Virus record (IMG/VR): IMGVR_UViG_2744054895_000001 | Span: 30,790 to 94,789 of that record | Length of the DNA stretch: 64,000 nucleotides | Source: a virus | Lineage: Duplodnaviria; Caudoviricetes | Strand: one strand, 5' to 3' | Shown here: positions 1 through 64,000 of the stretch, piece by piece | How positions within the stretch are numbered: the stretch's first letter is position 1 | Layout of the letters: each line of letters begins with the position of its first letter | Translations under genes and position numbers: made by a program | The notes under the pieces: generated by a model | Databases searched by the model: none | What the model saw: the letters and a program-made list of their open reading frames with translations, nothing else | What the model was told of the DNA's origin: nothing

Positions 1-573
1 GAAGTTGAGGAAGTGCCCCTTCCCCTTCTCCTGCCAGCCCAGAAGCTTCCCCTTCTCGTCGCGGACGGGGAAGATCCAGAGCCGCCGCTTCGGGTCCCAG
101 AGGATCTCGAAACGGTCCGCTGCCTCGGCGGTGATGCCCTTGGAGGCGAGGGCCTTGGCCGGCGGCTCAGTGAACAGGGCGAGGTGTGCTTCCGTGACCT
201 CTTCCGTCTCCCGCTTCTTGGCGTAGGTTTCGCCGGCTAGGAGGCGTACCGCCCGGTCGATGACGCCCTGGTCGCTCACCCACTGGACGGCGTCGTCCTC
301 GCCCTGACCGCGGGTCTCCTCGGCGAGCCGGACGAAGGGGCCCTTGAAGGCGCAGGAGAAGCAGAGGAAGACTCCGGTGTCCTTGTGCACGTAGCAGGAA
401 GGGTTCCGGTCTTCCTTCCCCTTCCGCCGCAGGTGTGCCGGGCAGGGGATCCGCCAGTTCTCGGAGTCTTCCCCCACGATCTCGATGCCCAGCTTCCCGA
501 GGGCCGAGAGGACGTCGCCGGGGATCGGCGCGTCGAAGAGGTCCTGGTTACCAGCCCGCGTACGCCGGGACAT
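1..573 (-). CDS. DNA primase, N-terminal CHC2 zinc finger (runs off left edge; not in ORF track)
   Basis: Manual translation from ATG 573: MSRRTRAGNQDLFDAPIPGDVLSALGKLGIEIVGEDSENWRIPCPAHLRRKGKEDRNPSCYVHKDTGVFLCFSCAFKG, a CPxH...DxxPS...CFSC motif; directly downstream of DnaB. Confidence 0.85.
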   Translation of the reverse strand, partial: MSRRTRAGNQDLFDAPIPGDVLSALGKLGIEIVGEDSENWRIPCPAHLRRKGKEDRNPSCYVHKDTGVFLCFSCAFKGPFVRLAEETRGQGEDDAVQWVSDQGVIDRAVRLLAGETYAKKRETEEVTEAHLALFTEPPAKALASKGITAEAADRFEILWDPKRRLWIFPVRDEKGKLLGWQEKGKGHFLNF

Positions 574-1825
574 CGTCGTCCGCCTCCTCACCGAAGGGGT
601 CGCCCTGCTGCTCGATCAGCGAGCCGGAGTCCCAGTCGAGCTTCACGAACCACTCGTCCTTGGGGACGTTGCGGCCGGCCAGCACCTTGAGCTTGTAGAA
701 CATGGGATCGTCGGTCTGCTCGACGCCGAGCGCGAGGGTGGCGTCCTGAGCGAACGCGCTGGTGTAGCCCATGGAGCCGGAGTTGAGGCCGTTGGAGCCG
801 AGCTTGCTGCGCAGGGCCTGCGTGGTGACGACGAACGGGAGGGCGTTGCGGGCCGCCATGCGCTTGATGCCACGGGAGATGTTGGTCATGGCCAGCGGGG
901 TCTGCTGCTCACCGGAGACGGCGTCCACGAAAAAGTACGCACCGTCGATGATCACCGCGTCGGGCTTGTACTCGTCGATCTTGGCCTGGACGTTGTCGAG
1001 GGTCATCCGGGCGGAAGGGTCCTCGGCGATGATGTAGTCGCCCATTCCTTCCAGCTTCCGCATGGCCTTCTCCAGCCGCTTCCACTCCAGCTCGTTGAGT
1101 TCGCCGGCTCGGAGCTTGCGCTGGCTGATGCCGGCCAGGAAGGCGTCCAGGCGCTCGGAGATCTCCATGGCGGACATCTCGAAGGAGAAGAGCAGGGGGC
1201 GGGCGCCGACAGCGTGCATGGCTCGGGTGATGGCCAGAAGGGTTGTGGTCTTGTTCGACTTCTCCAGGCCGGTGAGGGTGACCATCTGGCCAGCCTGGAG
1301 GCCGAGGGTGAGCCGGTCGAGGGAGGGGAAGCCGGTCGGAAGACCTATCAGCTCCCCTTCCTCCCGCTCCGCGTACGAGCGGTAGGTGGCGAGACGGTCA
1401 TCGACGGTCTTGGCCCAGTTGAAGTCGTTGCCGACGGGGGTGTCTTCGGCGACCTTGCTGATCAGGGCGCGGACGATGTCGAGGGCGTGGTCGGTGTCGC
1501 CCTGGGCGACGAGTGCCTCGACCGCGGCATTGAGACCGCGCTCGGTCAGCGCCGTGCGGCGCCGGTCGCGGATCCGGTCGATGAGGTACTCGATCGGCTC
1601 TTCGACCTCGGCGACCTCGAACGTCGGGTGGTCGGCGCGCACCGCGTCGAGGGTCGGCGCCATGCCGTACTCGGCGTTGTAGGCGATCATGTCCTCGAAC
1701 ACGCGCCGGATCTCACTGTTGGTGATGTGCCGGGGCTTGATCTTGGCGTTGAGAACCGAGGTGATGTCACCTGTCTGGATGATCTTGCACAGCAGCTTGT
1801 GCTCGTGCGACAGGACCGCCGTCAC
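548..1825 (-). CDS. dnaB: DnaB-like replicative helicase
   Basis: GLPTGFPSLDRLTLGLQAG, degenerate Walker A GLEKSNKTT, FSFEMS, IIDG, AFAQDA motifs. Confidence 0.9.
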   Translation of the reverse strand: MTAVLSHEHKLLCKIIQTGDITSVLNAKIKPRHITNSEIRRVFEDMIAYNAEYGMAPTLDAVRADHPTFEVAEVEEPIEYLIDRIRDRRRTALTERGLNAAVEALVAQGDTDHALDIVRALISKVAEDTPVGNDFNWAKTVDDRLATYRSYAEREEGELIGLPTGFPSLDRLTLGLQAGQMVTLTGLEKSNKTTTLLAITRAMHAVGARPLLFSFEMSAMEISERLDAFLAGISQRKLRAGELNELEWKRLEKAMRKLEGMGDYIIAEDPSARMTLDNVQAKIDEYKPDAVIIDGAYFFVDAVSGEQQTPLAMTNISRGIKRMAARNALPFVVTTQALRSKLGSNGLNSGSMGYTSAFAQDATLALGVEQTDDPMFYKLKVLAGRNVPKDEWFVKLDWDSGSLIEQQGDPFGEEADDDVPAYAGW

Positions 1826-2052
1826 TGCTCTCCCTTCAGGGCCGCGATGGTGGTGTTGATCAGGACCGTCTTGCCGGTGCGCCTGGGCCGCTCGACGTGG
1901 AGCCGGAAGGTCGACCAGTCGGGATCGACACCGTCAAGGCGCATCTGCGCGAGGATCGCGACCAGGCCGGAGCGTTCAATGCGACGCACTTGGTGGCGTG
2001 GAAGCCATGCCGGCAGCTCGAAGCTGTGCTCGTAGGTGCAGGCGTGCGTCAC
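1822..2052 (-). CDS. hypothetical protein
   Basis: 76 aa ORF with 4-nt overlaps to both neighbours. Confidence 0.6.
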   Translation of the reverse strand: MTHACTYEHSFELPAWLPRHQVRRIERSGLVAILAQMRLDGVDPDWSTFRLHVERPRRTGKTVLINTTIAALKGEQ

Positions 2053-2864
2053 GCGGCGCTCTCCTCCTCGACGAAGCAGCCGCAGCCGCCGATGTCGTAC
2101 GGATCGACGTTGATCTGCTCGGCCTCGACGCGCTCGCGGAAATCCTGAAGCGTCATGGGCTTGGTGATGCCGCCGCGTCGGTCCCGGAGAATGGCGATGT
2201 CCTTGCCGAGGTAGTTCCGCAGGTCTTGCTCCTGTTGCTCGTGGTAGGCGTAGCGGTCGGGCATGACCTTCAGGAGGTTCTTGAACTGGGCCTGGCCGCT
2301 ACGGACGCAGAACCCGCCACAGTTGGCGTGGGCAAAGCCGAGGCTGTAAAGCCGGGGAGGTTTGATGCCCCGCTGCTGGAGCTGCTCCAGAATGTCGTCC
2401 TTGTCGAGGTAGGGCGGCTCGCACAGCGGCGCTACAGCCGTGTAGGGCAGGTAGGCCCGCTGGATGGCCGGCAGGCGGTGCGCCTCGCTCCAGTCGATGC
2501 CGACGTAGACGGTGGTCTCCGCCGGGTCGCAGTTGGCCTCCAGCCACTTGCGCGCCGGCCGCTGCTTGAGGAGCTTGGAGCAGTTCGACAGGCGGGTGTT
2601 GCCGAGGAATCGGTCGTCCCGGAAGACCTGCCATATGTCGCGTCCCTCGGTCAGCCAGACCAGTTGTCCGCCGAGGTCCCAGGCGGCCTGTCGCAGGAAG
2701 CGGTAGTTGTCCTTGTCTTCGCCGGCGTGCGGGCTGAGGTTGGTTCCCTTGACGTCGGAGAAAACGAGGTAGAGGTTCTCGTTGTCGTGCTGCTCGACAA
2801 CGCGCCGGGCCGCAGCCCAGGACCCTGCTCCGCTGCTGAACATGACCACGTGCTTATGCGGCAC
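2049..2864 (-). CDS. PP-loop (PAPS reductase-like) adenine nucleotide alpha-hydrolase family protein
   Basis: N-terminal VVMFSSGAGS, CSKLLKQRP, PPRLYSLGFAHANCGGFCV, C-terminal GGCGCF. Confidence 0.75.
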   Translation of the reverse strand: MPHKHVVMFSSGAGSWAAARRVVEQHDNENLYLVFSDVKGTNLSPHAGEDKDNYRFLRQAAWDLGGQLVWLTEGRDIWQVFRDDRFLGNTRLSNCSKLLKQRPARKWLEANCDPAETTVYVGIDWSEAHRLPAIQRAYLPYTAVAPLCEPPYLDKDDILEQLQQRGIKPPRLYSLGFAHANCGGFCVRSGQAQFKNLLKVMPDRYAYHEQQEQDLRNYLGKDIAILRDRRGGITKPMTLQDFRERVEAEQINVDPYDIGGCGCFVEEESAA

Positions 2865-3594
2865 GGCGGAGGTCCTCTCCGGTCATCGGGACGACCTCGC
2901 AGGCTTCCGACAGGAAGCTCTGCATGGAGGGGTTGTAGACCTTGTCCCAGTCGCCGGGCTTGTTGTTGCTGGTGAGGATGGTCGGCAGGGCGTTGCGGTA
3001 CCGGCCGCGGATGAGGGCGTCGAAGACATCGGCCGCGTATCCGGAGGCGGTGTGGTGCTCCTTACCCATGTCGTCGAGGACGACCAATGGCCAGGTGAGG
3101 ACCTTGTCCAGGAGTTTCTGGAGGGCCATGAACTTCTCGCGGGCGAACTCGTCGCCGGTCGCCTGGTAGAGATCCCGCCAGTTGCGGTGCTCGATCAGGG
3201 CCTGGACGTAGTCAGCGAACGGGACGAACAGGATGCGGCCGGCCCCGCCTGGGTGTCGCTGTCGGATGGTGGCGAGTACCGCGCACGCCGTTGTCGTCTT
3301 GCCCGTGCCGGCGTTGCCAAAGAGCAGCAGCCCCTTGCCGATGTGGCAGCGATCCTCAGGTATGTCGGCCATCGTCGCGTCGGCCGGGATGTGGCGCTCA
3401 CGCCAAGTTGCGACGAAGTCTTCGACGGCCTTGCGGACGTGGGGCTGGAGCCGGGTCAGGGACTCGATCCCAAGGCCCCAGTGCTGCACGGGGATCCTGG
3501 CCGTCTTCCAGACCAGGCTCGTGTCTCTGTCTGGCGCTTCGGCTGTCTGCACGGTCCTCCTCCTTGCGGTAACGCGAGGAGCACATTGAACCAC
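2854..3594 (-). CDS. DnaC/IstB-like AAA+ helicase loader
   Basis: GLLLFGNAGTGKTT Walker A, LVVLDDMGKE Walker B, RYRNALPTILTSN; true start may be GTG near 3552. Confidence 0.9.
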   Translation of the reverse strand: MVQCAPRVTARRRTVQTAEAPDRDTSLVWKTARIPVQHWGLGIESLTRLQPHVRKAVEDFVATWRERHIPADATMADIPEDRCHIGKGLLLFGNAGTGKTTTACAVLATIRQRHPGGAGRILFVPFADYVQALIEHRNWRDLYQATGDEFAREKFMALQKLLDKVLTWPLVVLDDMGKEHHTASGYAADVFDALIRGRYRNALPTILTSNNKPGDWDKVYNPSMQSFLSEACEVVPMTGEDLRRAA

Positions 3595-3628
3595 AACTTG
3601 TGGAACAACTTAACGTGCAAGTTGTTGG

Positions 3629-4624
3629 TCACCATGCCCAGTCGCCAGCCGGTTGGTCCCCGGAAGGCCCATCCCAGCCTTGGTAGACCGCGTCCGGGTG
3701 CTCCTTCAGCGCCTCCACCTCGCGCCCCTTGCGGATCGCGTCGATCAGCAGGGCGCGCTTGCCGATGAAGTCCTGCCACGCGAGCGCACGCGGGTTCCGC
3801 AGTCCCTCCGTGGTCGCGTAAAGCGCGCTCATCTCGCGCAGTTCGTCCGGCGTCAGACCGGCGCCCTTGAGCTTCACGAAGTGGCTGGCCAACGCTCTGA
3901 GGTTGCTCTCCAGCCCGAACGCCCACGGCTGCTCCTCGACGGTTTCCCGCCAGTGCCGAGCCAGGCCAGGTCCGGTGTCCGGCCCAGGCTGGCGGCGCCC
4001 AGTGACCTTCTGCCGACGGTCGGCGCCCCAGCCACCTCGGGGCTGTTCCTGGGGCTCCTGAGCTGCTTTCTCGTCGTCCCACAAGCCCATGGACTTCGCC
4101 GGGTCGTAGGCATCCTCCTCGGCCGCCCGCCGCTTCTCCTCGGCTCGCCGGGAGGCCCTGCGCGGAGCCGTGCGCGAAGCGTGCGGGCCTTCCGAAGGAA
4201 GGAGATTCTTTGAATCTCCTTCTTGTTGCGCCACTTTTGGCGTGACCCCTACGCCACATCTGGCGTAGCCCATCTCCTCGGGTGTGGCCAGGTAGTAGTT
4301 GCACGGACCGCCAGCCCAGCGCCGCTCGGTGCGCAGCCAGCCGCTCTCTCGCAGCTCGGTGATGCGTCGCGAGACGGTTCGCAAGGACCAGTTGAGGTCC
4401 TTGGCCAGGCGCTGTTGCTTCGGGAAGGCGCAGCCGTTGCGGCCGGCGTACTTGGCCAGCAGGCACCCGAGCCGGAACGCTGCATCGGAGATCTTGTTGT
4501 CGAGGATGAAGACGTGCGGGGTCTGGACCCACAGTTCGTGGGCCATGAGGCGGTCCTGCTCCTGGTCCTTGGTCACCGGCCGCCCTCGGGGGTGATCAGG
4601 CCGACAGACTTCAGCTCGGTCCAC
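3629..4624 (-). CDS. Phage replication initiator with N-terminal winged HTH
   Basis: ISDAAFRL...CAFPKQQRLAKDLNWSLRTVSRRITELRESGWL; lies upstream of the DnaC-like gene; start uncertain. Confidence 0.75.
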   Translation of the reverse strand: MDRAEVCRPDHPRGRPVTKDQEQDRLMAHELWVQTPHVFILDNKISDAAFRLGCLLAKYAGRNGCAFPKQQRLAKDLNWSLRTVSRRITELRESGWLRTERRWAGGPCNYYLATPEEMGYARCGVGVTPKVAQQEGDSKNLLPSEGPHASRTAPRRASRRAEEKRRAAEEDAYDPAKSMGLWDDEKAAQEPQEQPRGGWGADRRQKVTGRRQPGPDTGPGLARHWRETVEEQPWAFGLESNLRALASHFVKLKGAGLTPDELREMSALYATTEGLRNPRALAWQDFIGKRALLIDAIRKGREVEALKEHPDAVYQGWDGPSGDQPAGDWAW

Positions 4625-4833
4625 CAGCCGTTGATCTTGGGCAGGCTGTCGGGCAGTTCCTCGGCGAGGGCGACGGGCGTCATTTCGGCGCCCTCGCCGC
4701 GGGTCAGCAGGTACAGGTAGAGGCCGCGTGCTCCGCTGGATATGCGGGTGTCGGTGGCGATCTCGCGCGGGACGCTCACGGGCGCGTTGGCCCAGCCCTG
4801 GAGGGGGCCTGCCGGGTAGTCCTCGTGGCTCAT
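4573..4833 (-). CDS. small winged-HTH protein resembling initiator N-terminus
   Basis: VPREIATDTRISSGARGLYLYLL...ELKSVGLI. Confidence 0.6.
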   Translation of the reverse strand: MSHEDYPAGPLQGWANAPVSVPREIATDTRISSGARGLYLYLLTRGEGAEMTPVALAEELPDSLPKINGWWTELKSVGLITPEGGR

Positions 4834-4894
4834 CTGGTCACCTCGGAAGCGTGGGAAGGCGGGGTGGCCGTGGCCGCCCCGCCGTTGTGCCGGG

Positions 4895-5920
4895 TCAGGC
4901 AGCGACCTCGCGGATCTGGACGTTTCTGCGTGGACGGCCGCGCAGCGGTTCCCACTCGTTCGTCTTCGGGTTCAGCCACTCCTTGCGGACCTTGCCGGTC
5001 GTAGGCCGCTTCGCCGGCTTCTCTGCTGCCGGGGCCGATTCCTCGTCTGCCAGCGCGTTGGTTCGCTGCGCACCGCGTACGGCCTGCTTGGCCTTCTCCA
5101 GGCCCTTCATGGCGAGGGCGGTGATGGGGCGATAGCGGATCTCGGCAAGGTTGGCCGCGGCGTTGGACTCGTCGACCAGGCGAAGGTGTGCGACGACGGC
5201 TTCCAGAACGTCGACCACATCCCCCGCATCGGCAGCCTGAGTGGTCGTCATTTGACGGTGGGCTGCGGCGACTTCGTCCTCCAGCGTTTCCGCCGGTTCG
5301 TCGGCCGCCGGCTGCTCGGGGAGCGGGACGAGGGTCTGGGTGCCGCCCTTGCAGGGCTCCTCGGCGTCCTCCGCCGCCGCGCCCTCTTCCGGCTCGTCCT
5401 CCTGCTGGGTTTCCTCGGGCTCGGGCTCCGGCGGCGTGATCTGCTTCAGCGCGTCGCGCAGGTCCAGGACGGTGATGTCCTCGTCGAGGGCGTAGTCGAC
5501 CAGGTCGCGGAGTTCGTCGTCGCCCTCGTCACCGGCCACGAGCAGGTATCGGCCGCCGTCGCGCTCGGCGAGGGTGCGGCCGAGGACGGTGTAGAGCTCG
5601 TCGTCCCGAGCGGGGACGGCGTCCTCGGCGTTGTCGCGGATGACCTTGGACGCCTTGTCGAGGGTCTGGGCGACGATCGCGGTGTAGGGCACCTCGGGGT
5701 TGACGTTGCCGGACCAGTTGTAGACGACCTTGACGGCGGGCGTTACACGCTCGGCAGCGGCCGGGATGACGAGGAGGACTTCGTTGTCCGTGGTGGGCTT
5801 GCCGTTGGCGTCGATGCCGAGCCAGTCGTCGAGCAGTTCGTAGACGGTGTCCCTGTTGACGGGGCCAGCCCCGGCGACAGCGATGTGGGTGGTGGCCAAA
5901 TGTGCTCCTTGTGCGGGCAC
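4895..5920 (-). CDS. hypothetical protein with acidic linker and C-terminal AT-hook-like RGRPR
   Basis: 341 aa ORF, first gene of the replication operon. Confidence 0.6.
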   Translation of the reverse strand: MPAQGAHLATTHIAVAGAGPVNRDTVYELLDDWLGIDANGKPTTDNEVLLVIPAAAERVTPAVKVVYNWSGNVNPEVPYTAIVAQTLDKASKVIRDNAEDAVPARDDELYTVLGRTLAERDGGRYLLVAGDEGDDELRDLVDYALDEDITVLDLRDALKQITPPEPEPEETQQEDEPEEGAAAEDAEEPCKGGTQTLVPLPEQPAADEPAETLEDEVAAAHRQMTTTQAADAGDVVDVLEAVVAHLRLVDESNAAANLAEIRYRPITALAMKGLEKAKQAVRGAQRTNALADEESAPAAEKPAKRPTTGKVRKEWLNPKTNEWEPLRGRPRRNVQIREVAA

Positions 5921-5976
5921 GTCGCGCCCTCCGGGCGGACGCGCCGGATGATCAAGACTTGTTGGACATCTTAACG

Positions 5977-5998
5977 CACAAGTTGTGGAACAAGTTGG
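5977..5998. promoter_or_regulatory. Putative operator ACAA(C/G)TTGTGGAACAA(C/G)TT; copies at 3593-3611 and, inverted, 51317-51336
   Basis: Three near-identical AT-rich intergenic copies, each upstream of a minus-strand gene. Confidence 0.65.
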
Positions 5999-6008
5999 CA
6001 GACAAGCG

Positions 6009-6042
6009 GCGAGCCCGCCCCTTGAGCTCGGGACGGGCTCGT
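6009..6042 (-). terminator. Probable intrinsic terminator after holin
   Basis: Inverted repeat CGAGCCCGCCCC...GGGACGGGCTCG. Confidence 0.55.
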
Positions 6043-6056
6043 AGCGAGCGGCTCGG

Positions 6057-6371
6057 TCAGCCTTCGGCGTCGGCCGTCGCTGGGGCCTTGTAGAGCGCCT
6101 TGGCGAGCAGCTCCTGGAGCGTGGTGCCCTTGTAGATGCCGTAGTGTGCGGCGACGCCGAACACGAAGGCGGTAGCCGCGCTCCAGCCGGCGACGCCCAG
6201 GTTGAAGGTGGCAGGGTCCGAGACGTACTCGGTGCCCAGACCGCCCGCTGCGGACAGCGCGGCGAGGATGGTGCCCTTGACCCAACCGGCCCAGGTCTCC
6301 TTGGAAACCACAGCGACCAGCAGGGGAAGCCCGGCGCCTACCAGCAGATTGACAATGCTTACTCGGTCCAT
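6057..6371 (-). CDS. Putative holin
   Basis: 104 aa from MDRVSIVNLL; three hydrophobic segments; last gene of the late operon; GGAG RBS. Confidence 0.7.
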   Translation of the reverse strand: MDRVSIVNLLVGAGLPLLVAVVSKETWAGWVKGTILAALSAAGGLGTEYVSDPATFNLGVAGWSAATAFVFGVAAHYGIYKGTTLQELLAKALYKAPATADAEG

Positions 6372-6387
6372 TGACACTCCAAAATTC

Positions 6388-8070
6388 CTAGGAGAAGACG
6401 AGACTGAACGTTGTCCCCCAAGGAACATTCTCCCGGAGAATCTCCGTAAGTCGTTGTGCGTGCCTTGCCCTTCCGGGGAAGTAGAGGCTTTTTGAGGAGT
6501 CGTTCGACCCTTGCCACAGGTAATCGGCGGAAGGATCTGAGCCGTCGAAGTACTCCCCCAGTTCCGAGCCCTCTTCCACGAGAATGTCGTCCGCCCAGAA
6601 AGCGATGCCGTTATTGCTGGCCGCGTATGTGGCTTTGGGTGCCAGAATGCCTGCGTATACCTGGCGTGTGCTGGTGGCAGGTGGTGTCCAGGTGTAGTAG
6701 ACGCGCACCCAGTCACCGTCAACCAACTCGGGACGGTTCGCCTTGATCCAGTCTGTGTCTGGGCCGTAGCGGTACGTGGTGCCGAGTGGGTCCCAGGCTG
6801 CTGCGCTGAGGGCTGGATAGCCAGATGGGACGTTCACCCACGCCGATATGGTGTGGGGGACGCCCGTCTTCAGCAGGTCGCCGCCCTTGGTACCGGGGTT
6901 GATGCCGCCCAGAGTGGCAATTCCGACCTGTGCAGGAGCAGTTCCCCCGCTGGGAACCTGAAATTTCAAAGAGCCGGGCTTGGTTCTTCCCTCGACGCTG
7001 TCCCAGGTGAATGTGTTGGTAACGCCTGAGACGCCGTGATATCCCCAGCGTGCGGTACCCGAGTTCATTCCAGGGTTGTTGACAAGGTTGACTCGCTTGG
7101 GTTTAACCCGGATTTGCAGGTCCCGCGGCGCCTGCCAATCGGGCACTCGGTATGCCGGATCCTGTGACTCGTAGGCGAGGTAGTGTGCGTCGGAGTAGAA
7201 GTACCAACCGATCTGCGGCGACGTATTTCCGTAGTAAACGAACGGCGTCACGCACGCGTACCGGGCGGTGCTCGGCGCGGTCACGCTGACCTGTGCGGTG
7301 GACCAGTAGCCGTTGGGCTGGCTGGTGTTGTCGCTGGCCGAGGACAGCCCGTCGTAGACCAGCTTGTAGTTGGCGTCGTAGCAGCGAACCCAGACCCGCC
7401 AGCGTCGGGAGATGTCGGTGGATACAGAGACGCGGGCGGTGATTCGGCCGCCACCGGCCTTCAGCGGCGCGAGGGCGTCGGTGTGCGGCTCCAGTGCCCA
7501 GCCGGTTGAGCCGCTGGGAATGTAGATGGTCGTCGCCTTGGCCGAGTATTCGCCGACCAGGGCTCGCTCTTTGGTGCGCGTCGCGACGGTGCCGTTGTAC
7601 GACTCGTAACACATGTGGTCGTCGTGGAAGGCTGCCGACCGGTCCAGCAGGTTGCCCGAGGCCGCCTTGGCGAACTGGACGCGGTCGAATGCGACCGTTG
7701 CATTCGTCGGCAGGTTGTCGTAACGCAGCCCGACGCTGGCGTAGGCGGCCCCGTTCCACAGCTTCCCAGCTTCGCCGCGGTTGTAGTCGATGGGCACAGC
7801 CGCGGTAATGCTCGTGCGTTGCCACGTGGAGCTCAAGGTGGCGAGCAGGTCCGAGCCGCCGACCCAGGACATCGCCGGATCGGCCGAGGAGGGGTTGGCG
7901 ATGCCGAGGTCGGCGAATCCGCCAGCCGGGTGCAGCGTCGTCATCGCAGCGGTGCCGCTGGTGCTGCTGGTGGCCGATCCGGCGATGAGGAGCGAGTACT
8001 GAGTGATGGGGTCGCTGCCCGTCGTCTCGACGATCGCCTGTATCGGCTGGGTGGAGAGAACCGGCATCAC
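6388..8070 (-). CDS. Tail/baseplate-associated protein with beta-sandwich (CBM-like) domains
   Basis: NLVNNPGM...ADDILVEEG..GEYFDG motifs typical of actinophage tail proteins; position. Confidence 0.65.
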   Translation of the reverse strand: MMPVLSTQPIQAIVETTGSDPITQYSLLIAGSATSSTSGTAAMTTLHPAGGFADLGIANPSSADPAMSWVGGSDLLATLSSTWQRTSITAAVPIDYNRGEAGKLWNGAAYASVGLRYDNLPTNATVAFDRVQFAKAASGNLLDRSAAFHDDHMCYESYNGTVATRTKERALVGEYSAKATTIYIPSGSTGWALEPHTDALAPLKAGGGRITARVSVSTDISRRWRVWVRCYDANYKLVYDGLSSASDNTSQPNGYWSTAQVSVTAPSTARYACVTPFVYYGNTSPQIGWYFYSDAHYLAYESQDPAYRVPDWQAPRDLQIRVKPKRVNLVNNPGMNSGTARWGYHGVSGVTNTFTWDSVEGRTKPGSLKFQVPSGGTAPAQVGIATLGGINPGTKGGDLLKTGVPHTISAWVNVPSGYPALSAAAWDPLGTTYRYGPDTDWIKANRPELVDGDWVRVYYTWTPPATSTRQVYAGILAPKATYAASNNGIAFWADDILVEEGSELGEYFDGSDPSADYLWQGSNDSSKSLYFPGRARHAQRLTEILRENVPWGTTFSLVFS

Positions 8071-10829
8071 AGGCTCCGTTCGAGCAGGCCGAAGTACGTT
8101 CCGTCAGGCGTGGTCTGGGAGATCGAGGCCAGCCTTTTGGGAGCAATGCCTGGGGCGGTGTACTGGTAGACCTCGACCAGGTTCGAGGCGTGGTTGACGT
8201 AGATGCGTCCGCCGTCTGGGATTTCCGGCCAGGTCGCCATGACGGTGACGGTGCCGCTGACGGTCTTGGTAAGTCGGGTTCGGGATGCCATCCAGAAGCT
8301 GGTGGCGTTGCTGTTGGAGCGGAAGACGATCCCGTGCTCTGCGGCGGAACCTCGTCGTGGCCTGCTCATGAACGTGATGTAGAAGCGCCAGTCGCCGATA
8401 GGGGCAGCCCCCGGCATCTGATTCAGCGCCCAGATGGTGTATGGAGTGCTGCTTGGGGTGACCGGGGACAACATGCCGTCCGAGACGACCCACGTACCGC
8501 TCGTCGTCCAGGCGGATGGGCTTGACCACCGCGTGGAGTAGCTGCGGTCACCGCTGAAGTTGGAGTTGGGCTCGTTGAAGCGTTGGAAGAACGTCTGGGA
8601 GTACACAGCCCCGTCGTTGACGGTGGTGACGAGGTTGCCCTGCTCGTCGTACCAGTCGATGAAGGGGCGCGCGAGACTGCTGGTGGCGCCGGCGAGCAGC
8701 TTGGTGTACGCGGATGCTGTCCAGCTCTGCTGCGCTGAGCCTGCAAAGGACCAGTGGGTGTTGTCCGCCGCGTCTCCGTCCGGCTGCTTGTTACGGGAGT
8801 CGACGCGGGCGACGTAGGCGAAGTTGTTGAACGCTACTCGCTCGCCGGCTATGTAGCTGACCTGGGGGCTCCACTGCGGGATGCGGTTCAGAGGCACGCC
8901 CCAATGCCTGACCATGGTCGGCATGGGCAAGGGGGTGATTCCCTGGGTGTCGGAGACCTCCCACACGTTGCGGTCCGTGCCCGGTTCGACATCCTGGTTC
9001 TTGACGAGCGCTCGCCACACTGTGCCGCTGGTGTCACGGACTAGATTGTCCAGGACGTAGGTGGTGTCGGCTGACCAGGTCCGAGCGGTGGGTGTGCCGA
9101 CCGAGCGCACGCCGAGGGATGCGGCCGCGGTTCCCTGATTGGTGACGGTGGCGGCGTTGTTGTCGGTGTCGGTTCCTGTGACCGCGGTGAGGCCGGCGGC
9201 CACGCTCAGACCGCTGGGGTAGGCGCCTGTCGACAGGTTTCGCAGGCTCCAGGTCGAGGGTGACAGGGTGGTGGGGTTGGTCAGGCGGTCGCCGACGTCG
9301 ATTCGAGTGGCTTCGGTGACCTTGCTCCACCAGCCGCTGCCGTTCACTGGTTCCTGGCCGCGCGAGGGGTCGACGGTGCCGGTGACGACGAAATAGTTGA
9401 AGCCGGCGTTGTCGTCGGTGGCTGCGGCGTTCTTGCCCACGATCTTGGTCGTGAAGGTGTGGGTGCCGGCCGTAAGTGTGTACCGCCCCAGGTAGCGGGT
9501 CTTGGGGGAGGTACGAGGCTTTCCGGCGATGGGGCTCAGGTAGTGGTCGACGGTTCCGATGCTGCTGAGTGCCCCGTCGATGGCGTAGGTCGTCTTGCCG
9601 TAGGCGGTCCCGTCGGTGGCGGTGACGGACAGGTCGTAGACGCCGTCGGCGGCGATCGTGAAGTTGACGGTGACGTAGGAATTCGTAGTGCCGCTGAGTA
9701 CGAGGAACGGCGTGGTGCCGTAGACGAGTGTGCTCCCGCTGGTGCTGCCCGAGCTGGGTGGAGTCTTCTTTACCGTGCCCGAGCTTGCGGCGACCGGCAT
9801 GGTGTCGGCCCGCGTCGAGGTGGTGACCGACTTGATCGCGGTCCACAGAGCACCTTCGTGATCGACGACTTCGCCGCCCTGGTAGGTCAGGTTCGCGTCC
9901 CAGGCGGGGAACTTGGGGTTGGCCCAGTTCGCCTGGTCTTGGTTGAGCATGAGGTTGCCGCTGCCGACGATCTCGACATCCCATCCGGTGAGGATGTTGA
10001 TGAGGTTGGCGATGCCGTCGTCGGTCCCTCGGCTACGGGCCAGAGCGACGGCCTTGTGGGTGTGGACCCGGCGACGGAGGGGCTCGTCGCTGGCCTCGGT
10101 TGAGACCCCGAACTGGTGGGCCAGGCTGTTGATGGCGCTGCTCGGTGCGGTGTCGATGCGGCGGAGGTCCCGCAGGATGCCAGTTTCAGTCGCAATCGTG
10201 TCGAGTTGGTGGCCGAAGACGCTGAGGAACTGAAACAGCTCCGGGTTGGTGACGCCGACTTCGTATCCGGTGACCTCAGTGGTGTCGAGCCTGTAGGCGC
10301 GTGGGATGGACTCGTACAACCGCAGGGCGTAGCCGTGGTCGAGGATGGACAGGCCGGCGGCGGCGCCAGCCCGCACCCAGTTCTCGGTCAGGGTGGTGTG
10401 CTGCCAGTATTCGGTGCTGCTTCCTGGTGTGATGCCGATGCTGCCTGCCACGGCGGCGTAGTTGACGCCGTTGTAGCTGACGACGTCGCCGGTCGTATAC
10501 GTGATGGTGCTCGCCCAGGCCGTGACGCCGAGGAAGATGCCGTAGTAGTAGACGCGGCCCTGGGGCAGGCCGATGTCGTCCCAGGTGCGGCCTGGAGCGC
10601 TCTGCGGAATCTCGGCGATCACTGTGCCGTCGTCTCCGTGCGTGGGCACGCCGAAGGCGTTGCGGACGATCCGTAGGACGCTCCAGGTGTTCTGCGACGC
10701 GGCTCCCCAGGCAAGCTGGATATGGCGGGGGGCAACGGACGTTGCGGTGACCGGCTCGACGCTGTACTGGACCGCGGTGTCGGCGCCGTAGAGGCTCTTG
10801 CCGTAGTAGTCGTAGCCGTACACGGCCAT
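8067..10829 (-). CDS. Baseplate wedge (P2 gpI-like) / tail fibre protein with about 4 CBM5/12-like modules
   Basis: LYESIPRAYR..FLSVFG..LAHQFG..RGTDDGIANLINILTGW; repeated W...Y..G..V...G..W/Y motifs; start MAVYGYDYYG. Confidence 0.7.
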   Translation of the reverse strand: MAVYGYDYYGKSLYGADTAVQYSVEPVTATSVAPRHIQLAWGAASQNTWSVLRIVRNAFGVPTHGDDGTVIAEIPQSAPGRTWDDIGLPQGRVYYYGIFLGVTAWASTITYTTGDVVSYNGVNYAAVAGSIGITPGSSTEYWQHTTLTENWVRAGAAAGLSILDHGYALRLYESIPRAYRLDTTEVTGYEVGVTNPELFQFLSVFGHQLDTIATETGILRDLRRIDTAPSSAINSLAHQFGVSTEASDEPLRRRVHTHKAVALARSRGTDDGIANLINILTGWDVEIVGSGNLMLNQDQANWANPKFPAWDANLTYQGGEVVDHEGALWTAIKSVTTSTRADTMPVAASSGTVKKTPPSSGSTSGSTLVYGTTPFLVLSGTTNSYVTVNFTIAADGVYDLSVTATDGTAYGKTTYAIDGALSSIGTVDHYLSPIAGKPRTSPKTRYLGRYTLTAGTHTFTTKIVGKNAAATDDNAGFNYFVVTGTVDPSRGQEPVNGSGWWSKVTEATRIDVGDRLTNPTTLSPSTWSLRNLSTGAYPSGLSVAAGLTAVTGTDTDNNAATVTNQGTAAASLGVRSVGTPTARTWSADTTYVLDNLVRDTSGTVWRALVKNQDVEPGTDRNVWEVSDTQGITPLPMPTMVRHWGVPLNRIPQWSPQVSYIAGERVAFNNFAYVARVDSRNKQPDGDAADNTHWSFAGSAQQSWTASAYTKLLAGATSSLARPFIDWYDEQGNLVTTVNDGAVYSQTFFQRFNEPNSNFSGDRSYSTRWSSPSAWTTSGTWVVSDGMLSPVTPSSTPYTIWALNQMPGAAPIGDWRFYITFMSRPRRGSAAEHGIVFRSNSNATSFWMASRTRLTKTVSGTVTVMATWPEIPDGGRIYVNHASNLVEVYQYTAPGIAPKRLASISQTTPDGTYFGLLERSL

Positions 10830-10857
10830 GAGGTTGTCTCCCGGGGGTGAGCCGTGT

Positions 10858-11691
10858 TCAGCCCGGCAGCGCCGGATCGAGGTCGTCAATGGGACGGCTG
10901 GTCATGTCCTTGGGCAGCGCGCGGATGTAGGTCAAACCGCACCAGCCCCATGCCGTGAGGTTGCCGACCGGGTTGGGGTAGCTCTTGCGGTTGTGGACGC
11001 GCATGGAGTCCATGTGGCGGATCTGGAGCTGGAGGCGCTCCCCCTGGAACCACTCGCCGGCATAGGTCAGGTCGGCTCGGTGGTAGCCGTGGGTACCGCG
11101 GGGGTTGGTCGACGAGCCGGTGGCAACATCGGTGTCGTGGTCGGAGAGGTACATGCGCGCGTAGCACATGTGGTCCAGCGAGTTGGGGCCCTTGGCGATG
11201 GTGGCGATCAGCCGCGTAGTGATGATCCACCAGCCGGTCTGCGGGCAGGTGAGTGTCGGGCTGGAGTTCCAGGGGAAGAACTTGCCGCCCCGGATGCCGC
11301 TGTCGGTGTACTTCCGGTTCCAGATCACGGGGTGCCAGTCTTTGGTGATGTCCACGTCGAGCTGGTCGACGGTCGGAGGGATGCTGGTGCCGGAGGCCCT
11401 GACCGTGCCGACGGGCAGGTTCCATCCCGTGTGGCTGGCGTCGGCCAGCGCGTTCACGGTGTCGGCGACCTGGTCGTCGTAGCGCTGCATGGCGTCCAGG
11501 CGCGAGGCGACATCCTTGTACTCGTGCTTCTTGCCAGCCGCATCGGTGTAGACCTGCGGCTTGGTGCCGACGACCGTTTCGACACCGGTCAGTTCGTCCT
11601 GAATCTCGTTGACGTCGGCGGCTAGGACGAAGTCCCGGCCGTCCTGGTGAGTTGGGAACGTACGGATCGCGTTGGGGTAGACCTTGCTCAT
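10858..11691 (-). CDS. Putative tail fibre / minor tail protein
   Basis: VLAADVNEIQDELTGVE motif; position after baseplate J. Confidence 0.55.
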   Translation of the reverse strand: MSKVYPNAIRTFPTHQDGRDFVLAADVNEIQDELTGVETVVGTKPQVYTDAAGKKHEYKDVASRLDAMQRYDDQVADTVNALADASHTGWNLPVGTVRASGTSIPPTVDQLDVDITKDWHPVIWNRKYTDSGIRGGKFFPWNSSPTLTCPQTGWWIITTRLIATIAKGPNSLDHMCYARMYLSDHDTDVATGSSTNPRGTHGYHRADLTYAGEWFQGERLQLQIRHMDSMRVHNRKSYPNPVGNLTAWGWCGLTYIRALPKDMTSRPIDDLDPALPG

Positions 11692-11700
11692 CTGGTGTCC

Positions 11701-13206
11701 TTACTGGCCGCCGTCTGCGGTGATGTAGATCTGGCCGGCCACGGGGATCTCCCAGTCGCGGCAGATGATGTCCTGGGCGCCGGTCTGCTGTCCGTCGGCT
11801 CGGGCCAGGAGCGGGATGGTCACGTACTCGACACCGGGAATTCCGTCGAGCAACGCGAAGATCTTGGATGCGGGGATGCGCTGGCCGAATGAGGAACGCT
11901 GGCTGGAGAGGAGGTCCTGCAACGCCTTCTGGGCGGCCAAGACGACGTCTGCGGCTCGGAAGTTGCTGTAGACGCCGAGGACCAGGGGGCTGCTGGCCGA
12001 GCCGATGTTGACGCCGACCAGCGTGCCGGGGACGACATCGACGTAGACCCCGGTCAGGGTGCGGTCCTGGACATAGCGGGCGGTGGCGGTGAGTTGGTCG
12101 TCGGAGGGTACGGCGTTGTCCGCCCCGACGGTGGCGATGGTGATGGAGCTGTAGTGGGCGCCGATCGCCTTCGCCTTGGAGTTGCCTGGCACGGCGAGGG
12201 CCAGGTCCTCGAAGTCGCGCAGGCTCACCGCCCGGTCCTGGGCACGGAATGTTTTGGGCGCGTTGGTGCGGATGGATTCGGTGCTCTCGACTTCTCTGCC
12301 GCCGGTCATGGCGGAGGAGCTGGCGATGTAGACGCCGGCGAGGCCGACGGTGACGTCGATGATCTGATTGGCGTCGATGTTGCCGCGTGCTCCCCCACCG
12401 ACGCGATAGGCGGCGTACACGGGGACGTCGAGGTCAGGGACGGCCCCGAGGGTGCCGTCTCCGAAGGTGACGGTGACCACGCCTGTGTCAGAGCTGGTGA
12501 TGGTGAACACCTGGTCGCTCCCTGTGGTGGTGAGCCGGTCGTTGGTGACCTGCCACTCCACTGGGGAATCGCTGCCGACGAAGACGCGGACGCTGTCGAC
12601 CAGCACCGGGGAGGACGGCAGGGTGAACGCCTGATTCTCCGTCCCGTCGGATGTGCCCAGACTCTCCACCAGGATGAGCGTCTCGGTCGCGGTGCCCGCG
12701 CCGATCGTGATGGTCTGCGAGCCGGCAGTTGCTCCTTCGGTGACGCGTGCTGTGACGGACCCGCTTTGTCCCGGCACCGTGACTGCATCGTCGAGCTCGA
12801 ACGTGAGTGGGGCGTCCAGGCTCTCAATGAAGGCGGTGGTCACCTGCGTTCCGGCGGGGATGAAGACGTCTGTGGTCTGCGTGGCCTCGGTGGCGAAGGT
12901 GACTGTGCCGGTGGCGGGTGCCGCTGCGGCCGGTGTGTAGCCGATGATCGCGGCATGCGCGAGGACGGAGGACCGCTGCGTCGCGGTTTCCAGGAAGGCT
13001 TCTCGTGCCGCGGCGTCTTGGTAGTAGCTCAGGACGTCGCCCATGTACGCGAAGAGGTTGACGAGCAGAACGCCGAAGTCTGACGTGTTCCGGCCGGACC
13101 ATTCCGGGTACACACGTGCGGCGTGGTCGAGCATGGCCTGCCGGAAGCCCTCGAAGTCTTTCGAGGTGTAATCGATAGCCGGCGAGCTGGAAGTCAGATC
13201 CGCCAC
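11701..13206 (-). CDS. Baseplate J / gp47 family protein
   Basis: IDYTSKDFEGFR..PEWS..DFGVLL..EAFLETATQRSS; YRVGGGARGN; RAVSLRDFEDLA. Confidence 0.92.
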   Translation of the reverse strand: MADLTSSSPAIDYTSKDFEGFRQAMLDHAARVYPEWSGRNTSDFGVLLVNLFAYMGDVLSYYQDAAAREAFLETATQRSSVLAHAAIIGYTPAAAAPATGTVTFATEATQTTDVFIPAGTQVTTAFIESLDAPLTFELDDAVTVPGQSGSVTARVTEGATAGSQTITIGAGTATETLILVESLGTSDGTENQAFTLPSSPVLVDSVRVFVGSDSPVEWQVTNDRLTTTGSDQVFTITSSDTGVVTVTFGDGTLGAVPDLDVPVYAAYRVGGGARGNIDANQIIDVTVGLAGVYIASSSAMTGGREVESTESIRTNAPKTFRAQDRAVSLRDFEDLALAVPGNSKAKAIGAHYSSITIATVGADNAVPSDDQLTATARYVQDRTLTGVYVDVVPGTLVGVNIGSASSPLVLGVYSNFRAADVVLAAQKALQDLLSSQRSSFGQRIPASKIFALLDGIPGVEYVTIPLLARADGQQTGAQDIICRDWEIPVAGQIYITADGGQ

Positions 13207-13295
13207 GGTGCGTTACTCCTGAATTGGGACAGGGGAATGGGTCCCAATTAGTGCACCGTATGGAGATCAGTTTATGAGGCGAGGAATCCCGAGTG

Positions 13296-14414
13296 TTAGA
13301 GGGTGCCGCCGACCACGTGCCCGCCGGGCATGATGTGTACGCTTTCGGTCTGCTCCACGTCTGTCCCCGGCGTGGTGGTCAGGGCGACGTCGACTTCGAC
13401 GTCCACGATGCCCTCCTGGTCGTCGTTGACGACCGGCCGGATGCCTGTGATGACGGCGTCCGGCTCCCACCGTGCCATGGCGTCGCGTACCGCGTCGTTG
13501 ATGATGGCTGCGGCGATCGGATCGCTGGGACGGAACAGAGCAGCGGATATGTTGGAGCCGAACGCGGGCTCGCCTACGTACTCACCGGGCACGGTGGCCA
13601 CCACGGCGCGTGAGCGCTGGACGAGCATCTTGTCGGGATCGGTAAGGACGGCCACCCTGCCCATGGCGTCGAGCTGGAACGGCATGCGCATTTGAACGGT
13701 GCCGCCGCCGGGGTAGCCGGCGACACTGGTGACTGTTGAAGGGTCCGCGACGGGCTGGAGCATCGAGCTACTGGTGGGACGTCCTTGCGGCCACGTCTCG
13801 GCGATGGCGGCCATGACCGCTGAGGCGTAGGTGTAGAAGGCGTCGGTACGCCGGGAGGCGTCAGCGATCGACGCGATCTTCAAGTCTCCGCCGAGGTAGA
13901 AGCTCTCCCGCAGGCTCTGGCTCAGTTCGAGCTGGACGCCTTGGCCGCGAAGGTTGCGGTTGGCGATGTTCAGGGGGTCGTTGCCGTCGAGCTCTTGCGG
14001 GGCCGCGGACACCGTGAAGCCTGCCGCCGTGAGTCGCTGCGCTATCGCGTCCCCGAGTTCTGTGTCGCGTCCGCCGAGATAGGTAACCGGGTCGGTACCG
14101 CTGGCCCCGTGCCAGGCCACCGTCCATTCGGCGGCGCGAAGGACCCGGAAGACCGTCGGCTCATCGAATCGGGTGCTGGTGATGTGCAGCGCTGTATTAC
14201 CGCTGCTCATGAGGCCCTGGAACGAGTAGAACGCGTTGTTGCTGGTGGAGGCGCAGTAGTCGGCGAGTTGCGTGGTGGGGGCCTCTATCGCACCGCCGTG
14301 GATGGCGATGTGCGCGCCACGCGCTCCGCTGACGATCCGCGACGATATGAGGTAGTCCGTGCCGAGGGCCTTGTTCGCGGCCAGGTCAGGGTAATTGGAG
14401 TAGGTGTCGGCCAA
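13296..14414 (-). CDS. Poly-gamma-glutamate hydrolase-family domain fused to gp25/GpW baseplate wedge domain
   Basis: AIHGGAIE, LHITSTRFDEP, WHG, GVQLELS in the N-terminal part; MPFQLDAMGRVA..TVPGEYVGEPAFGS..RWEP in the C-terminal part. Confidence 0.8.
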   Translation of the reverse strand: MADTYSNYPDLAANKALGTDYLISSRIVSGARGAHIAIHGGAIEAPTTQLADYCASTSNNAFYSFQGLMSSGNTALHITSTRFDEPTVFRVLRAAEWTVAWHGASGTDPVTYLGGRDTELGDAIAQRLTAAGFTVSAAPQELDGNDPLNIANRNLRGQGVQLELSQSLRESFYLGGDLKIASIADASRRTDAFYTYASAVMAAIAETWPQGRPTSSSMLQPVADPSTVTSVAGYPGGGTVQMRMPFQLDAMGRVAVLTDPDKMLVQRSRAVVATVPGEYVGEPAFGSNISAALFRPSDPIAAAIINDAVRDAMARWEPDAVITGIRPVVNDDQEGIVDVEVDVALTTTPGTDVEQTESVHIMPGGHVVGGTL

Positions 14415-14425
14415 GGGGCTGGTCC

Positions 14426-15106
14426 TTAAGTGATGATGCCCAGGTGTACCCGCGCGTTGACGTAAAAGGCGTCCCCTGCGTTTCGGGTGAAGCCGACGGG
14501 CTTGTCGAAGTGCACATCGCCGACGGTGTTCACGTAGCCCAAGCTGGTGACGTACGTGCCGTCAGCCTGTATCTCTATGGCTGGGTAGCAGACCCGGTAG
14601 TTGGGGTTGTAGAAGCCATCGGGCAGGGTGAACGCTGTTGCCGCCGCTGCTGGGTCGGTGACGGTAAGGGCACCGCACAGGTGCAGGTTGCCCCAGGCAT
14701 CCCGGCGGAACTGGATGGGCTGGACTCCTGTGACTCCGGCGAACGCGGTGGTCGTTGCCCAGTTCGCTTCCATGACCGGGTTCGTCCAGTGATCACTGCT
14801 GAGCAGTGGGTTGGCGGCCGACACGGTCATGCCGTCGACGGCACCTGCGGCAATCTGAGCCCCTGCGATCAGGCCGGGTTCGGCCGTCCAGTACACCAGC
14901 CGGGCGCCTCCGCCATCGAACGCTGTCCAGACTCGTTCTCCCACGGCCGCCTGCCGGGTGACAGCCCCTGTGGGGTGGGCCCATCCGGTAACCGATTCAC
15001 CGGAGACCTGCGGGACACGCAGACGCACTCGTCCCAGCCCCTGCGGATCCTGGGCGTGCGTGACGACGGCTGCATAGACGTCGCTACCCTTTGAGGTCAG
15101 CGCCAT
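14426..15106 (-). CDS. Baseplate spike, gp5/VgrG OB-fold protein
   Basis: YAAVVTHAQDPQGLGRVRLRVPQV..WA..VGERVWTAFDGG. Confidence 0.85.
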   Translation of the reverse strand: MALTSKGSDVYAAVVTHAQDPQGLGRVRLRVPQVSGESVTGWAHPTGAVTRQAAVGERVWTAFDGGGARLVYWTAEPGLIAGAQIAAGAVDGMTVSAANPLLSSDHWTNPVMEANWATTTAFAGVTGVQPIQFRRDAWGNLHLCGALTVTDPAAAATAFTLPDGFYNPNYRVCYPAIEIQADGTYVTSLGYVNTVGDVHFDKPVGFTRNAGDAFYVNARVHLGIIT

Positions 15107-15108
15107 GG

Positions 15109-16278
15109 TTACGCCCTTCCCACGTGCTGAGCGCGCCAGCGGCCATCGATCAGAGTGGTGCCTGGTGGGATTTCGCCGACCCGACCAGCCTTGAGGATCG
15201 AGTCGAGTCCGTCGATGCGGTTGCGACCGAGGGTGGTATCGGTCCAGTACACCCCAGACGCTGGCTGGTTCGGGGTGACGGAGATGCGGTGCGTGGTTGA
15301 GCGCACCATCCACAGCCCCGAGTCGTTGGGCCCGAGCGCGCTGCCAGCCACTTCCAGCTCCGTGCCGGGACGCACACGCGCGTCTCCGAGCACCGTGGCC
15401 TCTGCGTGCACCCACAAGCGCTCGCGGCGGACTTCGGCGGCGAGGATCTCGGATGCCTCTGCCTGGGTGGTGAAGGGCCGCCCGGTGCTGTACTGGGTCA
15501 CCGTGGCGTCTTGTGTGCCTTCAGCCACGACACGGACGAGCGCTCCCGTAGCGCTGTTGAATGAGTAGCCCTCGCGCCGGGTGCGCATACCGCCGAGTGG
15601 ATCCAACTGCCCAGCGGTGGACTTCCAGGTCTTGACTGTGTCGCCCCGGTGCCTGGCGTACTGAAATGCCGGAAGGTCCTCCCCTGTCTCGCGGAGGGAC
15701 ACCAGGGGATCTGTGAACGCGATGGTCGTGCCGCGGGGCGTCATCCGGTAGCCGACCTCGTCGGCCAGGTCTCGCAGGAAGGTGAAGTCGGAGGTGGCGC
15801 GCTGTGGGATGGTTTCGAACAACCGGCTTCCCTGCTGCACTTGTGGCCGCAGGCCAGCACTGCGGGTGATCGTTCGCGCGATATATGAGGCGGTTGCCGA
15901 CGACCACAGACGGTTGACCTGCGACTGCATGTGGTACGTCGGACCGATGCAGGTGTAGACGACGGGCACCTGCACAGACGAGGTGGCCGACTGGTGGAAG
16001 TCGCTGCCCTTCACCGAGACCGAGGTCACATAGCCGTAGTACAGGGCAGCATTGACCGAGTCGCCGAAGCTCAGCGCTACGGGTGTGCCCTCGGGCATGA
16101 CGCCTGCCGCGTCCAGGGACCAGCCCGACATGCTGGAGCCACGCTGCACCTCGTGAATCACCGTGATCTGCGCAACCTCGTGGAGTGACTCTCCCTGGCT
16201 GATCACGGCATCGGTGACCCACTTCCTCCCGCTCAGCGCCGGAGTTGCCAGGGATATGCTCGGCCACTTGCTAGACAA
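15109..16278 (-). CDS. Baseplate hub (gpD/gp27, VgrG-related)
   Basis: QRATSDFTFLRDLADEVGY; GDARVRPG..SGLWMV...HRI. Confidence 0.85.
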   Translation of the reverse strand: MSSKWPSISLATPALSGRKWVTDAVISQGESLHEVAQITVIHEVQRGSSMSGWSLDAAGVMPEGTPVALSFGDSVNAALYYGYVTSVSVKGSDFHQSATSSVQVPVVYTCIGPTYHMQSQVNRLWSSATASYIARTITRSAGLRPQVQQGSRLFETIPQRATSDFTFLRDLADEVGYRMTPRGTTIAFTDPLVSLRETGEDLPAFQYARHRGDTVKTWKSTAGQLDPLGGMRTRREGYSFNSATGALVRVVAEGTQDATVTQYSTGRPFTTQAEASEILAAEVRRERLWVHAEATVLGDARVRPGTELEVAGSALGPNDSGLWMVRSTTHRISVTPNQPASGVYWTDTTLGRNRIDGLDSILKAGRVGEIPPGTTLIDGRWRAQHVGRA

Positions 16279-16546
16279 TCGGGATCCTAATTCTTGTGCC
16301 GACGGCTACTTTCGTCCAGTTCAGAACCTGCGGGTTGACGTCTGCTATTCGCCACCACTGGGAGGCATCGCCGTAGTTGCGGTACGACACCAGATCCGCT
16401 CGGTCGCCTTCAGCCCATGCGTAGATCCGTACGGTCGCGGAAACCACACCTGCACTCTTTGGAAGAATCACGTTACGGGATTTGCCGTCACTTCCGGTAA
16501 TAATGGTGGTCACGCTGGATGCGTAACGCGAATTCGCGGAAATCAC
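16271..16546 (-). CDS. Tail X / LysM-like baseplate protein
   Basis: EGDRADLVSYRNYGDASQWWRIADVNP...GTRIRIP; GTG start at 16546. Confidence 0.85.
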   Translation of the reverse strand: MISANSRYASSVTTIITGSDGKSRNVILPKSAGVVSATVRIYAWAEGDRADLVSYRNYGDASQWWRIADVNPQVLNWTKVAVGTRIRIPIV

Positions 16547-17163
16547 GATCCCTCCTTGAGCTGCAACTCCACCGACACGGTCATCGCGCACCGCTGAGGA
16601 ACCATCTGGCTGGTGAAGTGCGTGTATTCGATGGACAACGACGACACGTACCCGTAGTAGGAAAGGGCAGCATTCGACGTCGGGCCACCGAAGTAGAACA
16701 TGCACGGAAGCGACTGCATCGGCTGGATCTTCTTCGCGTTCGCGCCCTTCGCTGTGTCGTCGTACACGCCCGTGACGTAGTAGAACGCGTCCACGTCGGC
16801 GAGGACGCCACGGACTTCCGCGCCCTCACTGGAAACACCGTTCTTCCCGAAGCCCCCCGTCAGCTCGTACGTGCGGTCGTAGAGCAGGCTGAACGAGAGC
16901 TGCCCGATCCCGGAGGCCCCGAGATAGTTGCCGTCTGTGGAACGCTGGTCCGCCGAGAGGACCGCGCTGGCACTGTGGCTGACGCTGATCGTGGTCGGGT
17001 TGAAGAGGAAGTCCACACGGCGCCCGCTCTTGGCGGACGGGCCGACAAGCGGCGCGCCTTGCAGGATAGCTCCGCGCCAGTATGTCTGCGGGTGCCGCTG
17101 GAGGCCGAGCCGCGGAACGGATGTCATGCGGCTGTCGAACTTCGGATTGCCTTTGACTGCCAT
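16543..17163 (-). CDS. Tube initiator (CIS tube-like) protein
   Basis: FLFNPTTISV..LSFSLLYD..GYVSSLSIEYTHFT...PQRC. Confidence 0.8.
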   Translation of the reverse strand: MAVKGNPKFDSRMTSVPRLGLQRHPQTYWRGAILQGAPLVGPSAKSGRRVDFLFNPTTISVSHSASAVLSADQRSTDGNYLGASGIGQLSFSLLYDRTYELTGGFGKNGVSSEGAEVRGVLADVDAFYYVTGVYDDTAKGANAKKIQPMQSLPCMFYFGGPTSNAALSYYGYVSSLSIEYTHFTSQMVPQRCAMTVSVELQLKEGS

Positions 17164-20100
17164 CAGACACCCACTCCCAACTGCTTGATCCGGTTGTCTG
17201 CTGCGATGTAGTCAACGACCTTCTTGGCGGCGTCAGACGCTGCCCGATCGGACATCGAGCCGTTGACGTTGATCTGAATGGCGCCCTGGGCGAAGGAGAG
17301 CGACACGCCGCCGCCGGTTCCAACGCCGCCGGAAGCGGCGGACGCTCCGGCCGGCGAGACGACGTTGACTGAGTCCTTGATGAGCGCCTGACGGATCGTT
17401 TCGGCTTTGGCTGCCGGAATGATCATCTCACCCTTGTGGACCCGGGCGTCGAGGTCCTGAGGGATCTCCCAGGCGCCGGAGGCGTACCAGTGGGGATTGC
17501 GCTTTTGCCACAGCTCCCACGCCTTGGACGGCTTACCGTAGTCCGGCCGGCCGGCAATGTAGTCCAGACCCCATTCGATCTGTGTTGCAGGGTTGGTCCG
17601 CCAGTCCTTGCCCTTGGAGGCCATTTTCTCGGCAGGGAGGCTCTGCGCAATTCCGTACGCGCCGGAACTGGGGTTCTTCGCCTTATGGTTCCAGTTCGAC
17701 TCGTGCTCCCACAGTTGAAAGAGGGCGTCCCATTCCTTCCCTGTCCAGCCCCTCTGGGCCGCGAGCTTCTTGCCCAGAGCGACGTTGCCCTTGGGATTCG
17801 AGGGCGCGCTGGAGACGGCAGTGGAACTCTCGGCGTTGGTCGACTCCCCCGTACCACTGGTGCGTGGTCCCATCGAGTAGCCGGATCCGCGGGCCAGTGC
17901 CGCGGTTAGGGCGTCGATCTCGTTCTGGCCGATGCTGCTGCCACTGCCGCCGTACCAGCCAGCGTTCCCGGCGCCGGCCTCGTCGTCGGTCTGCTTGGTG
18001 TCCGTGTTGTAGCTGGACAGCGCGCCGACCCCGCTGGCCACCCGGCGGACCTCCTTGATCTCGCCCAAGGTGAACGACCGCACACGAACGTCCAGGCCGG
18101 TGCGCGGCGCCTCGACGAGCTTGCCGCTGCCGATCGCCATCATCACGTGGCCAGGTTCGGGGAAGAGCAGGTCACCGGGCTGGATATGCTGCTTGTCGAC
18201 CTCGACGCCCACCTTCATCTGCTGCTGCGAGGTACGCGGCAGGTTGATGCCGGCCTGCCGATAGGCCCACGAAGTCAGGCCCGAGCAGTCGAAGCCGTGC
18301 TTGGGGTCCTCGGCACCCCACACGTAGGGGACACCGACCTGACCGAGCGCAGCCTGGATCGCCGACGACGCGTTGCCGTTCGCGACGTGGCCAGCCGTGG
18401 CGCTGGACGACTTCTCGCCGCTGGAAGACGACGATGCCGTTGCGCCGCCGGCACCACCGCCGATGTTGATGGGGAGCAGGCTCTTGCCGAGGTTCCAGAG
18501 CGACTTGATCTTGTTGATCGGCCCCTTCGTGGCGGTCGCCCATGCTCCCGAGGCGCCCACGATCTGCTTAACACCAGGCAGTTCGAGGAAGCCGTTGATC
18601 GCTGCCTCGAACTTCTGCACCGCCTTGGTGGCGGTCTCCAGGTTGTGGGCGAAGGAGTCACCCATGACGGCGTCGTGCTGCCGTTCCTGGGCTTCGAAGG
18701 TCTTCCGTGTCTGTCCCAGGCTTTCCGAGACGCCGTACTTGGTCAGCTTCTTGCGGGCCGCGTCGCCCTTGCTGCCGGTCTGGGCAGCCTGCGCGATGAG
18801 CTCGTCGGCCGATCCGGAGGTCATGCCAGAGTTCTTGAGGAGTGTGTTCCTCCCCCGCATGTACTCCTTCAGGTTGTCGACCGTCTCGGCGTCCCACCCG
18901 GACGCCTGTCCGAGCTGGTCGATGTTGTAGTCGAGCGCCTGGCCGCTGGCGGTGGCTGCCGCGAACTTCTTGGACGAGATGGACGTCGTTCCGAAGGTCC
19001 GCTTCATGATGCTGTCAGCGAGCGTGCCGATTCCTGCCGCCTTGCCGCCCGCACCGATGGTGCGTCCGTATCCGAGACGCTGAGCCGCCAATGATGCCTG
19101 CGGGTTGTAGACGCCGGAGTACAGCTTGGCGCCGGTCTCGGCATCCAAGCCGGCGACGTAGGAGGCACCGAAGGCTCTCCCGCGGACAGCAGCCTGCGCA
19201 GAAGTGCCATAGGTCAGGCCGAAGTTTTTGTCCAACAGGAAGTTAGCGTTGCTCGCATCCTCTGTGGACTTCGCGACGACCATGCCGTAGCTGTGGTCGC
19301 GAATCTGGTTCTTCCAGCCCCACTTGTCGTAGCTGTTCGGGGCGCCGCCGGAAGCGATATAAGCCCAGTTGGTGTACCGGTCCATCTCTTCCATCTGCGG
19401 GCGCATGCGGTCGCCGTACTTGACCGCCTGCCCGTAGACCGCGCCCAGTGGTCCCTTGAAGTCTGCGGCCTTCTGGCTGGCGACCATGGCCGCGGCGTTC
19501 TGGCTCTCGCCAGCCGGCACCGTGGCGCCGAACCCTCCAGGGGGCGGAACAGACGAACCGTTCCCAGAGCTTCCACCTCCGCCTCGGCCACGTCCGCCGG
19601 AGTTTCCGCCTCCGAGATTGAAGACGGTGCCGTTACGGGAGGCGTAGAAGCCACTGCCGGCGACGTAGGCGCTCGACAGGCCGGTCGCCCGGTTGTAGGC
19701 CCACATCCGTTGACCGGCACGCAGACCCCACGTCGTGTGGTCCGCGGCGTCCTGCCTGCGTATCGCTTCGTCGAACAGTGACCCGTAGTAGGCGTCAGCG
19801 TTGGCCTGTCGCGCCTGAGCGACTCGGTCAGGCGTCATACGAGCCATCAGGTCCGGGTTTATCCCTGGTGTGCGGCGCTGGTGACGGGCCTGACGAGCGG
19901 CTGCACGGGCCTGGGCAGCGGCTTGCGACGCGGACATGTTCTGCGTGTACTGCTGGCTCGCTTGCGCCCCGTACGTGCTCGCCCACGCCTGCTGGGCGTC
20001 CAAACCCTGCTGGTACACCGACTGCTGCCGCTGTGCCCGAGTCTGCGCGGCCTGCTGCTGCATCTGCGCACGCATCTGTGCCCGCGCCTGGCGGGCAGCC

Positions 20101-20621
20101 TCACGTGCGTCTGCCGCTGCCCGCGACGCGGACAGATGTCCGGAAACAGCGTCGCCGTGACCGCCCCATGTCGGCTGCGCGTTGAGGATGCGCTGGGTGA
20201 ACGCTTCCTGCCGAGCCGCCCGCGATGCGCCGATGCTCCGGGTGGCGTCCATCTGCGCCTGGTGGCGAGCCGCCAGACGGTCGGCGAGAGGGCCTGTGTA
20301 GACGCGGCCGGTGGTGGGATGCGTGAAGACACCGCCGGTCTGGGTGACGGTGTTCGCCGGCGGGTGGGAGATCGGTGCCGGGTTGATGCGCGTGGTTTGG
20401 TTGGCCGCTGGGAACGCCTGCGCGGGCAGTCCTCGGAAGGCCGCGCCTCGGGTGGCCGAGTTGATCGCGCCCTGGAGGGCCCGGTTGAGGGCGGTGATGT
20501 TGGCACCGAGCTTGCCGATGTCGCTGGCGACCTTGTCGGCCGCGCGCTGCATCCCATTGGTGCCAAGGAGGCGACCCCCGAAGGTGGGCTCTCCGCGGTT
20601 GATCTCGTTGTCTTCAGCCAC
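17163..20621 (-). CDS. Tape measure protein with NlpC/P60 peptidase and lytic transglycosylase-like domains
   Basis: Long Ala/Gln helical region; GVPYVWGAE..FDCSGLTSWAY..GHV; LWEHESNWN..NPSSGAYGIAQ..TQIEWGLDYI; GTG start at 20621 after GGAGG. Confidence 0.88.
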   Translation of the reverse strand: MAEDNEINRGEPTFGGRLLGTNGMQRAADKVASDIGKLGANITALNRALQGAINSATRGAAFRGLPAQAFPAANQTTRINPAPISHPPANTVTQTGGVFTHPTTGRVYTGPLADRLAARHQAQMDATRSIGASRAARQEAFTQRILNAQPTWGGHGDAVSGHLSASRAAADAREAARQARAQMRAQMQQQAAQTRAQRQQSVYQQGLDAQQAWASTYGAQASQQYTQNMSASQAAAQARAAARQARHQRRTPGINPDLMARMTPDRVAQARQANADAYYGSLFDEAIRRQDAADHTTWGLRAGQRMWAYNRATGLSSAYVAGSGFYASRNGTVFNLGGGNSGGRGRGGGGSSGNGSSVPPPGGFGATVPAGESQNAAAMVASQKAADFKGPLGAVYGQAVKYGDRMRPQMEEMDRYTNWAYIASGGAPNSYDKWGWKNQIRDHSYGMVVAKSTEDASNANFLLDKNFGLTYGTSAQAAVRGRAFGASYVAGLDAETGAKLYSGVYNPQASLAAQRLGYGRTIGAGGKAAGIGTLADSIMKRTFGTTSISSKKFAAATASGQALDYNIDQLGQASGWDAETVDNLKEYMRGRNTLLKNSGMTSGSADELIAQAAQTGSKGDAARKKLTKYGVSESLGQTRKTFEAQERQHDAVMGDSFAHNLETATKAVQKFEAAINGFLELPGVKQIVGASGAWATATKGPINKIKSLWNLGKSLLPINIGGGAGGATASSSSSGEKSSSATAGHVANGNASSAIQAALGQVGVPYVWGAEDPKHGFDCSGLTSWAYRQAGINLPRTSQQQMKVGVEVDKQHIQPGDLLFPEPGHVMMAIGSGKLVEAPRTGLDVRVRSFTLGEIKEVRRVASGVGALSSYNTDTKQTDDEAGAGNAGWYGGSGSSIGQNEIDALTAALARGSGYSMGPRTSGTGESTNAESSTAVSSAPSNPKGNVALGKKLAAQRGWTGKEWDALFQLWEHESNWNHKAKNPSSGAYGIAQSLPAEKMASKGKDWRTNPATQIEWGLDYIAGRPDYGKPSKAWELWQKRNPHWYASGAWEIPQDLDARVHKGEMIIPAAKAETIRQALIKDSVNVVSPAGASAASGGVGTGGGVSLSFAQGAIQINVNGSMSDRAASDAAKKVVDYIAADNRIKQLGVGV

Positions 20622-20790
20622 TGGAAGCCGCCGCCTCCCTTCTTCCCTTGACCCAGACCGCCAGGTCGCGCCAGTACTCACGCTCCTGGACGGTCAGGTT
20701 CTTGATCTCGCTGAGTTGCCACTCGGGGTGGGCGTAGGCGAGCGTGGTGTAGTCAGCCCGTGCTGCTCGGGCGTCAGAAATCGCGAAAGA
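20614..20790 (-). CDS. Start-less +1-frame extension of tail assembly chaperone
   Basis: Frame reads ...DYTTLAYAHPEWQLSEIKNLTVQEREYWRDLAVWVKGRREAAASSG*; bounded upstream by in-frame TAG; no start codon. Confidence 0.65.
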   Translation of the reverse strand, partial: SFAISDARAARADYTTLAYAHPEWQLSEIKNLTVQEREYWRDLAVWVKGRREAAASSG

Positions 20791-21628
20791 TGTCCGCTAC
20801 CGAGAGCGGCAGCGGAACCTCCCCTCCGCACGCCTCGTGCTCGATGGACACCTCCAACAGCCGGGGGCCGGGCTGGGTTGCGGCGAGCTGACTGAGGATG
20901 TTCCGGATGTCGCCCATGCCGAGGGATTTGGCCAGGTCCGCGCTGCCGGGCGTGACCTTGCCCTGTGCGTCTCGGACCTCGACCAGGCAGCACCCCAGCA
21001 TGTAGGTGTTGCGCTCGGCGTCCGTTGCCTTGGGGAGCGCGAGCATGGCCGCCTGGTCAGCGCCGGTCGGGTAGCGCACGATCGCGCAGCCGCCTTTGCG
21101 CATCGGGACCGTCAGCTTGGTGGAGGTCGCCGTCTGGGGCTGGATGTCGGCAAGGGAGATGGTGGCCGCGAAGTCCTCGCCGCAGTTGGGGCAGCGTATT
21201 TCGGAGAACTCCATCTCGTCGCCGAAGGTGACCCGGCGGATGGCGATGACCAGCGCATCGCGGTCGCCGAGCAGAAGCTGCGGGAGAACGTCGGAGGTAG
21301 CCGGTACGTCACCGATGCGGACGGTGCCCAGCTCCAGGAGCGTCTCCAGTAGGCGGAGCGGGTTGGACCGTACGCGGGCCAGGGCCTCCTCGTCGGCGCC
21401 GGTCAGCTCGCGTACTTCCGCCTCGGTGATGACGTGGTCCTCGCGGACCAGGCCAGCGGGGAGGGTGATCAGGCAGTCTGCGGGCACCGGTATGACCGGA
21501 GGCTCCCCGACGGAGTCGGAGATGAGTGACTGGATGGCGGCGGTCGCGCCCTGGGTGTCGCCGAGAACGTCGACCTGCCGACCACCAGCCGGAGAATCGA
21601 AGGTCCAGTCGTACTGCATGTCAGACAT
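20774..21628 (-). CDS. Tail assembly chaperone (T4 gp26-like zinc-binding)
   Basis: EVRELTGADEE..LLLGDRDALVIAIRRVTFG..CPNCG; lies between tube and tape measure. Confidence 0.75.
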   Translation of the reverse strand: MSDMQYDWTFDSPAGGRQVDVLGDTQGATAAIQSLISDSVGEPPVIPVPADCLITLPAGLVREDHVITEAEVRELTGADEEALARVRSNPLRLLETLLELGTVRIGDVPATSDVLPQLLLGDRDALVIAIRRVTFGDEMEFSEIRCPNCGEDFAATISLADIQPQTATSTKLTVPMRKGGCAIVRYPTGADQAAMLALPKATDAERNTYMLGCCLVEVRDAQGKVTPGSADLAKSLGMGDIRNILSQLAATQPGPRLLEVSIEHEACGGEVPLPLSVADIFRDF

Positions 21629-21650
21629 GAATTGTTCCTTGTTTCGGGGA

Positions 21651-22533
21651 TTACTTTATGACTGCGTAGGAATTCGGACCGTAACTGTCCGCGACCTTGA
21701 AGTCCCATCCCTCGTGCGCGAACGTGAGCTGGGAAACGGCGAATGTATTGCTTCCAGCGTCGAGGTCACCAAAGGCAACCGAGGTGGGCCAAGCGTTGTA
21801 GAGGCGCCATACCGCCTTTACTGCTGCCTTGCTCTTGGTAACCGGGTGGTCGATGAGCATGATGTCGATCGTGGCCCGGAATTCTGAGCCGGTATCGGAT
21901 CCGGATCCGTTGCCCTGCATGACGTCGAAGAGCTGGTACATCCAGTTCACGAGTTTCTGGTCGCCCGGCATCATTCCCTTGGAAAGGGTGACGGGGCTGA
22001 AGTCGCTCTGACCCAGAGGCTGTTACCTCTCCGGTTTCCCGGAGCGGGCTGGTCATTTCTGCCAGCCTCTCGCATTCTCATGCGAGTTCGGACTCTATCT
22101 TCACCCCAGAGGGGTGTCCCGTACATAGTCTCTGGACCTTCCCGTCGGTTTCCCAGGCGGGCTCGGCTGCTGATTTTCCCTACCCTCGGACTTCTCAAGC
22201 CGTCGCGCTCAGGCTTTCGCCCCACGCTGTGGCGCCGAGGTCTAACAGGACGTTCCAGCAATTCTCGGGATTTTCACTCGCTACTTACGCAGCGAGGGCC
22301 CAGTCAAGTTGAGGCATTTTCTGAGTGGTCGTGTTCATGCCGCCGGCCCTGTATGCGATGACGTCAGTCGTCACGGAAAGGCCGGAAACCGACATGAAGC
22401 CGAGCTTTGGATAGGCAGAGGACAGCTTGCCGACCTGGCTGATCTGGACGTGGAACTTGAACGAGCGAAGGGGGTCCGTCTGTCGCGAGGCCAGGCTCTG
22501 GCTTTGCGAGACGGTCTTGAGGGTGGATGCCAT
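21651..22533 (-). CDS. Tail tube protein (T4 gp19-like), two exons 22533-22312 and 22013-21651, 194 aa spliced
   Basis: Exon 1 DPLRSFKFHV..GF..VSGL..YRAGGMNTTTQKMP joins in frame to GQSDFSPVTLSKG..WRLYNAWP..LTFAHEGW. Confidence 0.9.
22014..22311 (-). ncRNA. Group I self-splicing intron (298 nt, no ORF)
   Basis: 5' exon ends in U, intron ends in G; P AAUUGCUGGAA, Q AAUCAGCAGC, R CAGAGACUA, S AAGAUAGAGUCC; P1 GCCU/GGGC with U.G; P10 UGACU/GGUCA. Confidence 0.93.
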
Positions 22534-22645
22534 TCTCTACTCCCGTAGCACGAGGTGCGCCGGGTAGTTCTGCGTGTGAATTCCGAGTGGTGTTCGAAGG
22601 GGTTTACGACAGGGCCGCACTACTTCGATCCGGGCCCCGACCTCC

Positions 22646-24196
22646 TTATGAGGATTCGGTGACCGTCGCGCCACCGTCGTACTGGCTGATGTGGATTGCG
22701 ACGTACTCGGCCGGCCGCGCCACAGCAATGCCCACGTCGATGTGGACCTCTCCGTTGTCGACGGTGGTCGCGGTGTTGTTGGTGTCGTCACAGATCACCT
22801 GGAACGCGGTGTCGGGCGTCGAGCTGGCGAACATCCCCGCCTGCGCCTGGGTGGTGAGCTGCTGGCTGAGGGTGGCCGAGATGGAGTGCCACAGCTCGGG
22901 GGTGTTGGGTGCGAACACCGCGCTGCGGGTGAGGTCCACGAGGATCTTGCGGGTGTACGTGAGCAGCCGGCGGACGGCGACGTACCGGTCTGGGTAGCCC
23001 GACTTCAAGGTCCTGGCGCCCATGATGCAGATGCCCGCCTGGGGGATCTGCCTGATGATGTTGATACCCCACGCGTTGAGGTTGTCGAGCTGAGAGTTCG
23101 TGAACCGCAGCTCGGTGGAGTAAACCCCGACGAGACGGCTGAGCGTGCCTGCCGCCGACTGGTGTGGGCCGTAGAGCGTGTCGGTCTGGGCGAACCTGCC
23201 GAGCACTGCACCACCGGGCGGCAGAGTGCGGGTGGCACCAGCGGCGATGGAGGACGGGTCTGCGGACACCAGCCACGGACCGTAGACGGCTGCGTAGGAG
23301 CTGGCCTTCAGTGGCGGCGGGCTGGTGCTGGAGTTGGCAGCCGGCGAGAGCTTGGCGTAGGCGGTGACGGCGGAAGGCACGTCCAATGACGGCGTCTGTG
23401 GTGCGTCGACTACGACGAAGGCGTATCCGTAGTCCTCCGCCCAGGTGATGACGGCGTTGAGGATGGAAGTGTCGGTGACGCCCGGCAGGTTGATATTGAC
23501 GATCTCACCTGTTGATTCGAGCTGCTTGGTCGCGGCGACCAGGTCGGGGGTGGCGCTGCCGTCGATGCCGCCAGTCAGGGGCGTACCGGTCTGCACGGCG
23601 GGCGTGATCGGTGTGCTCCATGCGTCGGTGGCGATGTAGTCGGCTTTGACGAATGCCGAGCCGTTGACTGGGGAGTTGATCATCGCGACCAGGTTCCGGG
23701 AGTCCGCCGGGTCGAGGCTGACGTCGTTGTATCGGTCGGCGATGTAGGTGTCCGTGGTCCCGCCGACCTTGACAGCCAGGTTGAAGCGGCCGGCACCTGT
23801 GTTGGCGTCGGTGACGTCGATGTAGACCTTGTTGCCGAACGCGCCGGCTGCCCTGGCCGTGAGGGTCAGGAGGGGCTCGGGGGTGGCCTGGCGGTCGTTG
23901 AGGGTGACCGCCGCGGCGACCGAGTCGGCAGGTACGGCACGGCAGATGTACGCCTTGCCGCCGCCGTTGGAGAAGTAGGAGTACACCGCGTAAGGCAGCA
24001 GGTCTGTGCCGGTTCCCCAGCCGCCGTAGACGAGGTTGAACTGCGACCAGGAGGTGATCAGCGTGGGCACGGCCGGACCGAAGTTGTGGGCGCCGACGAA
24101 CGCTGCGATGGCCTCGCCGGGGTTGGCGGTGACCGGGTTGGAGATCGCATCCAGTGTCTCGTCCACGTAGATGCCGGGGCGCAGGAAAGTCGCCAT
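22646..24196 (-). CDS. Contractile tail sheath protein
   Basis: FLRPGIYVDE, GPAVPTLITSW, YFSNGGGKAYI, YAAVYGPW, GARTL, YVAVRR, IAVARPAEY. Confidence 0.95.
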   Translation of the reverse strand: MATFLRPGIYVDETLDAISNPVTANPGEAIAAFVGAHNFGPAVPTLITSWSQFNLVYGGWGTGTDLLPYAVYSYFSNGGGKAYICRAVPADSVAAAVTLNDRQATPEPLLTLTARAAGAFGNKVYIDVTDANTGAGRFNLAVKVGGTTDTYIADRYNDVSLDPADSRNLVAMINSPVNGSAFVKADYIATDAWSTPITPAVQTGTPLTGGIDGSATPDLVAATKQLESTGEIVNINLPGVTDTSILNAVITWAEDYGYAFVVVDAPQTPSLDVPSAVTAYAKLSPAANSSTSPPPLKASSYAAVYGPWLVSADPSSIAAGATRTLPPGGAVLGRFAQTDTLYGPHQSAAGTLSRLVGVYSTELRFTNSQLDNLNAWGINIIRQIPQAGICIMGARTLKSGYPDRYVAVRRLLTYTRKILVDLTRSAVFAPNTPELWHSISATLSQQLTTQAQAGMFASSTPDTAFQVICDDTNNTATTVDNGEVHIDVGIAVARPAEYVAIHISQYDGGATVTESS

Positions 24197-24217
24197 AGAG
24201 AGAAGCTCCTTCAGGGC

Positions 24218-24802
24218 CTACTGGCCGAGGGGATGAGTGGTGAGTTCGACCGTTTGGACGGGCTTGATTTCAGCGATCTCGTCGAGCAGCTCGGCGCTGA
24301 GGTGGAGCAGATAGTCGACCTGCCACAGGCGCTTTCCCTGGGAGTCGCGGCCCTCGTTGAATTCAGGTCCGCCAGCGACTTCGAGGCGTCGCACGGTTCC
24401 GTCCTGCGGTACTTCCAGGTAGGCCCAGCGCGGGTGGAGGTAGTCTCTGACGGAAAGCATCTGGGCGATGTTGGCGGCGTGCCGCTGCTTTCGTGCGTAG
24501 ACGGTGACCTGGTACTCGAACAGGTACGGGATGGGGTCAGCCGTCAAGTAGGACTTAGCGGTGTCGTACCCCTCTGGGGTGTAGCCGAGTTCGACCGTTC
24601 CGCGATGTTCCCGTTGGTGGTCGGGCTCGACTCGGGTGCGCTCGATGACGATGATTGGGAATGTCGATGTCGCCAACTCGTTTTCAGGGAGACGGAATCG
24701 GACGTCGACCGGAAGGCCCTCGGCAGGTGTGTTGGTGTCCTTGACAACCAAACCCTGGAGCTTCGCCTTGATGGCGGCATCCTCATTGGCTATCCAGGAC
24801 AT
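24218..24802 (-). CDS. Putative tail completion/terminator protein
   Basis: Position upstream of sheath; VRFRLPE..FPIIVIE..YQVTVYAR. Confidence 0.6.
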   Translation of the reverse strand: MSWIANEDAAIKAKLQGLVVKDTNTPAEGLPVDVRFRLPENELATSTFPIIVIERTRVEPDHQREHRGTVELGYTPEGYDTAKSYLTADPIPYLFEYQVTVYARKQRHAANIAQMLSVRDYLHPRWAYLEVPQDGTVRRLEVAGGPEFNEGRDSQGKRLWQVDYLLHLSAELLDEIAEIKPVQTVELTTHPLGQ

Positions 24803-24886
24803 TACTCGGGGCCTTCCGGTGCTTACGTCACGATTTCTCCGAATTCAGGATTGCAGGATTCATAGGAATCTGTTACAGGCCCGGAT

Positions 24887-26398
24887 TTAGGCGACGGCGG
24901 CCCAAACGTTGGTCGCATCCGGCGTGGCGCTGGTCATCGTGTAGCTGGCCGGAAGTGCGGTCTGGCCGGAGGCGGAGCGGCAGAACCGGTAATTGCCGGG
25001 GGTGAGGTGGGCGTTGCCGGGGGTGAAGTTGCCCATGGTGCTGCCGCATGCGAACGTCGGGCTCGTCGGTCCGTTCACGAGGAGGCCGACGTAGTACTTG
25101 CCCGCTGCTGCCGAGTACGAGGACATGAGCGCCATCGTCTTGTCGCCGGCGGTGCCCCACGCCGTCGACTGGTCGTTGGTGACGGCGACGCGGGTACCGC
25201 TGGTGGTGTAGAGACCCGCCAGGCACTGTCCCGAGGTGAGGCCCGATCCGCCAGCGCCGAGGTTGACGCACAGGCTGCTGATCGTGGCCGCGTTGCGCAG
25301 CACGATCTCAACAAAGTAGATGTAGCCGGTGTTGAGCGTGGTGCCGGTTGTTGAGCAGCACGCTGGGTCAAACGTCCAGGCCGTCAGGCCGTGGTCGGTG
25401 GGGCGCCACTCGTTTCGCGGGACAGTGGACAGGTCGACGACGATGCCAGTCGAGGTGCGCAGCTTCAGGACGCCGGCCTCGGAGTACAGCAGCGAGCCGC
25501 CAGTCGGGTTGGCCGTCGGGACGGTGGCGGCGTCCTTGATGCTGACGATCGCTCCAGCCCCGCCTCCTAGGTCAGCGGTGGTGGATCCGAGTTGGAGCGC
25601 TCCGGTGGTGAAGTGCGTCAGCTTGCTGATGGGGTTGCCTGCGGCGGTCACCTCGAAGCCGATGTTTCCGTTGACGTCCTTGAACCGGGCGATCGACGGT
25701 GCCGTCGAGGAAGCCGCGGTCACCTCGAACGCCACGGTGCTGGCATCGTTCTGCTGGATACAGAGTCGGCCGGCATAGACGGGACCATCGATGGCGAGGC
25801 TGCCGGTGACGAGGTTGTCCACCATCCAGGCGCCCTGGCGCAGCGTGGCCGGGCCGGGACCGGTGTGGGAAGTGGTGTAGGCGTACCCCGCAAGGCCCTT
25901 CAGCGACGGGTCGGCCGTGATAATGCCCTCTGCGTACTGCGGGAGTCCATAGCCGTAAACGATGGAATCCGAGCGCTTCCGCTTTCGCAGGTAGACGCCG
26001 TCGCCTTCGGTGCTGCCGTTGACGCTGGTGTTGGCCTCGATCGACCAGATGTAAACCGAATCGAACGCGTAGCAAATGCCGGTGTGCTCACTGCCTCCGT
26101 CCCCATAGAAGATTTGACTGCCCACCGCGGGATACCAACTCCAGCGACTTGCCGCCTGGAACCAGGCGACGCCGGTCGAGCAGTCTGCGGTACGCGGGAA
26201 AAGATTCGCGACACCAGCTCTCATGGCGACCCACGAGGTGAACGTCGCGCACCATGACTGTCCATCGGCCCAGGAAAGCCCGGGGACTTCGGCGGCGTAA
26301 CGAGTGAGATTGTTCCAGCCGCCCTCGCTGTAACCTTCACGGACGCCGACCTGGCTCTTGGCTACCGCGATGACGAGCGGCATCTGGGGAATGACCAT
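24887..26398 (-). CDS. CHAP-domain peptidoglycan hydrolase fused to a fibre-like C-terminus
   Basis: AKSQVGVREG..WCATFTSW..HTGI..IEANT (Cys/His dyad). Confidence 0.78.
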   Translation of the reverse strand: MVIPQMPLVIAVAKSQVGVREGYSEGGWNNLTRYAAEVPGLSWADGQSWCATFTSWVAMRAGVANLFPRTADCSTGVAWFQAASRWSWYPAVGSQIFYGDGGSEHTGICYAFDSVYIWSIEANTSVNGSTEGDGVYLRKRKRSDSIVYGYGLPQYAEGIITADPSLKGLAGYAYTTSHTGPGPATLRQGAWMVDNLVTGSLAIDGPVYAGRLCIQQNDASTVAFEVTAASSTAPSIARFKDVNGNIGFEVTAAGNPISKLTHFTTGALQLGSTTADLGGGAGAIVSIKDAATVPTANPTGGSLLYSEAGVLKLRTSTGIVVDLSTVPRNEWRPTDHGLTAWTFDPACCSTTGTTLNTGYIYFVEIVLRNAATISSLCVNLGAGGSGLTSGQCLAGLYTTSGTRVAVTNDQSTAWGTAGDKTMALMSSYSAAAGKYYVGLLVNGPTSPTFACGSTMGNFTPGNAHLTPGNYRFCRSASGQTALPASYTMTSATPDATNVWAAVA

Positions 26399-26410
26399 GG
26401 GGGCTCCTTG

Positions 26411-28015
26411 TCAGCTCTGGAGGAGCGCGTTGATGACTCCTGCGACGTAGGAGTGGCCGGCGTCGGACATGAGGACGGAATCCGTTCCTGCGGCTCCCGC
26501 ATTTGCTGGGTCAGCCCAGTAGCCCAGCGAGTTCCAGTGGTTCCAGGAGTTGCGTCCCATGGCCCACAGGTTGATGACTGCTGCGTCGAAGGCGCGGGCG
26601 AGTCCGTCTGCGCGGTCGATGAAGTCCTGGTAGCAGAAGGTGGCCGTGTCGGCTGTGCCGACGTGTGGGAGCAGGATGACGATGTCAGTGGCCCCGGTTG
26701 CGGCACCGCCGTCGCGGATGTTCGACAGGTGCTGGCGTACGGATGTGGCCCATGCGTCAGCGTCGATTCCGCTGATGATGTCGTCGGCGCTGACCGCATA
26801 GATGACGAGGTCGCACGGGTAGTTGGGGCCGCCGTTCCAGGGCAGCTTCAGCGTCGGTAGGTACTCGCTCGCGACGGCGTTGCGACGGGCAAAGTTGTTG
26901 AGCACGATGCCGGTCGAGTTCTCGCCGGCGACGCCGAAAACGGAGAGGTACTGGCTGCTGGTGCCCGTGTGGGTCAGCTTGACCGTGTGGGTGCCTGCGG
27001 ACAGGCCGGTGACCTTGGTGGCGATGACGGCGCGACCGGTGGTGGCAGTGTCGGCGACAGCGACCGCGGTGCCGCTGTCGATGGTGTAGCTCCACGGCGA
27101 GTGCTGGCCGTCCGCGCCGAGGGTAAAGATCGTGACGCTGGTGCCCCTCACAGTGAAGGTGAGGGTGTGGCCGTTGGTCGAGCTGTAGAGATAGCCCCAG
27201 CCGGGACCTGCGGAGTAACCGCCGATGTTCCACGTGCCGGTTTGGCCGATCAGCTCACCGGAGCTGGTCCAGGTCGTGATGGCGGTGCTCTCCTGGCCGG
27301 CGATGCCCTGCGTGCTCAGCAGGGAGGTGTAGAAGCCGGTGCCTCCGTCGCCGTGGGTGCTCTGAAGTGAAGCGGCCAGCAGGCCGGGCCATGCCTTGGA
27401 GCGGAGCCTTGATGCGAGGAAGCCGACGGTGGAGGAGCCGCCGATGACGGCGATGGTCGCCTTGCCGGCGCCGGCCTTCGCCGCGTCTCGCTTCGGGCGC
27501 CAGAACTCTCCCCAGGTGGAGGGGAGGGTGTAACCCTTCGTGCCCTGGAGCGTGGTGTTCGGGTTCGACGAGCCGCCGCCCGCGTCCGACGGGAGCTGGC
27601 TTGCGGTCAGTTTGCCGTCCGGGCCTAGGGACGCGATGCCGCCTGCTATGCCGACCTGGGAGACGTCGAGGACCGTGTGGCCGCCCTGCGTGAAGGTGCC
27701 GTCGGTGCCGAGTAGGGCAGGCCCGACACGCTTCAGGGTCACGTCAGGATCCTCAGCACCGGTCCCGAACCCGACGACACCATCCGGGGCGACCTGGAAG
27801 CGGGGCATAGTGTCGGTGTCCGTCTGTACGGTCAAGGCTGGCCCATGGTCTGCGGGCAGCGCCAGGTTCACGGGCTGGCGAAGGCGCTGGTAGCGGGCGT
27901 CGGCCTGCTCGTTGGTGATGTAGTCGGTGGACGTGGTGGTGCCAACGGTGGCGGTGTCCTCGTAGGTGGTCAGATTCTCTTCCACAAAGGCGTCAGGGTG
28001 TTCGTAGGTGGCCAT
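26411..28015 (-). CDS. Virion-associated SGNH/GDSL hydrolase-domain protein
   Basis: GIASLGPDGKLTASQLP fibre motif; IAVIGGSSTVG..; degenerate C-terminal DSVLMSDAGH. Confidence 0.6.
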   Translation of the reverse strand: MATYEHPDAFVEENLTTYEDTATVGTTTSTDYITNEQADARYQRLRQPVNLALPADHGPALTVQTDTDTMPRFQVAPDGVVGFGTGAEDPDVTLKRVGPALLGTDGTFTQGGHTVLDVSQVGIAGGIASLGPDGKLTASQLPSDAGGGSSNPNTTLQGTKGYTLPSTWGEFWRPKRDAAKAGAGKATIAVIGGSSTVGFLASRLRSKAWPGLLAASLQSTHGDGGTGFYTSLLSTQGIAGQESTAITTWTSSGELIGQTGTWNIGGYSAGPGWGYLYSSTNGHTLTFTVRGTSVTIFTLGADGQHSPWSYTIDSGTAVAVADTATTGRAVIATKVTGLSAGTHTVKLTHTGTSSQYLSVFGVAGENSTGIVLNNFARRNAVASEYLPTLKLPWNGGPNYPCDLVIYAVSADDIISGIDADAWATSVRQHLSNIRDGGAATGATDIVILLPHVGTADTATFCYQDFIDRADGLARAFDAAVINLWAMGRNSWNHWNSLGYWADPANAGAAGTDSVLMSDAGHSYVAGVINALLQS

Positions 28016-28039
28016 GGGGCTCCTTGATGTGCCGGGCGC

Positions 28040-28570
28040 TCAGCGCTCGCCGGCTCCCGCTGCGGGGATGTACTGGGCGAAGACGGCGTCCGCAGTCAGC
28101 TCGTCGGGCTTGACCTCGACGGCGGTGATGGAGACGAGGACGTCCTGCCTGCGGATCTGTCCGAGGATGGACATTTGGGTGATGCGGAAGAGCCGGCCGT
28201 CGTAGGCGATGCGGTCCCGCAGGTACCAGTCGTTGTGGATGTCGGCTTGAGTGATGCCGATCTTTTGGATCTGGGCGAAGGCGGCGCTGACCTCCAGCGT
28301 GTCGACGGTGTAGAAACCGCGGTCGCCCTCCTGGTCACCCATCTCGGTGTGCGTCGCGTGCAGCACTGGCACGGCCCAGGGACCGTCGTAGGCCAGGCCG
28401 CCCTCATCGCCTTCGTCGTAGATGTCGTGGGATACGGAGCGGGTGTGGCTGTATCGCCAGTAGGCGATGACGTCGCCCGCGTGGCGCTGCCAGGCGCGCA
28501 GTCCCCGGTCAATGCGCTCGCTCTCCTCGGTGGCGGAGAAGCGTCCGCGCTTCCAGTCGGCTCTGCTCAT
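28040..28570 (-). CDS. Putative head closure / head-tail connector
   Basis: Start MSRADWKRG; DRIAYDGRLFRI; position. Confidence 0.55.
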   Translation of the reverse strand: MSRADWKRGRFSATEESERIDRGLRAWQRHAGDVIAYWRYSHTRSVSHDIYDEGDEGGLAYDGPWAVPVLHATHTEMGDQEGDRGFYTVDTLEVSAAFAQIQKIGITQADIHNDWYLRDRIAYDGRLFRITQMSILGQIRRQDVLVSITAVEVKPDELTADAVFAQYIPAAGAGER

Positions 28571-29385
28571 GCAGCCCACCCGTTGTAGGTCGGGTTGGGG
28601 ATGCCGGACGGGTCGACGTCGTGCTTGTCGATGTGCGGCAGGACGCGCTCGGGGTAGGCGTTGTCGTCGTACTCGCGGTCGACGTAGATCGGCACGTACC
28701 GGCCAGTGGTGCGCGATACGCGGCGCAGGGTGACCATCTCGATGCGGAAGAGCCCGATGTTGAGTTGCCGGCACAGCTCCTCGTAGCGGTCGGTCATCAC
28801 CGATATCTGGTGCAGGACCTGGGTGTAGCGCTGTCCGCGGTTGACGTGGGTGCCCTCGCCCGTGGAGATGTCGACGTCCGAGGAGGCGTCGGTGGCGACG
28901 GCCCACAGCGCGTTGACGACGGCGAGGAGTACCAGGGGCAGTTCTTCGACGTCGGGCAGGTTCTCCAGCGTGAGCGGCTCGTCGGCGTAGCGGATGAAGC
29001 CGTTGGCTGACCTGTACCGCACGGTGACGTGCCGGTTGTGGCAGTGCTGTAGCTCGGCATCCCGCAGGTGCTGAGCCAACTCCTCGTCCGTGAACATGCC
29101 GGCCGCCTGACCCTCGACAATCAGCGTCTGGCCGAGCGGGAGCGGGGCGTGCTGGCCAAGAAGAGTGATGCGTCCCTCGCGGCCATCGACCTGGTAATCG
29201 GTGCCCGCGGCCAGGTCGGTGAGCACCTGGCCGCCCAGGAGGCTGACTCGGTTGAGGGTGACGTTGACCGAGCTGAGGTCGTAGTCGGTAAGTTCTCCCG
29301 TACCGGCAAGGACGTCGCGGAAGGCACTTCCGAAGTCCCCGAGTTCGGAGCGTATGCGGGTGAGGATTCGGGTCAGCTCTGCCAT
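28567..29385 (-). CDS. Putative head-tail adaptor
   Basis: Start MAELTRILTRIRSELGD; FTDEEL motif; position. Confidence 0.6.
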   Translation of the reverse strand: MAELTRILTRIRSELGDFGSAFRDVLAGTGELTDYDLSSVNVTLNRVSLLGGQVLTDLAAGTDYQVDGREGRITLLGQHAPLPLGQTLIVEGQAAGMFTDEELAQHLRDAELQHCHNRHVTVRYRSANGFIRYADEPLTLENLPDVEELPLVLLAVVNALWAVATDASSDVDISTGEGTHVNRGQRYTQVLHQISVMTDRYEELCRQLNIGLFRIEMVTLRRVSRTTGRYVPIYVDREYDDNAYPERVLPHIDKHDVDPSGIPNPTYNGWAA

Positions 29386-29993
29386 GCGTCGAGCCCAACT
29401 GTCAGACCGCCAGTGTTGACCATGAGGGTCTCGTTCTGGCTCGCGGACACGGGGGTGTCGAGTTGCCAGACGACGTTGACGGCCCCGTCCGTGCCGCTGG
29501 CCGCAGTGACCAACGCAGCATGCGTCGCTACGACTCCCATGCCACCGGACGCCGTGAAGGGCCCGAAGAAGAGCGGGGTGGAGTTCAGTACCGCTGAGCC
29601 GCCTGAGCTGGGCGAGGTGGCGAGGTTGAAAGGCATCGCCTGTCGGCTGTAGCCCGTGGCTGCCACCTCCATCGTCGCCAAGTTCTCGAAACTGGTCTGC
29701 CGGCCGGGATCCCCGGTCAGCAGGGCGAGATAGGAGGTGCTGGGACCGTCGGTACGCGTGCCGATTAGACCGCTCAGCCAAGAGCCGCTTGTGTCCGCCT
29801 TGGCCTGGGTGGCGAAGGAGTTCAAGAAAGCCACCGGGAGGTAGCCGGCGAGTCCCGAAAAACCCTGCTGCTGGTACAGCTTGAGCAGGTAGCCGCGGAT
29901 GGTCGTCGCCGTGGGCGGGCTGGCGGTCGTCGAGGTCGACGTCAGGAACTGGAGGGCCGCGCGCTCTCCGACCTGAGTGATGTATCCGGGCAT
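29373..29993 (-). CDS. Virion structural protein (paralog of upstream gene)
   Basis: YLALLTGDPG..GYSRQ..FGPFT..THAALVTAASG shared with 29993-30628. Confidence 0.65.
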   Translation of the reverse strand: MPGYITQVGERAALQFLTSTSTTASPPTATTIRGYLLKLYQQQGFSGLAGYLPVAFLNSFATQAKADTSGSWLSGLIGTRTDGPSTSYLALLTGDPGRQTSFENLATMEVAATGYSRQAMPFNLATSPSSGGSAVLNSTPLFFGPFTASGGMGVVATHAALVTAASGTDGAVNVVWQLDTPVSASQNETLMVNTGGLTVGLDAWQS

Positions 29994-30628
29994 CAGGCCA
30001 CCTTGATCGTCAGCGAGCCGGCTTGAGCCAGCAGAGACTCGCCCTGGCTGGCGGTCACAGGAACGTCGAGCGTCCACACAGCGAGCACGGAGTAGTCGAT
30101 CCCAGTCGCTGCTGTCACCAGAGCCATGTGCGTAACGGCAACCGCCGACCCGTTCGAATCAGTGAAGGGCCCGAAAACCGCGCTGCTGGAGAGGCTCACC
30201 TGCGACGGCACACCTGACTCAACGAGGAACTGGCCAGACAGCTTGGGAGCTGACAAAGACACGCTCTGCCGCTGGTACCCGGCCGCCTGAACCTCGTCCG
30301 GCAAACTGGTCGCGATATCCCCCGGATCAGCCGTGCACAACGCGAGATAGACAGCACCGCTTGGGTCGTCCGGGAGCGTCTCGATGGCGGCACGGACCGC
30401 AGCGGATCCCTGTGCCTCGACCTGGTCCAGGAAGTTGAGCAGGTATGCCTTGGGCACCCATGCGCCCGGAGCACTCAGGGCACCCCCACCCCAGTGACGC
30501 ACCTGGTGCGCCTTCAGCATGCGGTCGGCCGCCACATCGGTGCCGGACGTGCTGTCCTCGCCTCCCCCAGTCATGAGCGTCAGGAGGGCATGGGATGCGA
30601 GTCGGGTGAGGTATCCGCCGGCCATCAT
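29993..30628 (-). CDS. Virion structural protein (paralog of downstream gene)
   Basis: YLALCTADPG..GYQRQ..FGPFT..THMALVTAATG. Confidence 0.65.
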   Translation of the reverse strand: MMAGGYLTRLASHALLTLMTGGGEDSTSGTDVAADRMLKAHQVRHWGGGALSAPGAWVPKAYLLNFLDQVEAQGSAAVRAAIETLPDDPSGAVYLALCTADPGDIATSLPDEVQAAGYQRQSVSLSAPKLSGQFLVESGVPSQVSLSSSAVFGPFTDSNGSAVAVTHMALVTAATGIDYSVLAVWTLDVPVTASQGESLLAQAGSLTIKVA

Positions 30629-30957
30629 GCACCGCCCGTCGGCGCCGGATCCGGGGTAGACGGGATAGCGGGCTGATCAGCCAGTAGTTCCTCGGGGGCC
30701 TCGTACAGGGTGAAGGCTCCCTCGAATGTGCTGAGCGCAATGGCCAGGGTGCGGTCCACGGTCGTGCCGGGGAAGGTCACTGTGTCGAGGTAGTTGGCGA
30801 GGACCACGTCCTCAACGGCAAAGCCGACGCCTGCCGTACCGGGCGGGACGATTTCGAACGGCGTCACCACAGCGCCCTGCGGGACCGAGCCCACACCGCT
30901 GCCGTATCCGCCTTCAGCCGTCAGCTCGAAGGGCTGGCCGAGCTGGATGTCAGTCAC
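30625..30957 (-). CDS. hypothetical virion protein
   Basis: GGAGA RBS, operon position. Confidence 0.55.
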   Translation of the reverse strand: MTDIQLGQPFELTAEGGYGSGVGSVPQGAVVTPFEIVPPGTAGVGFAVEDVVLANYLDTVTFPGTTVDRTLAIALSTFEGAFTLYEAPEELLADQPAIPSTPDPAPTGGA

Positions 30958-31032
30958 GAGATATCTCCTGGGAGGGCGCAGAGGAAAAGGGGAGAGAGCA
31001 GCACCCCTCTCCCCCGCGGGCTCGGGGCTGGC

Positions 31033-31386
31033 TCAGTGCCAGACCAGGCCCTTCTCCTCCAGGTGGTTCGCGACGAACGCCGGCACCCGGTACGGAACAC
31101 CGACCTCGAAGGTGAAGTAGTTGCCCTGGCCGATGACGACGTCGGTGAGGTTGGCGTTCACGCGGATCTCTCGCGGAGCCTCCTCGACGACGACCGGCTG
31201 CTCCTCGACCTCGGGCTTGGGGTTCTCGACCAGGTCGACGACGACGTCCGACTTCTCCGACTCCGCGACGATCGTGGCCGTCGCCATGGACTTCGCGCGC
31301 TCCTTGGCCTCGGCGTCACGCGCCTGCGCGAGCTTCTCCGCCTGGCGGCCGGTGAGGTCTCCGGCGGGCTTGCGGGCAGTCGTCAT
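31033..31386 (-). CDS. hypothetical protein downstream of capsid
   Basis: AGGAG RBS; conserved-looking C-terminus FEVGVPYRVPAFVANHLEEKG. Confidence 0.65.
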   Translation of the reverse strand: MTTARKPAGDLTGRQAEKLAQARDAEAKERAKSMATATIVAESEKSDVVVDLVENPKPEVEEQPVVVEEAPREIRVNANLTDVVIGQGNYFTFEVGVPYRVPAFVANHLEEKGLVWH

Positions 31387-31496
31387 GTGGTTCTCCTACT
31401 CAGGGAAGTTTTGTGAGGTTCCCACAGGCAGGCTCCGAGATGGAGCCTGCCCGTAGAAGGTGAACGCGAAGGATGAAATTCGCATTCGTGAACGTT

Positions 31497-32783
31497 CTAG
31501 TTCGTCTCGGCGATGACGACCGAAGCGTCGGTGATCAAGCCGAGCCCGAAGATCGAATACCAGCTCAGCAGGTGTTCACGACCGAAGTCCTGGACGCCGC
31601 CGTCCCTCAACTCGACCGGCAGGGAGATCGCATGACCGAAGGCATTGTCACCAATGCAAATACTCTGGTAGACGTCGGCAGGGGTCGCCCCGTTGCCGTT
31701 TCCGATCTTCTTGGTTTGGGTGGTCTCGATGAAGATCACGTCATCGATCCTGCCGATCTCGCCGAGGCTGAAGGCCCCCGGCTGCGCGTACTTCGAGGAC
31801 TCGATCCAGGTCGGGTCCTCACGCAGCCAGCGCGATTGATGCGGATGCACGAAACACACGTAAACATCGCCCAATCGCGGGATGTTTCGGGTCGCGAGGG
31901 TCTCGACCATGTCCTTGACCAGGGCGGAGGTGAACCGGTGGTTGCCGGTCAGGCCGGCGCGGTTCGGGGCCGGGGCGCCCTTGTCGTAGGGGGAGATGCG
32001 GGTAATCGCGTTACCCGTGGTGGCGAACTTGTCGTAGCCGTAGAGCACGGAGGTGGCCTGGAGGAGCGTGTCCCGCGCCTGCTCGTCAAGGTACTTCGCC
32101 ATGTTCCGCCCCAGGAGGCGAGAGCCGGACGCGAGCACGTCATCGAAGGACGAGTTGAGCAGGAGCTCGGAGACGGCGATGGCGTAGCCGTGCTCACTGA
32201 CAGTAATCGAGAACTGACTGGCCGTCAGGGCATGGGTTTCCATGCGGACACCTTCGACGAGCTGCGAGGCGTCGCCGAGGTTGTCGTAACGCATGAAGTG
32301 GATCACGAGGCCGGGGCTGACCCCCAGCTCAGTCTTCTTGCAGCTCTGTTACCTCTCCCCTCAGGGAGCGGGCTGGTCATTTCTGCCAGCCTCTGCATCT
32401 TTCCCATTGATGCAGGCCAGACTATATCTTCATCTCCAGTTCCAGTGGGCCGAAGCACCTAGCCACTGGGCCTGTTGGAGATGCCACCCGTGTAGTCGTT
32501 ACGGAGTCCCAGGTGTTGGGTTCCCTCGGTATTCCCCGTGGTGACGAATGAGTGCTACGAGGAGGAGGGGTTCACCGATACAGGGCGGTTTTCACTGACA
32601 GGTCGCCCTGTCAGGCGGCCAATATCAAACCGCGAACTGCTCGAAGCGCAGGATCGGCATCGACTGGAACAGAATTTCCTTCGACCAGAGTTCCTGGATG
32701 GCCGGGGAAAGCTGCGAGTTCGCGCCGGCGTAGTTGGTCGGAGACGCCGACAGACGCGGCGTACCGGTGATGGCAGAAGCCAT
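31497..32783 (-). CDS. Major capsid protein (N4-gp56 family), two exons 32783-32629 and 32340-31497, 332 aa spliced
   Basis: Exon 1 MASAITG..WSKEILFQSMPILRFEQFA(V) plus exon 2 KKTELGVSPGLVIHFMRYDNL..EHGYA..VHP..GEIGRIDDVIFIET; junction codon GT|C. Confidence 0.9.
32341..32628 (-). ncRNA. Group I self-splicing intron (288 nt, no ORF)
   Basis: Exon GCGGU pairs with GCCGC (U.G at splice site); P UAUCGGUGAA, Q AAUACCGAGG, R GUAACGACUA, S AAGAUAUAGUCU; terminal G; removal restores the frame. Confidence 0.93.
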
Positions 32784-32811
32784 GCTTTACATCCCTTACT
32801 GATGCGGCGGG

Positions 32812-33600
32812 TTAACCGAACATACCCTGACGCGCCGCGTTGCCAGCGGCCGGCAGGAGCTGGCCGCGGAGCTTGGCGTACTCGGACATGGGCATGTTCT
32901 TGATGTCGCCAGCGGAATACTGGCGGTAGCCGGCGTTCGTGTCGGCGGGACCGACGCCGTAACCGGTGGGAGCGGTGCCGCGCATCGAGGCCCGCGCAGC
33001 GACCTGGGTCTGCTGGATCTGGGCGACGATGGCAGCGCTCTTCTGCTTCATCAGCTCGACGCTGGCGCGCAGCTCGTCCTCGGTGTTGCCCTGGACGAGG
33101 TCGACCAGCTCGGGGGCGATGTCGTCGGCGGCCTGCGAGAGCAGTTCACCGCGGACGTTCTGGAGGCGCGTGTACTCCTGCTCGCGCGAGAACAACTCGC
33201 GGTCGGCCTCGTACTTGGACTGGAGGTCGGTGAAGCGACGCTCCCACTCCTCTTCGCGCTCCTTGAGCAGGCTCTTGGCGGACAGTTCCGCCTGTCGCTT
33301 CGCCTCTGCCTCATCCTCGGCCTGCTTGCGGGCGGTTGCCTCCGCGGCTTCCTTCTCCTCGCGGGCCTTGCGGACGGCTTCCAGCTCTTCCTTGGTGGCC
33401 TTCAGGATCTCGTCCTGCTGGTTGAGGCGGCCGTAGAGCTTCTCGCGCTCCTCACGCCGGACCCTCTCCAGGTCCTCGGCGCTGAAGCGACCTTCAGCCT
33501 GCGGATCCTTCGGCTCCTCGGGGACGACCGGCACGGTGATGACCTGGTCGTTCGGGACGTCGTTGGGGGCAGGGGCGGTGGCGGTGGTCGGAACAGTCAT
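32812..33600 (-). CDS. Capsid scaffolding protein
   Basis: Glu/Lys-rich coiled coil; C-terminal IKNMPMSEYAKLR; between portal and capsid. Confidence 0.8.
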   Translation of the reverse strand: MTVPTTATAPAPNDVPNDQVITVPVVPEEPKDPQAEGRFSAEDLERVRREEREKLYGRLNQQDEILKATKEELEAVRKAREEKEAAEATARKQAEDEAEAKRQAELSAKSLLKEREEEWERRFTDLQSKYEADRELFSREQEYTRLQNVRGELLSQAADDIAPELVDLVQGNTEDELRASVELMKQKSAAIVAQIQQTQVAARASMRGTAPTGYGVGPADTNAGYRQYSAGDIKNMPMSEYAKLRGQLLPAAGNAARQGMFG

Positions 33601-35333
33601 TAGCGCGTCTCCTGGTTACTGGCATCCTCCGAATTCCGGCTCTGCGGCAGCTTTGTGCCGTACGCCATGGTCACGAATTGGTCGATCAACGATTTGGTGT
33701 CCACACCGAGGTCGATCCCGGTTGCTCCGGGAAGAACTCCGGTCTGAGCATTGCCTGCGGGAGAGCCGGGCTGATCCGGGTTTCTCCCGCTTGACGGGGC
33801 TGGGTTGCCACTTTCCTCAGTAGCAATTCCAGTCATCTGGAGAATAGCAGAGGAAATGGTTGCTTTGATAAGCTCCAGGGCGCCCTGCTCGATAACGTCC
33901 CTGCGCTGCTCGCTGAACATCTCTTCCAGGCGCTCGTCGGGGAATTCCTCACCGAGTTCGACGAGGGCGTTCCGCTTGGACTCCAGGCCGATGGCGAGTT
34001 TGGCTTGGATTTCGTTGAGCTTGACCAGGTTGTCGACGGGCAGCGGCATCGGCCAGACGCATTCGACCTGATAGACCTCGGGGTCGTTGGGGTCGAGGAG
34101 GTCGGGCTGGTCGTCCGCGGTCTTGATGCCGTCGGTGTACGGGTCGTACAGCAGCGTCTCGGGCTCGTGGCAGAACAGGGTTCGCAGCACCAGCTCGTTG
34201 ATGCGCCGCAGACCGAGCCCGTAGTTCATCTGCTTGATGCTGTTGCGGTTCATCAGCGGCTGGTACTGGATGGACAGGGCGACGCCGCTGGTGTTGGAGA
34301 TCGGTTGCATCTGTCCGAGCGCCGGCTCGGGGACGCCCATGATCTCGTGCATGGCGGTCTTGAGGACCTGGATGTAGCCCATCGGGCCCTGCAAGTCCAC
34401 GCCGTTCTCAAGGTTGTAGACCTTGGCCTTCTCCGGCAGGCCGCCCCAGATCTTCCGCGGGCCGCGTTCCAGGTTGGTGGCTTTGGCGCCTTGGATGATC
34501 GTGGTGGGAGAGGCGTGGTAGTTGATGATGTCCGAGACGTCGGTCATCTTCTCGTTCAGCTCGCGGTTGATCGAGATGATGTCGCCGATATCGGCCAGGC
34601 CCCACGGGGAGCCGGACACGGCTATGTTCCGGATGTGGGCGACAGGAATCATGCCAAGTGGGTTAGGCCGGGAGTCGATCAGCTCGTCATTGAGAAACTC
34701 TTCGATGTGAGTGTCGGTAATGACCTCGGTGTAGGTCATTACCATGCGTGCCCCGTCTGCGCCGGTCGTCCAGAATTTGTAGCGGAGCTTGAAGGTGACC
34801 AGTCTATCCCTGTCGTGTGGGTGGTATTCCGGGAAGCAGTGCGCGGCGTTCAGGGGGAGGATGCGTACGCGGCCCGGATGGACGCCCCCCGCCGAGTCGC
34901 TCCACTGCGGCTCGTAAGCCACTTTCACAAAGGAGTCGCCCGTGACGCCGCCCTGCTCCCCGATGGTGTTGAGCAGGGACTGCTTATCGTTGTCGACCTC
35001 CCACACCCGCTTCAACAGGGCCGGCACGATGTGTTCGTACCGCTTGGGGACAGCGAACTTCACACCCTTGGAGAAGCAGAAGTTGTTGATGTAGCGAGCG
35101 AACGTCGCCACGTAGTTCAGGGTGATCTGCGGTTCGCCGGCTTCGCGTCGATAGGCCCAGTGGTGTCCCAGGTAGAACGCGAAGTTGGTCGCGTAGCGGT
35201 TCAGCCTGGGGCCGTGGACCTCGAAGTCCTCGTCGCTCAGCTCCACTAGGCCCAGGGGGCTGATGGAGATGGTGAGGTCCGAGCCGGCCGCGCGCTGATT
35301 CGGCGGGAAGAAGGCGAAGGACAACCGACACAT
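33600..35333 (-). CDS. Portal protein (SPP1 gp6-like)
   Basis: FYLGHHW, TGDSFVKV, NPLGMIPVAHIRN, SNTSGVALSIQYQPL. Confidence 0.85.
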   Translation of the reverse strand: MCRLSFAFFPPNQRAAGSDLTISISPLGLVELSDEDFEVHGPRLNRYATNFAFYLGHHWAYRREAGEPQITLNYVATFARYINNFCFSKGVKFAVPKRYEHIVPALLKRVWEVDNDKQSLLNTIGEQGGVTGDSFVKVAYEPQWSDSAGGVHPGRVRILPLNAAHCFPEYHPHDRDRLVTFKLRYKFWTTGADGARMVMTYTEVITDTHIEEFLNDELIDSRPNPLGMIPVAHIRNIAVSGSPWGLADIGDIISINRELNEKMTDVSDIINYHASPTTIIQGAKATNLERGPRKIWGGLPEKAKVYNLENGVDLQGPMGYIQVLKTAMHEIMGVPEPALGQMQPISNTSGVALSIQYQPLMNRNSIKQMNYGLGLRRINELVLRTLFCHEPETLLYDPYTDGIKTADDQPDLLDPNDPEVYQVECVWPMPLPVDNLVKLNEIQAKLAIGLESKRNALVELGEEFPDERLEEMFSEQRRDVIEQGALELIKATISSAILQMTGIATEESGNPAPSSGRNPDQPGSPAGNAQTGVLPGATGIDLGVDTKSLIDQFVTMAYGTKLPQSRNSEDASNQETR

Positions 35334-35444
35334 CCTCGTCTAAGCACCGAATGGTGCACCTGTAGGGAGGCGCGGTGCTACGAATGGATGTGCCGAATTG
35401 CGCTATGCCAAATCCTCACATGGGGGCTGCTGGGAGTGTTAACG

Positions 35445-35476
35445 ACAAAGCCCCCCGGTTCCCCAGGGGGCTTTGT
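35445..35476 (-). terminator. Probable terminator hairpin
   Basis: ACAAAGCCCCC...GGGGGCTTTGT. Confidence 0.6.
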
Positions 35477-35488
35477 GCAGCGCGGTGG

Positions 35489-35887
35489 TCAGTCGCTGGT
35501 CTTGGCGTAGTTCGAGCGCTCCTGGTGCCGGCCGTCGCGTACGACCATCTCGAAGCGCTGCTCTGCCGCGTGGCCGGCGCCGTGGGCGAATCCGCCGAGG
35601 AATTCCGGCGCCTCCGGCCAGGCGGCGCTGCCCACGTGGGCTCGCTCGCGCATGGTCTCGGCCGCGGGCTTCTCGAACACGTTCTTGTTGTGGTTGTTCC
35701 TGCCGGGTGCGGTCTGGTAGCCCTGCATTACGCCCTTCCCGAATTCCTGCGGGATGTCGGTGTCGGTGGCGATTCCCTCTTCGAAGCGGAGGCGGCCTCG
35801 GCGGGCGGTGTTGTGGCCATTCTTGACACCGTAGTCGTAGTGACCCTTCTCCTGGAAATGGGGGTCCGGGGCCAGGTTTCCTGCCAT
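35489..35887 (-). CDS. hypothetical phage protein
   Basis: GAGGA RBS, phage-like codon usage. Confidence 0.65.
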   Translation of the reverse strand: MAGNLAPDPHFQEKGHYDYGVKNGHNTARRGRLRFEEGIATDTDIPQEFGKGVMQGYQTAPGRNNHNKNVFEKPAAETMRERAHVGSAAWPEAPEFLGGFAHGAGHAAEQRFEMVVRDGRHQERSNYAKTSD

Positions 35888-36265
35888 GCTTCCTCAATTC
35901 CTTGCGAGACGTCTCAGATCAAGAGTGAGGGGCACTTCAGAAAAAGTGTTATAAGTGCGGCAACCCGCCCCCCTCGCGAGGGCAGATGCTGGGCCGGTCT
36001 GTGTTACGACCAGCCACTCGACCAAGAGCACCTGGTCGTCGCGTTCGATCGCGAGCATGGAGTCATTGAGGGGCCCACAGGGTGGTCGCTGTAGGCATCC
36101 AGCACTCGGCGTACTGGGACGGCTCGCAGCCAGCTCGGCGGCCCGAGTCACACACCGCGGCCAGTCACCCTTTCGAGGGCGCAACCGCCCACCGGAGGAG
36201 CGCTCCTCGGCCTAGACTCTGGGGCCATCCCGCTCCACATAACCCGGCGAATGGATCAACTCCGC

Positions 36266-36949
36266 ATGGCTCAGGTCACCCGACGAGGCGGCAGCAGCTC
36301 CCGCATCAAGAACCCCTCCGCCCCGAACGTCTCACCCACCCTGCGACTGGCCGAAATGCCAGGAGATGGTCTTGATGACGATGCGACCGTCAAGGGGGTC
36401 CGATTCGACGGCACCCACTTCAACGGCCTTGAGGTGGAGGCAGCCGAAGCGGAGGGCTGCGCCTTCGAGAACCTGCGCTTCACGGGCACGAGGCTGCGCA
36501 GAAGCCAATTTAGCAACTGCACCTTCGACACCTGTGATTTCGCCGAGGTAGCAGCCCACGATGTGTCACTGATCCGCTGCACGGTTGCTGGGAGCCGCAT
36601 CACGGGCTCGTCCTGGAGCCATGGAACGTTCCGCGACGTGCGCTTCGAGGGGTGCGTCAGCGCGCCCGCGATGTACCGACATTCGAAGCTCTACAGCGTC
36701 GTCTTCTCTGAGTGTCGGATGCAGGGGTCAGACTTCCAGTCGTCCCACATGCACAACGTGCTCTTTCGGGGCTGTGACCTGACCGGTTCGCAGTGGGCCA
36801 ACTGCCAGGTGGGCACCGTGCGGTTCGAGGACTGCACGCTCATTGATGTCGGTGGCGCCGCAAGCCTCAAGGGCGCCACAGTGCAAGGCCCAGGGTCGAT
36901 GGAGCTGGCCCTGAGCCTTGCACGAGAAGCGGGGATCTTGTTCGAGTAG
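36266..36949 (+). CDS. Pentapeptide repeat protein (Qnr/MfpA/McbG-like)
   Basis: Continuous (S/C/V)xFxx pentapeptide repeats, e.g. SQFSN CTFDT CDFAE, VRFED CTLID. Confidence 0.88.
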   Translation: MAQVTRRGGSSSRIKNPSAPNVSPTLRLAEMPGDGLDDDATVKGVRFDGTHFNGLEVEAAEAEGCAFENLRFTGTRLRRSQFSNCTFDTCDFAEVAAHDVSLIRCTVAGSRITGSSWSHGTFRDVRFEGCVSAPAMYRHSKLYSVVFSECRMQGSDFQSSHMHNVLFRGCDLTGSQWANCQVGTVRFEDCTLIDVGGAASLKGATVQGPGSMELALSLAREAGILFE

Positions 36950-36954
36950 CCGCG

Positions 36955-37824
36955 TCAGGCGGCGATGGCCGGCTTGTAGCCGGCGTACTCCGGGCCGGAG
37001 ATGCACCGGGTGACGTGGTCGAAGTCCAGCGGATCGCCCTCGGCCCACTCGGACATCTCATCGAGCAACATTCGGCCGTACGGGGTGAAGGTGCTGCGGT
37101 GCGTCCGCATGTCACGGCATGCGGCGCGAAGCGAAACCGTGTACTTGGAGACCAGGGTGTCTACGCCGCGACGGTGCTGCATGTACATCAGCGGCACGGC
37201 CACCGCCGCGGCGTGGAAGGCTGCGTGCAGCGGGCGCCTCTGACCGATCTTGACGGCGGACAGCGCGCGGTACTCGTCCTTCTCCATCTCGCTGGGCGGC
37301 AGAGTGAACATGCCGTAGACCATGTCCATCAGGAAGAGAGCCGTGTGAAGGCCCTCGTGGACGATGCATTCGGCGTACTCGGGCACGTCCCAGTCGCCGG
37401 GGCTCATGACGACGAGGCCGGGCAGTCGGTTGGTGCTCCCGCCCCCGTCAGACCTGGAGTTGACGACCACGACGTCCGTTACGAGCAGATCGACCATCCG
37501 CGCAAGGTCCGGACTGAGGTGGTTGATGTGCTCCACAGCCTGTCGGACCATCGCGTCCCAGTGCTCGCGCGTGGGGTCGTCGGTGTGGGTGGCCTTGCCG
37601 AAGATGTGCTCGAAGATGCTCTCGGCCTGGCAGTACCTCGCCCACTGGCCGTCCTCGTAGGACAGAGCGATGCCCCCTCCCTCGGCCGATAAGGGCCGGA
37701 GCCCCGAGATCGCCTTACGGTAGGCCGGCCCCAGGGCAGGGGCGCCCTGGAGGTGCTGGCCGGTCTGGGCATGAGCGAGCCGGGCTACCGTCTCGCAGAG
37801 GTGTCCAAGGTTAAGGAAGTGCAC
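36955..37824 (-). CDS. aKG-HExxH-type peptide-modifying enzyme
   Basis: GGSTNRLPGLV, AECIVHEGLHTALFL, SAVKIGQRRPLHAAFHA; GTG start at 37824 after GGAAGGA. Confidence 0.78.
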   Translation of the reverse strand: MHFLNLGHLCETVARLAHAQTGQHLQGAPALGPAYRKAISGLRPLSAEGGGIALSYEDGQWARYCQAESIFEHIFGKATHTDDPTREHWDAMVRQAVEHINHLSPDLARMVDLLVTDVVVVNSRSDGGGSTNRLPGLVVMSPGDWDVPEYAECIVHEGLHTALFLMDMVYGMFTLPPSEMEKDEYRALSAVKIGQRRPLHAAFHAAAVAVPLMYMQHRRGVDTLVSKYTVSLRAACRDMRTHRSTFTPYGRMLLDEMSEWAEGDPLDFDHVTRCISGPEYAGYKPAIAA

Positions 37825-37909
37825 GTGTTTTCCTTCCTGGTGAGAGTGCGCCCGGAGCCGAATGGGCGGCTCCGGGCGCACTCAGGGCGTCAGAGGGGCT
37901 GGCAGACGA

Positions 37910-38095
37910 CTACGCGTCGCTGTCCGTCCAGCCGCCCATCATCTGCACGTGGGTCCCCTGCTGCGACTGCCCGACCCGCTGCCGGATGCCGGCCGCGAGG
38001 CTCGCCGGGTCGCTCTGGACGGCCGCCACGATGCCCGAGAGCACGTCGGTCGACGTACCCGTCACGGGCGGCGGCGGGGTGATGGTCGAACTCAT
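37910..38095 (-). CDS. Putative RiPP precursor peptide (61 aa)
   Basis: GGAGG RBS; MSSTITPPPPVTGTSTDVLSGIVAAVQSDPASLAAGIRQRVGQSQQGTHVQMMGGWTDSDA directly upstream of the HExxH gene. Confidence 0.68.
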   Translation of the reverse strand: MSSTITPPPPVTGTSTDVLSGIVAAVQSDPASLAAGIRQRVGQSQQGTHVQMMGGWTDSDA

Positions 38096-38447
38096 TGCGC
38101 CTCCTTCTTCTTCTGCTGCTTTTCGCGAATGAATCACGCACGTGAGCGAAGAGGTTTCAGATCACTTTCCCGAGACCGTTTCGCCACCAAAGAGATTACA
38201 GACGTGACGAGGCATCAGAAAGGCCACATCCATGATTCTTTGAATTGGAATATGCCACTCGTGAAGGTGTTGAAAAATGGCATGTCGAAGTTCCGGGAAG
38301 CCGAAATCGGCACCCGGTAAACTGTGGCAGCGACTTCCGGCCATTCAGCGAGCGCTGCTCAGATTCGACGCTGCCCGCCCTCCCCGTCAACGCTCCCATA
38401 ATCTTAAATTTGGGATGTAATTGACGGGAAGGACGAAGCCTAAAGCG

Positions 38448-38591
38448 TTACTTCTTCTTGCGAGCCTCCTTCTCTGCCTTACGACGCTCAGCGCGATTGC
38501 CGTTCGGGTCGGGCACCGCGTGCTTCTTCTTCTTTGCCGGACTGCCAACGACAGTGGGTCCCGCCGTTGACTTCGCCTTCTTGTATCCCAT
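38448..38591 (-). CDS. Small very basic protein (47 aa; not in ORF track)
   Basis: MGYKKAKSTAGPTVVGSPAKKKKHAVPDPNGNRAERRKAEKEARKKK*, purine-rich RBS. Confidence 0.55.
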   Translation of the reverse strand: MGYKKAKSTAGPTVVGSPAKKKKHAVPDPNGNRAERRKAEKEARKKK

Positions 38592-38711
38592 ATTTCTCTT
38601 TCCGTAGTGCCTTAACGAACCCCGAGCGCAACTGCCGAACGGGGCCTGATTCCCGGCCGACTGCCGCCGTCACACGTCAGTCGTGGGAAGCTTGAGCGAG
38701 GAGAGCTACCT

Positions 38712-39038
38712 TCACGGAATCCATTTGGGCCACCGACCTCCTGAGCAGACGAGGCAGGCGACCTTTCCTATGCCGATGCAGGTAAGGCAGTCCCCCCAGA
38801 ATCCGACGCAGTCCGGGCAGCGAACTTCGCCCCATCCCGCGCAGTATCCGCAGTACCAACGGCGGCCCTGAGCGTCCAGCCACGTCGGCTCAGACCTCTT
38901 TTGTCTCGGGCGCGGGCCTTCGCCCTTCGGTATCGGCACTGAGCGTGCCCCTCCTACTGAAAGCGGGAGCTGCGAATCAGTGTCCCGGGCGCGCTTCAGC
39001 CGGGGCGATACATTTGTGACCCTCTTGTGGGCATGCAA
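38712..39038 (-). CDS. Possible DnaJ-like CxxCxGxG zinc-finger protein (start unclear)
   Basis: CGYCAGWG, CPDCVG, CLTCIGIG, CLVCSGG. Confidence 0.45.
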   Translation of the reverse strand: MHAHKRVTNVSPRLKRARDTDSQLPLSVGGARSVPIPKGEGPRPRQKRSEPTWLDAQGRRWYCGYCAGWGEVRCPDCVGFWGDCLTCIGIGKVACLVCSGGRWPKWIP

Positions 39039-39405
39039 TCAATGCCAGTGATACATGCTTTCCGGAGTACGCCCGATAGTCGCACGCATAGCTGCGCCCG
39101 GCCGTGATACTCGCCGCCGCCACTTCGAGTATCACTGATGGTCCGATCTCCCAACTCCCCGGTGGATGTGAGTCCAGCGACTGAGTGAGCCACGCAGTTG
39201 CCTCGGCAGTGCCCGCAAAGGTGGCTTTCATCATCAAGACAGGTTTGTCCAGCCACGCGGATCGAACTAGCGGTGGCGTCTCAGAATTAGGGTCACGGCG
39301 TTGTTCTGGCGACGGCGTCTTATCGCCAAGCCAGAAGAAAGCGTGGTGGTGGGCAACGGCACCAAGGGCGTTACCTTCACCGGTCTCTCCACATCGTTGT
39401 TGCAC
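38977..39405 (-). CDS. hypothetical protein
   Basis: ORF, HHHAFFWLG..; start uncertain. Confidence 0.45.
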   Translation of the reverse strand: MQQRCGETGEGNALGAVAHHHAFFWLGDKTPSPEQRRDPNSETPPLVRSAWLDKPVLMMKATFAGTAEATAWLTQSLDSHPPGSWEIGPSVILEVAAASITAGRSYACDYRAYSGKHVSLALIACPQEGHKCIAPAEARPGH

Positions 39406-39507
39406 GGGCCCTCCTCACTTCCTGCTAGCGACCGACCCGGCTTTCCTGCGGTGGAACCCCCTCCAGCCGACGACTCACGGGTGCAGCCGGCTGGAGGGGA
39501 GCTTCTG

Positions 39508-40071
39508 TTAGCGGACCCGGGTGGAGATCTCCTGGCCTCGCGGCACCTGAGATGCAGTCGGAGAGGGCGTCTCTTGCCGAGCCGAGCTGAGGCGGCCGAT
39601 CTGCCAGCCACGAGTGATCAGGTGCGACCGGCTCCTGGCGTCCAGCACCGCCATCAGGGCGCGCTCCTCATCGGGCATGACGGTCTGACCGTTCGCCAAG
39701 CGCTGGAGAACGTAGTGCTGACGGGCGGTAATGATGACTTCGTCCCACTCGGCCGACTGCTCAGGCGGGTCGAGTTCGAGCAGCCTGTACGCCTCGTGCA
39801 CCATGGCCGCCCGGTCATCGCAGCCGAGCTTTCCCGACGCATGCATCAGGTGCTTCGTCACCGTGGCCACCATCACGTCCAGCTCTGCGGCAGCTTCTGC
39901 GGTGGTCATACCGCGCGCCATGAGCTGGAGGGAATCGCGCTCTCGGGAAGACAGCCGCGGACGGCCCGGTCCTCGCGTGGTCACAGAAAATCCTTCCGAT
40001 TCAACGTTCGAAGGCGTCATTGCTGAACGGCGTCGAAGCCGCATGTCCTCAGTGCGATGAGGGGCGGTCAT
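39508..40071 (-). CDS. LuxR-type HTH regulator
   Basis: LSSRERDSLQLMARGMTTAEAAAELDVMVATVTKHL..KLG..DRAAMVHEAYRL, plus a degenerate second repeat. Confidence 0.8.
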   Translation of the reverse strand: MTAPHRTEDMRLRRRSAMTPSNVESEGFSVTTRGPGRPRLSSRERDSLQLMARGMTTAEAAAELDVMVATVTKHLMHASGKLGCDDRAAMVHEAYRLLELDPPEQSAEWDEVIITARQHYVLQRLANGQTVMPDEERALMAVLDARSRSHLITRGWQIGRLSSARQETPSPTASQVPRGQEISTRVR

Positions 40072-40728
40072 CTAGGCCGCGGTCTGGAGGGAAAGCTCTT
40101 CCAGGTCCACGGCGGTGCAGCCGTGCAGGGTGACGACCATGCGAGCTGCGAGTGTCCACGGGTACCTCGGGTCCGTGTCCGCCACGTACGTGAGCGCGTC
40201 GTCGTTGTCCTCGGCGGGCAAGGGCTGGAGCGTTTCAGGGCAATACTCGATGCCAGCGATGCCCCACACCGGGTGGTACTCCACCAACGCCGCGGCTGCC
40301 CCCCGCCGCAGCTCCGGGCAGTCCCGCAAGGCTTCGCCCGCGCAGGCCTCGTGTACCGGTGGTGTTGCGCTCCGCTCACCTTCGGTGATCGGCTGTCCGC
40401 TCGGGGCGCGCACCAGGAAGAGGTGCCGTTCGTCAGACCGGCCGAAGGTGGACGTGCCGCAGACCTGGCACAGCATGTGAGTCATTGCCTGCCTCTGGCG
40501 CAGTGCGTGCACGCCAGCAAGCGACGGCTTGCCGATTCCAGGTGCGGCCGACTTCCGAACCCATAGCGCGTCGAGCCTGCGATCGAACCTGTCCTCGTCC
40601 GCGTAGGCGATACCCGGGCCCCATGGTCCGCGTCGCCGCACGATGATTCCGTGATGCGTCTGCTCGTCCGACCAGGGCGAAAGAAAGGGAACGTGAATCC
40701 CGTTCCAGAAGAACTGGCGACGACTCAT
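40072..40728 (-). CDS. Conserved actinobacterial mobile-element hypothetical protein
   Basis: VPFLSPWSDE..VHALRQRQAMTHMLCQVCG..PPVHEACA..CPEL. Confidence 0.65.
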   Translation of the reverse strand: MSRRQFFWNGIHVPFLSPWSDEQTHHGIIVRRRGPWGPGIAYADEDRFDRRLDALWVRKSAAPGIGKPSLAGVHALRQRQAMTHMLCQVCGTSTFGRSDERHLFLVRAPSGQPITEGERSATPPVHEACAGEALRDCPELRRGAAAALVEYHPVWGIAGIEYCPETLQPLPAEDNDDALTYVADTDPRYPWTLAARMVVTLHGCTAVDLEELSLQTAA

Positions 40729-40922
40729 GCGGCGACAACTTCCGGGGTCGGCCGGCACGGGTCGATGATGCTCCCGTCCGGCAGCAGCTCACCGGTGTCC
40801 TCGAAGAGCACGACGCCGTTGCACAGTAGGCTCCAGCCCTGCTCCGGGTGGTGCGCCACCAGGTGGGCGGCCTCTCGGTCTGGGGCGTCAGCCGATGGGC
40901 ACTCAGTCTTATGCTGGCACAT
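40725..40922 (-). CDS. DUF5999 family protein
   Basis: MCQHKTECPSADAPDREAA..HPEQGWSLLCNGVVLFEDTGELLPDG. Confidence 0.85.
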   Translation of the reverse strand: MCQHKTECPSADAPDREAAHLVAHHPEQGWSLLCNGVVLFEDTGELLPDGSIIDPCRPTPEVVAA

Positions 40923-40976
40923 CGTGTTGGTCCTTCGTCGTCAACGGATCAGTTCCGGCGTGGAGGCTCGCCCTCT

Positions 40977-41399
40977 TCAGGGAGGAGCTGAGTTCGCGTG
41001 TCGCCCGTAGCAGGGGTGGGCTCGCTGGCGGTGGCTTTGCCGCTCAGGGACGATCGAGACGGAATAGCGGACCAAGTAGTTGTCCCAGCCGCCAAAATTC
41101 ACGCGGCGGCCGACGCGGAGATTCGTCTCAACCAGCCAGGCAGCATCGGGGTGTTGAGCCCACTCTTTGACGCGACGGACGATGTCTCCGTCCAGCATCG
41201 ACACGAAGAGCTCAAGGCGATCGATGAACCAGACGGTTGCCGCCTCCGAGTCCCCGGTTGCGAAGTGGCCCATCCAGTACATCGGCGTGATGCAGGAAGA
41301 AGAATCGGCCCGATGCTCGACCACCGCGAGACACTCGCAGCGGAAGATGACACCTGGAAAGTCGCCTGTCGCCTGGGGCTGAGGTTCCAGCGCTAGCAC
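40977..41399 (-). CDS. hypothetical protein
   Basis: Overlaps end of the ATP-binding gene; operon position. Confidence 0.5.
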   Translation of the reverse strand: MLALEPQPQATGDFPGVIFRCECLAVVEHRADSSSCITPMYWMGHFATGDSEAATVWFIDRLELFVSMLDGDIVRRVKEWAQHPDAAWLVETNLRVGRRVNFGGWDNYLVRYSVSIVPERQSHRQRAHPCYGRHANSAPP

Positions 41400-41839
41400 G
41401 CGGCGCTCCGTCCTCCACGGGTGCCCGGAGGGGCCAGGAAAGCGGAGACGATCTTCCCGTCAGCAAGTCGACGGACATGCCACGTCGCGAACTGATTGAC
41501 TGCCACGACACCACGGCCCCGCTCCTGATCAGGTGTGGCGAAGCGTGCCTGAGGCATGTCCAGCGAATAGTCGCGGACCTGGATGTGCACGCCCGAGGGG
41601 CTGGCGAGGAGGACCACCTCGCAGCGACCGTCCGTGTGTCGGTGGACGTTGGTGAGCAGCTCTGTCGCCACCAGGCGGGCGTCGTCGACGAGCTCGCCCA
41701 AACCCCACAGTCCGAGCAGGGTGTCGACTACGCGGCGGAACTGGCCGGGAGTGCGCTCGGTCACCTGGTCTAAGCGGAGCGAGTAACGCTGCTCGGGTGA
41801 CCTGAGTGTCGTAACCGGTCGCACAGCCATGACATCCAT
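41393..41839 (-). CDS. HATPase_c (RsbW-like) ATP-binding regulatory protein
   Basis: LVATELLTNVHRH, IQVRD, ERGRG, GKIVSAFL; divergent from XRE gene. Confidence 0.85.
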   Translation of the reverse strand: MDVMAVRPVTTLRSPEQRYSLRLDQVTERTPGQFRRVVDTLLGLWGLGELVDDARLVATELLTNVHRHTDGRCEVVLLASPSGVHIQVRDYSLDMPQARFATPDQERGRGVVAVNQFATWHVRRLADGKIVSAFLAPPGTRGGRSAAC

Positions 41840-42076
41840 GGCTCCTCCAGAGTGGGCGCTGGGCACGCGTGGTGTAGCGCCTCGAACTCGCCGAAGCACC
41901 CTGCGTGTTTGGCCACCCAATGTTGCCCACGTCACTGACAGAAGGTCAAGCAGAAGATTGGCAATCTGCCAAACAAGTGTGCAGCAACGAGCTACCAGGC
42001 ACGATCGAACCGCCGTCCACCAAGAGGCTGCGATACCCTCGGCGGCACGGACACCGGCTCACAGGGGAGGGACTCG

Positions 42077-42949
42077 ATGGCGGCCGTCACCAGCAGCAGC
42101 CCGCTCAACGCGAGGCGCAAGCTGGGCACCGAACTGCGCCTCCTACGCGACCAAGCCGGTCTGACGACGGAGGACGTCGGCGCGCGGCTCAACTGTCACA
42201 ACTCCAAGATCAGCAGGATCGAGAACGGGAAGAGGACGTGCGGCCAGAAGGATTTCACCGCCTTCATGGAGCTGTATGAAGTCGACGAGCCCAAGCGCGC
42301 CGAGCTGGAAGACCTGGCCACACGCTCCAGGCAGCGAGTGCCACCGTGGTGGCACGCTTACAACGACGTGATCTCCGCCAATTACAGCGAATTCTTGGCC
42401 TACGAGGCCGATGCGGACCGCACCTGTGAGTACCAGCCGCTGCTGATCCCTGGGCTACTGCAAACGGCGGATTACGCACGGGCAGTGACGGGCGTCAGCT
42501 ACGCGGCGCTCGGCCCTGATCAAGTGGACAGCCTCGTCGAGGTTCGCATTCGTCGCCAAGACAGGCTCCGCGAAGAGGTCCCACTGCTCGTCGAGGCCGT
42601 CGTCACCGAGGCTGCCCTCCGCCTGCTGGTCGGCGGAACCGACGTGATGCGAGCCCAGCTCCGAAGCCTGGCTCAGGTCATTACGCTCGACCACGTCCGG
42701 TTCAAGATCATCCCCTTCAGCGCGGGTGAAAAGGGAGCCAGCACCGGAGCTTTCACGCTGTTCGCCACGGGGAAGGACACTGATGCGGATGTGGCCTTCA
42801 CGGAGTCCGCCGAGAACACCACCAGCTTCCGTGATGATCCCCTGGCGCTCCGGCGCCTGAACCGCCTGTTTACCAACTTGTCCGCTGCCGCGCTCTCGGA
42901 GCATGATAGCCGTGAGCTGCTTGAACGTATCGAGAAAGAGCTGGTCTGA
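42077..42949 (+). CDS. XRE HTH + DUF5753 regulator (WhiJ/Scr1-like)
   Basis: RRKLGTELRLLRDQAGLT..SKISRIENG; IPGLLQTADYARA; EAALR..VGG.DVMRAQL. Confidence 0.92.
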   Translation: MAAVTSSSPLNARRKLGTELRLLRDQAGLTTEDVGARLNCHNSKISRIENGKRTCGQKDFTAFMELYEVDEPKRAELEDLATRSRQRVPPWWHAYNDVISANYSEFLAYEADADRTCEYQPLLIPGLLQTADYARAVTGVSYAALGPDQVDSLVEVRIRRQDRLREEVPLLVEAVVTEAALRLLVGGTDVMRAQLRSLAQVITLDHVRFKIIPFSAGEKGASTGAFTLFATGKDTDADVAFTESAENTTSFRDDPLALRRLNRLFTNLSAAALSEHDSRELLERIEKELV

Positions 42950-42950
42950 A

Positions 42951-43178
42951 ATGGAAGATCTGGCCGCTGTGCACGCGGTGGACCTCACCGGGGTCGCGTG
43001 GCACAAGAGTTCATACACTGCGGGGAACGGCAACTGTGTAGAGGTAGCGGACGTGCCCGGTTTTCCGGCTACGGCCGTTCGCGACTCGAAGAACCCCGAG
43101 CTGCCGGCCGCAAGGGTCTCGACAGCGGCGTGGGCCACCTTTGTTACGGCTGTGGCGACCGGGACCCTCACAGCCTGA
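42951..43178 (+). CDS. DUF397 protein
   Basis: WHKSSYTAGNGNCVEVA..VRDSKNP..WATFV. Confidence 0.92.
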   Translation: MEDLAAVHAVDLTGVAWHKSSYTAGNGNCVEVADVPGFPATAVRDSKNPELPAARVSTAAWATFVTAVATGTLTA

Positions 43179-43411
43179 TGGCGGCAGATGCCCTGGCCAA
43201 GGCGGACTTGTATGCCCTGGATCTGTCTGAGGTGACATGGGTCAGCGCCCCAGGTGCCGACCCAGAGGACCGCCTGGAAGTTGCCCATCTCCCCAACGGT
43301 GCTGTGGCGCTGCGTAACCCTGCGGACCCCGACGGGACGGTGCTGCGCTACACCGCCGCAGAGTGGGAAGCGTTCGTCCTCGGCGTCCGGGACGGGGAGT
43401 TCAACGGGTAA
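43178..43411 (+). CDS. DUF397 protein (second, divergent type)
   Basis: LYALDLSEVTW..LEVA..VALRNP..LRYTAAEWEAFVLGVRDGEF. Confidence 0.85.
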   Translation: MAADALAKADLYALDLSEVTWVSAPGADPEDRLEVAHLPNGAVALRNPADPDGTVLRYTAAEWEAFVLGVRDGEFNG

Positions 43412-43423
43412 CACCAGCAGCGT

Positions 43424-43456
43424 CGAAGGCCCCCGAGCACCGCTCGGGGGCCTTCG
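43424..43456. terminator. Bidirectional terminator between convergent genes
   Basis: Perfect 15-bp stem CGAAGGCCCCCGAGC/GCTCGGGGGCCTTCG. Confidence 0.8.
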
Positions 43457-43467
43457 TATATTCGTTC

Positions 43468-43974
43468 TCAGAATCCGCCGAGCCGGGGGCTGATGGTGTA
43501 GATCCGCGGAGGCTGGATCGGCTTGTAGGCGGTGTCCACGACCAGGTCGTGGAGGCGGAGGGGGCCGGCGAGGTTGTAGGGCACGTTGATCATGAACTTG
43601 CCGCCTCCGGGGACGACCTCGTGCACGCTGTAGTGGAACGGCTCGTCCAGGTGGGGGTCGTCAGATGCGGGCAGGTCGGCCCTGAGAGCGCCGTTGGTGA
43701 CCTTGATGCGGCGGGCGTTGGGTACGACCAGGTCTCCTGTGGCCTTGTCGCGGTATCGCCGGTCGGCTTGGATCAGCACGCTGCCGGGCAGGGGGAGACC
43801 CCCTTCGACCATGTAAGTGGCTGTGACGGTCTGAACGGTGATGTCGGCGGGGAATGGTGCTGGCGGGCTGACGGCGGGGTAGCCGGGGCCTGCGAGCATG
43901 TTCTGCGCTGTCCAGCCGATGATGTTGTACGGGTCGTTCGGGTCGTAGCTGTGATAGTTGGGGTCGATCGTCAC
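43468..43974 (-). CDS. hypothetical phage protein
   Basis: GTG start after AAGGAG; follows terminase. Confidence 0.6.
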   Translation of the reverse strand: MTIDPNYHSYDPNDPYNIIGWTAQNMLAGPGYPAVSPPAPFPADITVQTVTATYMVEGGLPLPGSVLIQADRRYRDKATGDLVVPNARRIKVTNGALRADLPASDDPHLDEPFHYSVHEVVPGGGKFMINVPYNLAGPLRLHDLVVDTAYKPIQPPRIYTISPRLGGF

Positions 43975-43982
43975 GGGGCTCC

Positions 43983-45539
43983 TTACGCGGCCCTGGAGTA
44001 GAGGAAATTGCTTTCCTCCTGCACCTCGGGCATGGACAGGTCGGCGGTCATGTAGACGGCGTTGGCGAGGCTGTCGACGTAGTCGTCGTGGGCGCCGGCC
44101 TCTTCGGGGGCGTGGACGATGACGTTGGGGCCCTGGAAGTCCAGCTCGGCATCCTCCATCTGCGTACGGAACCGCTGGAAGGTCTTCAGACGCCGGACCT
44201 TGGAGTGCGCCGGCCAGGCGAGGTTGTCGGTCCGCATCAGCTCCATGAGGTGCTTCCACCGCTTGGACTGGGCGCCGCGGTCGGAGGGCAGATCGATGAT
44301 GTCGACGCCGGGCATGAGGACGCGCAGCCGGCTGGCGACGACGTCACCGATGCCGCCTGCGTCGATGCCAATGGCCAGGACGGCATAGTTCGCCAAGGCG
44401 TCGCAGATCCGGTAGTACTGCTCCTCCCATCCCAAGCCGGACAGGTCGAACCAGTTCAGGATCCTGTGCTGGTAGTTGCCGAACTCGTCCGGATGGTCCC
44501 AGTCCACCCAGACGATCGTGACGATGGTCGAGTCCTGTTTGCGGGCGGGGTCGATGCCGACGATGACTGGGGTGCGATGCCACGCGTGGACGATCTGCAT
44601 CGACCTGTCCCCCAGTTCCTCCATACGCTCCGAGGTGGTGAACATGCCTCGGTCGAGGAGCCACTGGAGTCTGTAGGAAAGGCGGAACTCGTCGCTGTCC
44701 TCACCGATGGTCAGCATTTCGCCGCGGATGTAGACGCCGTAGTCCGGGTGCGCCTTCGCGACGTCCTTCCACGTGGCCTCGAAGTGGTTCAGCCTGGCAC
44801 CGCGGTTGGTGGCACGCCGCTTGTTCTGCTGGATGATCTTGTAGAAGATGCCCTTGGTGTACGTGGGGGTCCCCGTCAAAATCATCGTTCCACGCGTACT
44901 CGCGAGCATCGGGCTGATCGACTTGTTGACGACCTTCTCGTCGGCGACCTGGGCCTCGTCGATCAGCACGACGTGGTAGGTACGGCCTTCGATCTGGGCC
45001 CGCGGGTGGCATGTCTGCTTCCGTACCAGGGAGCCGCACTTCACGAGCCTCAGTTCCTTCCCCTTGCCGACGACCTTCTCGTCGATCTCGGGGTCGGCCA
45101 TCAGTTCCAGGGCGCGCTCGGAGGTCAGCCGGCTGACGATGCGGCCGTAGAGGTTGTCCACCATGTCGTCGACCGGTGCGAAGGCCCCGAGCCAGACGCC
45201 CTCGCGGAAGCGGCCGAGCAGGCTGGGGAAGATCGGCGCCAGGCGCGGGAACATGATCAAGACGGCAGCGAGGGTGTTGGCGAGCGTCTCGCTCTTTCCG
45301 GACTGTCGCGCCCAGCAGGCGGTGATCTTGGCGGTGTCGCCCAGGATCAACGACTCCAGGATTCGCCGCGCGAGGGGCACCTGGTAGTCGCGGAGGGGGT
45401 GTCCAGACAGCTCGTCGATGACGAGAAGCATCTTCTCGATGATGCGGTCGACGGTTTCCTGGGAGATCTCGGGGTTGACAGGTAGCAGGGACTCCTCGTC
45501 GTCATCTATTCGATTTCCGTCTACAGCCGTCGATGCCAT
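43983..45539 (-). CDS. Terminase large subunit
   Basis: LRDYQ, ARQSGKS, LIDEAQ, LTGTP, VGIDPARKQDST, HDDYVDSLA. Confidence 0.93.
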   Translation of the reverse strand: MASTAVDGNRIDDDEESLLPVNPEISQETVDRIIEKMLLVIDELSGHPLRDYQVPLARRILESLILGDTAKITACWARQSGKSETLANTLAAVLIMFPRLAPIFPSLLGRFREGVWLGAFAPVDDMVDNLYGRIVSRLTSERALELMADPEIDEKVVGKGKELRLVKCGSLVRKQTCHPRAQIEGRTYHVVLIDEAQVADEKVVNKSISPMLASTRGTMILTGTPTYTKGIFYKIIQQNKRRATNRGARLNHFEATWKDVAKAHPDYGVYIRGEMLTIGEDSDEFRLSYRLQWLLDRGMFTTSERMEELGDRSMQIVHAWHRTPVIVGIDPARKQDSTIVTIVWVDWDHPDEFGNYQHRILNWFDLSGLGWEEQYYRICDALANYAVLAIGIDAGGIGDVVASRLRVLMPGVDIIDLPSDRGAQSKRWKHLMELMRTDNLAWPAHSKVRRLKTFQRFRTQMEDAELDFQGPNVIVHAPEEAGAHDDYVDSLANAVYMTADLSMPEVQEESNFLYSRAA

Positions 45540-45665
45540 GCATTACCCCAATTACGCTAATTCGTGCAATTAGGGTAAAAACGACCCAAGGAATTGTGTT
45601 AGCGCCCCATGGTCACCACGGCGCTACAGTTACTTCACGCTGCACACACATACGAGGGGGCGGTT

Positions 45666-46133
45666 ATGGGGATCGACTGGGGCGCCGAGGACGACTGGGC
45701 ACAGCGCATCACGCGAGAGGCAGACGCGGTACGCTCCGTCCCCGGCCACGGACTCACCGACCGGCAGGCGTACTTGGTAGCCGCTGGCCGCGTGATCGAG
45801 CGTCGACTGGTATTCCTGTACCGGCTGATGATCTGGGGCGGCTCACTCCTGGCCCTGTACGTCGGGGCCTACACCTGGCAGGACTCAGGCAGCTTCCGCG
45901 ACTCCCTCGCCCCACTGGCCATCACGATGTGGCTCTTCTCTGCGATCGCCTTCCGCCTCTCCCGCCGGATCCGCTGGTCCGGGTTCAGCGTGGGCCCCTA
46001 TGCTCGCGAGGTCGAAGCCTCTCTCCGCCGCGCCCAAGGCGGCATCCACCTGCTCACGATCTCCGGCGGCATCGTCCTGGCCAGCCTGTTCTTCTACGCG
46101 ATCTGCGTCTCGTGGGCATTCCCGCTCAGCTAG
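45666..46133 (+). CDS. Membrane protein (moron-like, opposite strand)
   Basis: Three hydrophobic helices; GAGGGG RBS; followed by terminator. Confidence 0.6.
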   Translation: MGIDWGAEDDWAQRITREADAVRSVPGHGLTDRQAYLVAAGRVIERRLVFLYRLMIWGGSLLALYVGAYTWQDSGSFRDSLAPLAITMWLFSAIAFRLSRRIRWSGFSVGPYAREVEASLRRAQGGIHLLTISGGIVLASLFFYAICVSWAFPLS

Positions 46134-46143
46134 ACGGGGCAAC

Positions 46144-46180
46144 ACGAAGCCCCAACCCACCTACCGGGTTGGGGCTTCGT
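46144..46180. terminator. Bidirectional terminator
   Basis: ACGAAGCCCCAACCC/GGGTTGGGGCTTCGT stem. Confidence 0.8.
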
Positions 46181-46788
46181 CACGCGGTCTGGCGATCCTG
46201 AAGCTCTCGAACGATGACCGCGAGGGCGACCACGGCATCCACGGCCTCGGCGAGGGCCTCCTCGCTTGGCTGCTTGCGATGTCGGTACAGGGCCGCCGCG
46301 ATCGTCGAGCCCGTGTTGTCGGCCGCGTCCAGCAGCTCCACCTGCGGCAGCAGCTTGACCCGCCGCTCCGCCTTCTCCAGCAGCCGGTGCGCCGGCCACA
46401 GTCGCTCCAGCAGTCGTCTCAGCCTCATCGATCCAGCCCCAGCATCTGTATCAACTCCCACTCCTCATCAGCGTCTTCACTCCGCCGCGCCACCTGCCGG
46501 CGGGCCAGGTCCTCGTCAGTCATCGCGTCCGGGGACGAAGGGTTTCGGCCGACCCAGAACCGCCACCAGGGCGTGGTCCTCGCTCGGCAGCGTCTCTGTC
46601 CACCGCCCGACCCCGACTCCCTGCCGGAAGGGGAGCCGGAACACTCGGGTATCACCGCGGCGAAAGGGCTCCCCCATCTCCTGGGTCCAGGTCTTGTAGG
46701 TGAAGGGCCAGCCCCTGAGCGTGGGAACGCGGCGCATAAAGAAAGGAAATCTCATGCGCCGCACCCTAATGTCGATCTCCGGATTGTG

Positions 46789-47229
46789 TTAACGGATCCG
46801 GCGGTAAGGGTGTCCTTCGAGAGCTTTGTTGATGATGTTCCGGCCCTCGGACCCGGTACGCCGTACGTTCTTCCACACATTCGGAGAGACGCGGTAGTAC
46901 TCGTAAACAGGCCCACCGGGACGACCGCGGCCGTTCTCGCCGTTTCGGAATTCAACGCGAAGGGTGTGGGACTTCGAGTCATAGCCTGCGGACACCGTGC
47001 GTGGCCGGTCACGGTTGATGGTGTGGTTCGGCCACGTATGGAAAGTCAAGAGCTTGTCGGTGTCGCCGGACTTCTCAAACTCCTCCAGCGCCGCACGTGT
47101 CTTGGGACGCATGTCCCGGCGGTCGTACGACTGGAGCCGGTCGACCTGGCGCTTGGAGTAGCGGCCACCGCCGAGCGCCGGCTCTGGGAGCGCCTTGACC
47201 GGAGGCGGCTTCCATCCCCTATTCGGCAT
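46789..47229 (-). CDS. KTSC-domain protein
   Basis: SAGYDSKSHTLRVEFRNG..VYEYYRVSPNVW...SEGRNII..HPYRRI. Confidence 0.75.
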   Translation of the reverse strand: MPNRGWKPPPVKALPEPALGGGRYSKRQVDRLQSYDRRDMRPKTRAALEEFEKSGDTDKLLTFHTWPNHTINRDRPRTVSAGYDSKSHTLRVEFRNGENGRGRPGGPVYEYYRVSPNVWKNVRRTGSEGRNIINKALEGHPYRRIR

Positions 47230-47728
47230 CCTTGCCTCCAGACTTCTGCACGGTCCATCCGACCGGGTGTTCCGTGCCCTCGGGGTCGATGTCGATGCCA
47301 GTCTTGTGCGGGCAGAACCTGCCGGCCTGGACGTGCTCACCCTGCCACCACACGCACGTGGACACCTGCATCACAACCTCCCGGCCTCACGGGCGCAGTC
47401 CCTGCACAGGTGGATCTCGCTGTGGGCGCCTCCACCGGTCGTGCTCAGGGCCGCCGTACGCGCTGGGTGGTTGTCGCAGCAGTGGCGGGGCTGCTCTTCG
47501 TCGACAGTCTTGGTCGTCTTACGGGTCGTCATGCTGCTCCCTGGTTGTTCCCGATCTGGGCCTCGACACGGTCGGTGAAGCGTCGAGCGTCGTTGGAGGC
47601 GTGGCGTGCCTTGGTGGCAGTGAGGCGCAGCGTGGCTACTGCCTTGCTCATGCGCGCTGAGGCTTCCGCGATGTCGATCGAGTTGTGCTGGGGACGCTTG
47701 GTGCTCCAAAAGGCCACGCTCGCCCCTT

Positions 47729-48034
47729 TCAGCCGTCGCGGCGGGGGTCGGCCAGTGTGGTGACGACGCGGTCCATCACGTCGGTGACGCGGGACGTCGC
47801 AGTGACCATCTCCTGGGCGGTCGTCGTCATCGATTCAGCGAGCGGGATGACCTGCTCCACAAGATCTCTGAGCCTCGCGTTCTCGTCGACCTCCCGCCGG
47901 TACGTCTTTCCGGGGACGACGACTTCGCTGACGAATATCGCGAAGACAAACGCAGCAAGCGGCCCCAGAATCAGCGGATTGTCGAAATTGACACCGCTGC
48001 CTGAGGCCGCTTCTGCGATCAGGTAGTGAAGCAT
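47729..48034 (-). CDS. Single-TM membrane protein, possibly lysis-related
   Basis: N-terminal hydrophobic helix, VVPGKTY, coiled coil. Confidence 0.5.
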   Translation of the reverse strand: MLHYLIAEAASGSGVNFDNPLILGPLAAFVFAIFVSEVVVPGKTYRREVDENARLRDLVEQVIPLAESMTTTAQEMVTATSRVTDVMDRVVTTLADPRRDG

Positions 48035-48102
48035 TCAGACCGCCTTCAGCGCCAAGGACTCACATCCTCAATGCTATGCAGGGGCAGTCACATTGTGTTA
48101 TC

Positions 48103-48567
48103 TCAGAACTTCTGGGAGAGGTAATTGACGAGGATGTCGACGCCGACCTCGCCCATGTTCGCCGGCCGGTAGTTCGGCCCCTTCAACACCTTGCCGTCCT
48201 CGCGGAGAACGGGCCTGCCGTCCTCCCCCAGCTTCGACATGTTGCTGTCGTGCACCCTGGCGAAAGCCTTGCTCAGCGGGATCCCGAGCAGGTCGGCGCT
48301 GCCGAAGACCACGTACAGCAGGTCCGCCATCTCCTTAGCGAGATGCTCGAACTGCTCCACCGGGAAGTCTTTGGCACCGACCTTCTCCTGTGCGGCCTCA
48401 ACGGCTTCGAGTACCTCCTCGAACTCCTCGCGGATCAGCGTGACGCGGCGCTCCAGCAGGGCGCGCAGTGTCTTGGGGTCGGTGATGCGGTCGCTGACGC
48501 CGAAGGCGTGGTGGAACTGGGCGACCGCGCCCTCGAAGTCGACCGGGGCGGTGCCCGTGCTAGCCAT
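48103..48567 (-). CDS. MazG-like / PRA-PH nucleotide pyrophosphohydrolase
   Basis: FHHAFG, LIREEFEE, KEMADLLYV, VHDSNMSK, DGKVLKGPNY. Confidence 0.88.
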   Translation of the reverse strand: MASTGTAPVDFEGAVAQFHHAFGVSDRITDPKTLRALLERRVTLIREEFEEVLEAVEAAQEKVGAKDFPVEQFEHLAKEMADLLYVVFGSADLLGIPLSKAFARVHDSNMSKLGEDGRPVLREDGKVLKGPNYRPANMGEVGVDILVNYLSQKF

Positions 48568-48761
48568 TGCGCTTCTCCTTGTTCTTCTGCCGGCGCAGGT
48601 AGGCGCCGAGCACTTCGTGCAGTTCCCGCACCTTCGCATCGGGCATCTGTGCAGAGCAGTCGCAGCCGCGGATCCAGACGCCGTCCTTCTCGCTGATGAT
48701 GACGCCGAGGTGCTCGGACGTTATCTGGAAGTCCTCGCCCGCGACGAGGCGCTCCATGGGG

Positions 48762-49529
48762 CTACGCGACATCGACTACCGCCTGCGGGACGGGGATGAT
48801 GGGCCAGGAGGCGTTGACCGCGGCCAGGGGGTTCTTCCTGCGCCGCAACCAGTCCTGGTAGCCGGCGGCCCAGGCGGCGAACCACAGCGCTTGCTTGCCG
48901 TACAGCTCTCCCATGTCGTGGCCGTGGACCTGGTCGTGGTGGGTCGTCCGGTTCCAGGCGCGCTCGTCCTCGGCGCAGTTCAGGATCTTCTGGGTGACCT
49001 GAACTGCCGCCAGGGCGTCGGCGCTGGCTTCGTGGGCTCCGTTCAGCGTGACCCTGTAGTACTCGGCGAGGCTTTCCAGCGTCCTCTTGCCAGGACGGAA
49101 GGGGTCAACATGCCGGTCCAGAACGATGGGGTCGAGGATGACGGCGTCCATGGCGGAGGCGATCATCTCCGAGATTGGGGTGACGTCGTGACGCCGGCAC
49201 TCGCGGTCGAGCAGGGTCAGGTCGAAGGGGGCGTTCATGATGACCAAGGGGATGCCGTTCGACAGCGCGCCCCATAACTGGCCAGCAATCTGAGCCGTGG
49301 CCCGGATGGGGTTCATGCCGTCCTGCTGGGCCTTCTCCGTCGTGATGCCGTGCACTCCGGCGGCCCCGTCCGGGATCGGGATGCCGGGGTTCACGAGCCA
49401 CGTCCAGGAGCGGCGGGGAACTCCATGCAGGACTTCCACCATGGCGGCCGTGACGATCCGGTCGGTCTCGACGTCGACTCCCGTGGTCTCCAGGTCGAAG
49501 CCCAGAAAGGTGTCGGGAAGCTGGTTCAC
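48762..49529 (-). CDS. DEDDh 3'-5' exonuclease (Pol III epsilon-like)
   Basis: FDLETTG, VHGIT, NAPFDLTLLD, AHEASADA. Confidence 0.92.
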   Translation of the reverse strand: MNQLPDTFLGFDLETTGVDVETDRIVTAAMVEVLHGVPRRSWTWLVNPGIPIPDGAAGVHGITTEKAQQDGMNPIRATAQIAGQLWGALSNGIPLVIMNAPFDLTLLDRECRRHDVTPISEMIASAMDAVILDPIVLDRHVDPFRPGKRTLESLAEYYRVTLNGAHEASADALAAVQVTQKILNCAEDERAWNRTTHHDQVHGHDMGELYGKQALWFAAWAAGYQDWLRRRKNPLAAVNASWPIIPVPQAVVDVA

Positions 49530-50185
49530 GCAGCCTCCTGCACAACGGCGTTACCGCGGGCGGCGCTGTCCAGGAGGCTGGCGATCAGGCCGTTGGCCAC
49601 GCCTCGCTCCACTCCGGACAGCCGACCGGCCAGGTACCGCAGCTCGTCGATGACCATGCCTCGGTACATCGGCAGGACCGCGCTCAGGACGGCGCGGGCG
49701 GCGACTTCGGGAAGTCCGGTGGCGATCCCCATCACGCGCACCAAGCGGTCGGGCACATCGCTCATCTGCAACGGGCCCGGCTCTTGGACGAGTTCGCGGT
49801 ACGCCTTGATGAGCATCGGCATGGCCTCTCGGGCGACCAGGTAGAAGGTGAGGTCCTCGCCCTCTTCGTCGTCGAACAGCTCGATGCCGTGGAACTCCCT
49901 GAATCCGGTCGCCGCGTTAAGCCGACCGGCATACAGCGGACCCGTGGCGTCACAGACCCCCTGGAGGAAGTCGAGGTCGGACTCAGTGAGCCGCTCCAGC
50001 GGCTCCTCGGGGTGTGGGGTGCGGCAGTCGGCGCACGAGACGTTGCCGTACTTCGATCTCTCCCACACGTGGTGTTCGGACGGGTCGTCGATGGCCTTGG
50101 CCGGGCACTTCCCAGACTCGGGGTAGTCCTCTCGGAAGAGCCGGAGGGCAGCCGGGGTGCTGCGGGACATGCTTTCTCCTCTCAC
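49526..50185 (-). CDS. hypothetical protein with Cys/His cluster
   Basis: ORF in operon; C..HHVW..CADC. Confidence 0.55.
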   Translation of the reverse strand: MRGESMSRSTPAALRLFREDYPESGKCPAKAIDDPSEHHVWERSKYGNVSCADCRTPHPEEPLERLTESDLDFLQGVCDATGPLYAGRLNAATGFREFHGIELFDDEEGEDLTFYLVAREAMPMLIKAYRELVQEPGPLQMSDVPDRLVRVMGIATGLPEVAARAVLSAVLPMYRGMVIDELRYLAGRLSGVERGVANGLIASLLDSAARGNAVVQEAA

Positions 50186-50188
50186 GGA

Positions 50189-51190
50189 TCAGACGGCGAC
50201 GAGTTCCGCGGTGGAAAGCACCTCGCGGAGGGCCTCGTCGACCAGGACCTCGACGGCTTCGTCCAGCGCTGCCTGTGCCTGACGGCGGGCGGCGATGGCA
50301 CGGAGCTGCTCATCGAGCGCGTAGCTCGGGCTGTGGTCGAGGTTGTTTCGTGCGCGGTCGTACCGGCGGGTGGTGCGCGGGTCCGCGTGACCGAGCAGGT
50401 CTTGGACGGCCTCCAGCGGCTTGCCGCTCTCCAGCGCGAGGGTGGCGCAGGTGTGGCGGAGGTCGTGGGTGCGGATCACGCGGATGCCGGCGCGACGGCA
50501 CAGGCGCTTGACCATGTCCCAGATGCCCTGCCGGGTGATGCGTCGGCCGGTGGAGGTGATGATCAGCGCTCCGCTGGTGCGGCCGGCAAGGTATGCCTCC
50601 AGGGCCGCCCAGGCACTCGGAGGAATGACGATGGTCTGCCGTCGGCCGCCCTTGCGGGTGATGCGCAGGATCTTGTGTCCGCGCTCTTCGCCCAGGTCCT
50701 CGATGTTGGCGTTGACCAACTCGCTGACCCGCATGCCGGTCAGCAGGAGCATGTGGGCGACGGCCGCGCACCGCAGGCTGTACGCCTCGGCGCCACGCAG
50801 CAGTTGCTCGGACTCCTCAAAGGTCAAGCCGGTGGCCTGGGAGATGTTCGAGACCGGTTGGCGCTTCACCAGGGCGGCCGGGTTCCGGAAGACGATGTCC
50901 TCCAGTTCTGGCTCGGCCATGGCGTACTTGAACAGGCCGCTGACGACGGAGAGGTGTCGGTTCACCGAACCGTTGCCGTAGTTCTCGACGAGCCACTCCT
51001 TGAAGGCGTCCATCTGGAGACGCTTCTGGTTGAACGGGTCGAGACCGTGCTCGGCGCACCAGGTGAGGTAGTGGCGCAGGTCGCGCTTGTACTCCTCGCG
51101 TGTGCGGCCGGACTTGGTCAGAAGGAAGGCTCCGGCGACAGCGATCGGCTGGATCTGGCCATCGCTCATCAGCACAAGCTGCGCGCTCAC
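50189..51190 (-). CDS. Tyrosine recombinase/integrase (XerC/D-like)
   Basis: TGMRVSEL, HDLRHTCAT, LLGHADPRTTRRY; N-terminal SAM-like domain. Confidence 0.93.
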   Translation of the reverse strand: MSAQLVLMSDGQIQPIAVAGAFLLTKSGRTREEYKRDLRHYLTWCAEHGLDPFNQKRLQMDAFKEWLVENYGNGSVNRHLSVVSGLFKYAMAEPELEDIVFRNPAALVKRQPVSNISQATGLTFEESEQLLRGAEAYSLRCAAVAHMLLLTGMRVSELVNANIEDLGEERGHKILRITRKGGRRQTIVIPPSAWAALEAYLAGRTSGALIITSTGRRITRQGIWDMVKRLCRRAGIRVIRTHDLRHTCATLALESGKPLEAVQDLLGHADPRTTRRYDRARNNLDHSPSYALDEQLRAIAARRQAQAALDEAVEVLVDEALREVLSTAELVAV

Positions 51191-51757
51191 ATCAACGCCT
51201 TCCGTCGGTCGGGGAAGGCCCTCGGCGCTTGGTGCCCGCCAAGCAAGAAGGCCCGGAGAGTTCACCCGGTCGCGTTGCCCAACGCCTCCGGGGACTCTCC
51301 GAGCCTACTAGAAGAACAACTTGTTCCACAAGTTGTTAGTCAAGAGTTGTGCAGCTCAGACGACCCAAACCTCCGTCTCACTGACTATCCGCAACCGACT
51401 AGCGTCGCCGTCGGCAGCCTTCAGAGCCGCAGCTAACACCTCGGGCCAGACCTTCACCTCGGTCCGTACCCTGCCGTTGTGGGAGTTTCGCCGGCGAGTC
51501 GCCGCCCCCCGCCGCACGGCACGATCCCGCCGCATAGCAGCGTCCTCACAATCCAACCTCTGCCACGCGTTCGCACCGTGACGCACAACCCTGTCGAACG
51601 CGGAGGCGCGCTCCTTGAAGTCCTGACCCATCCGCTGCGCTCCCTGCATCTCGCTGCAAAGCAAGAGGGGCTGACCTCGGACTCCCGAGAACTCAGCCCC
51701 TCTTGCGTTAGATCAACTCTGATCCGGCAAGCCGCGCCCGCGGCTGCGGTAATAACG

Positions 51758-52402
51758 TCACGGCTGAACCGCCAAGTCATCCTGGGCCGACCGATCGCCC
51801 TCCGACCGCCGAAGCCGGGCATACAAATCCACCAGAGGCTGCGCAGGCATACCCCTTTCCGGCATACCCGCGATCAAACGCATGTCCTGGGGAGTCAAGC
51901 GATCGTCCTTGTTGTCGAACGCGAGGTTGAGGTACTCGCGGATCTGAGCGGGCGTGACCTGCTCCCAGTCACCGCCTTCCAGCTCCTCCTCACGGCGGCG
52001 AACCGCCTTAAAGAGGTCCTCGACCGCGAAGCTCAGCTTGCCCCGATCCTGGAGCGCTTCGACCAGCTCTCGCTCCCCCTTGTCACGGAAGAGTTCGTCA
52101 CGCTCGCGCAGCTTGGCGCGAAGGTAGGCGCGAATCTCCGCAGTGGTGAAGAGGTTGCCGGCGTGGTCCTCGAACAGTTTCTCCAGCGCGACCTTTGCGG
52201 CCTGCGCACGGGAGAACCATGGGGCGTTGTGCTCGTGCCACTCTTCCTTGTGCTCACCACACAGGATCAGGTCGAGCGCCTTGGCCCCGTTGATCTCGAC
52301 ATGAAGCGGACGTCCCGGAACCGGCTTGCCGCAGATGACCTCGCGGCCAGCACCGTCATGGCCTACTAGCCGGTTGCACCGCACTGGCTGTTCAGTAGCC
52401 AT
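51758..52402 (-). CDS. Lsr2-like nucleoid-associated protein with two DNA-binding repeats
   Basis: LDLILCGEHKEEWHEHNAPWF (dimerisation-like); TTAEIRAYL..QDRGKLSFAVEDLF and TPAQIREYL..PERGMPAQPLVDLY. Confidence 0.55.
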   Translation of the reverse strand: MATEQPVRCNRLVGHDGAGREVICGKPVPGRPLHVEINGAKALDLILCGEHKEEWHEHNAPWFSRAQAAKVALEKLFEDHAGNLFTTAEIRAYLRAKLRERDELFRDKGERELVEALQDRGKLSFAVEDLFKAVRRREEELEGGDWEQVTPAQIREYLNLAFDNKDDRLTPQDMRLIAGMPERGMPAQPLVDLYARLRRSEGDRSAQDDLAVQP

Positions 52403-53298
52403 GAGCGCTCCTTCCATGCCGCCAACCTCTTACGGCGGCGCAAGCTCTACAAGATGATCCGCCCCACGGCGGACCCAACTCAATATGTGCAGCAATGGCC
52501 GCAACTATAGGGCAAGAGTTGGTCAACTTGTTTGCCTACTTGTACCTCACGCCCGGCAGGTGGGTCACAAACCACTCAGATGTTCGAATACTTGAAGGGC
52601 CGCAGCAGCACCGTCTCCCCCGTCCTCAAGTTCACCGACCATCGCAGGACACCTTGCTCGATGGCCCGCTCGATAGCCTCATCAGCCTCCAGCCCGTACA
52701 GATCCGCCAGCGCTCCTTCATGGGGAACGTCCTCGTCGGTACGCACGAACGGCGCCCGCCGACTGAAGTCGGCTGCTCTCAAGACCGGGACCTCTCCCAT
52801 ATCCCCCACCTCGGCCACCAACGACATGGCCCACACTCCCCGAGTTTCGGACCCTCAAGATCCCCATGAACGATGCTGCCCACGCCCCTCAGGCGGCCTC
52901 CTGAACGACGGGTTCCAGATGTACCACCCACACGACTTGTTCACCATCTTGTGCCTCTTGTTGTTGCTCAATCGCAAAACCGAACGAAGCTCAACACGCC
53001 GCCGAAGGCACAGCAGTGCAACCGCCGGTAACACCCGCCCTACGTGGGCAGACGCCACCCACAGCGCAAATACGGCCAGCAGATCGAGGCGAGAGCGACG
53101 CATGGGTGGCCGAGAAGTTGCTGTGTTGAGGCTCACATAATCGGAAGATCGTTAACCGTCGTCAACCATCGATCCACCCATCCGGCCAACTGGCATGACT
53201 CACCTGACCTGCTACTTCACAGATCCTCCACAGACGTCGATCCTGTCCGTCAGCCGCCTCAGCAACTTCAGCGACCTCGCGGCCAGGCCGTCACCACG

Positions 53299-53751
53299 TC
53301 ACGACGCTTCGCTGACAGCTTCCGCGAGCGGCACCCAGTCGTGCCGACCCAATCCCAGGTCCCGCCGACGTCGCCTCAGCAGCTCCGCAGCAACCCGCAC
53401 AGCGTGCTTCCGCTCGGCCTCAGCGATCTTTGACCATCCGCTCGCCACGTACCCGAGCCACACACCCACCGACCAGCCCACCGCCGGCGATCCGAACAGC
53501 GCCAGGTACTCAAGGACAGCCTCGTACCGCGGGGCGAATGCCTCGATCACACAGCTCGGCCGATCGACGTCGTCGACCACGACTGGAGTACCGCTCCCCC
53601 GCGTCTTGGACTGCACGTATCTATCGCGGCCCTGCTCCTGGGTTGCACCGCTCGATGTCTTCAGCAGCTTCGACGCGGCCAGTTCGACCAGCACACGGTC
53701 CTGCTCTCTCTGCATCTCATCGCTCATGCGGCGGAACGTACGTCGAGACAT
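53299..53751 (-). CDS. hypothetical protein
   Basis: GAGG RBS, ORF. Confidence 0.45.
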   Translation of the reverse strand: MSRRTFRRMSDEMQREQDRVLVELAASKLLKTSSGATQEQGRDRYVQSKTRGSGTPVVVDDVDRPSCVIEAFAPRYEAVLEYLALFGSPAVGWSVGVWLGYVASGWSKIAEAERKHAVRVAAELLRRRRRDLGLGRHDWVPLAEAVSEAS

Positions 53752-54231
53752 GCCGACCTCGCCTTATCCCGACTTACTCGCCCCGATCAACCGTGACCGA
53801 ACTGTCACCACCACGCTCGCTCGGCGCCCGGGACCGAATCCGACCTACGCGAGTTCCTCTTCGATGGGGTAGACCTCCGGGATCGGATGCCCCACGGGCT
53901 TTCGCAACCTATGCCTGTCGGCGTTGCACTGCGCAAGAAACTCAGAGGTCTCGCTATAGCGAGAGCGACCGCCACACTCACAACGCCAGCGATAGGCCGT
54001 CCTGGTACGGGAACCCTCGGCCGCGCTGCCTGATCGCGCCGCAGCCGCCTGGAGTGCACGCCCAACGATCAATGCCCCGCCCACGGCCACCGCGGTCACA
54101 CCACGGCCGGCCCATCTTCGGATCTTCATGGGCGGCACGGTAGCGCCGACCGATGGCCGATGCGCCCGTTTGGCTCAGTTCGTCGGTTTTACGAGTGGCT
54201 CGCTGGCCCCCGCCACGTCACATTCGAAGCC

Positions 54232-54837
54232 ATGAGCGAACGCGCCAAGCCCATGGTCCATCTATGGGAAATCATCCTCCGGGACAAGGCTTCCGACGAC
54301 AAGGACGACGTGAGCTTCGCCAAGTTCATGGAGTTTTGGGTCGGGTGGGGTCCGCCCATTGGCCTCGCGATCGGCGGCAGCCAGATGGCAAAGCACGGCG
54401 TGCCCGTCGCGTTGGCAGTCGTCGTCCCCCTCGCCGTATGGCTCGTCTGTTTCTGGTACGGCTACCTCAAGGCGAAGGTGCTGGCCCAGGAGATCGCACG
54501 AACTAAGACGTTCCTCCCCAACACCATTAAGACCAAGACCGAACTGCTCAGGTCCGCACTCACTGACGCAGCCGCCTTGTCAGAAGAGCTTCAGGCGGAG
54601 CTAAGGGCAGGGACGACAGCACTCCAGCGCATCCAACAGGAGGCCGCTGACTACAAGAGGCTGCGAGACCTCGACAGAGACGTGGCCGACACGGTCACTC
54701 GCTCCCTCGGCAGAGACGCCGCTCAGCGGGCTGCCAAGAGCGAGCGCAAGGCTCTCGTATGGAACGCCGTCTGGTTCTTGGCCGGCAGCGGCGTCACCTT
54801 GCTCGCCACTGTGTTCAGCCACTCGCTCACGCTGTGA
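54232..54837 (+). CDS. Membrane protein with coiled coil (moron-like)
   Basis: Two N-terminal TMs, central coiled coil, C-terminal TM. Confidence 0.6.
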   Translation: MSERAKPMVHLWEIILRDKASDDKDDVSFAKFMEFWVGWGPPIGLAIGGSQMAKHGVPVALAVVVPLAVWLVCFWYGYLKAKVLAQEIARTKTFLPNTIKTKTELLRSALTDAAALSEELQAELRAGTTALQRIQQEAADYKRLRDLDRDVADTVTRSLGRDAAQRAAKSERKALVWNAVWFLAGSGVTLLATVFSHSLTL

Positions 54838-55649
54838 CCAACGGCACAATGACGCTCCGTGTTGCCCAGCCCGGTTGCGTCGCCGACCGGTGCGCTGGAA
54901 AGCTGCTAAGCGTGACCGGCTCGGCGACTTTCGTGGCTCTCCGTCTACGAAATCGCGAAACCCACCCCAGTCACGCACGGCTACTGTCCTAATTGCTCGA
55001 CCCGGTGGCCATACAAGTGATCAGGGGGGAGTCGTCGGCTTTACCCGTTTAAGGGTGGGGGTGTCCGTTTCATTCCTTCTGTTTCAGCCAATAGTCATGC
55101 ACGACCTTGCATACATTCCCATGCGCGTGCGTATGCCCGTTTCGCACCCTATGTCGACTAGGACAGTCTCTCCACCGTTTGGGTAACTCCCAAATTCCCA
55201 TTTGGGTGCGCCCCCAACTGCGGAAACCTCGCCTGGTCACCTAAAAGGTTGTCAGTAGTGCGAAAGTCAACCCTCGCGCGACACCTTTTCCTGCATAAAG
55301 TCGACAGTTACAGTTCGTAAACAGATACTGTCAACCCAGGGTTGCGGAGTCGTGGGGCCACCCCCTGACAAACGGACCATCAGATACGCAGAGAGTTACT
55401 CAACGTGCATATATGCAGGTCACAGGCATAGATTCGGCCACGCGGATGCACTGTACCAATAGACCGTCAGTTACTTAGGCTTACCTCTGTCAGCAGTTAC
55501 AGAGCGTCAGAATGGCGGAAAGTAGCGAAAGTGGCTTGCTGGCTACCGAGCGTGCGCACGGCGCAGCATGGCACAACGCATCCACCTACTCACTGTGTGT
55601 ATGGGGGAAGCATGCCGACCACTTCCCGCACTCCCCGAAAAAATCCCTA

Positions 55650-55925
55650 GGCGCCGCTGTGAGCCGCTGTGAGGCAGGCGAGGCAGCGTGAGCCGTGACG
55701 AGGCAGCGTGAGCCGCTACAGGCGCCGCTGTGAGCCGTAGGCATACCGAGCAACCGTGAGCCGCTGGGAGCGCTACAGGCACCGCTAGGCAGCGTGCCGA
55801 CCGAACGTGAGCCGCTAGGCGCCGCTGTGAGCCGCTGTCAGGTGTCGAGCGGCGCCGCTGTAGCCATGGCGCACATGAGCGGCTGTGAGCCGCTGTGAGG
55901 CAGCGTGCCGAGCAGCTGCTAGCCG
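55650..55925 (+). repeat. Degenerate direct-repeat array, 8 x GTGAGCCG
   Basis: Copies at 55659, 55688, 55708, 55730, 55756, 55807, 55827, 55885; longer GGCGCCGCTGTGAGCCG three times. Confidence 0.8.
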
Positions 55926-56162
55926 TACCTACTGCCTACGTGGTGCATGCGTAGGGAGTGTGCCGACCACCCATCACCCCCTGAATCTCCAGGGCCGTCG
56001 AGCCATGAATCGGACATAAAGCCTCATATAGGGGCGATCGAGTGGCCGGCAATTCGTGGTCACGGAAAGTAGTTCCCTGTCACGATTGGTCACGCGCCGC
56101 AGGTCACGACAGGTGCGAGATGTCGAGATTCAAGAGATTGCGAGATGGCTCGCGATTCTGGG

Positions 56163-56192
56163 TTGTGCGAGGTACCTCGCACCACCTAATGT
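56163..56192 (+). promoter_or_regulatory. Putative housekeeping-sigma promoter TTGTGC-N18-TAATGT overlapped by a perfect 18-bp palindrome
   Basis: GTGCGAGGTACCTCGCAC at 56165-56182; about 100 nt upstream of boxA. Confidence 0.55.
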
Positions 56193-56252
56193 TCTCTGTG
56201 TCGGAACGAGGAACCACCGGAAACGGGGGAACCGAGTGAAGGCGGATGAATC

Positions 56253-56315
56253 GCACGGACGAAAGCCCTACGGGGTCAGTAGAAAGGCAGCGATCGTTCC
56301 TTGAGAACTCAACAG
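56253..56315 (+). promoter_or_regulatory. rRNA-operon leader / boxA antitermination mimic
   Basis: GGACGAAAGCCCTACGGGGTCAGTAGAAAGGCAGCGATCGTTCCTTGAGAACTCAACAG resembles the Streptomyces rrn leader as recalled (GGAGGAAAGCCCGAGAGGGTGAGTACAAAGGAAGCGTCCGTTCCTTGAGAACTCAACAG). Confidence 0.8.
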
Positions 56316-56319
56316 TGGA

Positions 56320-56985
56320 TATAGACGCACGGGAACGGTAACGACGTTTCTGCGCGGGGGTCGAGGGACCCCCACTATCGGCCGACGTGTCGATAGGGCG
56401 TGCATGCAACAGGGGTGAGGTATGCCTACTGTTGCCGAAGGATTAGAGTCCGGGACCAAATGCGCGTGGCTAGACGTCCGTGGCTTTCACAGCATGGAGA
56501 CAGATAGTCAGTGGATACGTGGTGGCAAGAGCTAACACAGAGGTACCGCCACCGTTACCCGTAGCGTCACTCTCTCTCATATCGCGCCGGATTTATCTGT
56601 GCGCGATACGGGGAGCGTTGCTCTTACAGGGCGCTCCCCTACCCTCTCTGTTTGGTCCGTTTACCGACGGACAACGCAGTACCGAGAGAGTCTGTCTAGG
56701 TTTCCGGTTGGAATCCAAGCTAAACCCACCATGCGTTCAGTGTGCTAGCACTGCATGGCCGTCGTCTGATGACGTAAGTGAGGGGTGTCGTGGGGTCTAG
56801 CAGCCCCAAGTAGGTCAGTTACATCGAGGCCGAATCCCGGGTGCTTTCACAGGTCCTAAGCGAATTCCGATTCCTAGACGCTCTCTCAATCTCATGCACT
56901 ACGGTGCGGCAGGGGCATGCCGGCTTGTCATGCGCGCATTTCCCTGCCGTAGCCGAGAGCCAACGGAGTGGTGTCCGTTGGTCAC
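56320..56985 (+). ncRNA. Candidate large structured leader/ncRNA
   Basis: No credible ORF; many hairpins; long-range stems 56324-56338/56552-56568 and 56684-56700/56873-56887. Confidence 0.55.
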
Positions 56986-57003
56986 CCATGAGAGGAGAGA
57001 ACA

Positions 57004-57489
57004 ATGTCTCATCGCCAGGCGATTACCCGTGAGGATTACCTGTCGGCGCTGAGTGCCGCCCAGTTCGGCGATGTCGCTCCGTTTCTGGCGCGATGCTGCC
57101 CGGACTGCGGTGCGGGTGATGAGTCCGCATCGGATGGGAAGCACGCTGTCATGGGCGGCAGTGTCGTGATCGGATGCGACGGATCCATGCTCGTGAACCC
57201 CAATCTTCTGGGATTCAACGTGGAACTGTGGCTCGACTGGCGTCATATGGAATCCGACAACGTGCCCGAGGACGCCTCTGTGTGGGCATATGAGGGCGTG
57301 ATCTGGCGGACCGGCGCGAAGGTGCGTCCGGCCCGGCCGACGGAGTACGAGGACGGTCTGACCGGAACTCTCGTGCGTATTGCCCTGGAGCACAGCTTCG
57401 GCGATACCGAAGCAACGCTCTGGGTCCAGTGGCACAACAACACGAGCGGTCCGGACTATCACGGATACGGTGACATCGTTCTGATCTGA
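57004..57489 (+). CDS. hypothetical Cys/His protein (paralog of 60233-60931)
   Basis: GAGAGGAGAG RBS; CPDC..HAVMGGSVVIGCDG..VNPN..WLDWR. Confidence 0.75.
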   Translation: MSHRQAITREDYLSALSAAQFGDVAPFLARCCPDCGAGDESASDGKHAVMGGSVVIGCDGSMLVNPNLLGFNVELWLDWRHMESDNVPEDASVWAYEGVIWRTGAKVRPARPTEYEDGLTGTLVRIALEHSFGDTEATLWVQWHNNTSGPDYHGYGDIVLI

Positions 57490-57490
57490 A

Positions 57491-57558
57491 AGTCGTCCCG
57501 GCGACTCTAAATAGGCGTTAGGCCGGGAGCGTCCGTACGGAATTCCGTACGGGGTCGC
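57491..57558 (+). ncRNA. Pistol self-cleaving ribozyme 1
   Basis: P1 AGUCG/CGACU, loop UCCCGG pairs with CCGGGA, UAAAUAG, P2 GCG/CGC, UUAGG, GCGU, P3 CCGUACGG hairpin, G|U site 57554/57555. Confidence 0.9.
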
Positions 57559-57611
57559 AGCAGCGCTGCGGGTCAGGGGTGGTGCCCTGTCTGTGTCGAG
57601 AGGAGAGAGCA

Positions 57612-58139
57612 ATGAGCATCAGTCCGATCAACTGGTCCGAGCGCATCATGCGTCCCCGGTCCGGTGCGTGGAAGCAGTGCCCTAACTGCAAGCGGCGGAA
57701 CGTCTCCATTCGCTCCCCGCATTCCCACACCGACGGCCGACCGTGCAAGTTCGTGGTGATCTACCGCACGTACTTCACGATGGACATGATCCATGACGGC
57801 GACTACGGCCAGATCAGGAACGAGGACGGCTCTTTCGGTGACGGTCCCCTCCAGACTTACGAGATTGTGGACTGCGCGCCGAAGGACGTCTCCGGTCCAT
57901 GGGACAACCCCGTCAAGCTCGCAATCGACGCCATTCGTGACGCCGATTGCGCGTACGACGAGGGTGCCGACTGGTTTTACCACCACGACGGCTCGTACAT
58001 CCGAGACCACTACTCGGGTGAGCGCATCGACCCGTCCGCGCACCTCTGGGGGTTCACGGACGAGGAAGACGAGCGCGTCCACCACGTGATCCAGCGCGGG
58101 TGGAAGCAATTCTGGGCGAGCCTGCGTAAGGCCGCCTAA
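57612..58139 (+). CDS. hypothetical protein (CxxC..H..C)
   Basis: GAGAGGAGAGAG RBS, ATG 57612. Confidence 0.75.
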   Translation: MSISPINWSERIMRPRSGAWKQCPNCKRRNVSIRSPHSHTDGRPCKFVVIYRTYFTMDMIHDGDYGQIRNEDGSFGDGPLQTYEIVDCAPKDVSGPWDNPVKLAIDAIRDADCAYDEGADWFYHHDGSYIRDHYSGERIDPSAHLWGFTDEEDERVHHVIQRGWKQFWASLRKAA

Positions 58140-58140
58140 C

Positions 58141-58208
58141 AGTCGACTCGGCGACTCTAAATAGGCGTTAGGCCGAGTGCGTCCGTACGGAATTCCGTGC
58201 GGGGTCGC
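58141..58208 (+). ncRNA. Pistol self-cleaving ribozyme 2
   Basis: Same fold with compensatory pseudoknot ACUCGG/CCGAGU; G|U site 58204/58205. Confidence 0.9.
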
Positions 58209-58241
58209 AGGGGTGGTTCCCTGCCACGAGAGGAGAGAGCT

Positions 58242-58952
58242 ATGTCTGCGCAGACCCTCGAAATGGTTGCGTCCGACTTTCTGTACGGCTCCACCGAGGA
58301 GGCCCTGAACGAACTGTTCGCGGCCCCGCCGGCCATGGAGCCGCACACTGACGCGCGCTTCGACAAGGGCAACGACACGATCGTCATCGACGGGGTGCAG
58401 TTCTACGCCAAGCGCGTGGACTACCACCGTGAGATGGACGAGAAGTTCGTCCAGTGGGTGATGGAAAACCGCCAGGGGTTTCCGGTCTACGGCGACCCGT
58501 CCTCTGCGGACGGCGAGTCGTTGGAACTCTGGGCACAGTCCATCACGGACAAGTACTTCGGGTCCCCCTACATCTCCGGCATCGACACGGACGGCTACGA
58601 GTCGTTCATGCCGAACGGGGTCAAGGGCCAGTTCTTCCGGTACGAGGACGAGACGTACGTCGCCCTGTGGCAGCAGTGCACCGGATACCGCGCACGCACG
58701 CGTCCGATGGTGTTCCACGTGTCCTGCCACGAGTCCGCCTACCTGCTGGACGACGACAAGGCCACGGCGTACTGCACCGAGTGCGAGGACGTCGTGTTCG
58801 ACATCGAGTCCGGCGGGCAGCACATCAAGCGCATCGACCGGAACGGCGAAGAGATCGACGACGCCCCGGAGGTGTCATTCGACGACCTGGTCGGCCATCC
58901 CGTCTGCCCCAAGTGCGGTTCCGATCTGCGTGTCGAGGCCGCGAATTTCTGA
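58242..58952 (+). CDS. hypothetical acidic protein with C-terminal zinc ribbon
   Basis: RBS; CTEC...CPKCG. Confidence 0.75.
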   Translation: MSAQTLEMVASDFLYGSTEEALNELFAAPPAMEPHTDARFDKGNDTIVIDGVQFYAKRVDYHREMDEKFVQWVMENRQGFPVYGDPSSADGESLELWAQSITDKYFGSPYISGIDTDGYESFMPNGVKGQFFRYEDETYVALWQQCTGYRARTRPMVFHVSCHESAYLLDDDKATAYCTECEDVVFDIESGGQHIKRIDRNGEEIDDAPEVSFDDLVGHPVCPKCGSDLRVEAANF

Positions 58953-58961
58953 ATTCATTCA

Positions 58962-59021
58962 TGCCGAAACTCCGTGAGGAGTCGTCCCAAGGTGGTGCTT
59001 GGGACCTGATGATGGCAGCCA
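58962..59021 (+). ncRNA. Type II hammerhead ribozyme 1
   Basis: UGCC-GAAA-CUCC(GUGA)GGAG-UC|GUCCCAAG(GUGGUG)CUUGGGAC-CUGAUGA-U-GGCA; cut after 58983. Confidence 0.92.
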
Positions 59022-59053
59022 ATGTCTGAGTCAGTGTTGAGAGGAGAGAGCTT

Positions 59054-59617
59054 ATGTCTGACCTGCGCATCTACGTGGCGAGTCTGTCCGACTACAACAA
59101 CAGCATTCTCCACGGTCGATGGATCGACGCTGACCAGGATGTCCAGGCCATCAACGATGAGATCGCTGAGATGCTGAAGGAGTCGCCTGCGGCCCAGAAG
59201 TATGGCGATGTCGCGGAGGAGTATGCCATCCACGACTACGACGGATTCGGGGATTTCAATCTCGGCGAGTATGAATCGCTGGAGAAGATTACGTCCATTG
59301 CCAAGGCACTGGATGAGTTTCCCTCTTGTGTAGTCGCTTGGTTCTTCCGCGAGTGCTCCCACATGGAGTTCGACGAGATTGTGGACACCATCCGCGAGAA
59401 GTCGATCACCACGATCGAGGATCAGTGGGGCAATGAAACGGACGCGCTGGCTGAGTATCTCTTCGACCAGATCGAAGAGAGTGGTGACCTGCCGGAGCAG
59501 TACAAGAATCACCAGATGGCCATAGCCAAGAGCATGGCGCACGATGCCGTCTGCGGCGGGGAATACAACATCCTCTACGAGGGCGGCGGCAAGTACCACA
59601 TCTTCGAGGTCCTGTGA
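59054..59617 (+). CDS. ardA: Antirestriction protein ArdA (DNA mimic)
   Basis: RIYVASLSDYNNSILHGRWIDA..EEYAIHDYDGF..LGEYESL; very acidic. Confidence 0.88.
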   Translation: MSDLRIYVASLSDYNNSILHGRWIDADQDVQAINDEIAEMLKESPAAQKYGDVAEEYAIHDYDGFGDFNLGEYESLEKITSIAKALDEFPSCVVAWFFRECSHMEFDEIVDTIREKSITTIEDQWGNETDALAEYLFDQIEESGDLPEQYKNHQMAIAKSMAHDAVCGGEYNILYEGGGKYHIFEVL

Positions 59618-59622
59618 CCAAT

Positions 59623-59682
59623 TGCCGAAACCCCTTCGGGGGTCGTCTCAGGGTGGTGCCTGGGGCCTGACGATGGCAGCCA
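59623..59682 (+). ncRNA. Type II hammerhead ribozyme 2
   Basis: UGCC-GAAA-CCCC(UUCG)GGGG-UC|GUCUCAGG(GUGGUG)CCUGGGGC-CUGACGA-U-GGCA; cut after 59644. Confidence 0.92.
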
Positions 59683-59705
59683 TTGTCGGTTTCGAGAGGA
59701 GAGTT

Positions 59706-60140
59706 GTGACGAGACACGCTATCCGGGCGATGCGAGGAATAATGCGTCGCAGGGATCAGGACTACGCGTGGATTCCATCGCTGGGCCATGGAGTTCTCTA
59801 TGACCCCGATAACCCTACCTGCCCGCACTCTGTCACAAGAGCGGCAGTTCGTGCGCTCCCGAGCGGAACACGCACGATGTCTTGCAGGATAAGTAACAGG
59901 TCTCGCGCGTTGGAGCTCGTAGTCCGAGAATTGGCTACGGAATGGTACTGCGACATCGCAGACATACGATCTATCGTGGCCGACAGGTTCCGGGGATTCG
60001 GGGACAGCGAACAATCCGCACTCGACGATGCAATCACGAGTGGCCTTACTTCCCCGACTTCTCTGGAGAACGTCAAGCACGGGTGCATGACGGAATTCCG
60101 CAAGACGCCGTTCGGTGTGGTCATGCTCGATCAGGGTTAA
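59706..60140 (+). CDS. hypothetical protein
   Basis: GTG after GAGAGGAGAG; lower GC than neighbours. Confidence 0.65.
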   Translation: MTRHAIRAMRGIMRRRDQDYAWIPSLGHGVLYDPDNPTCPHSVTRAAVRALPSGTRTMSCRISNRSRALELVVRELATEWYCDIADIRSIVADRFRGFGDSEQSALDDAITSGLTSPTSLENVKHGCMTEFRKTPFGVVMLDQG

Positions 60141-60146
60141 TCAAAA

Positions 60147-60206
60147 GCCGAAACCCCTTCGGGGGTCGTCGTGGGGTGGTGCCCACGGCCTGATGACGGC
60201 AGCCGC
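60147..60206 (+). ncRNA. Type II hammerhead ribozyme 3
   Basis: GCC-GAAA-CCCC(UUCG)GGGG-UC|GUCGUGGG(GUGGUG)CCCACGGC-CUGAUGA-C-GGC; cut after 60167. Confidence 0.92.
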
Positions 60207-60232
60207 TGAAGTCAGTTCTGAGAGGAGAGAGC

Positions 60233-60931
60233 ATGAAGCCCGAGGAATTGGAGTACCTGGACGCCGTGCGTCAGACACCCCTCGGACGCATCGAGCCTTA
60301 CCTGTCTTCGGTCTGTCGTGACTGCGACGGACAGGTGGACTCGTCGAATTTGGCTGGGCACGTGATGATCGGCTCACATGTCGTTATCTGCTGTGAGGGT
60401 TACTTCATGGTGGACCCGAACGTGGTCGGCATCCCGTCGCCGAATTGGTCGGACTGGCGCGAGAAGGCAGAGTCCAATCCCAAGTCGCTGTATAAGCAGG
60501 GTGAGTTCCTGGCTGCGCACGCCCTAGAACTGGGCGTCTCGTACGACAGCGATCTTCCTGCGTCCGCCTTCCACCCGAAGCTCGTCGGCGCGGCCATTGC
60601 CGCTCTGCGTGCATGGCTGGAGGTCAACTGGGGCAGCGCAGCAGTCCGCGAGGCCGAAAAGGAGGCCCTCGGTCACACCGGAGACGGGATGTATGTCGGC
60701 ACGGTCGACAAGCTCAACTACCAGGGGAAGACCCTGTGGGTTGGTGATCGTGTGCGCTGCGCGAACCAGGATGCGCAGGGGAACGACCTGTCTTTCTCCG
60801 GGGTGCTAGCCAAGATCGAGCTGGAGTACTGGGGGTCCGAACTGAAGCCGACGGTCAATGTGCGCGCTCCCGAAGCGACGCACGACGATCCGATCGGATG
60901 GGAGGACCTGAGCCGCGTAACGTCGTCGTAG
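60233..60931 (+). CDS. hypothetical Cys/His protein (paralog of 57004-57489)
   Basis: CRDC..HVMIGSHVVICCEG..VDPN..WSDWR. Confidence 0.75.
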   Translation: MKPEELEYLDAVRQTPLGRIEPYLSSVCRDCDGQVDSSNLAGHVMIGSHVVICCEGYFMVDPNVVGIPSPNWSDWREKAESNPKSLYKQGEFLAAHALELGVSYDSDLPASAFHPKLVGAAIAALRAWLEVNWGSAAVREAEKEALGHTGDGMYVGTVDKLNYQGKTLWVGDRVRCANQDAQGNDLSFSGVLAKIELEYWGSELKPTVNVRAPEATHDDPIGWEDLSRVTSS

Positions 60932-60948
60932 TTTGGATTCGCCTACAA

Positions 60949-61010
60949 GCCGAAACCTCCGAGAGGAGGTCGTCGTGGGGTGGTGCCCACGGCCTGATGA
61001 AGGCAGCCGC
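60949..61010 (+). ncRNA. Type II hammerhead ribozyme 4
   Basis: GCC-GAAA-CCUCC(GAGA)GGAGG-UC|stem I-CUGAUGA-A-GGC; cut after 60971. Confidence 0.92.
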
Positions 61011-61037
61011 TGAAGTCAGTTCTGAGAGGAGAGAGTT

Positions 61038-61538
61038 ATGGGTCTGAGCAAGCAGGATGTCCGCGCGATCAGGAACGCTGATGGACTGGTGTTCTTCCAC
61101 AACGCCCCGATTTCTCGGGGCGGTGAGCGCATGAACTGGCTCAAGTGCATCCGCGACGGTTCGAAGACTTCGAGTGGTTTCGAGGACTTCCACGTCGTCC
61201 GGCTGGAGAGCACGTCCATCACGTACTACGGGGAGGACGCGCACACCAAGCACTCGGCGTCCCTCGGTGACGAAAAGGTCGTCGGGTCCGTCTACATCAG
61301 CTCCCCCGGCATGCTGCCGCAGCATGAGACCTGGATGCGAGCGCTCCGCGAGGGTGATGAACTCCGGGTCCAGATGTGGCTGGGCAACAACAACGGCTAC
61401 CTCAAGGAGTCGGGGATGGCGCATGACTACGCGTGGTTGGACATCCGGCGCCCGAAGACGGACGCCAGGACAAGGTACTGGCTGGGCAATGTGATCTGCC
61501 CGGCGACCAGCACGTGCCGCATGCTGAGGGCGCTCTGA
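61038..61538 (+). CDS. hypothetical protein
   Basis: Strong RBS, 166 aa. Confidence 0.75.
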   Translation: MGLSKQDVRAIRNADGLVFFHNAPISRGGERMNWLKCIRDGSKTSSGFEDFHVVRLESTSITYYGEDAHTKHSASLGDEKVVGSVYISSPGMLPQHETWMRALREGDELRVQMWLGNNNGYLKESGMAHDYAWLDIRRPKTDARTRYWLGNVICPATSTCRMLRAL

Positions 61539-61602
61539 ACCAGCGGTAGAAGGCTCGCCGGCTGAGGTGTGTTCTCTGTCGGCGGCCCTGCCGTGCCTAA
61601 TT

Positions 61603-61662
61603 TGCCGAAACTCCGTGAGGAGTCGTCGTGGGGTGGTGCCCACGGCCTGACGAAGGCAGCCA
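61603..61662 (+). ncRNA. Type II hammerhead ribozyme 5
   Basis: UGCC-GAAA-CUCC(GUGA)GGAG-UC|stem I-CUGACGA-A-GGCA; cut after 61624. Confidence 0.92.
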
Positions 61663-61694
61663 ATCGCTGAGTCAGTATTGAGAGGAGAGAGCAC

Positions 61695-62519
61695 ATGAGC
61701 ATCAGAAAAGTGCTGGTCTCGGCTGATGACGTTCACGCGTACGAAGCCATGGTCGACACGGAGGCTCCGCTGTGGAACGGGTTTCTTTCGCCCCGCTTCA
61801 CTCTGGAGGCCGTGAAGCAGATAGCTTCTGACATGCAGGAGGATCTGAAGAGGTCCGGCTACGCCGATCAGGAGGAGATCCGCGTCATCGAGGCCCCCGG
61901 TTTGTTCGGGGAAAGCGAGGACAGGGTCGACGAGTTCGGCGAGCCGATCCAGATCCCTGCGGTGGTGGTGCTCCATATCAGTTGGACGTACGTCTTCGAT
62001 GACGACCCGGAGTCCTGCGCGAAGGTGGTTGCGCCCGGCAAAGACGGGTTGTACGCCGTTGGCGCATGGGAGTGGACGTGGAGCGAGATCAGTCCGAACA
62101 TCTCCCAGCGCGCGGAGTATCTATTCGACTTCGCGACCGCGGCCATCAATGAGGCTGTCTGGTACGAAGTCGAGCCGACTGAGGACGACGAGGACCAGAC
62201 GCTCGGCATGGAGTGGGAAGCCGTCGAGGCCCTGAACCTGGGGATCAACAGCGTGCATCTCAACATGCGCTCCGCCTTCATGTCCGCGCTCGGGGAGTTC
62301 ATCGACGCCAATGCGCAGGTGCTGAACGGCATCCCTGCCGACCAGGCCGGCTATGCCTTCTGGCACTCCATGCGCGGGGTGGACGGCATCAAGTCCCGTT
62401 CGTTCCTCGGAAGGCGTGAGATCCCCGCAGAGGTTCGCCAGCGTCTCCACGAGACGGCGCGTACGCACTCGTACAGCAGCGTTCGATTCGTCGGAGACAT
62501 GCTCCACATCGAGAGCTAG
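61695..62519 (+). CDS. hypothetical acidic protein
   Basis: Strong RBS; WNGFLSPRFT..GLYAVGAWEWTW. Confidence 0.75.
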   Translation: MSIRKVLVSADDVHAYEAMVDTEAPLWNGFLSPRFTLEAVKQIASDMQEDLKRSGYADQEEIRVIEAPGLFGESEDRVDEFGEPIQIPAVVVLHISWTYVFDDDPESCAKVVAPGKDGLYAVGAWEWTWSEISPNISQRAEYLFDFATAAINEAVWYEVEPTEDDEDQTLGMEWEAVEALNLGINSVHLNMRSAFMSALGEFIDANAQVLNGIPADQAGYAFWHSMRGVDGIKSRSFLGRREIPAEVRQRLHETARTHSYSSVRFVGDMLHIES

Positions 62520-62527
62520 CTCAACAA

Positions 62528-62589
62528 TGCCGAAACCTCCGAGAGGAGGTCGTCGTGGGGTGGTGCCCACGGCCTGATGAAGGCAGCCA
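62528..62589 (+). ncRNA. Type II hammerhead ribozyme 6
   Basis: UGCC-GAAA-CCUCC(GAGA)GGAGG-UC|stem I-CUGAUGA-A-GGCA; cut after 62551. Confidence 0.92.
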
Positions 62590-62620
62590 ATCGCTGAGTC
62601 AGTGTTGAGAGGAGAGAGCT

Positions 62621-63217
62621 ATGCGGACTGCTTCAACTATGATCGGTTTCGCGATCGTCGAGGACGACGACTTCGACCTGGAGAACTTCAGCGACTCCGA
62701 AGCGCTCATCAAGGAGTGCGGCGAGAAGCTGGAGTCTGGGGAGTGGACCGTCTGCGGCATCGTGGCCGTGGTCCACGGCGAACTTCGATACGAGGCCGCC
62801 CTGTGGGGCACCGTCATCGAGGGCTGGCACTTCGGCAGGTACAAGACCGTGGAGGACATCCGCGACCCGTACCTCCGAGAGGTCGCCGAGGACATCGCCG
62901 ATCAGGCGCAGGATCTCATCCCGGTGACGCACGCCGACGACTCACCTGACGCGCTGGTCGGTCACGTGGTGGCCGTCCGGCCGTACTACTACGAGCCATC
63001 CGGTCCCGGATCCTTCCGCTCCAAGCGTTCCCCATTCATCGCCCGTGCGGAGGTGAAGGAGACGTTCGGGGAGGAGATGGTCGTCCTGCGGTTCCTGGAG
63101 GACGCCGGTCCGTGGCCGCGCGACGGTGCCTACTACCCGCGCGAGTTGCACAAGGTGCAGGCGTGCAAGTGCCCCGCATGTACCTCCGGTGGCATCGGCA
63201 TACACCAGGGAGCTTGA
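62621..63217 (+). CDS. hypothetical protein
   Basis: Strong RBS, acidic N-half, C-terminal CxCxxC. Confidence 0.72.
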   Translation: MRTASTMIGFAIVEDDDFDLENFSDSEALIKECGEKLESGEWTVCGIVAVVHGELRYEAALWGTVIEGWHFGRYKTVEDIRDPYLREVAEDIADQAQDLIPVTHADDSPDALVGHVVAVRPYYYEPSGPGSFRSKRSPFIARAEVKETFGEEMVVLRFLEDAGPWPRDGAYYPRELHKVQACKCPACTSGGIGIHQGA

Positions 63218-63280
63218 TCCAGACGCAGAGGACTCGTCGGCTTGCCATGCACGTCGGCCGACGGATCCGCCATGCCTTAT

Positions 63281-63343
63281 TGCCGAAACCTCCTGCAAGG
63301 AGGTCGTCACGGGGTGGTGCCCGTGGCCTGACGAAGGCAGCCC
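63281..63343 (+). ncRNA. Type II hammerhead ribozyme 7
   Basis: UGCC-GAAA-CCUCC(UGCAA)GGAGG-UC|GUCACGGG(GUGGUG)CCCGUGGC-CUGACGA-A-GGCA; covarying stem I; cut after 63305. Confidence 0.92.
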
Positions 63344-63370
63344 TTGGTCAGTTCTGAGAGGAGAGAGCAC

Positions 63371-64000
63371 ATGATCAGCACCGGCAAGCCCGAGGTCAAC
63401 CCGGCTACCTTCGTGCTCGCGGAGGATGACGGGGTGGTCACGGTACAGGTGTCCGTCACCTACCCGATGGATGGTGAGGCCATCGTCGCCAAGCTCTACG
63501 CGGCGTACAGCAAGCCGTTCGAGAACGGCACGCCCCTCCCCGAGCAGTTGACCATGCAGGACGTCATGCGCACGCTCGCGCAGGAGTCCGCCAACTGCGC
63601 GGACGGCTGGCACTTCTGGGAGTCCGAGCCAGGCCAGGCGGCGTGGGACGCGGTTCATCCGTGGGCGGAGGCTCAGGTCCGTCGTCTCTTTCCCATGCTG
63701 ACGTGGCCAGAGGAGCAGTGGTCCGAGTATGCCGAGGTCGGCCGGATGGTCGAGCATCTCCGGCAGATGGGGATCCCCGCCGAGGAGATCAGCACAGGTG
63801 GCGGCTGCTGGGCCGCGCGTGTGGCGCTTTGCCAGGGGCACGATCTGAACCTGACCATCGCGTCCGGTGAGGACTGGTGTTGGCAGATCTACCGCGAGGG
63901 CGAGCAGAGCATGGCCGGCTACTGGCCGGGGTCTGACATTCCGCGTGCCGCCCGGCGCACCAAGAAGCTCATCAAGGGGCTCGGCAACGTGGTTGCCTGA
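63371..64000 (+). CDS. hypothetical protein
   Basis: ATG 63371 after GAGAGGAGAGAG; stop at window end. Confidence 0.72.
   Translation: MISTGKPEVNPATFVLAEDDGVVTVQVSVTYPMDGEAIVAKLYAAYSKPFENGTPLPEQLTMQDVMRTLAQESANCADGWHFWESEPGQAAWDAVHPWAEAQVRRLFPMLTWPEEQWSEYAEVGRMVEHLRQMGIPAEEISTGGGCWAARVALCQGHDLNLTIASGEDWCWQIYREGEQSMAGYWPGSDIPRAARRTKKLIKGLGNVVA

What the first reader, a model, noticed from the sequence alone, without database searches (positions are those of the whole stretch)
56253..56315. Phage copy of the host rRNA-operon leader with boxA but no rRNA gene
CGTTCCTTGAGAACTCAACAG (56295-56315) and the ~40 nt upstream, including a GAAAGCCC-loop-GGG hairpin and AGTAGAAAGG, closely follow the Streptomyces rrn leader as I recall it. 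No 16S sequence follows. Established: boxA recruits NusB-S10 and other Nus factors for processive antitermination. Inference: the phage uses host rrn antitermination, without an N-like protein, to read through a long, structured, ribozyme-rich transcript, and may also titrate Nus factors from host rRNA operons.
Basis: partly seen in the sequence, partly recalled or inferred. Interest (0 to 1): 0.85.

Follow-up and report, generated by a model that had tools for sequence, protein, structure and literature searches.

The report
Phage copy of host rRNA-operon leader
A Streptomyces prophage starts an early, anti-defence operon with a 65-base copy of the signal its host places in front of ribosomal RNA genes to load anti-termination factors, so it probably borrows that host machinery; many actinobacterial phages do the same.

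Summary
Window 56253-56317 (hairpin, AAGG, boxA 56295-56307, boxC-like 56308-56318) is a true homologue of the Streptomyces rrn leader. It is 55 of 65 bases identical to two host leaders. In three complete Streptomyces genomes, 20 of 21 BLAST matches lie about 160-200 nt upstream of a 16S gene. No rRNA gene follows in the window.

The element lies about 100 nt downstream of a promoter-like site conserved in relatives. It heads an untranslated leader of about 800 nt. After that comes a same-strand run of small genes, one of them ArdA anti-restriction, separated by two pistol and seven hammerhead ribozymes.

The core also occurs in 141 cultured actinophage records and 32 IMG/VR contigs. In 6 of 6 cultured phages checked it sits in an operon leader.

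Host copies pair with the 16S-23S spacer to form a processing stalk. Phage copies (7 of 7) have no such partner, so they kept the protein-loading half.

The best reading is an N-independent, rrn-type nut site for Nus-factor antitermination. That is inferred, not shown. The link to ribozymes is not general (2 of 12 loci). Nus titration is untested.

This scan noted the same mimicry earlier on other DNA. My literature searches found no report for actinophages. Coliphage T7 has a counterpart.

The parts
56163..56192 (+). Promoter-like site: -35 TTGTGC (56163-56168), 18-nt spacer, -10 TAATGT (56187-56192). The inferred transcript start is near 56199-56201.
   Evidence: Both hexamers are kept in relatives L140 and L129. 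L129 has a different spacer and reads TAGAGT at -10, the hexamer of host rrn promoters and of BD-cluster phage promoters. The simple consensus scan did not list this site. No transcript data exist.
56262..56277 (+). Small hairpin in the boxB position (GCCC / TACG loop / GGGG), upstream of boxA as in rrn leaders
   Evidence: It forms in the MFE fold. A hairpin with many different stems and insertions occupies this place in all 54 aligned host and phage copies. The window's form matches the host type GGAGGAAAGCCC-GAGA-GGGTGAGTAC.
56278..56294 (+). Linker with the invariant AAGG (56284-56287)
   Evidence: AAGG is invariant in 54 of 54 rows of alignment A3. RNAalifold pairs it with the CCTT of boxA, but every such pair is invariant, so nothing tests that pairing. 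The base after AAGG is C in 9 of 12 phage rows and in 1 of 42 host rows.
56295..56307 (+). boxA homologue CGTTCCTTGAGAA
   Evidence: It is identical to the Streptomyces rrn leader at these 13 positions. It matches 9 of 11 positions of the gamma-proteobacterial consensus GYTCTTTAANA printed in PMC5725501 (passages read).
56308..56318 (+). boxC-like segment CTCAACAGTGG
   Evidence: CTCAACAG is shared with host leaders. The next base is T in 12 of 12 phage rows and C in 41 of 42 host rows. In hosts this segment and boxA pair with the 16S-23S spacer. In the window no partner exists.
56319..57003 (+). Untranslated leader holding conserved structured RNA (context)
   Evidence: The GC3 frame plot shows no coding signal from about 54900 to 57000. 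Bases 56296-56349 are identical in three relatives whose genomes align at about 77-90% identity. The hairpin 56356-56373 changes on both sides at three pairs in L140. No Rfam family matches at E up to 1.
57004..64000 (+). Downstream same-strand operon: ten ORFs, with pistol ribozymes at 57491-57559 and 58141-58209 and hammerhead II ribozymes at 58962, 59623, 60146, 60948, 61603, 62528 and 63281. The ArdA gene is at 59054-59617.
   Evidence: Rfam matches at gathering score. GC3 supports the coding frames. Pfam ArdA at 7.1e-25 and PHROG anti-restriction at 4e-22; the other 9 ORFs match no family.

Best explanation
Window 56253-56318 is an rrn-type nut site: a boxB-position hairpin, boxA and a boxC-like segment. 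It descends from the leader of host Streptomyces rRNA operons and is kept in phages as its own lineage.

Inferred mechanism: it is transcribed from a host-type promoter about 100 nt upstream, as the 5' part of an early, anti-defence operon. On the nascent RNA, boxA would bind host NusB-S10 and the adjoining segment NusA. Together with NusG these would convert host RNA polymerase into the fast, Rho-resistant form used on rRNA operons, with no phage factor needed. That would carry the polymerase through about 800 nt of untranslated, structured leader. It would also carry it across gene junctions where self-cleaving ribozymes leave ribosome-free RNA.

Shown here: homology, position, orientation, conservation, and loss of the rRNA-processing partner. 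Inferred: transcription of the element, Nus binding and antitermination.
For: 1. Homology to the host rrn leader. E is 1.9e-11 in an 8.6-Mb genome, and 20 of 21 genomic matches lie upstream of 16S genes. 55 of 65 bases are identical to L014 and L015. The 15-mer core is in 129 of 151 sampled Actinomycetes genomes, against 0 for the reversed control. Without the six unpublished genomes the count is 123 of 145.

2. Position. The element lies downstream of -35 and -10 hexamers that are conserved while the spacer diverges. It is on the same strand as the operon.

3. Recurrence in phages.
- 87 Streptomyces phage records match window 56248-56330.
- 141 of 50,697 phage records match the 33-nt core, and all 141 are actinophages.
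- In the 60 rows listed, 57 matches are unannotated and all lie within 6.8 kb of a record end.
- In 6 of 6 cultured phages inspected, the match is 60-490 nt upstream of a same-strand run of small genes.
- 32 IMG/VR contigs carry the core, and none of their 33 matches is followed by a 16S 5' end. For 6 of the 33, less than 600 nt was available.

4. Separation of the two host roles. Host boxA-boxC pairs with a 16S-23S spacer segment at -42.3 and -41.6 kcal/mol (z -6.2 and -6.7, 0 of 60 shuffles as good). The window and six other phages have no such partner (z -1.2 to +1.8). So the single-stranded, factor-loading role is the one that can be conserved in phages.

5. Phage copies share states that are rare in hosts, which argues against a recent accidental capture.

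6. Need. The leader is about 800 nt and untranslated. [quoted passage not shown]

7. The operon holds ArdA. This parallels T7, where a boxA-like 13-mer at 812-824 lies between host promoter A3 and the anti-restriction gene 0.3.
Against: - There is no experimental datum of any kind. No sequencing run was listed for this stretch, so neither the transcript start nor read-through could be seen.
- The promoter rests on conservation in three relatives only, and the simple consensus scan did not list it.
- The two closest relatives' records (G004, G005) end about 310-320 nt downstream of the core. The link between the leader and the ribozyme operon therefore rests on this one assembly.
- Ribozyme arrays exist without the core (Alvy), and 9 of 12 core-bearing viral loci scanned have no ribozyme. 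The element is not needed for ribozyme operons as such.
- The invariant AAGG could pair with the CCTT of boxA and mask it.
- In E. coli a boxA in the suhB leader represses rather than activates (PMC5725501, abstract and passages read). The direction of the effect cannot be read from sequence alone.
Confidence: 0.62

Rival explanations
1. The element is a Nus-dependent or NusA-dependent negative or autoregulatory site. Factor binding on the leader would pause or terminate transcription or block translation, as at E. coli suhB. That would tie early-operon output to the host's free Nus or ribosome-synthesis state rather than promote read-through.
For: [quoted passage not shown] In phage BRock the core lies only 60 nt from the next start codon.
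Against: In the window the first gene is about 690 nt downstream, too far for occlusion of a ribosome-binding site. The architecture is that of the rrn leader, where the effect is positive: the hairpin precedes boxA, the site is near the promoter, and long RNA follows.
Confidence: 0.1
2. What is selected is the rrn-like promoter and start region, for strong, growth-rate-coupled initiation. On this view the leader is a passenger, or serves RNA stability, and has no role in elongation.
For: BD-cluster phages have TTGACA-N17-TAGAGT. Kenrey shares the host's -10 and start block. L129 has TAGAGT at -10.
Against: In the window the promoter has diverged from the host form (TAATGT, different surroundings), while boxA and the boxC-like segment stay identical to the host's. 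Across IMG/VR contigs the core is kept while the upstream sequence differs completely.
Confidence: 0.1
3. It is an RNA-processing signal: one strand of an RNase III-type stalk, as in pre-16S rRNA, used to release the structured RNA or to trim the mRNA 5' end.
For: In hosts the same bases form the 5' strand of a stalk with the spacer. Just downstream, 56319-56340 can pair with 56546-56569 at -28.9 kcal/mol.
Against: The boxA-boxC core has no complementary partner in the next 1.27 kb (z +1.8) or up to base 64000 (z +0.9). The same holds in six other phages. The neighbouring helix is only marginal (z -1.7; 4 of 60 shuffles as good), and it is invariant in the three relatives, so it is untested by covariation.
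Confidence: 0.05
4. It is a decoy. Abundant leader RNA would soak up NusB, S10 or NusA and starve host rRNA operons as part of host shut-off.
For: The site equals the host's own boxA at 13 of 13 positions and stands behind an early promoter. This reading is compatible with the main one.
Against: Nothing here bears on stoichiometry. There is one copy per genome. The element is also present in temperate-type phages that carry integrases.
Confidence: 0.05
5. It is a functionless remnant of host DNA picked up by the phage.
For: It is a short stretch of clear host origin.
Against: It recurs in 141 phage records and 32 viral contigs, always without rRNA. It was in the same kind of place and orientation in 6 of 6 checked. 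The core is invariant while the flanks diverge. Phage copies share their own character states.
Confidence: 0.03

Closest known systems
Actinobacterial rrn operon leader: tandem promoters, hairpin, boxA and boxC. This is the nut-like site studied in Mycobacterium tuberculosis, where boxC binds NusA (as stated in PMC2724277, passages read).
   Same: The hairpin, AAGG, boxA and boxC-like order is the same. All 13 boxA bases are shared, and 55 of 65 positions overall. The site lies near a promoter and on the sense strand.
   Different: No rRNA gene follows. There is no spacer partner for a processing stalk. The bases after CAACAG differ (TGG against CGTGCC). There is one promoter-like site rather than the host's tandem TCTGATAGAGTCGG blocks.
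Lambdoid phage nutL and nutR sites (boxA, spacer, boxB; dependent on N)
   Same: Both are phage-borne boxA sites behind an early promoter that use host Nus factors (PMC2724277, passages read).
   Different: In lambda, boxB follows boxA and is bound by phage N, and boxA departs from the rrn form. Here the hairpin precedes boxA as in rrn, boxA equals the host's rrn boxA, and no N-like factor is evident. That absence cannot be proven.
Coliphage T7 early leader (host promoters A1-A3, boxA-like sequence, gene 0.3 ocr)
   Same: Both have host-RNA-polymerase promoters, then an rrn-type boxA, then an early operon with an anti-restriction gene whose messages are cut apart. The T7 13-mer at 812-824, with one mismatch, lies between A3 (750) and gene 0.3 (925).
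   Different: The host phylum and the motif differ. T7 cuts its early RNA with host RNase III (recalled, not checked here), whereas this operon carries its own pistol and hammerhead ribozymes. The T7 record shown annotates no boxA, and a 13-mer at up to 2 mismatches appeared in 21 of 200 shuffles.
BoxA elements on other non-rRNA transcripts: CRISPR array leaders and the suhB 5' UTR
   Same: The Nus complex is used outside rRNA, notably to keep polymerase going on long untranslated RNA (PMC7862264; PMC5725501; passages read).
   Different: Those are cellular loci of Proteobacteria with boxA alone. Here a whole rrn leader segment is carried by a phage of Actinobacteria.

Membership tests
rrn-type nut site (hairpin, boxA, boxC) of Actinobacteria | Sequence homology to the host rrn leader element | tested here: met
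   83% identity over 63 nt with E 1.9e-11. 20 of 21 genomic matches lie upstream of 16S. 55 of 65 bases are identical to L014 and L015.
rrn-type nut site (hairpin, boxA, boxC) of Actinobacteria | boxA consensus | tested here: met
   13 of 13 positions match the Streptomyces rrn boxA. 9 of 11 positions match GYTCTTTAANA (PMC5725501).
rrn-type nut site (hairpin, boxA, boxC) of Actinobacteria | Hairpin immediately upstream of boxA (the rrn order) | tested here: met
   A hairpin is present in all 54 aligned copies, with varied stems.
rrn-type nut site (hairpin, boxA, boxC) of Actinobacteria | Transcribed, promoter-proximal, on the sense strand of a long transcription unit | tested here: inconclusive
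   Conserved -35 and -10 hexamers lie about 100 nt upstream, and the operon is on the same strand. No transcript data exist, because no sequencing run was listed.
rrn-type nut site (hairpin, boxA, boxC) of Actinobacteria | Binds NusB-S10 and NusA and confers terminator or Rho read-through | not testable with these tools
   This needs binding assays and reporters.
True rrn operon leader | Followed by 16S rRNA, and paired with the spacer to form the processing stalk | tested here: not met
   There is no rRNA in the window. No partner is found (z +1.8 and +0.9), against z -6.2 and -6.7 in two hosts.
Lambdoid nut site | boxB hairpin downstream of boxA, bound by a phage N protein | tested here: not met
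   The hairpin lies upstream of boxA. No N homologue was sought directly. No Q-type, NusG or NusB Pfam match occurs in the record.
Any Rfam family | Covariance-model match | tested here: not met
   Nothing matches at 56200-56340 at E up to 1.

The most novel reading that the evidence does not exclude
The phage has built a complete pseudo-rRNA operon: an rrn-like promoter, an rrn nut leader, a conserved structured RNA of about 650 nt standing where 16S would be, and self-cleaving ribozymes in place of RNase III sites. The host rRNA antitermination complex would then be recruited for more than Rho resistance. It would also act as a co-transcriptional RNA chaperone that lets the structured RNA and nine ribozymes fold, and it would protect the severed, ribosome-free nascent RNA. 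This would be a way of making a processed polycistronic anti-defence transcript entirely with borrowed rRNA machinery.
Probability: 0.2. Interest if true: 0.8.

Novelty: new member of a known kind. Interest (0 to 1): 0.55.

Why it matters
If it works as inferred, many phages of Streptomyces, Mycobacterium, Gordonia and Rhodococcus drive an early operon by copying the host's rRNA antitermination signal. They would need no phage-encoded antiterminator.

That would have three consequences:
- It would give a simple handle on early phage gene expression in actinobacteria: one short RNA site to mutate.
- It would explain the long gene-free leaders at actinophage genome ends.
- It would offer a compact, host-matched antitermination cassette for expressing long or untranslated RNAs in Streptomyces.

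The contrast found here also provides a natural separation-of-function allele of the rrn leader. Hosts use the same bases for both factor loading and the pre-16S processing stalk, whereas phages keep only the first use.

Tried and rejected
- Near-identity search of 55200-57500 against cultured phages found no match. The distant mode was needed.
- Rfam at E up to 1 over 54800-57600 gave no family for the leader; the three weak hits are below gathering score.
- The simple promoter and terminator scan listed one promoter-like site at 55301 and one terminator-like site at 55057. Both counts are at chance level, and the scan did not list the promoter I infer.
- The local fold of 56199-56345 is no more stable than shuffles (z -0.67). 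The element is therefore not a structured RNA as such.
- RNAalifold on the MAFFT alignment recovered only an invariant AAGG/CCTT helix with no covariation. The variable hairpin had to be shown by single folds.
- Whole-leader duplex folding proved uninformative, because shuffles scored as well. I replaced it with a 28-33-nt query.
- I rejected the idea that the ribozyme operon is host flank. The hammerheads match those of virion-derived Streptomyces phages. However, G004 and G005 do end about 310-320 nt after the core, and I cannot explain that.
- Sequencing runs: none was listed and no RNA holder was listed.
- Papers PMC1276712 and PMC420393 are not held. What I say about M. tuberculosis boxC and NusA comes from passages of PMC2724277.
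- Literature searches for an actinophage or Streptomyces-phage boxA or rrn leader:
  - One search listed 2 papers; judged from titles and abstracts only, neither concerns a phage boxA.
  - Searches listed none.
  - One search returned only general Nus and Rho papers.
  - Subscription journals and supplementary files were not searchable and may hold a report.
- Complex prediction, structure prediction and the large protein searches were not used, because the finding is an RNA site.

Full report
WHAT IS THERE. It comprises a small hairpin (about 56262-56277), AGTAGAAAGG (56278-56287), CGTTCCTTGAGAA (56295-56307) and CTCAACAGTGG (56308-56318). The 20-mer core is unique in the window at up to 3 mismatches, with none in 100 shuffles. 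It is also unique in the 94,789-base virus record from which the window is cut. IMG/VR classes that record as a provirus, 96% complete, and the window is its last 64 kb.

IT IS A COPY OF THE HOST rrn LEADER.
All 80 listed rows are Actinomycetes (Streptomyces, Kitasatospora, Microbacterium and others), and many lie at contig ends.
- In 5 of 5 complete Streptomyces loci the 18-mer lies 158-196 nt upstream of the 16S start on the same strand.
- BLAST of window 56235-56335 against three complete genomes gave 6, 8 and 7 matches. Those genomes hold 6, 8 and 6 detected 16S genes, and 20 of the 21 matches sit just upstream of one.
- The odd match (G003) has the full leader-like element followed by an Rfam gntR-DTE RNA instead of 16S.
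- Of the 120 loci, 50 show the 16S 5' end 88-226 nt downstream, 2 do not, and 68 end too early to judge.
- The 15-mer core is in 129 of 151 sampled genomes of the class, with 0 for the reversed control. Six of those genomes are unpublished; without them the count is 123 of 145.
- The window's 65 nt are identical at 55 positions to the leaders in L014 and L015. Its hairpin is of one particular Streptomyces type.
- No rRNA gene is in the window.

ALIGNMENT A3. It holds 54 rows: the window, 11 viral or phage rows and 42 host rows. They were taken from the 69 unique Streptomyces-type rows. I left out L139 and 15 host rows (L056, L064, L069, L071, L074, L080, L082, L084, L092, L093, L097, L110, L112, L114, L120) to keep the alignment short.

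CONTEXT IN THE WINDOW.
- GC3 frame analysis shows minus-strand genes up to about 53.8 kb, one plus-strand gene at 54034-54837, no coding signal from about 54.9 to 57.0 kb, and then plus-strand genes to the window's end.
- Rfam finds pistol ribozymes at 57491 and 58141 and seven type II hammerheads from 58962 to 63346. All are on the plus strand, each just after a gene.
- One gene is ArdA (Pfam 7.1e-25). The other nine ORFs match nothing in Pfam or PHROGs.
- Upstream of the element, TTGTGC-N18-TAATGT (56163-56192) is conserved in the two closest relatives. One relative has a different spacer and TAGAGT at -10. TAGAGT is the -10 of the host's tandem rrn promoters and of BD-cluster phage promoters.
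- The inferred unit is therefore: promoter, about 100 nt, nut-like site, about 690 nt of untranslated and partly highly conserved structured RNA, and then ten genes cut apart by ribozymes.

RECURRENCE IN PHAGES.
- 87 Streptomyces phage records match window 56248-56330 in distant BLAST.
- The 33-nt core matches 141 of 50,697 phage records at a loose E limit of 10. All 141 are actinophages: 127 Streptomyces, 10 Mycobacterium, 2 Gordonia and 2 Rhodococcus. Chance hits would mostly have fallen on phages of other hosts.
- In the 60 rows shown, 57 matches are unannotated and all lie within 6.8 kb of a record end.
- In Lannister, Kenrey, BRock, Bantam, Estes and FlowerPower (6 of 6 inspected) the match lies 60-490 nt upstream of a same-strand run of small genes.
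- 32 IMG/VR contigs carry the core, with quite different upstream sequences. None of their 33 matches is followed by a 16S 5' end; 6 of the 33 had less than 600 nt available.
- Phage copies share states that are rare in hosts. The base after AAGG is C in 9 of 12 phage rows and 1 of 42 host rows. The base after CAACAG is T in 12 of 12 phage rows and 1 of 42 host rows. The single host exception (L016) has no 16S downstream and resembles viral contigs, so it may be a prophage.
- This pattern points to an element maintained within phages rather than to repeated accidents.

WHICH HOST FUNCTION IS KEPT. In two hosts the 28-30 nt of boxA-boxC are almost perfectly complementary to a segment of the 16S-23S spacer. 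The energies are -42.3 and -41.6 kcal/mol, with z -6.2 and -6.7 and 0 of 60 shuffles as good. So in the host the same bases serve twice. First they act as single-stranded leader RNA, and later as one strand of the pre-16S stalk.

In the window the core has no partner in the next 1.27 kb (z +1.8) or up to base 64000 (z +0.9). Six other phages give z between -1.2 and +0.8. The bases that differ between phage and host (TGG against CGTGCC) lie in the part that pairs with the spacer in hosts. The phages have thus kept what can load factors and dropped what makes the stalk. This is my main argument for the nut reading over the processing reading.

MECHANISM. From established knowledge of rrn antitermination, NusB-S10 bind boxA, and with NusA, NusG and further factors they make RNA polymerase resistant to Rho (abstracts of PMC6614797 and PMC6614801 in the listing; passages of PMC2724277). 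In M. tuberculosis the boxC region binds NusA (same passages). The Nus network appears conserved in Actinomycetota (PMC13753749, passages).

I infer that this leader loads the same complex on host polymerase, with no phage factor. The need is plain. The leader is about 800 nt and untranslated, and each ribozyme junction exposes ribosome-free RNA. BoxA elements are reported to raise distal expression of long untranslated arrays (PMC7862264, passages). None of this is shown for this phage.

WHAT SPEAKS AGAINST OR LIMITS IT.
- There are no transcript or binding data, and the promoter is inferred.
- The ribozyme link is not general. Of 12 of the 32 viral loci scanned with Rfam, 2 have ribozymes downstream on the same strand (L136 with three hammerheads, L145 with two pistols), 1 has a hammerhead upstream (L149) and 9 have none.
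- The Lannister and Kenrey loci have none at E up to 0.01.
- Alvy has ten hammerheads and no core.
- The records of the two closest relatives stop about 310-320 nt after the core, not at gene edges. The window's own record is trimmed at gene edges. Contiguity of the leader and the operon therefore rests on one assembly.
- A boxA can also repress, as at suhB (PMC5725501).

COMPARISON AND NOVELTY.
- The element works like, and by sequence descends from, the actinobacterial rrn nut-like site. It is not an rrn leader proper, because it has no rRNA and no stalk partner.
- It differs from lambdoid nut sites in the order of its parts and in having no evident N.
- The closest phage analogue is T7. There, a 13-mer one mismatch from the E. 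coli rrn boxA lies between host promoter A3 and the anti-restriction gene 0.3. That motif alone is weak evidence, since 21 of 200 shuffles gave a match.
- My literature searches found no report of such a leader in actinophages. Subscription journals and supplements were not searchable.
- This scan has noted the same mimicry before. Sixteen notes in at least 13 genomes hold the search words, and the eight shown describe it.
- I class it as a new member of a known kind: boxA-mediated antitermination borrowed by a phage.
- This copy is notable in two ways. It heads a ribozyme-punctuated anti-defence operon, and it shows the separation of the two host roles of the leader.

VERDICT. Observation confirmed. 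Interpretation partly supported. Confidence in a functional rrn-type nut site 0.62. Interest 0.55.

Noticed in passing
window 56296-56640: A very strongly conserved non-coding stretch follows the nut-like site. Bases 56296-56349 are identical in three relatives whose genomes align at about 77-90% identity. The hairpin 56356-56373 changes on both sides at three pairs in L140. A second hairpin lies at about 56375-56396. A possible long-range helix joins 56319-56340 with 56546-56569 (-28.9 kcal/mol, z -1.7). No Rfam family matches.
   Followed up: partly
G004:C1:1-75 and G005:C1:63258-63323 (window about 56617-56640): The records of the two closest relatives both end within about 20 nt of each other, about 310-320 nt after the core. 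They end inside or just after a hairpin and not at a gene edge, and they lack the ribozyme operon. G004 is otherwise collinear with the window's record from 532 to 87406. The cause is unexplained; it could be an assembly break, a repeat or a physical end.
   Followed up: partly
window 55649-55930: An iteron-like array: six or more copies of a 14-18-nt unit (GCCGCTGTGAGCCG and longer forms), spaced 33-71 nt apart in family D2, upstream of the inferred promoter. It is largely conserved in the relatives.
   Followed up: no
window 56161-56186: A 13+13-nt inverted repeat (92% complementary, no gap) lies over the -35 hexamer and the spacer of the inferred promoter. It is kept in L140 but not in L129 and may be an operator. 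Nearby, GGTCACG-like words repeat at 56050-56110.
   Followed up: no
L172 about 940-1190 (G003:C1:4469240-4469490): A Streptomyces chromosome holds an eighth-type copy of the rrn-like leader (hairpin, boxA, boxC with one change) that is not followed by 16S. About 50 nt downstream comes an Rfam gntR-DTE RNA (105 bits). So the host too uses this leader for a non-rRNA RNA, unless this locus is itself a mobile element.
   Followed up: partly
L030 3216-3245 and L037 2850-2880 (host 16S-23S spacers): The host boxA-boxC bases are almost perfectly complementary to a spacer segment about 145-165 nt after the 16S 3' end (-42 kcal/mol). The nut site therefore doubles as the 5' strand of the pre-16S stalk.
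   Followed up: yes
L167 (Streptomyces phage Alvy, NC_054669.1 39000-53011): Ten type II hammerheads lie on the strand of the right-arm operon of a virion-derived phage. Several overlap annotated small 'hypothetical protein' CDSs; for example the CDS at locus 11037-11111 overlaps the hammerhead at 11023-11085. Those ORF calls are therefore doubtful.
   Followed up: no
window 59054-59617: An ArdA-family anti-restriction gene sits in the ribozyme-separated operon (Pfam 7.1e-25). The nine neighbouring ORFs match no Pfam or PHROG family and are candidates for further anti-defence genes.
   Followed up: partly
L016 5833-5926 (Kitasatospora contig): This genomic copy of the element has the phage-type states and no 16S within 400 nt. 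It resembles viral contigs L135, L143 and L145 and is probably a prophage.
   Followed up: no
window 22069-22321 (minus strand): Rfam finds a group I intron (68.5 bits) in the structural-gene region. Other notes of this scan cover it.
   Followed up: no

Follow-up and report, generated by a model that had tools for sequence, protein, structure and literature searches.

A hairpin with a GUGGU(G/U) hexaloop stands 17-48 nt 5' of each of ten consecutive genes in the 64,000-nt stretch of phage DNA analysed here (the window). Seven of them belong to type II hammerhead ribozymes, as their stem-loop I, two lie behind pistol ribozymes, and one is placed ahead of gene 1. On balance, we favour the explanation that each 5'-OH mRNA is capped with a terminal hairpin copied, in this lineage specifically, from the apical stem-loop of the hammerhead.

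The ten-gene array

The preliminary description reported such a hairpin before all ten genes, and all ten were found at the positions it gave (Table 1). The loop is GUGGUG in nine of them and GUGGUU at 58207. When the entire 94,789-b record was searched on both strands, fifteen GTGGTK hexaloops with a stem of at least 4 bp were obtained, ten of which fall in the ten consecutive junctions; of the remaining five, one has 6 bp and lies within gene 7 (61168-61185), and four are weak, with 4-5 bp. As a bare hexamer, GTGGTK is present 113 times in the window, versus 76.8 +/- 8.6 in shuffles. A constant RBS, GAGAGGAGAG, is located ahead of each of the ten genes. The only Pfam family in the array is ArdA (gene 4), the other nine genes presenting no match.

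Table 1. Genes, ribozymes and hairpins of the array, in window coordinates.
Feature	Position	Strand	Details
Long leader hairpin	56899..56952	+	5' of the gene-1 GUGGUG hairpin; aligned to G001 leader
Stand-alone hairpin	56960..56981	+	CCAACGGA-GUGGUG-UCCGUUGG; 8-9 bp stem; before gene 1, without ribozyme; RBS 56990-56999
Gene 1	57004-57489	+	no Pfam family
Pistol 1	57491..57559	+	Rfam RF02679, 68.4 bits
Small hairpin	57556..57570	+	CGCAGC-AGC-GCUGCG; fold of predicted pistol 1 3' product
Stand-alone hairpin	57574..57589	+	CAGGG-GUGGUG-CCCUG; 5 bp stem; behind pistol 1; RBS 57598-57607
Gene 2	57612-58139	+	no Pfam family
Pistol 2	58141..58209	+	Rfam RF02679, 67.3 bits
Stand-alone hairpin	58207..58224	+	GCAGGG-GUGGUU-CCCUGC; 6 bp stem; shares last 3 nt of pistol 2; RBS 58228-58237
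Gene 3	58242-58952	+	no Pfam family
Hammerhead 1	58962..59024	+	Rfam 49.9 bits; stem-loop I 58984-59005 (8 bp), core 59006-59012, tail GCCAAU 59018-59023
Gene 4, ArdA	59054-59617	+	Pfam PF07275, E 7e-25
Hammerhead 2	59623..59685	+	Rfam 48.0 bits; stem-loop I 59645-59666 (8 bp), tail GCCAUU 59679-59684
Gene 5, GTG start	59706-60140	+	no Pfam family
Hammerhead 3	60146..60208	+	Rfam 50.8 bits; stem-loop I 60168-60189 (8 bp), tail GCCGCU 60202-60207
Gene 6	60233-60931	+	no Pfam family
Hammerhead 4	60948..61012	+	Rfam 55.4 bits; stem-loop I 60972-60993 (8 bp), tail GCCGCU 61006-61011
Gene 7	61038-61538	+	no Pfam family
Hammerhead 5	61603..61665	+	Rfam 47.3 bits; stem-loop I 61625-61646 (8 bp), tail GCCAAU 61659-61664
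Gene 8	61695-62519	+	no Pfam family
Hammerhead 6	62528..62592	+	Rfam 56.2 bits; stem-loop I 62552-62573 (8 bp), tail GCCAAU 62586-62591
Gene 9	62621-63217	+	no Pfam family
Hammerhead 7	63281..63346	+	Rfam 51.4 bits; stem-loop I 63306-63327 (8 bp), tail GCCCUU 63340-63345, ~3 bp to loop
Gene 10	63371-64000	+	no Pfam family

Hammerheads and the loop-tail pseudoknot

The seven hammerheads score 47.3-56.2 bits against Hammerhead_II (RF02276), whose gathering threshold is 37 bits, so that the earlier assignment of the loop to their stem-loop I is confirmed by Rfam and by parsing. All seven contain CUGA(U/C)GA, CGAAAC and GUC, together with a stem III that forms a hairpin and a stem I of 8 bp, i.e., the CUGANGA and GAAA core of the family, its NUH triplet, loops closing stems I and III, and an open stem II. 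In the Rfam consensus, loop I reads GcgUGGugGC and the segment after stem II reads GcAGCCaAAg. The preliminary description had missed that the GUGGU loop is the family-wide type II hammerhead consensus.

In type II hammerheads, loop I and the 3' tail form a conserved pseudoknot, as described in the available text of Perreault et al. 2011 (PMC3088659): mutations that disrupt it reduce k_obs by ~20- to >100-fold, and compensatory mutations rescue cleavage. In the window, loop-tail pairing of 4-6 bp is possible in six of the seven hammerheads, and the one at 63281 reaches ~3 bp. In five R4-like Streptomyces phages, which hold 50 hammerheads by Rfam (44 parsed), the loops vary (UGGU, UGGUU, CGGUU, GGG, GUGGCG, AUGGCUG, CUGGCAU and ACUGGGCAG) and the tails shift together with them (AGCC, AACC, ACCC, GCCA, AGCCG, UGCCA and GCCCA). 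Cognate loop-tail pairing in these phages yielded a mean score of 11.27, against 10.07 +/- 0.28 with tails permuted, and none of 5000 permutations reached the cognate score (37 distinct combinations). The loop is kept despite a poor tail in two hammerheads, namely 63281 in the window (GCCCUU) and L058 15956 in a sister prophage (AGUCAG).

Given that the loop is the family consensus, is a published pseudoknot partner and co-varies with the tail, the GUGGU loop at seven of the ten sites is probably explained mainly by the loop-tail pseudoknot. The earlier argument that the stems differ while the loop is kept, and that the loop hence has a role beyond the hammerhead, is not supported, because the loop is a pseudoknot partner at those seven sites and the stand-alone apices are identical to hammerhead ones.

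Pistols and stand-alone hairpins

The loop was also said to occur behind both pistols and before gene 1, which is borne out: Rfam confirms the two pistols, both at ~2x the gathering threshold of 34.5 bits, and returns no match ahead of gene 1. P1, P2 and P3 are present in both pistols, and P3 co-varies between the window and sister prophage copies. We take the cut to be at G^U, between 57554/57555 in pistol 1 and between 58204/58205 in pistol 2. With these predicted cuts, the GUGGU hairpin begins at nt 3 of the product for 58207 and at nt 20 for 57574, the latter preceded by another hairpin at nt 2-16 (57556..57570), which in the predicted fold engages the P2 3' strand of pistol 1 once cleaved. 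This small hairpin is kept in the sister prophage, where its loop differs by one C-to-U substitution. With the predicted cuts, a stable stem-loop is located 0-2 nt from the 5' end, preceded by 0 unpaired nt in the seven hammerhead products and by 0-1 in the two pistol products, and the earlier statement that cleavage leaves the loop at or close to the 5' end, upstream of the RBS, holds by position. In the pistol-product leaders, MFE folds rival the simple hairpin, and the gene 3 SD is predicted to be mostly paired, with P(unpaired) of 0.09.

The downstream GUGGUK hairpin is no part of the pistol family, as it is absent from the RF02679 model, and none of 20 unrelated viral pistols has a GUGGU hairpin within 150 nt downstream. 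In the pistols studied here it is a conserved extra, fitted onto the P2 3' strand. When 12 distinct products of unrelated pistols were folded, at least four had no 5'-proximal hairpin, which indicates that such a hairpin is not general after pistols.

Around 56960, 57574 and 58207, neither CUGANGA, GAAA or GGCAGCC nor any hammerhead Rfam match (E<=10) was found, and the region before gene 1 has no Rfam family even at E<=10. Over 12-14 nt (GGR-GUGGUK-YCC), the apices of the stand-alone hairpins have the same sequence as stem-loop I variants of hammerheads in the same or the sister genome; the leader apex CGGA-GUGGUG-UCCG and the pistol apex GGG-GUGGUG-CCC, for instance, are exact matches to stem I apices in the sister prophage and the window. 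Because of this identity, the stand-alone stems are, as far as their sequences tell, not independent of the hammerhead stems. The long hairpin further upstream in the leader, which has no Rfam match, has a conserved stem (CGGCAGGG/CCCUGCCG in the window vs CAGCAGGG/CCCUGCUG in the sister prophage, with one compensatory change) and a diverged apical part.

Conservation and recombination

The only close relative found is the Streptomyces prophage G001, the sister prophage above, which has three pistols and seventeen hammerheads and is ~76-83% identical to the window over the junctions. Loop conservation at related pistol junctions, raised in the preliminary description, was checked in this genome: the GUGGU hairpin is kept at three of three pistol junctions and in the leader. 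The ortholog of the gene-1 hairpin retains the stem and GUGGUG with one extra loop U. At the type A junction (57574 hairpin), 19 of 19 nt (CAGGGGUGGUGCCCUGUCU) are identical and the adjacent spacer differs. The copies of the 58207 hairpin are GCAGGG-GUGGUU-CCCUGU and GCAGGA-GUGGUG-UCCUGC, the change from GCAGGG/CCCUGC to GCAGGA/UCCUGC (G-C to A-U) being compensatory, and in all three copies of this type B junction in the two genomes, the hairpin shares 3 nt with the 3' end of the pistol.

Three loop changes exist among the stand-alone copies (position 6 G/U twice and a U insertion once), all of which spare GUGGU, and at L058 17410-17444 of G001 a non-homologous hairpin of ~20 bp, situated 11 nt ahead of an RBS, has a GUGGU loop as well. 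Both observations hint at selection on the loop itself, although with one relative compared, conservation of the stand-alone loop is statistically inseparable from that of the whole hairpin.

The window pistol-2 junction matches the left part of G001 junction B1 followed by the right part of B2; the crossover falls at the hairpin 3' strand. In G001, the ortholog of window gene 2 has a hammerhead, not a pistol, in front. The aligned junctions show that cassettes have recombined by crossing over at these hairpins.

The five R4-like phages contain no stand-alone GUGGU hairpin before an RBS. A further 80 viral loci that have GUGGUG hammerheads yielded no pistol, and their seven non-hammerhead hairpins on the hammerhead strand are all weak or intragenic. 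The stand-alone GUGGU hairpin is, from this distribution, apparently lineage-specific.

A proposed terminal hairpin on each processed mRNA

In the mechanism we propose, the loop (UGGU or GUGGU) would pair with GCCA (or GCCGC) immediately 3' of stem II, a pairing that would align stems I and II in parallel and so allow fast cleavage. In vivo, the cut behind GUC would then make the downstream mRNA begin, at nucleotide 1, with stem-loop I. The stand-alone hairpins occupy the junctions that have no hammerhead stem I, i.e., those of the two pistols and the operon leader; a pistol 3' product lacking one would begin single-stranded, and the hairpins would supply the same 5'-terminal hairpin ahead of the same RBS. 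A uniform start of early mRNAs may insulate the RBS and keep 5'-exonuclease away from the 5'-OH end. The loop at the three stand-alone sites was probably inherited through module copying and junction recombination rather than separately selected.

A 5'-terminal hairpin beside a strong RBS makes sense because RNase J1 degrades the 3' fragment of self-cleaved mRNA and initiating ribosomes protect it, as reported in the available text of PMC10810187. The same text describes the 5'-OH as marking glmS ribozyme products for RNase J1, and the RNAs of the array are predicted to carry a 5'-OH as well.

Alternative explanations

A rather unlikely possibility is that GUGGU constitutes, in this phage lineage, a free-standing 5'-UTR signal on every early mRNA, read by a common partner (a protein or 16S GAUCACC). 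The loop would perhaps be shown as a G.U-closed UGG triloop, the 5' ends would arise by hammerhead, pistol, leader processing or a long RNase III-like hairpin, and the pseudoknot would be one use of the signal.

It is also unlikely that an RNA-binding protein of phage or host recognises the loop, on any stem, as its operator and thereby coordinately stabilises, activates or represses all the early mRNAs. The loop does occur in four non-homologous stems of the two genomes (hammerhead stem I, pistol junction, leader and L058 17410-17444), all stand-alone loop changes spare GUGGU, and position 6 is G or U in both contexts. Yet the tail pseudoknot commits or explains the loop in 24 of 24 hammerheads of both genomes, where it would compete with a protein, and the stand-alone apices match hammerhead apices over 12-14 nt, as copying predicts. 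R4-like phages have the same gene-array layout with many different loops, which argues against a loop-specific factor general to such arrays. Of the overall reading in the preliminary description, the occurrence of the loop outside hammerheads and near predicted 5' ends stands, while the inference drawn from differing stems is not supported.

A further notion is that the stand-alone hairpins are decaying hammerhead relics, now functionless, and that pistols took the place of the catalytic parts or these parts disappeared. The identical apices, the mosaic, recombining junctions and the restriction to one lineage would agree with it. We consider it quite improbable, however, as CUGANGA, GAAA and the GGCAGCC tail leave no trace alongside the hairpins, both genomes retain the hairpins, which show a compensatory change in a stem and have diverged less than their flanks, and the type B hairpin fits the last 3 nt of the pistol in every copy.

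An auxiliary dock for the 16S rRNA 3' tail (standby or STAB-SD-like), recruiting or holding the 30S subunit at the mRNA 5' end, is very improbable. With the 16S 3' end taken from the G001 genome, duplexes with GAUCACC beside the anti-SD are predicted at -9.0 kcal/mol for G-GUGGUG-C and -10.4 kcal/mol for G-GUGGUU-C (in the best 1.8% and 0.5% of 4096 hexamers, respectively; real RBS, -9.1), and ribosomes near the 5' end protect against RNase J1 in the available text of PMC10810187. Nevertheless, this match is post hoc and concerns a single motif, A-U-closed variants reach merely -5.4, and a 6-nt loop atop a GC-rich stem would pair poorly as a single strand. Moreover, the loop and the SD cannot both pair colinearly with one rRNA tail, since the loop is 5' of the SD, and the pseudoknot occupies the loop in hammerhead junctions.

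That a G/U-rich hexamer recurs by chance in GC-rich hairpins is ruled out: although GTGGTG, as a Val-Val codon pair, is frequent in this high-GC genome (113 occurrences in the window), ten of the fifteen loops with at least 4 bp in the record lie in ten consecutive junctions at a fixed RBS distance, and the hairpins recur at orthologous G001 sites.

Relation to known systems

RiboJ-type synthetic insulators (Lou et al. 2012) reportedly combine a ribozyme, a hairpin and an RBS, and RNase III processes T7 early mRNAs. By anatomy alone, the array shares the logic of both, in which upstream context is removed to leave each cistron a defined 5' UTR, a hairpin and an exposed RBS; the genes of this early anti-restriction operon are likewise predicted to be processed one by one. 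Unlike RiboJ, the array is natural and employs two ribozyme classes. Stabilising 5'-terminal stem-loops are also known in bacterial mRNAs (the ompA, ermC and aprE leaders; STAB-SD). As in these, a stable hairpin 0-2 nt from the predicted 5' end is followed by a strong SD; unlike in the ompA, ermC and aprE leaders, a ribozyme is predicted to make the 5' end at every gene, and the hairpin would be stabilising.

Seven of the ten hairpins are bona fide stem-loops I of RF02276, with loop and tail matching the consensus. Hammerheads in PMC3088659 likewise flank single genes in a prophage-like element, with ardA directly downstream of one, yet its available text describes no stand-alone copies, whereas three same-loop hairpins without core, stem III or tail exist here. 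The loop-tail pseudoknot is already known; the three stand-alone copies at non-hammerhead junctions look like reuse of this small stem-loop. Pistols are phage-associated and adjoin other ribozymes (Harris et al. 2015, PMC4604425), as here, but prevalently occur in Firmicutes, while these two are in a Streptomyces phage.

Should GUGGU prove to be a free-standing signal, such arrays would amount to natural expression cassettes of ribozyme, hairpin and RBS that share one trans-acting point of control.

Gene array and junction hairpins

ORF calling places ten small same-strand genes at 56900-64000, the final 7 kb of the window. Gene 4 encodes an ArdA anti-restriction protein (PF07275, E 7e-25), and Pfam gave no family for the other nine. 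Two pistol ribozymes and seven type II hammerheads lie in the junctions, while no Rfam match precedes gene 1 even at E<=10, among the classes of Rfam 15. The available part of Perreault et al. 2011 (PMC3088659) describes single prophage genes flanked by several hammerheads, as well as ardA directly downstream of hammerheads. The IMG/VR provirus record (94,789 b), of which the window forms the 3' end, terminates (window 64000) exactly at the gene 10 stop codon. Given this, and given that the array of a sister prophage in a Streptomyces genome (G001) reaches 20 ribozymes, the window array is probably truncated at the record end.

The whole record was scanned on both strands for GTGGTK hexaloops closed by at least four pairs, which yielded 15 hairpins. 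Ten of them, one per junction and 17-48 nt upstream of the start codons, match exactly those listed in the preliminary description; of the remaining five, one is a 6-bp hairpin within gene 7 and four are weak, at 4-5 bp. The motif itself is common (113 occurrences in the window vs 76.8 +/- 8.6 in shuffles), but chance does not account for its placement in a hairpin loop at ten junctions in a row. In all seven window hammerheads, the hairpin is stem-loop I. The locations of these and other features are presented in the table.

Locations of ribozymes, hairpins and associated features in the window and in the loci compared with it
Feature	Location	Detail
Pistol ribozyme	window 57491-57559	Rfam, gathering threshold
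Pistol ribozyme	window 58141-58209	Rfam, gathering threshold
Seven type II hammerheads, in junctions	window, starts 58962, 59623, 60146, 60948, 61603, 62528, 63281	Rfam, gathering threshold
Stand-alone hairpin, leader of gene 1	window 56960-56981	
Stand-alone hairpin after pistol 1	window 57574-57589	
Stand-alone hairpin after pistol 2	window 58207-58224	
Small hairpin at type A junction	window 57556-57570	
CUGA(U/C)-GUCAG pairings	window 59006-59034, 60190-60215, 60994-61019, 61647-61675, 62574-62602, 63328-63351	
Extra GC-rich hairpin	window 61540-61600, 63225-63275	also leader 56915-56940
Conserved upstream block, ~120 nt	window 56560-56680; L058 about 3060-3190	
Group I intron	window 22069-22321 (-)	Rfam RF00028, 68.5 bits
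Pistol-junction hairpin	L058	AGGCAGGG-GUGGUG-CCCUGUCU
Pistol-junction hairpin	L058	GCAGGG-GUGGUU-CCCUGU
Pistol-junction hairpin	L058	GCAGGA-GUGGUG-UCCUGC
Leader hairpin	L058	CCAACGGA-(U)GUGGUG-UCCGUUGG, one U inserted
Non-homologous ~20-bp hairpin	L058 17410-17444	GUGGU loop
CDS gp75.1 / hammerhead	phage R4 3898-3999 / 3912-3976	
CDS gp67.1 / hammerhead	phage R4 6855-6947 / 6864-6928	
CDS gp60.1 / hammerhead	phage R4 9227-9310 / 9232-9296	
Constant-loop hairpins, examples	L062 7619-7710, 8431-8518, 5300-5388	loop GAGGGCAAC

Other elements were seen around the array. A ~120-nt block, probably an early control region, is conserved upstream of the arrays of both genomes and holds two hairpins, GGGGAGCG...CGCUCCCC and GUCCGU...ACGGAC; the window has ~240 nt of extra sequence between this block and the leader. 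Some junctions, several in G001 included, carry an extra GC-rich hairpin between stop codon and hammerhead with a recurrent GCCGGCU(U/G) motif, which could be an internal terminator, a promoter or a processing site. Sigma-70 promoter and terminator scans of 56300-64000 gave nothing useful. Elsewhere in the window, the group I intron matches the full-length model.

Hammerhead loops and their tails

In the Rfam Hammerhead_II consensus, the loop reads GcgUGGugGC, and the 3' tail, which is unpaired and conserved, reads GcAGCCaAAg. According to the available part of PMC3088659, loop I of type II hammerheads forms a conserved pseudoknot with the tail immediately 3' of stem II; when this pseudoknot is shortened or mutated, k_obs drops ~20- to >100-fold, and compensatory changes rescue activity. 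In six of the seven window hammerheads, a UGGU or GUGGU loop is able to pair with a GCCA or GCCGC tail; in the seventh, with tail GCCCUU, the possible loop-tail pairing is ~3 bp. Seven of the ten hairpin sites are the known hammerhead pseudoknot loop.

Streptomyces phages provide a wider sample of such loops. In GenBank phages, blastn of the region matched nothing but ArdA and hammerhead segments of ~60 nt, these segments lying in 43 Streptomyces phages, and megablast found no phage match. Five R4-like phages were compared (Loofah, Issmi, Alvy, Diane and R4), whose right arms hold 50 type II hammerheads by Rfam, 9-11 per phage, and no pistol. Their loops are diverse and vary in step with the tails, with the loop/tail pairs UGGUU/AGCC, CGGUU/AACC, GGG(U)/ACCC, GUGGC/GCCA(U/C), UGGCA/UGCCA and UGGGC/GCCCA. 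Over the 37 distinct loop/tail combinations from 44 parsed hammerheads, cognate pairing scored 11.27, vs 10.07 +/- 0.28 for permuted tails, with none of 5000 permutations equal, a result to be taken as support rather than as an exact probability, since orthologous hammerheads across the five phages share ancestry. Given this co-variation, loop identity in hammerheads is set by the tail, and GUGGU is not a signal common to all such arrays. No stand-alone GUGGU hairpin was found before an RBS in the five phages.

In phage R4, three annotated CDSs of tiny size (gp75.1, gp67.1 and gp60.1) coincide with hammerheads and are probably ribozymes, not genes. The R4-like hammerheads carry no feature annotation in the record stretches inspected, and our literature search found no description of them, no paper on Streptomyces phage hammerhead arrays and nothing on a hairpin behind pistols; the supplementary alignments of PMC3088659 may list such loci.

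Stand-alone hairpins and the sister prophage

A pistol-core pattern scan of the species genomes returned a single Streptomyces contig, that of G001, whose prophage has three pistols and 17 hammerheads in 12.4 kb (locus L058). All 17 hammerheads have a GUGGUG (15) or GUGGUU (2) loop. Loss of the loop at the pistol junctions of a related phage was looked for here, and the loop is kept: each of the three pistols is followed by a same-loop hairpin. The stem of GCAGGA-GUGGUG-UCCUGC differs from that of window 58207 by a compensatory G-C to A-U change. At the type A (pistol-1-like) junction, the 19-nt hairpin is identical in both genomes, unlike the 3 nt on its 5' side and the spacer on its 3' side. 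These genomes are close, their junction alignments being 76-83% identical, and in the stand-alone hairpins conservation extends to the stems as much as to the loops; from two such close sequences, separate selection on the loop cannot be shown.

The stand-alone stems did not arise independently. Both types of pistol hairpin share a CAGGG/CCCUG stem core, and the apical 12-14 nt of the stand-alone hairpins (GGR-GUGGUK-YCC) are identical to hammerhead stem I apices in the same or the sister genome (e.g., GUCUCGGA-GUGGUG-UCCGAGGC and GUCGUGGG-GUGGUG-CCCACGGC). A pseudoknot of the stand-alone loops with downstream sequence was considered and rejected: they have no common GCC-like partner, and the CCAC or CACC beside two of the hairpins overlaps or abuts the stem, leaving no room for a connecting loop.

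The pistol-2 junction of the window corresponds to one type B (pistol-2-like) junction of G001, B1, from the pistol through the hairpin, and to another, B2, from the hairpin 3' strand through the RBS into gene 3. The window thus lacks one cassette that G001 has, and the crossover lies at the hairpin. In G001, a hammerhead stands upstream of the ortholog of window gene 2 (protein starting MSISP); in the window, a pistol stands upstream of this gene. An identical tail-spacer-RBS string occurs in nine G001 junctions. Such mosaic and identical modules indicate that junction modules spread and homogenise within a genome, and this suffices to account for one apical stem-loop being shared across ribozyme classes. 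The preliminary interpretation, a loop with a role beyond hammerhead folding, is partly supported: at the seven hammerhead sites the loop is accounted for by the pseudoknot, and the other three do place the stem-loop outside hammerheads. At these three, the stem-loop has been reused in a lineage-specific way, most likely as a 5'-terminal hairpin that junction recombination has spread.

Searches for further relatives

The stand-alone hairpin is a lineage-specific feature. No GTGGTK occurs within 150 nt downstream at any of 20 unrelated viral pistol loci. Another 80 viral loci, 704 kb in all, were retrieved with a pattern of GUGGUG stem I plus core, and contain 51 hammerhead-type hairpins and no pistols; of 12 other hairpins on the hammerhead strand, five are hammerhead variants (flanking GAAAC and a CUGA-type core) and seven are weak or in coding-like sequence. 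Only G001 was positive for pistols among 151 sampled Streptomyces genomes. In viral_contigs, protein searches with genes 2 and 3 returned no relatives, and no match was obtained with DNA patterns for hammerhead tail plus RBS, for a high-GC pistol core, or for stem-loop I plus core plus tail. The high-GC pistol core had three matches in metagenome_contigs, which hold no Rfam ribozyme and were dismissed as chance.

Against plasmids, blastn found gene-10 homologues only, the best in a Kitasatospora plasmid (NZ_CP108486.1, locus L062). This plasmid has a same-strand gene array without Rfam ribozymes, in which many genes are preceded by an intergenic hairpin whose stem varies and whose loop is constant; CACCAACACC and an RBS come after the hairpin. 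A second hairpin, GGCGGC-AUCGA-GCCGCC, is also recurrent. L062 is a separate system of constant-loop junction hairpins.

The predicted 5' end of the cleaved transcripts

Hammerhead cleavage after GUC is predicted to yield a downstream RNA that begins with stem I, at its nucleotide 1. The pistol cut is taken here, after crystal-structure papers, to lie at G^U between P3 and P2, so that the product begins UCGCA. With this cut, the type B hairpin would start at nt 3 of the product and include the last 3 nt of the pistol; at the type A junction, the predicted fold has a small hairpin take up the same strand, with the GUGGUG hairpin following. MFE folds of the pistol leaders also present competing structures. 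Pistols are not, in general, accompanied by a 5' hairpin: of 20 unrelated loci, six were unparsable and 12 distinct products were folded, several of which lack a hairpin and none of which has a z-score below -1.8.

An invariant RBS, GAGAGGAGAG, lies downstream of the array hairpins. Ribozyme 3' products bear a 5'-OH, and Streptomyces has RNase J. In the part of PMC10810187 available, RNase J1 degrades the glmS ribozyme 3' product, and protection is provided by ribosomes bound at a strong SD. On these grounds, it is plausible that the terminal hairpin and the RBS would together act as a protective, insulating 5' UTR. By anatomy, the arrangement is like that of synthetic insulators reportedly built from ribozyme, hairpin and RBS, and like the RNase III processing reported for T7 early mRNAs.

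At six of the seven hammerhead junctions, a conserved GUCAG lies 10-25 nt downstream of the core strand CUGA(U/C) and is able to pair with it. The result is a predicted second hairpin of the cleaved product that would sequester the catalytic core and may be a post-cleavage refolding element. The core strand of hammerhead 2 can pair likewise with a different partner, and GAGUCAG is also conserved in G001 junctions.

Possible roles of the loop itself

Beyond inheritance by module spread, there are hints that GUGGU may matter on its own. Changes in the stand-alone loops all spare GUGGU, two hammerheads keep it despite a poor tail, and a fourth, non-homologous hairpin with a GUGGU loop lies 11 nt before an RBS in G001. 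This last hairpin follows the final array hammerhead, is succeeded by GCUGUUU, and does not register as a ribozyme in an Rfam-based search. The analysis gave support neither for nor against the protein ligand proposed in the preliminary description, a candidate for such a role. Pairing of the loop with the GAUCACC stretch beside the anti-SD of the 16S 3' end (taken from G001) is a lead only: in predicted pairing, the G-C-closed loops fall within the top 1.8% and 0.5% of hexamers, yet the A-U-closed variants do not rank high, and the proposal is post hoc and topologically awkward.

Significance

As a new regulatory signal in its own right, the loop makes a weak case, since the pattern is for the most part the hammerhead pseudoknot already described. 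The Streptomyces phage arrays, with 9-20 ribozymes, one per gene, may merit more attention. According to the available part of a review (PMC6765202), it is not yet settled what self-cleaving ribozymes do in phage operons. The window locus and the sister prophage are unusually clean material: they have nine and 20 ribozymes, respectively, drawn from two classes, with one ribozyme to each gene and the same hairpin and RBS after every one. The setting is an early region with an ArdA gene among its members. Their layout suggests that repeated junction modules serve as recombination sites for shuffling accessory gene cassettes. If the hairpin is a 5' cap for 5'-OH mRNAs, this would account both for the preference for type II topology, which leaves stem I at the new 5' end, in intergenic positions and for the added hairpin needed by the pistols here.

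What the first reader, a model, noticed from the sequence alone, without database searches (positions are those of the whole stretch)
56320..56985. Unannotated ~650-nt highly structured RNA between boxA and the first gene
The region has no credible ORF but dense pairing. Hairpins: GGGGGUC/GACCCCC, CUAUCGGC/GUCGAUAG, GCAACAG/CUGUUGC, UAUCGCGC/GCGCGAUA, GGGGAGCG/CGCUCCCC, GUCCGU/ACGGAC, CCAUGC/GCAUGG, GGCAGGG/CCCUGCC. Two long-range closing stems: GACGC-ACGGG-AACGG 56324-56338 with CCGUU-A-CCCGU-A-GCGUC 56552-56568, and GAGAGAG..GUCUAGG 56684-56700 with CCUAGAC-G-CUCUCUC 56873-56887. GCUUUCACAG occurs twice (~56483, ~56843). It sits where rRNA would follow an rrn leader. It may be a new large phage ncRNA, comparable in size to GOLLD/ROOL, but I cannot assign a family.
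Basis: partly seen in the sequence, partly recalled or inferred. Interest (0 to 1): 0.75.

Follow-up and report, generated by a model that had tools for sequence, protein, structure and literature searches.

The report
Structured RNA leader of phage operon
The stretch is the long untranslated head of a Streptomyces phage's early operon, built of separate folded RNA modules behind a copy of the host's ribosomal-RNA leader; one 245-base module is a conserved, previously undescribed RNA, while another part is an optional insertion.

Summary
The hairpins and both long-range stems exist, and 56320-56985 folds better than shuffles (z -4.4, but equally on both strands). No Rfam family matches at E<=10. 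It is not one 650-nt RNA but a modular, gene-free leader of a temperate Streptomyces myophage. The order is: promoter inside a palindrome (56161-56192), rrn-type leader with the boxA word (56253-56318), domain 1 (56324-56568), hairpins H1-H3, a 210-nt block (56677-56886), a 3' three-way junction (56887-56993) touching the ribosome-binding site, and gene 1 at 57004. Domain 1 is real. It is kept in 4 viral records, with 331 of 332 pair cells standard on the + strand against 288 of 332 on the - strand, and 8 pairs with compensatory changes against 2.8 in shuffles. It is better conserved than the upstream non-coding DNA. The 210-nt block is missing from one relative and replaced in another. In distant kin the same boxA word heads arrays of tRNAs, with a tmRNA where I checked. 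Here it heads domain 1 and an operon (ArdA among others) cut by 2 pistol and 7 hammerhead ribozymes. My reading: antitermination-dependent transcription, with domain 1 enclosed by a leader-trailer-like helix and probably released as a stable RNA. Its function is unknown and no RNA data were available.

The parts
56161..56192 (+). Candidate early promoter (TTGTGC 56163-68, 18-nt spacer, TAATGT 56187-92) lying inside a 13+13-nt palindrome (56161-73/56174-86) that could be an operator
   Evidence: The palindrome is reported (I1, 92% complementary). The hexamer positions are invariant or TANNNT-compatible in 3 aligned relatives. The strict sigma-70 consensus scan found nothing, so the promoter is inferred.
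56253..56318 (+). rrn-type leader with the boxA-containing word (TTGAGAACTCAACAGTGG at 56301-56318)
   Evidence: It is shared at 82-85% with Likavirus Streptomyces phages just upstream of their first early gene and with linear Streptomyces plasmids. The same word occurs in 26 viral contigs. In two isolate-type runs a contig of roughly 5-7 times the phage's depth is alike only over 56248-56317 and then runs on differently. I read that contig as the multi-copy host rrn leader, which is an inference.
56324..56568 (+). Domain 1: a conserved 245-nt multi-helix RNA. A 16-bp outer helix (56324-39 with 56551-68) and an 11-bp second helix enclose four hairpin arms. A 3' hairpin carries a large loop that is invariant in the four sequences.
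   Evidence: RNAalifold on 4 sequences gives 83 pairs. 331 of 332 cells are paired on +, against 288 of 332 on -. Eight pairs change on both sides, against 2.8+-1.2 in 500 shuffles with 0 of 500 reaching 8. Identity to the window is 90% (G004) and 88% (G003), against 55-69% for the upstream non-coding DNA. There is no Rfam hit.
56569..56676 (+). CU-rich linker (CACUCUCUCUCA) and three hairpins: H1 56580-56608, H2 56610-56639, H3 56655-56672
   Evidence: H1 is kept in 4 sequences, with 2 clean compensatory pairs (CG to UA, UA to CG) among the 4 pairs that one search counts as changed on both sides. The stretch 56495-56676 is alike in the X14 contig. Three related records stop inside or just after H2.
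56677..56886 (+).
   Evidence: A 14.6-kb contig of run X14 joins 56676 directly to 56887 ('skips 210'). Run X7 has about 382 unlike letters between 56594 and 56890. A 224-nt soil contig (X1) matches 56682-56905 with 4 changes. The fold z is only -2.15. There is a single copy in the record.
56887..57003 (+). 3' leader module: a three-way junction closed by UCUCAUG (56890-96) with CAUGAGA (56987-93). The closing helix overlaps the first bases of the purine-rich ribosome-binding tract GAGAGGAGAG (56990-99). The start codon is at 57004.
   Evidence: The fold z is -4.8, with 0 of 200 shuffles as good. The stretch is alike in both X14 (56887-57000) and X7 (56890-56995). In X7 the sequence on both sides is too different to be laid. 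No Rfam ribozyme family matches at E<=10.
57004..64000 (+). Downstream early operon: ten genes, each of the first nine followed by a self-cleaving ribozyme. Pistol ribozymes start at 57491 and 58141. Hammerhead II ribozymes start at 58962, 59623, 60146, 60948, 61603, 62528 and 63281. ArdA is at 59054-59617.
   Evidence: Rfam matches above gathering score (confirmed). ArdA matches Pfam PF07275 at E 7e-25 and PHROG 2059.

Best explanation
The interval is the untranslated, modular leader of the phage's early (anti-restriction) operon, transcribed rightwards from a probably repressor-controlled promoter at about 56163-56192.

The first ~120 nt copy the host-type rRNA-operon leader with its boxA word. 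I infer that this loads the Nus-factor antitermination complex. RNA polymerase could then cross ~800 nt of untranslated, hairpin-rich RNA and the 7-kb ribozyme-cut operon without Rho-dependent or hairpin termination.

Eight bases after the boxA word begins the 5' strand of a long interrupted helix. Its 3' strand lies 230 nt downstream. The helix encloses a conserved five-arm RNA (domain 1), as the leader-trailer helix encloses 16S rRNA. I infer that this helix forms co-transcriptionally and is cut by a double-strand RNase. That would release a ~245-nt stable RNA whose job is unknown, possibly a decoy or regulator that stands where kin carry tRNA/tmRNA arrays.

The remaining parts are separate. 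There are three hairpins, a dispensable 210-nt insertion, and a conserved three-way junction that abuts the ribosome-binding site of gene 1 and probably sets the stability or translation of that first message.

Shown: the anatomy, conservation, covariation and strand of domain 1, the modularity, and the kin context. Inferred: the promoter, Nus loading, processing, and any function.
For: Domain 1 is kept in 4 of 4 close records that reach it. 331 of 332 pair cells are standard on the + strand against 288 of 332 on the - strand. Eight pairs have double changes, and 0 of 500 shuffles reach 8. It is the best conserved non-coding piece of the neighbourhood: 88-90% identity against 55-69% upstream.

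The leader 56253-56318 recurs in front of early genes of Likavirus phages and on linear Streptomyces plasmids. It also matches a contig of about 5-7 times the phage's depth in two lysogen-like runs.

Three distant kin (TerL 55-65%) have the same boxA word followed by tRNA genes: 3, 23 and 24 in the census (the 3 come from a locus cut after 583 nt). For the two records scanned with Rfam there is also a tmRNA. Protein genes follow on the same strand in G013. The leader therefore drives untranslated stable-RNA operons in this lineage.

Contigs of runs X14 and X7 bridge from the leader through to gene 1 and the first pistol ribozyme, so the whole is one continuous locus. The outer helix is 16 bp plus 11 bp and starts 8 nt after the boxA word. 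Leader-trailer helices and boxA-dependent complexes in rRNA synthesis are described in PMC10250234 (abstract read).
Against: There is no RNA evidence: no RNA run holds the stretch. The outer helix and several inner helices are invariant in the 4 sequences, so they carry no covariation for or against. Only 4 close sequences could be aligned. The covariance model of domain 1 found nothing at E<=1 in 33 more distant related records or in 23 other boxA-bearing loci, so the RNA is confined to one narrow clade.

In the X14 relative the middle of domain 1 (56354-56494) is replaced by 143 letters less than 80% alike. A released RNA with a conserved function might be expected to keep its core. The identification of the high-depth contig as the host rrn leader rests on depth and on my recollection of actinobacterial rrn leaders, not on an annotated record. 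The strict promoter scan found nothing.
Confidence: 0.5

Rival explanations
1. It is a purely cis-acting 5' untranslated region. Domain 1 and the other modules stay on the gene 1 message and act only as a 5' stabiliser, a translation regulator, or part of the antitermination signal (as phage nut or put RNAs do). No separate RNA product is made.
For: The locus is continuous with gene 1. The conserved parts in the X14 relative are the outer helices, the 3' hairpin and H1-H3 rather than the core. The 3' module touches the ribosome-binding site. Likavirus phages and plasmids use the same leader directly in front of protein genes.
Against: 245 nt with five arms is far larger than I recall known antitermination RNAs to be. 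In kin the same position holds stable RNAs. The long closing helix directly after boxA mimics the rRNA processing stalk.
Confidence: 0.3
2. It is one large ~650-nt structured non-coding RNA of the GOLLD/ROOL kind.
For: The whole interval folds with z -4.4, and no ORF is credible.
Against: 56677-56886 is absent from one relative and 56595-56889 is replaced in another. No Rfam family matches at E<=10. The modules fold independently.
Confidence: 0.07
3. The 3' module (56887-56993), or another part of the leader, is an unrecognised self-cleaving ribozyme. It would separate the leader from gene 1, completing the one-ribozyme-per-gene layout.
For: Each of the first nine operon genes is followed by a ribozyme, so every gene after the first has one just upstream, but gene 1 itself has none upstream. 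The module is a conserved island in X7, like the pistol ribozyme. It is a compact three-way junction with z -4.8.
Against: No known ribozyme family matches at E<=10. No homolog sequences could be retrieved, so no conserved core can be defined.
Confidence: 0.12
4. It is non-functional debris: remnants of a lost tRNA/tmRNA array or of mobile-element insertions, which fold well only because of GC-rich palindromes.
For: Kin have tRNA arrays here. The 210-nt block behaves like an insertion with inverted-repeat ends. The energy z-score is equal on both strands.
Against: Domain 1 is more conserved than its non-coding surroundings and changes in a pair-preserving, strand-specific way. ARAGORN finds no tRNA or tmRNA; lowering its threshold to 80 or 70 gave only scattered weak calls that I take for noise, and Rfam finds none.
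Confidence: 0.06
5. It is a ligand- or tRNA-sensing riboswitch-like leader controlling the early operon.
For: It has the position of a leader, a multi-helix junction, and junction and loop sequences that are invariant in the four sequences.
Against: No riboswitch or T-box family matches. No terminator or anti-terminator alternative is evident: the terminator scan found 0. The boxA leader argues for constitutive read-through.
Confidence: 0.04

Closest known systems
Bacterial rRNA operon leader: boxA antitermination element plus the leader-trailer helix (PMC10250234, abstract read; the Nus-factor and boxA papers appear only in the listing)
   Same: A promoter-proximal boxA-type word similar to the host-type leader. 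A long-range helix begins a few bases later and encloses a structured untranslated RNA. In kin, tRNAs are co-transcribed behind the same leader.
   Different: The enclosed RNA is 245 nt and unrelated to 16S rRNA (no Rfam hit). Protein genes follow. Binding of Nus factors and RNase III cutting are untested.
Phage-encoded tRNA arrays with tmRNA in large Streptomyces myophages (kin records G011 and G013; named relatives by TerL at 56%: BRock, Alone3, LuckySocke, GiJojo, pSt2308)
   Same: The same boxA word lies at the head and the phage lineage is related (TerL). Untranslated stable RNA comes first and protein genes follow downstream.
   Different: Here there is no tRNA or tmRNA at all. A single novel RNA domain occupies the place.
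Ribozyme-flanked genes in prophage operons (Perreault et al. 2011, PMC3088659, passages read; pistol class, PMC4604425, seen in a listing only)
   Same: The downstream operon has single genes, including ardA, flanked by hammerhead ribozymes. That paper reports the same for an Agrobacterium prophage.
   Different: The interval under study is not itself a known ribozyme. That a structured RNA and an rrn-type leader head such an operon is not mentioned in the passages I read.
Large bacterial and phage non-coding RNAs such as GOLLD and ROOL, and the RAGATH motifs found near ribozymes (RAGATH named from recollection; it appears in the listing)
   Same: A structured non-coding RNA of unknown function in a phage, next to self-cleaving ribozymes.
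   Different: The conserved unit is much smaller (245 nt). No Rfam family matches. The distribution is limited to one clade: 4 records plus 2 runs.

Membership tests
Any Rfam 15 family (GOLLD, ROOL, riboswitches, 6S, RNase P and self-cleaving ribozymes are, as far as I recall, in that library) | A covariance-model match at or near the family's gathering score | tested here: not met
   cmscan of 55300-57300 and of 56570-57010 at E<=10 gives only sub-threshold noise of 14-21 bits. The whole-window gathering scan hits only the downstream ribozymes and a group I intron elsewhere.
rrn-type antitermination leader (boxA) | A promoter-proximal sequence like the host's rRNA-operon leader with a boxA element | tested here: inconclusive
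   56248-56317 is at least 80% alike to a contig of about 5-7 times the phage's depth in runs X7 and X14, which continues differently. The same word heads tRNA arrays in kin. No annotated Streptomyces rrn operon could be reached, so identity with the host leader is inferred.
rrn-type antitermination leader (boxA) | Binds NusB/NusE and makes RNA polymerase termination-resistant | not testable with these tools
   This needs binding or read-through assays.
Leader-trailer (processing-stalk) helix around a stable RNA | A long-range helix whose 5' strand follows boxA and whose 3' strand follows the enclosed RNA | tested here: met
   56324-39 pairs with 56551-68 (16 bp, two bulges), followed by an 11-bp helix. 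It is predicted in the single fold and in the alignment fold. All 16 outer pairs are invariant in the 4 sequences, so there is no covariation test.
Leader-trailer (processing-stalk) helix around a stable RNA | Cleaved by RNase III to release the enclosed RNA | not testable with these tools
   No RNA run holds the stretch.
tRNA or tmRNA | Cloverleaf or tRNA-like domain recognised by ARAGORN or Rfam | tested here: not met
   ARAGORN finds 0 genes in the window. At lowered thresholds it gives only scattered, overlapping low-quality calls. There is no Rfam tRNA or tmRNA hit.
Known self-cleaving ribozyme classes (hammerhead, pistol, twister, twister-sister, hatchet, HDV-like) | A match to the class consensus inside 56320-57003 | tested here: not met
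   No hit at E<=10, although the same scan finds 9 ribozymes downstream.
Miniature inverted-repeat element (for 56677-56886 only) | Terminal inverted repeats and presence/absence polymorphism | tested here: met
   The ends are an imperfect inverted repeat. The block is exactly absent in the X14 contig, and 2 bases (CA) fit both sides of the joint.
Miniature inverted-repeat element (for 56677-56886 only) | Multiple dispersed copies | tested here: not met
   There is a single copy in the 94.8-kb record, none in the held loci, and none in viral contigs by a 22-nt end word. Host genomes could not be searched.

The most novel reading that the evidence does not exclude
A clade of temperate Streptomyces myophages has taken over the host's whole rRNA-making route: an rrn-type leader, boxA antitermination, and a leader-trailer helix cut by RNase III. 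It uses this route to manufacture a new 245-nt stable RNA in the slot where its kin make tRNAs and tmRNA. This RNA would act early in infection, together with ArdA and the ribozyme-cut operon, as an RNA-level counter-defence or host-takeover factor.
Probability: 0.25. Interest if true: 0.8.

Novelty: new variant of a known kind. Interest (0 to 1): 0.5.

Why it matters
If the reading holds, it shows three things. First, phages borrow the rRNA-operon leader to drive long untranslated RNA: tRNA/tmRNA arrays in some, a novel structured RNA in others. Second, such a leader can head a ribozyme-punctuated early operon. That gives a concrete reason why such operons escape Rho after each cut. Third, it supplies a new, compact, covariation-supported RNA domain for structural and functional study. 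It also corrects the first impression of a giant 650-nt RNA. The stretch is a chain of separable modules, one of them optional.

Tried and rejected
**RNA evidence.** The single run search listed 15 DNA-type holders with small shares and no RNA holder, so nothing can be said on expression.

**More homologs of domain 1.** All of these came back empty or nearly so:
- A 21-nt invariant loop word found only 3 viral contigs, 0 genome contigs and 0 metagenome contigs.
- The covariance model R1 found nothing at E<=1 in 33 related records, and only one weak match (11.4 bits, E 0.28, in L079) across 23 other boxA-bearing loci; I do not take it for a homolog.
- BLAST against phages and plasmids found only the boxA leader.

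**Homologs of the 3' half.**
- Protein 57004-57489 has 3 database relatives. One is a shorter, 100%-identical form; the other two are 63% and 66% identical.
- Locus retrieval by this protein or its alignment failed in the viral, genome and metagenome collections.
- Words from the 210-nt block, the 3' module and the pistol unit gave 0 viral contigs.
- A low-stringency BLAST against all held loci gave nothing new.

**Other tests that led nowhere.**
- tRNA or tmRNA remnants: none credible.
- The GCUUUCACAG repeat and a domain 1/domain 2 duplication: not above chance.
- Trans targets of three conserved single-stranded pieces inside the phage genome: only the self-antisense site stands out.
- Direct terminal repeat in the record: none. 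The only repeats are the ribozymes.
- Relatives of a virus record cannot be drawn, so Streptomyces genomes could not be searched.
- Literature: searches for pistol/hammerhead with Streptomyces phage, boxA with Streptomyces phage and the boxA word itself found no paper describing this RNA. These searches cover only the held open-access library.
A 210-column model was used instead.

Full report
**1. What the window is**

The window is the last 64 kb of a 94.8-kb IMG/VR 'provirus' record. It belongs to a contractile-tailed phage, with a tail sheath, a portal and a large terminase. Its nearest named relatives by terminase (56% identity) are large Streptomyces phages: BRock, Alone3, LuckySocke, GiJojo and pSt2308. 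A tyrosine recombinase lies at window 50189-51265. In two isolate-type sequencing runs, relatives sit at about single-copy depth. The phage is therefore probably temperate.

The finding lies in a 2.1-kb gene-free gap between 54838 and 57003.

**2. The observation**

- The interval folds better than all 20 dinucleotide shuffles (z -4.44).
- The reverse complement scores the same (z -4.42), so energy does not give the strand.
- No Rfam family matches at E<=10.
- The longest stop-free run in 56200-57003 is 108 codons, and it crosses a block that relatives lack.
- The repeated decamer is not above chance: 47 of 300 shuffles do as well.

**3. What follows it**

Downstream is a plus-strand operon of ten genes. 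Each of the first nine is followed by a self-cleaving ribozyme: two pistol and seven type II hammerhead, all above the Rfam gathering scores (repeated). One gene is ArdA. The other nine have no Pfam or PHROG family.

This layout, including ardA flanked by hammerheads, was described for prophages by Perreault et al. 2011 (PMC3088659, passages read). It is not new.

**4. What precedes it**

At 56161-56186 there is a 13+13-nt palindrome. It contains a candidate promoter, TTGTGC-18 nt-TAATGT. The hexamer positions are conserved among three relatives although the surrounding DNA is only about 60% alike. The strict consensus scan did not call it, so it is an inference.

From 56253 to 56318 runs a leader that ends in the word TTGAGAACTCAACAGTGG.
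- The leader is shared at 82-85% identity with Likavirus Streptomyces phages. There it lies 120-225 nt before the first early gene.
- It is shared with linear Streptomyces plasmids.
- The word itself occurs in 26 viral contigs.
- In runs X7 and X14, a contig of about 5-7 times the phage's depth is alike only over 56248-56317 and then continues differently. I read this as the host's multi-copy rRNA-operon leader. That rests on depth and on my recollection of actinobacterial rrn leaders, because no annotated Streptomyces rrn operon was within reach.

**5. Kin**

The terminase brought in 33 related viral loci.
- *Close relatives.* Three close relatives share the region at 86% identity: G003 and G004 and G034 (found).
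- *Distant kin.* Three distant kin (G011, G013 and the record of L073) have the same boxA word followed by tRNA genes: 24, 3 (locus cut after 583 nt) and 23 respectively. Rfam adds a tmRNA in the two records scanned. Protein genes follow on the same strand in G013. In this lineage the leader therefore drives untranslated stable-RNA operons.
- *Other carriers.* Among the other boxA-bearing contigs, most have a protein gene within about 100-230 nt. Several have gene-free leaders of 400-1000 nt with no Rfam hit.

**6. Domain 1 (56324-56568)**

In the four sequences (window, G003, G004, G034) RNAalifold predicts 83 pairs.
- On the plus strand 331 of 332 pair cells are standard pairs.
- Eight pairs in three helices change on both sides, against 2.8 +- 1.2 in 500 column shuffles; none of the 500 reaches 8.
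- Sliding the partners by 1-3 columns drops pairing to 30-46%.
- The mirror structure on the minus strand has only 288 of 332 cells paired, because 44 G-U cells become A-C. The RNA is therefore on the plus strand.
- Window-to-relative identity is 88-90% in domain 1. It is 55-69% in the non-coding DNA upstream and 85% in the boxA leader.

The outer 16-bp helix begins 8 nt after the boxA word and closes 230 nt later. It is invariant, so it carries no covariation evidence either way. Hairpin H1 behind it shows two clean compensatory pairs.

A covariance model of 56341-56550 found nothing at E<=1 in 33 more distant related records. In 23 other boxA-bearing loci it gave only one weak match (11.4 bits, E 0.28), which I do not take for a homolog. 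The domain is confined to a narrow clade.

**7. Modularity**

Laying contigs of four runs on 54000-60000 gave three results.
- A 14.6-kb contig of X14 runs from the upstream region through the leader and domain 1. Its middle, 56354-56494, is replaced by 143 letters less than 80% alike. It joins 56676 directly to 56887, continues through 56887-57000, and goes into gene 1 up to the first pistol ribozyme.
- A 2.2-kb contig of X7 is alike over 56190-56594, 56890-56995 and 57486-57590. It has about 382 and 324 unlike letters in between.
- A 224-nt soil contig (X1) matches 56682-56905 with 4 changes.

Three conclusions follow. The locus is continuous from leader to operon. The last ~105 nt before gene 1 form a conserved island, comparable in conservation with the pistol ribozyme.

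That island folds as a three-way junction (z -4.8, 0 of 200 shuffles as good). Its closing helix overlaps the start of the purine-rich ribosome-binding tract. The 210-nt block folds only marginally better than shuffles (z -2.15). It is single-copy in the record.

**8. Mechanism**

The steps that are shown are these:
- a non-coding, plus-strand, pair-conserving RNA domain directly behind an rrn-type leader;
- the same leader heading tRNA arrays, with a tmRNA where checked, in kin;
- continuity with a ribozyme-cut operon;
- the modular make-up of the rest.

The steps that are inferred are these:
- the leader loads the Nus antitermination complex, which would explain how polymerase crosses ~800 nt of untranslated hairpins and then an operon whose transcript is repeatedly cut;
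- the outer helix of domain 1 plays the part of the leader-trailer helix of pre-rRNA (PMC10250234, abstract) and is cut to free a ~245-nt RNA;
- the 3' junction tunes the first message.

The main rival is that nothing is released and the whole acts in cis. A further possibility, not exclusive of the others, is that the 3' junction is an unrecognised ribozyme.

**9. Left unexplained**

The three close records (G003, G004, G034) all stop within about 10 nt of each other, inside or just after hairpin H2. They contain no pistol or hammerhead II anywhere.
- The ends are not at gene boundaries, unlike the other ends of G000 and G034, and not at a tRNA.
- They are most likely contig edges.
- A repeat, an attachment site (G004 has a large serine recombinase at its far end) or a DNA end could cause this. 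I could not tell which.

**10. Verdict**

The interpretation as one giant RNA is not. What stands is a new, narrowly distributed 245-nt structured RNA domain in an rrn-mimicking leader, plus a conserved 3' module and an optional insertion. The function is untested.

Earlier notes of this scan mention other ribozyme-punctuated phage operons that begin with a large conserved non-coding RNA. I did not test those and they are leads only. Supplementary files of the cited papers were not consulted.

Noticed in passing
window 57491-63346: Nine self-cleaving ribozymes (2 pistol, 7 hammerhead type II), one after each of the first nine genes of the early operon. The hammerhead units are 74-95% alike to each other and each is followed by a near-identical GAGAGGAGAG ribosome-binding tract. 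ArdA is one of the flanked genes.
   Followed up: partly
window 22069-22321 (- strand): A full-length match to the group I intron family (68.5 bits, gathering score 50) in the tail-gene region, between a tape-measure-like gene and the sheath gene. The host gene and any homing endonuclease were not examined.
   Followed up: no
window 55600-55970: A cluster of direct repeats of the word GCCGCTGTGAGCCG and related 17-40-nt units (families D1-D4). GGTCACG repeats lie at 56059-56108. These look like binding sites (iterons or operators) upstream of the early promoter.
   Followed up: no
L037 1-20, L038 1895-1915, L045 1-25 (equivalent to window ~56625-56640): Three related viral records end within about 10 nt of each other, inside or just after hairpin H2, and lack the whole ribozyme operon. 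The cause is unknown: a repeat, an attachment site or a DNA end.
   Followed up: partly
L050 4915-9118 and L051 5431-8920 (- strand): Distant kin carry about 16 and 21 tRNA genes plus a tmRNA behind the same boxA word. One tRNA in L050 lies upstream of the boxA word.
   Followed up: partly
L080 3501-3978 and L081 3501-4072: Linear Streptomyces plasmids carry the same boxA leader, followed by 410-540 nt without an annotated gene, next to a divergent GntR-family regulator gene.
   Followed up: no
L047 2787-4838: The far end of relative G004 encodes a 683-aa large serine recombinase with a C-terminal DUF4096 (IS4/5 transposase N-terminal) match. The window's own record has a tyrosine recombinase instead (window 50189-51265) and no Resolvase-domain (PF00239) match.
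   Followed up: partly
L058, L070, L071, L075/L076 downstream of the boxA word: Other viral contigs have 570-1000 nt without an ORF of 90 aa or more behind the boxA word, and no Rfam hit there. Long untranslated leaders behind this word may be recurrent.
   Followed up: no
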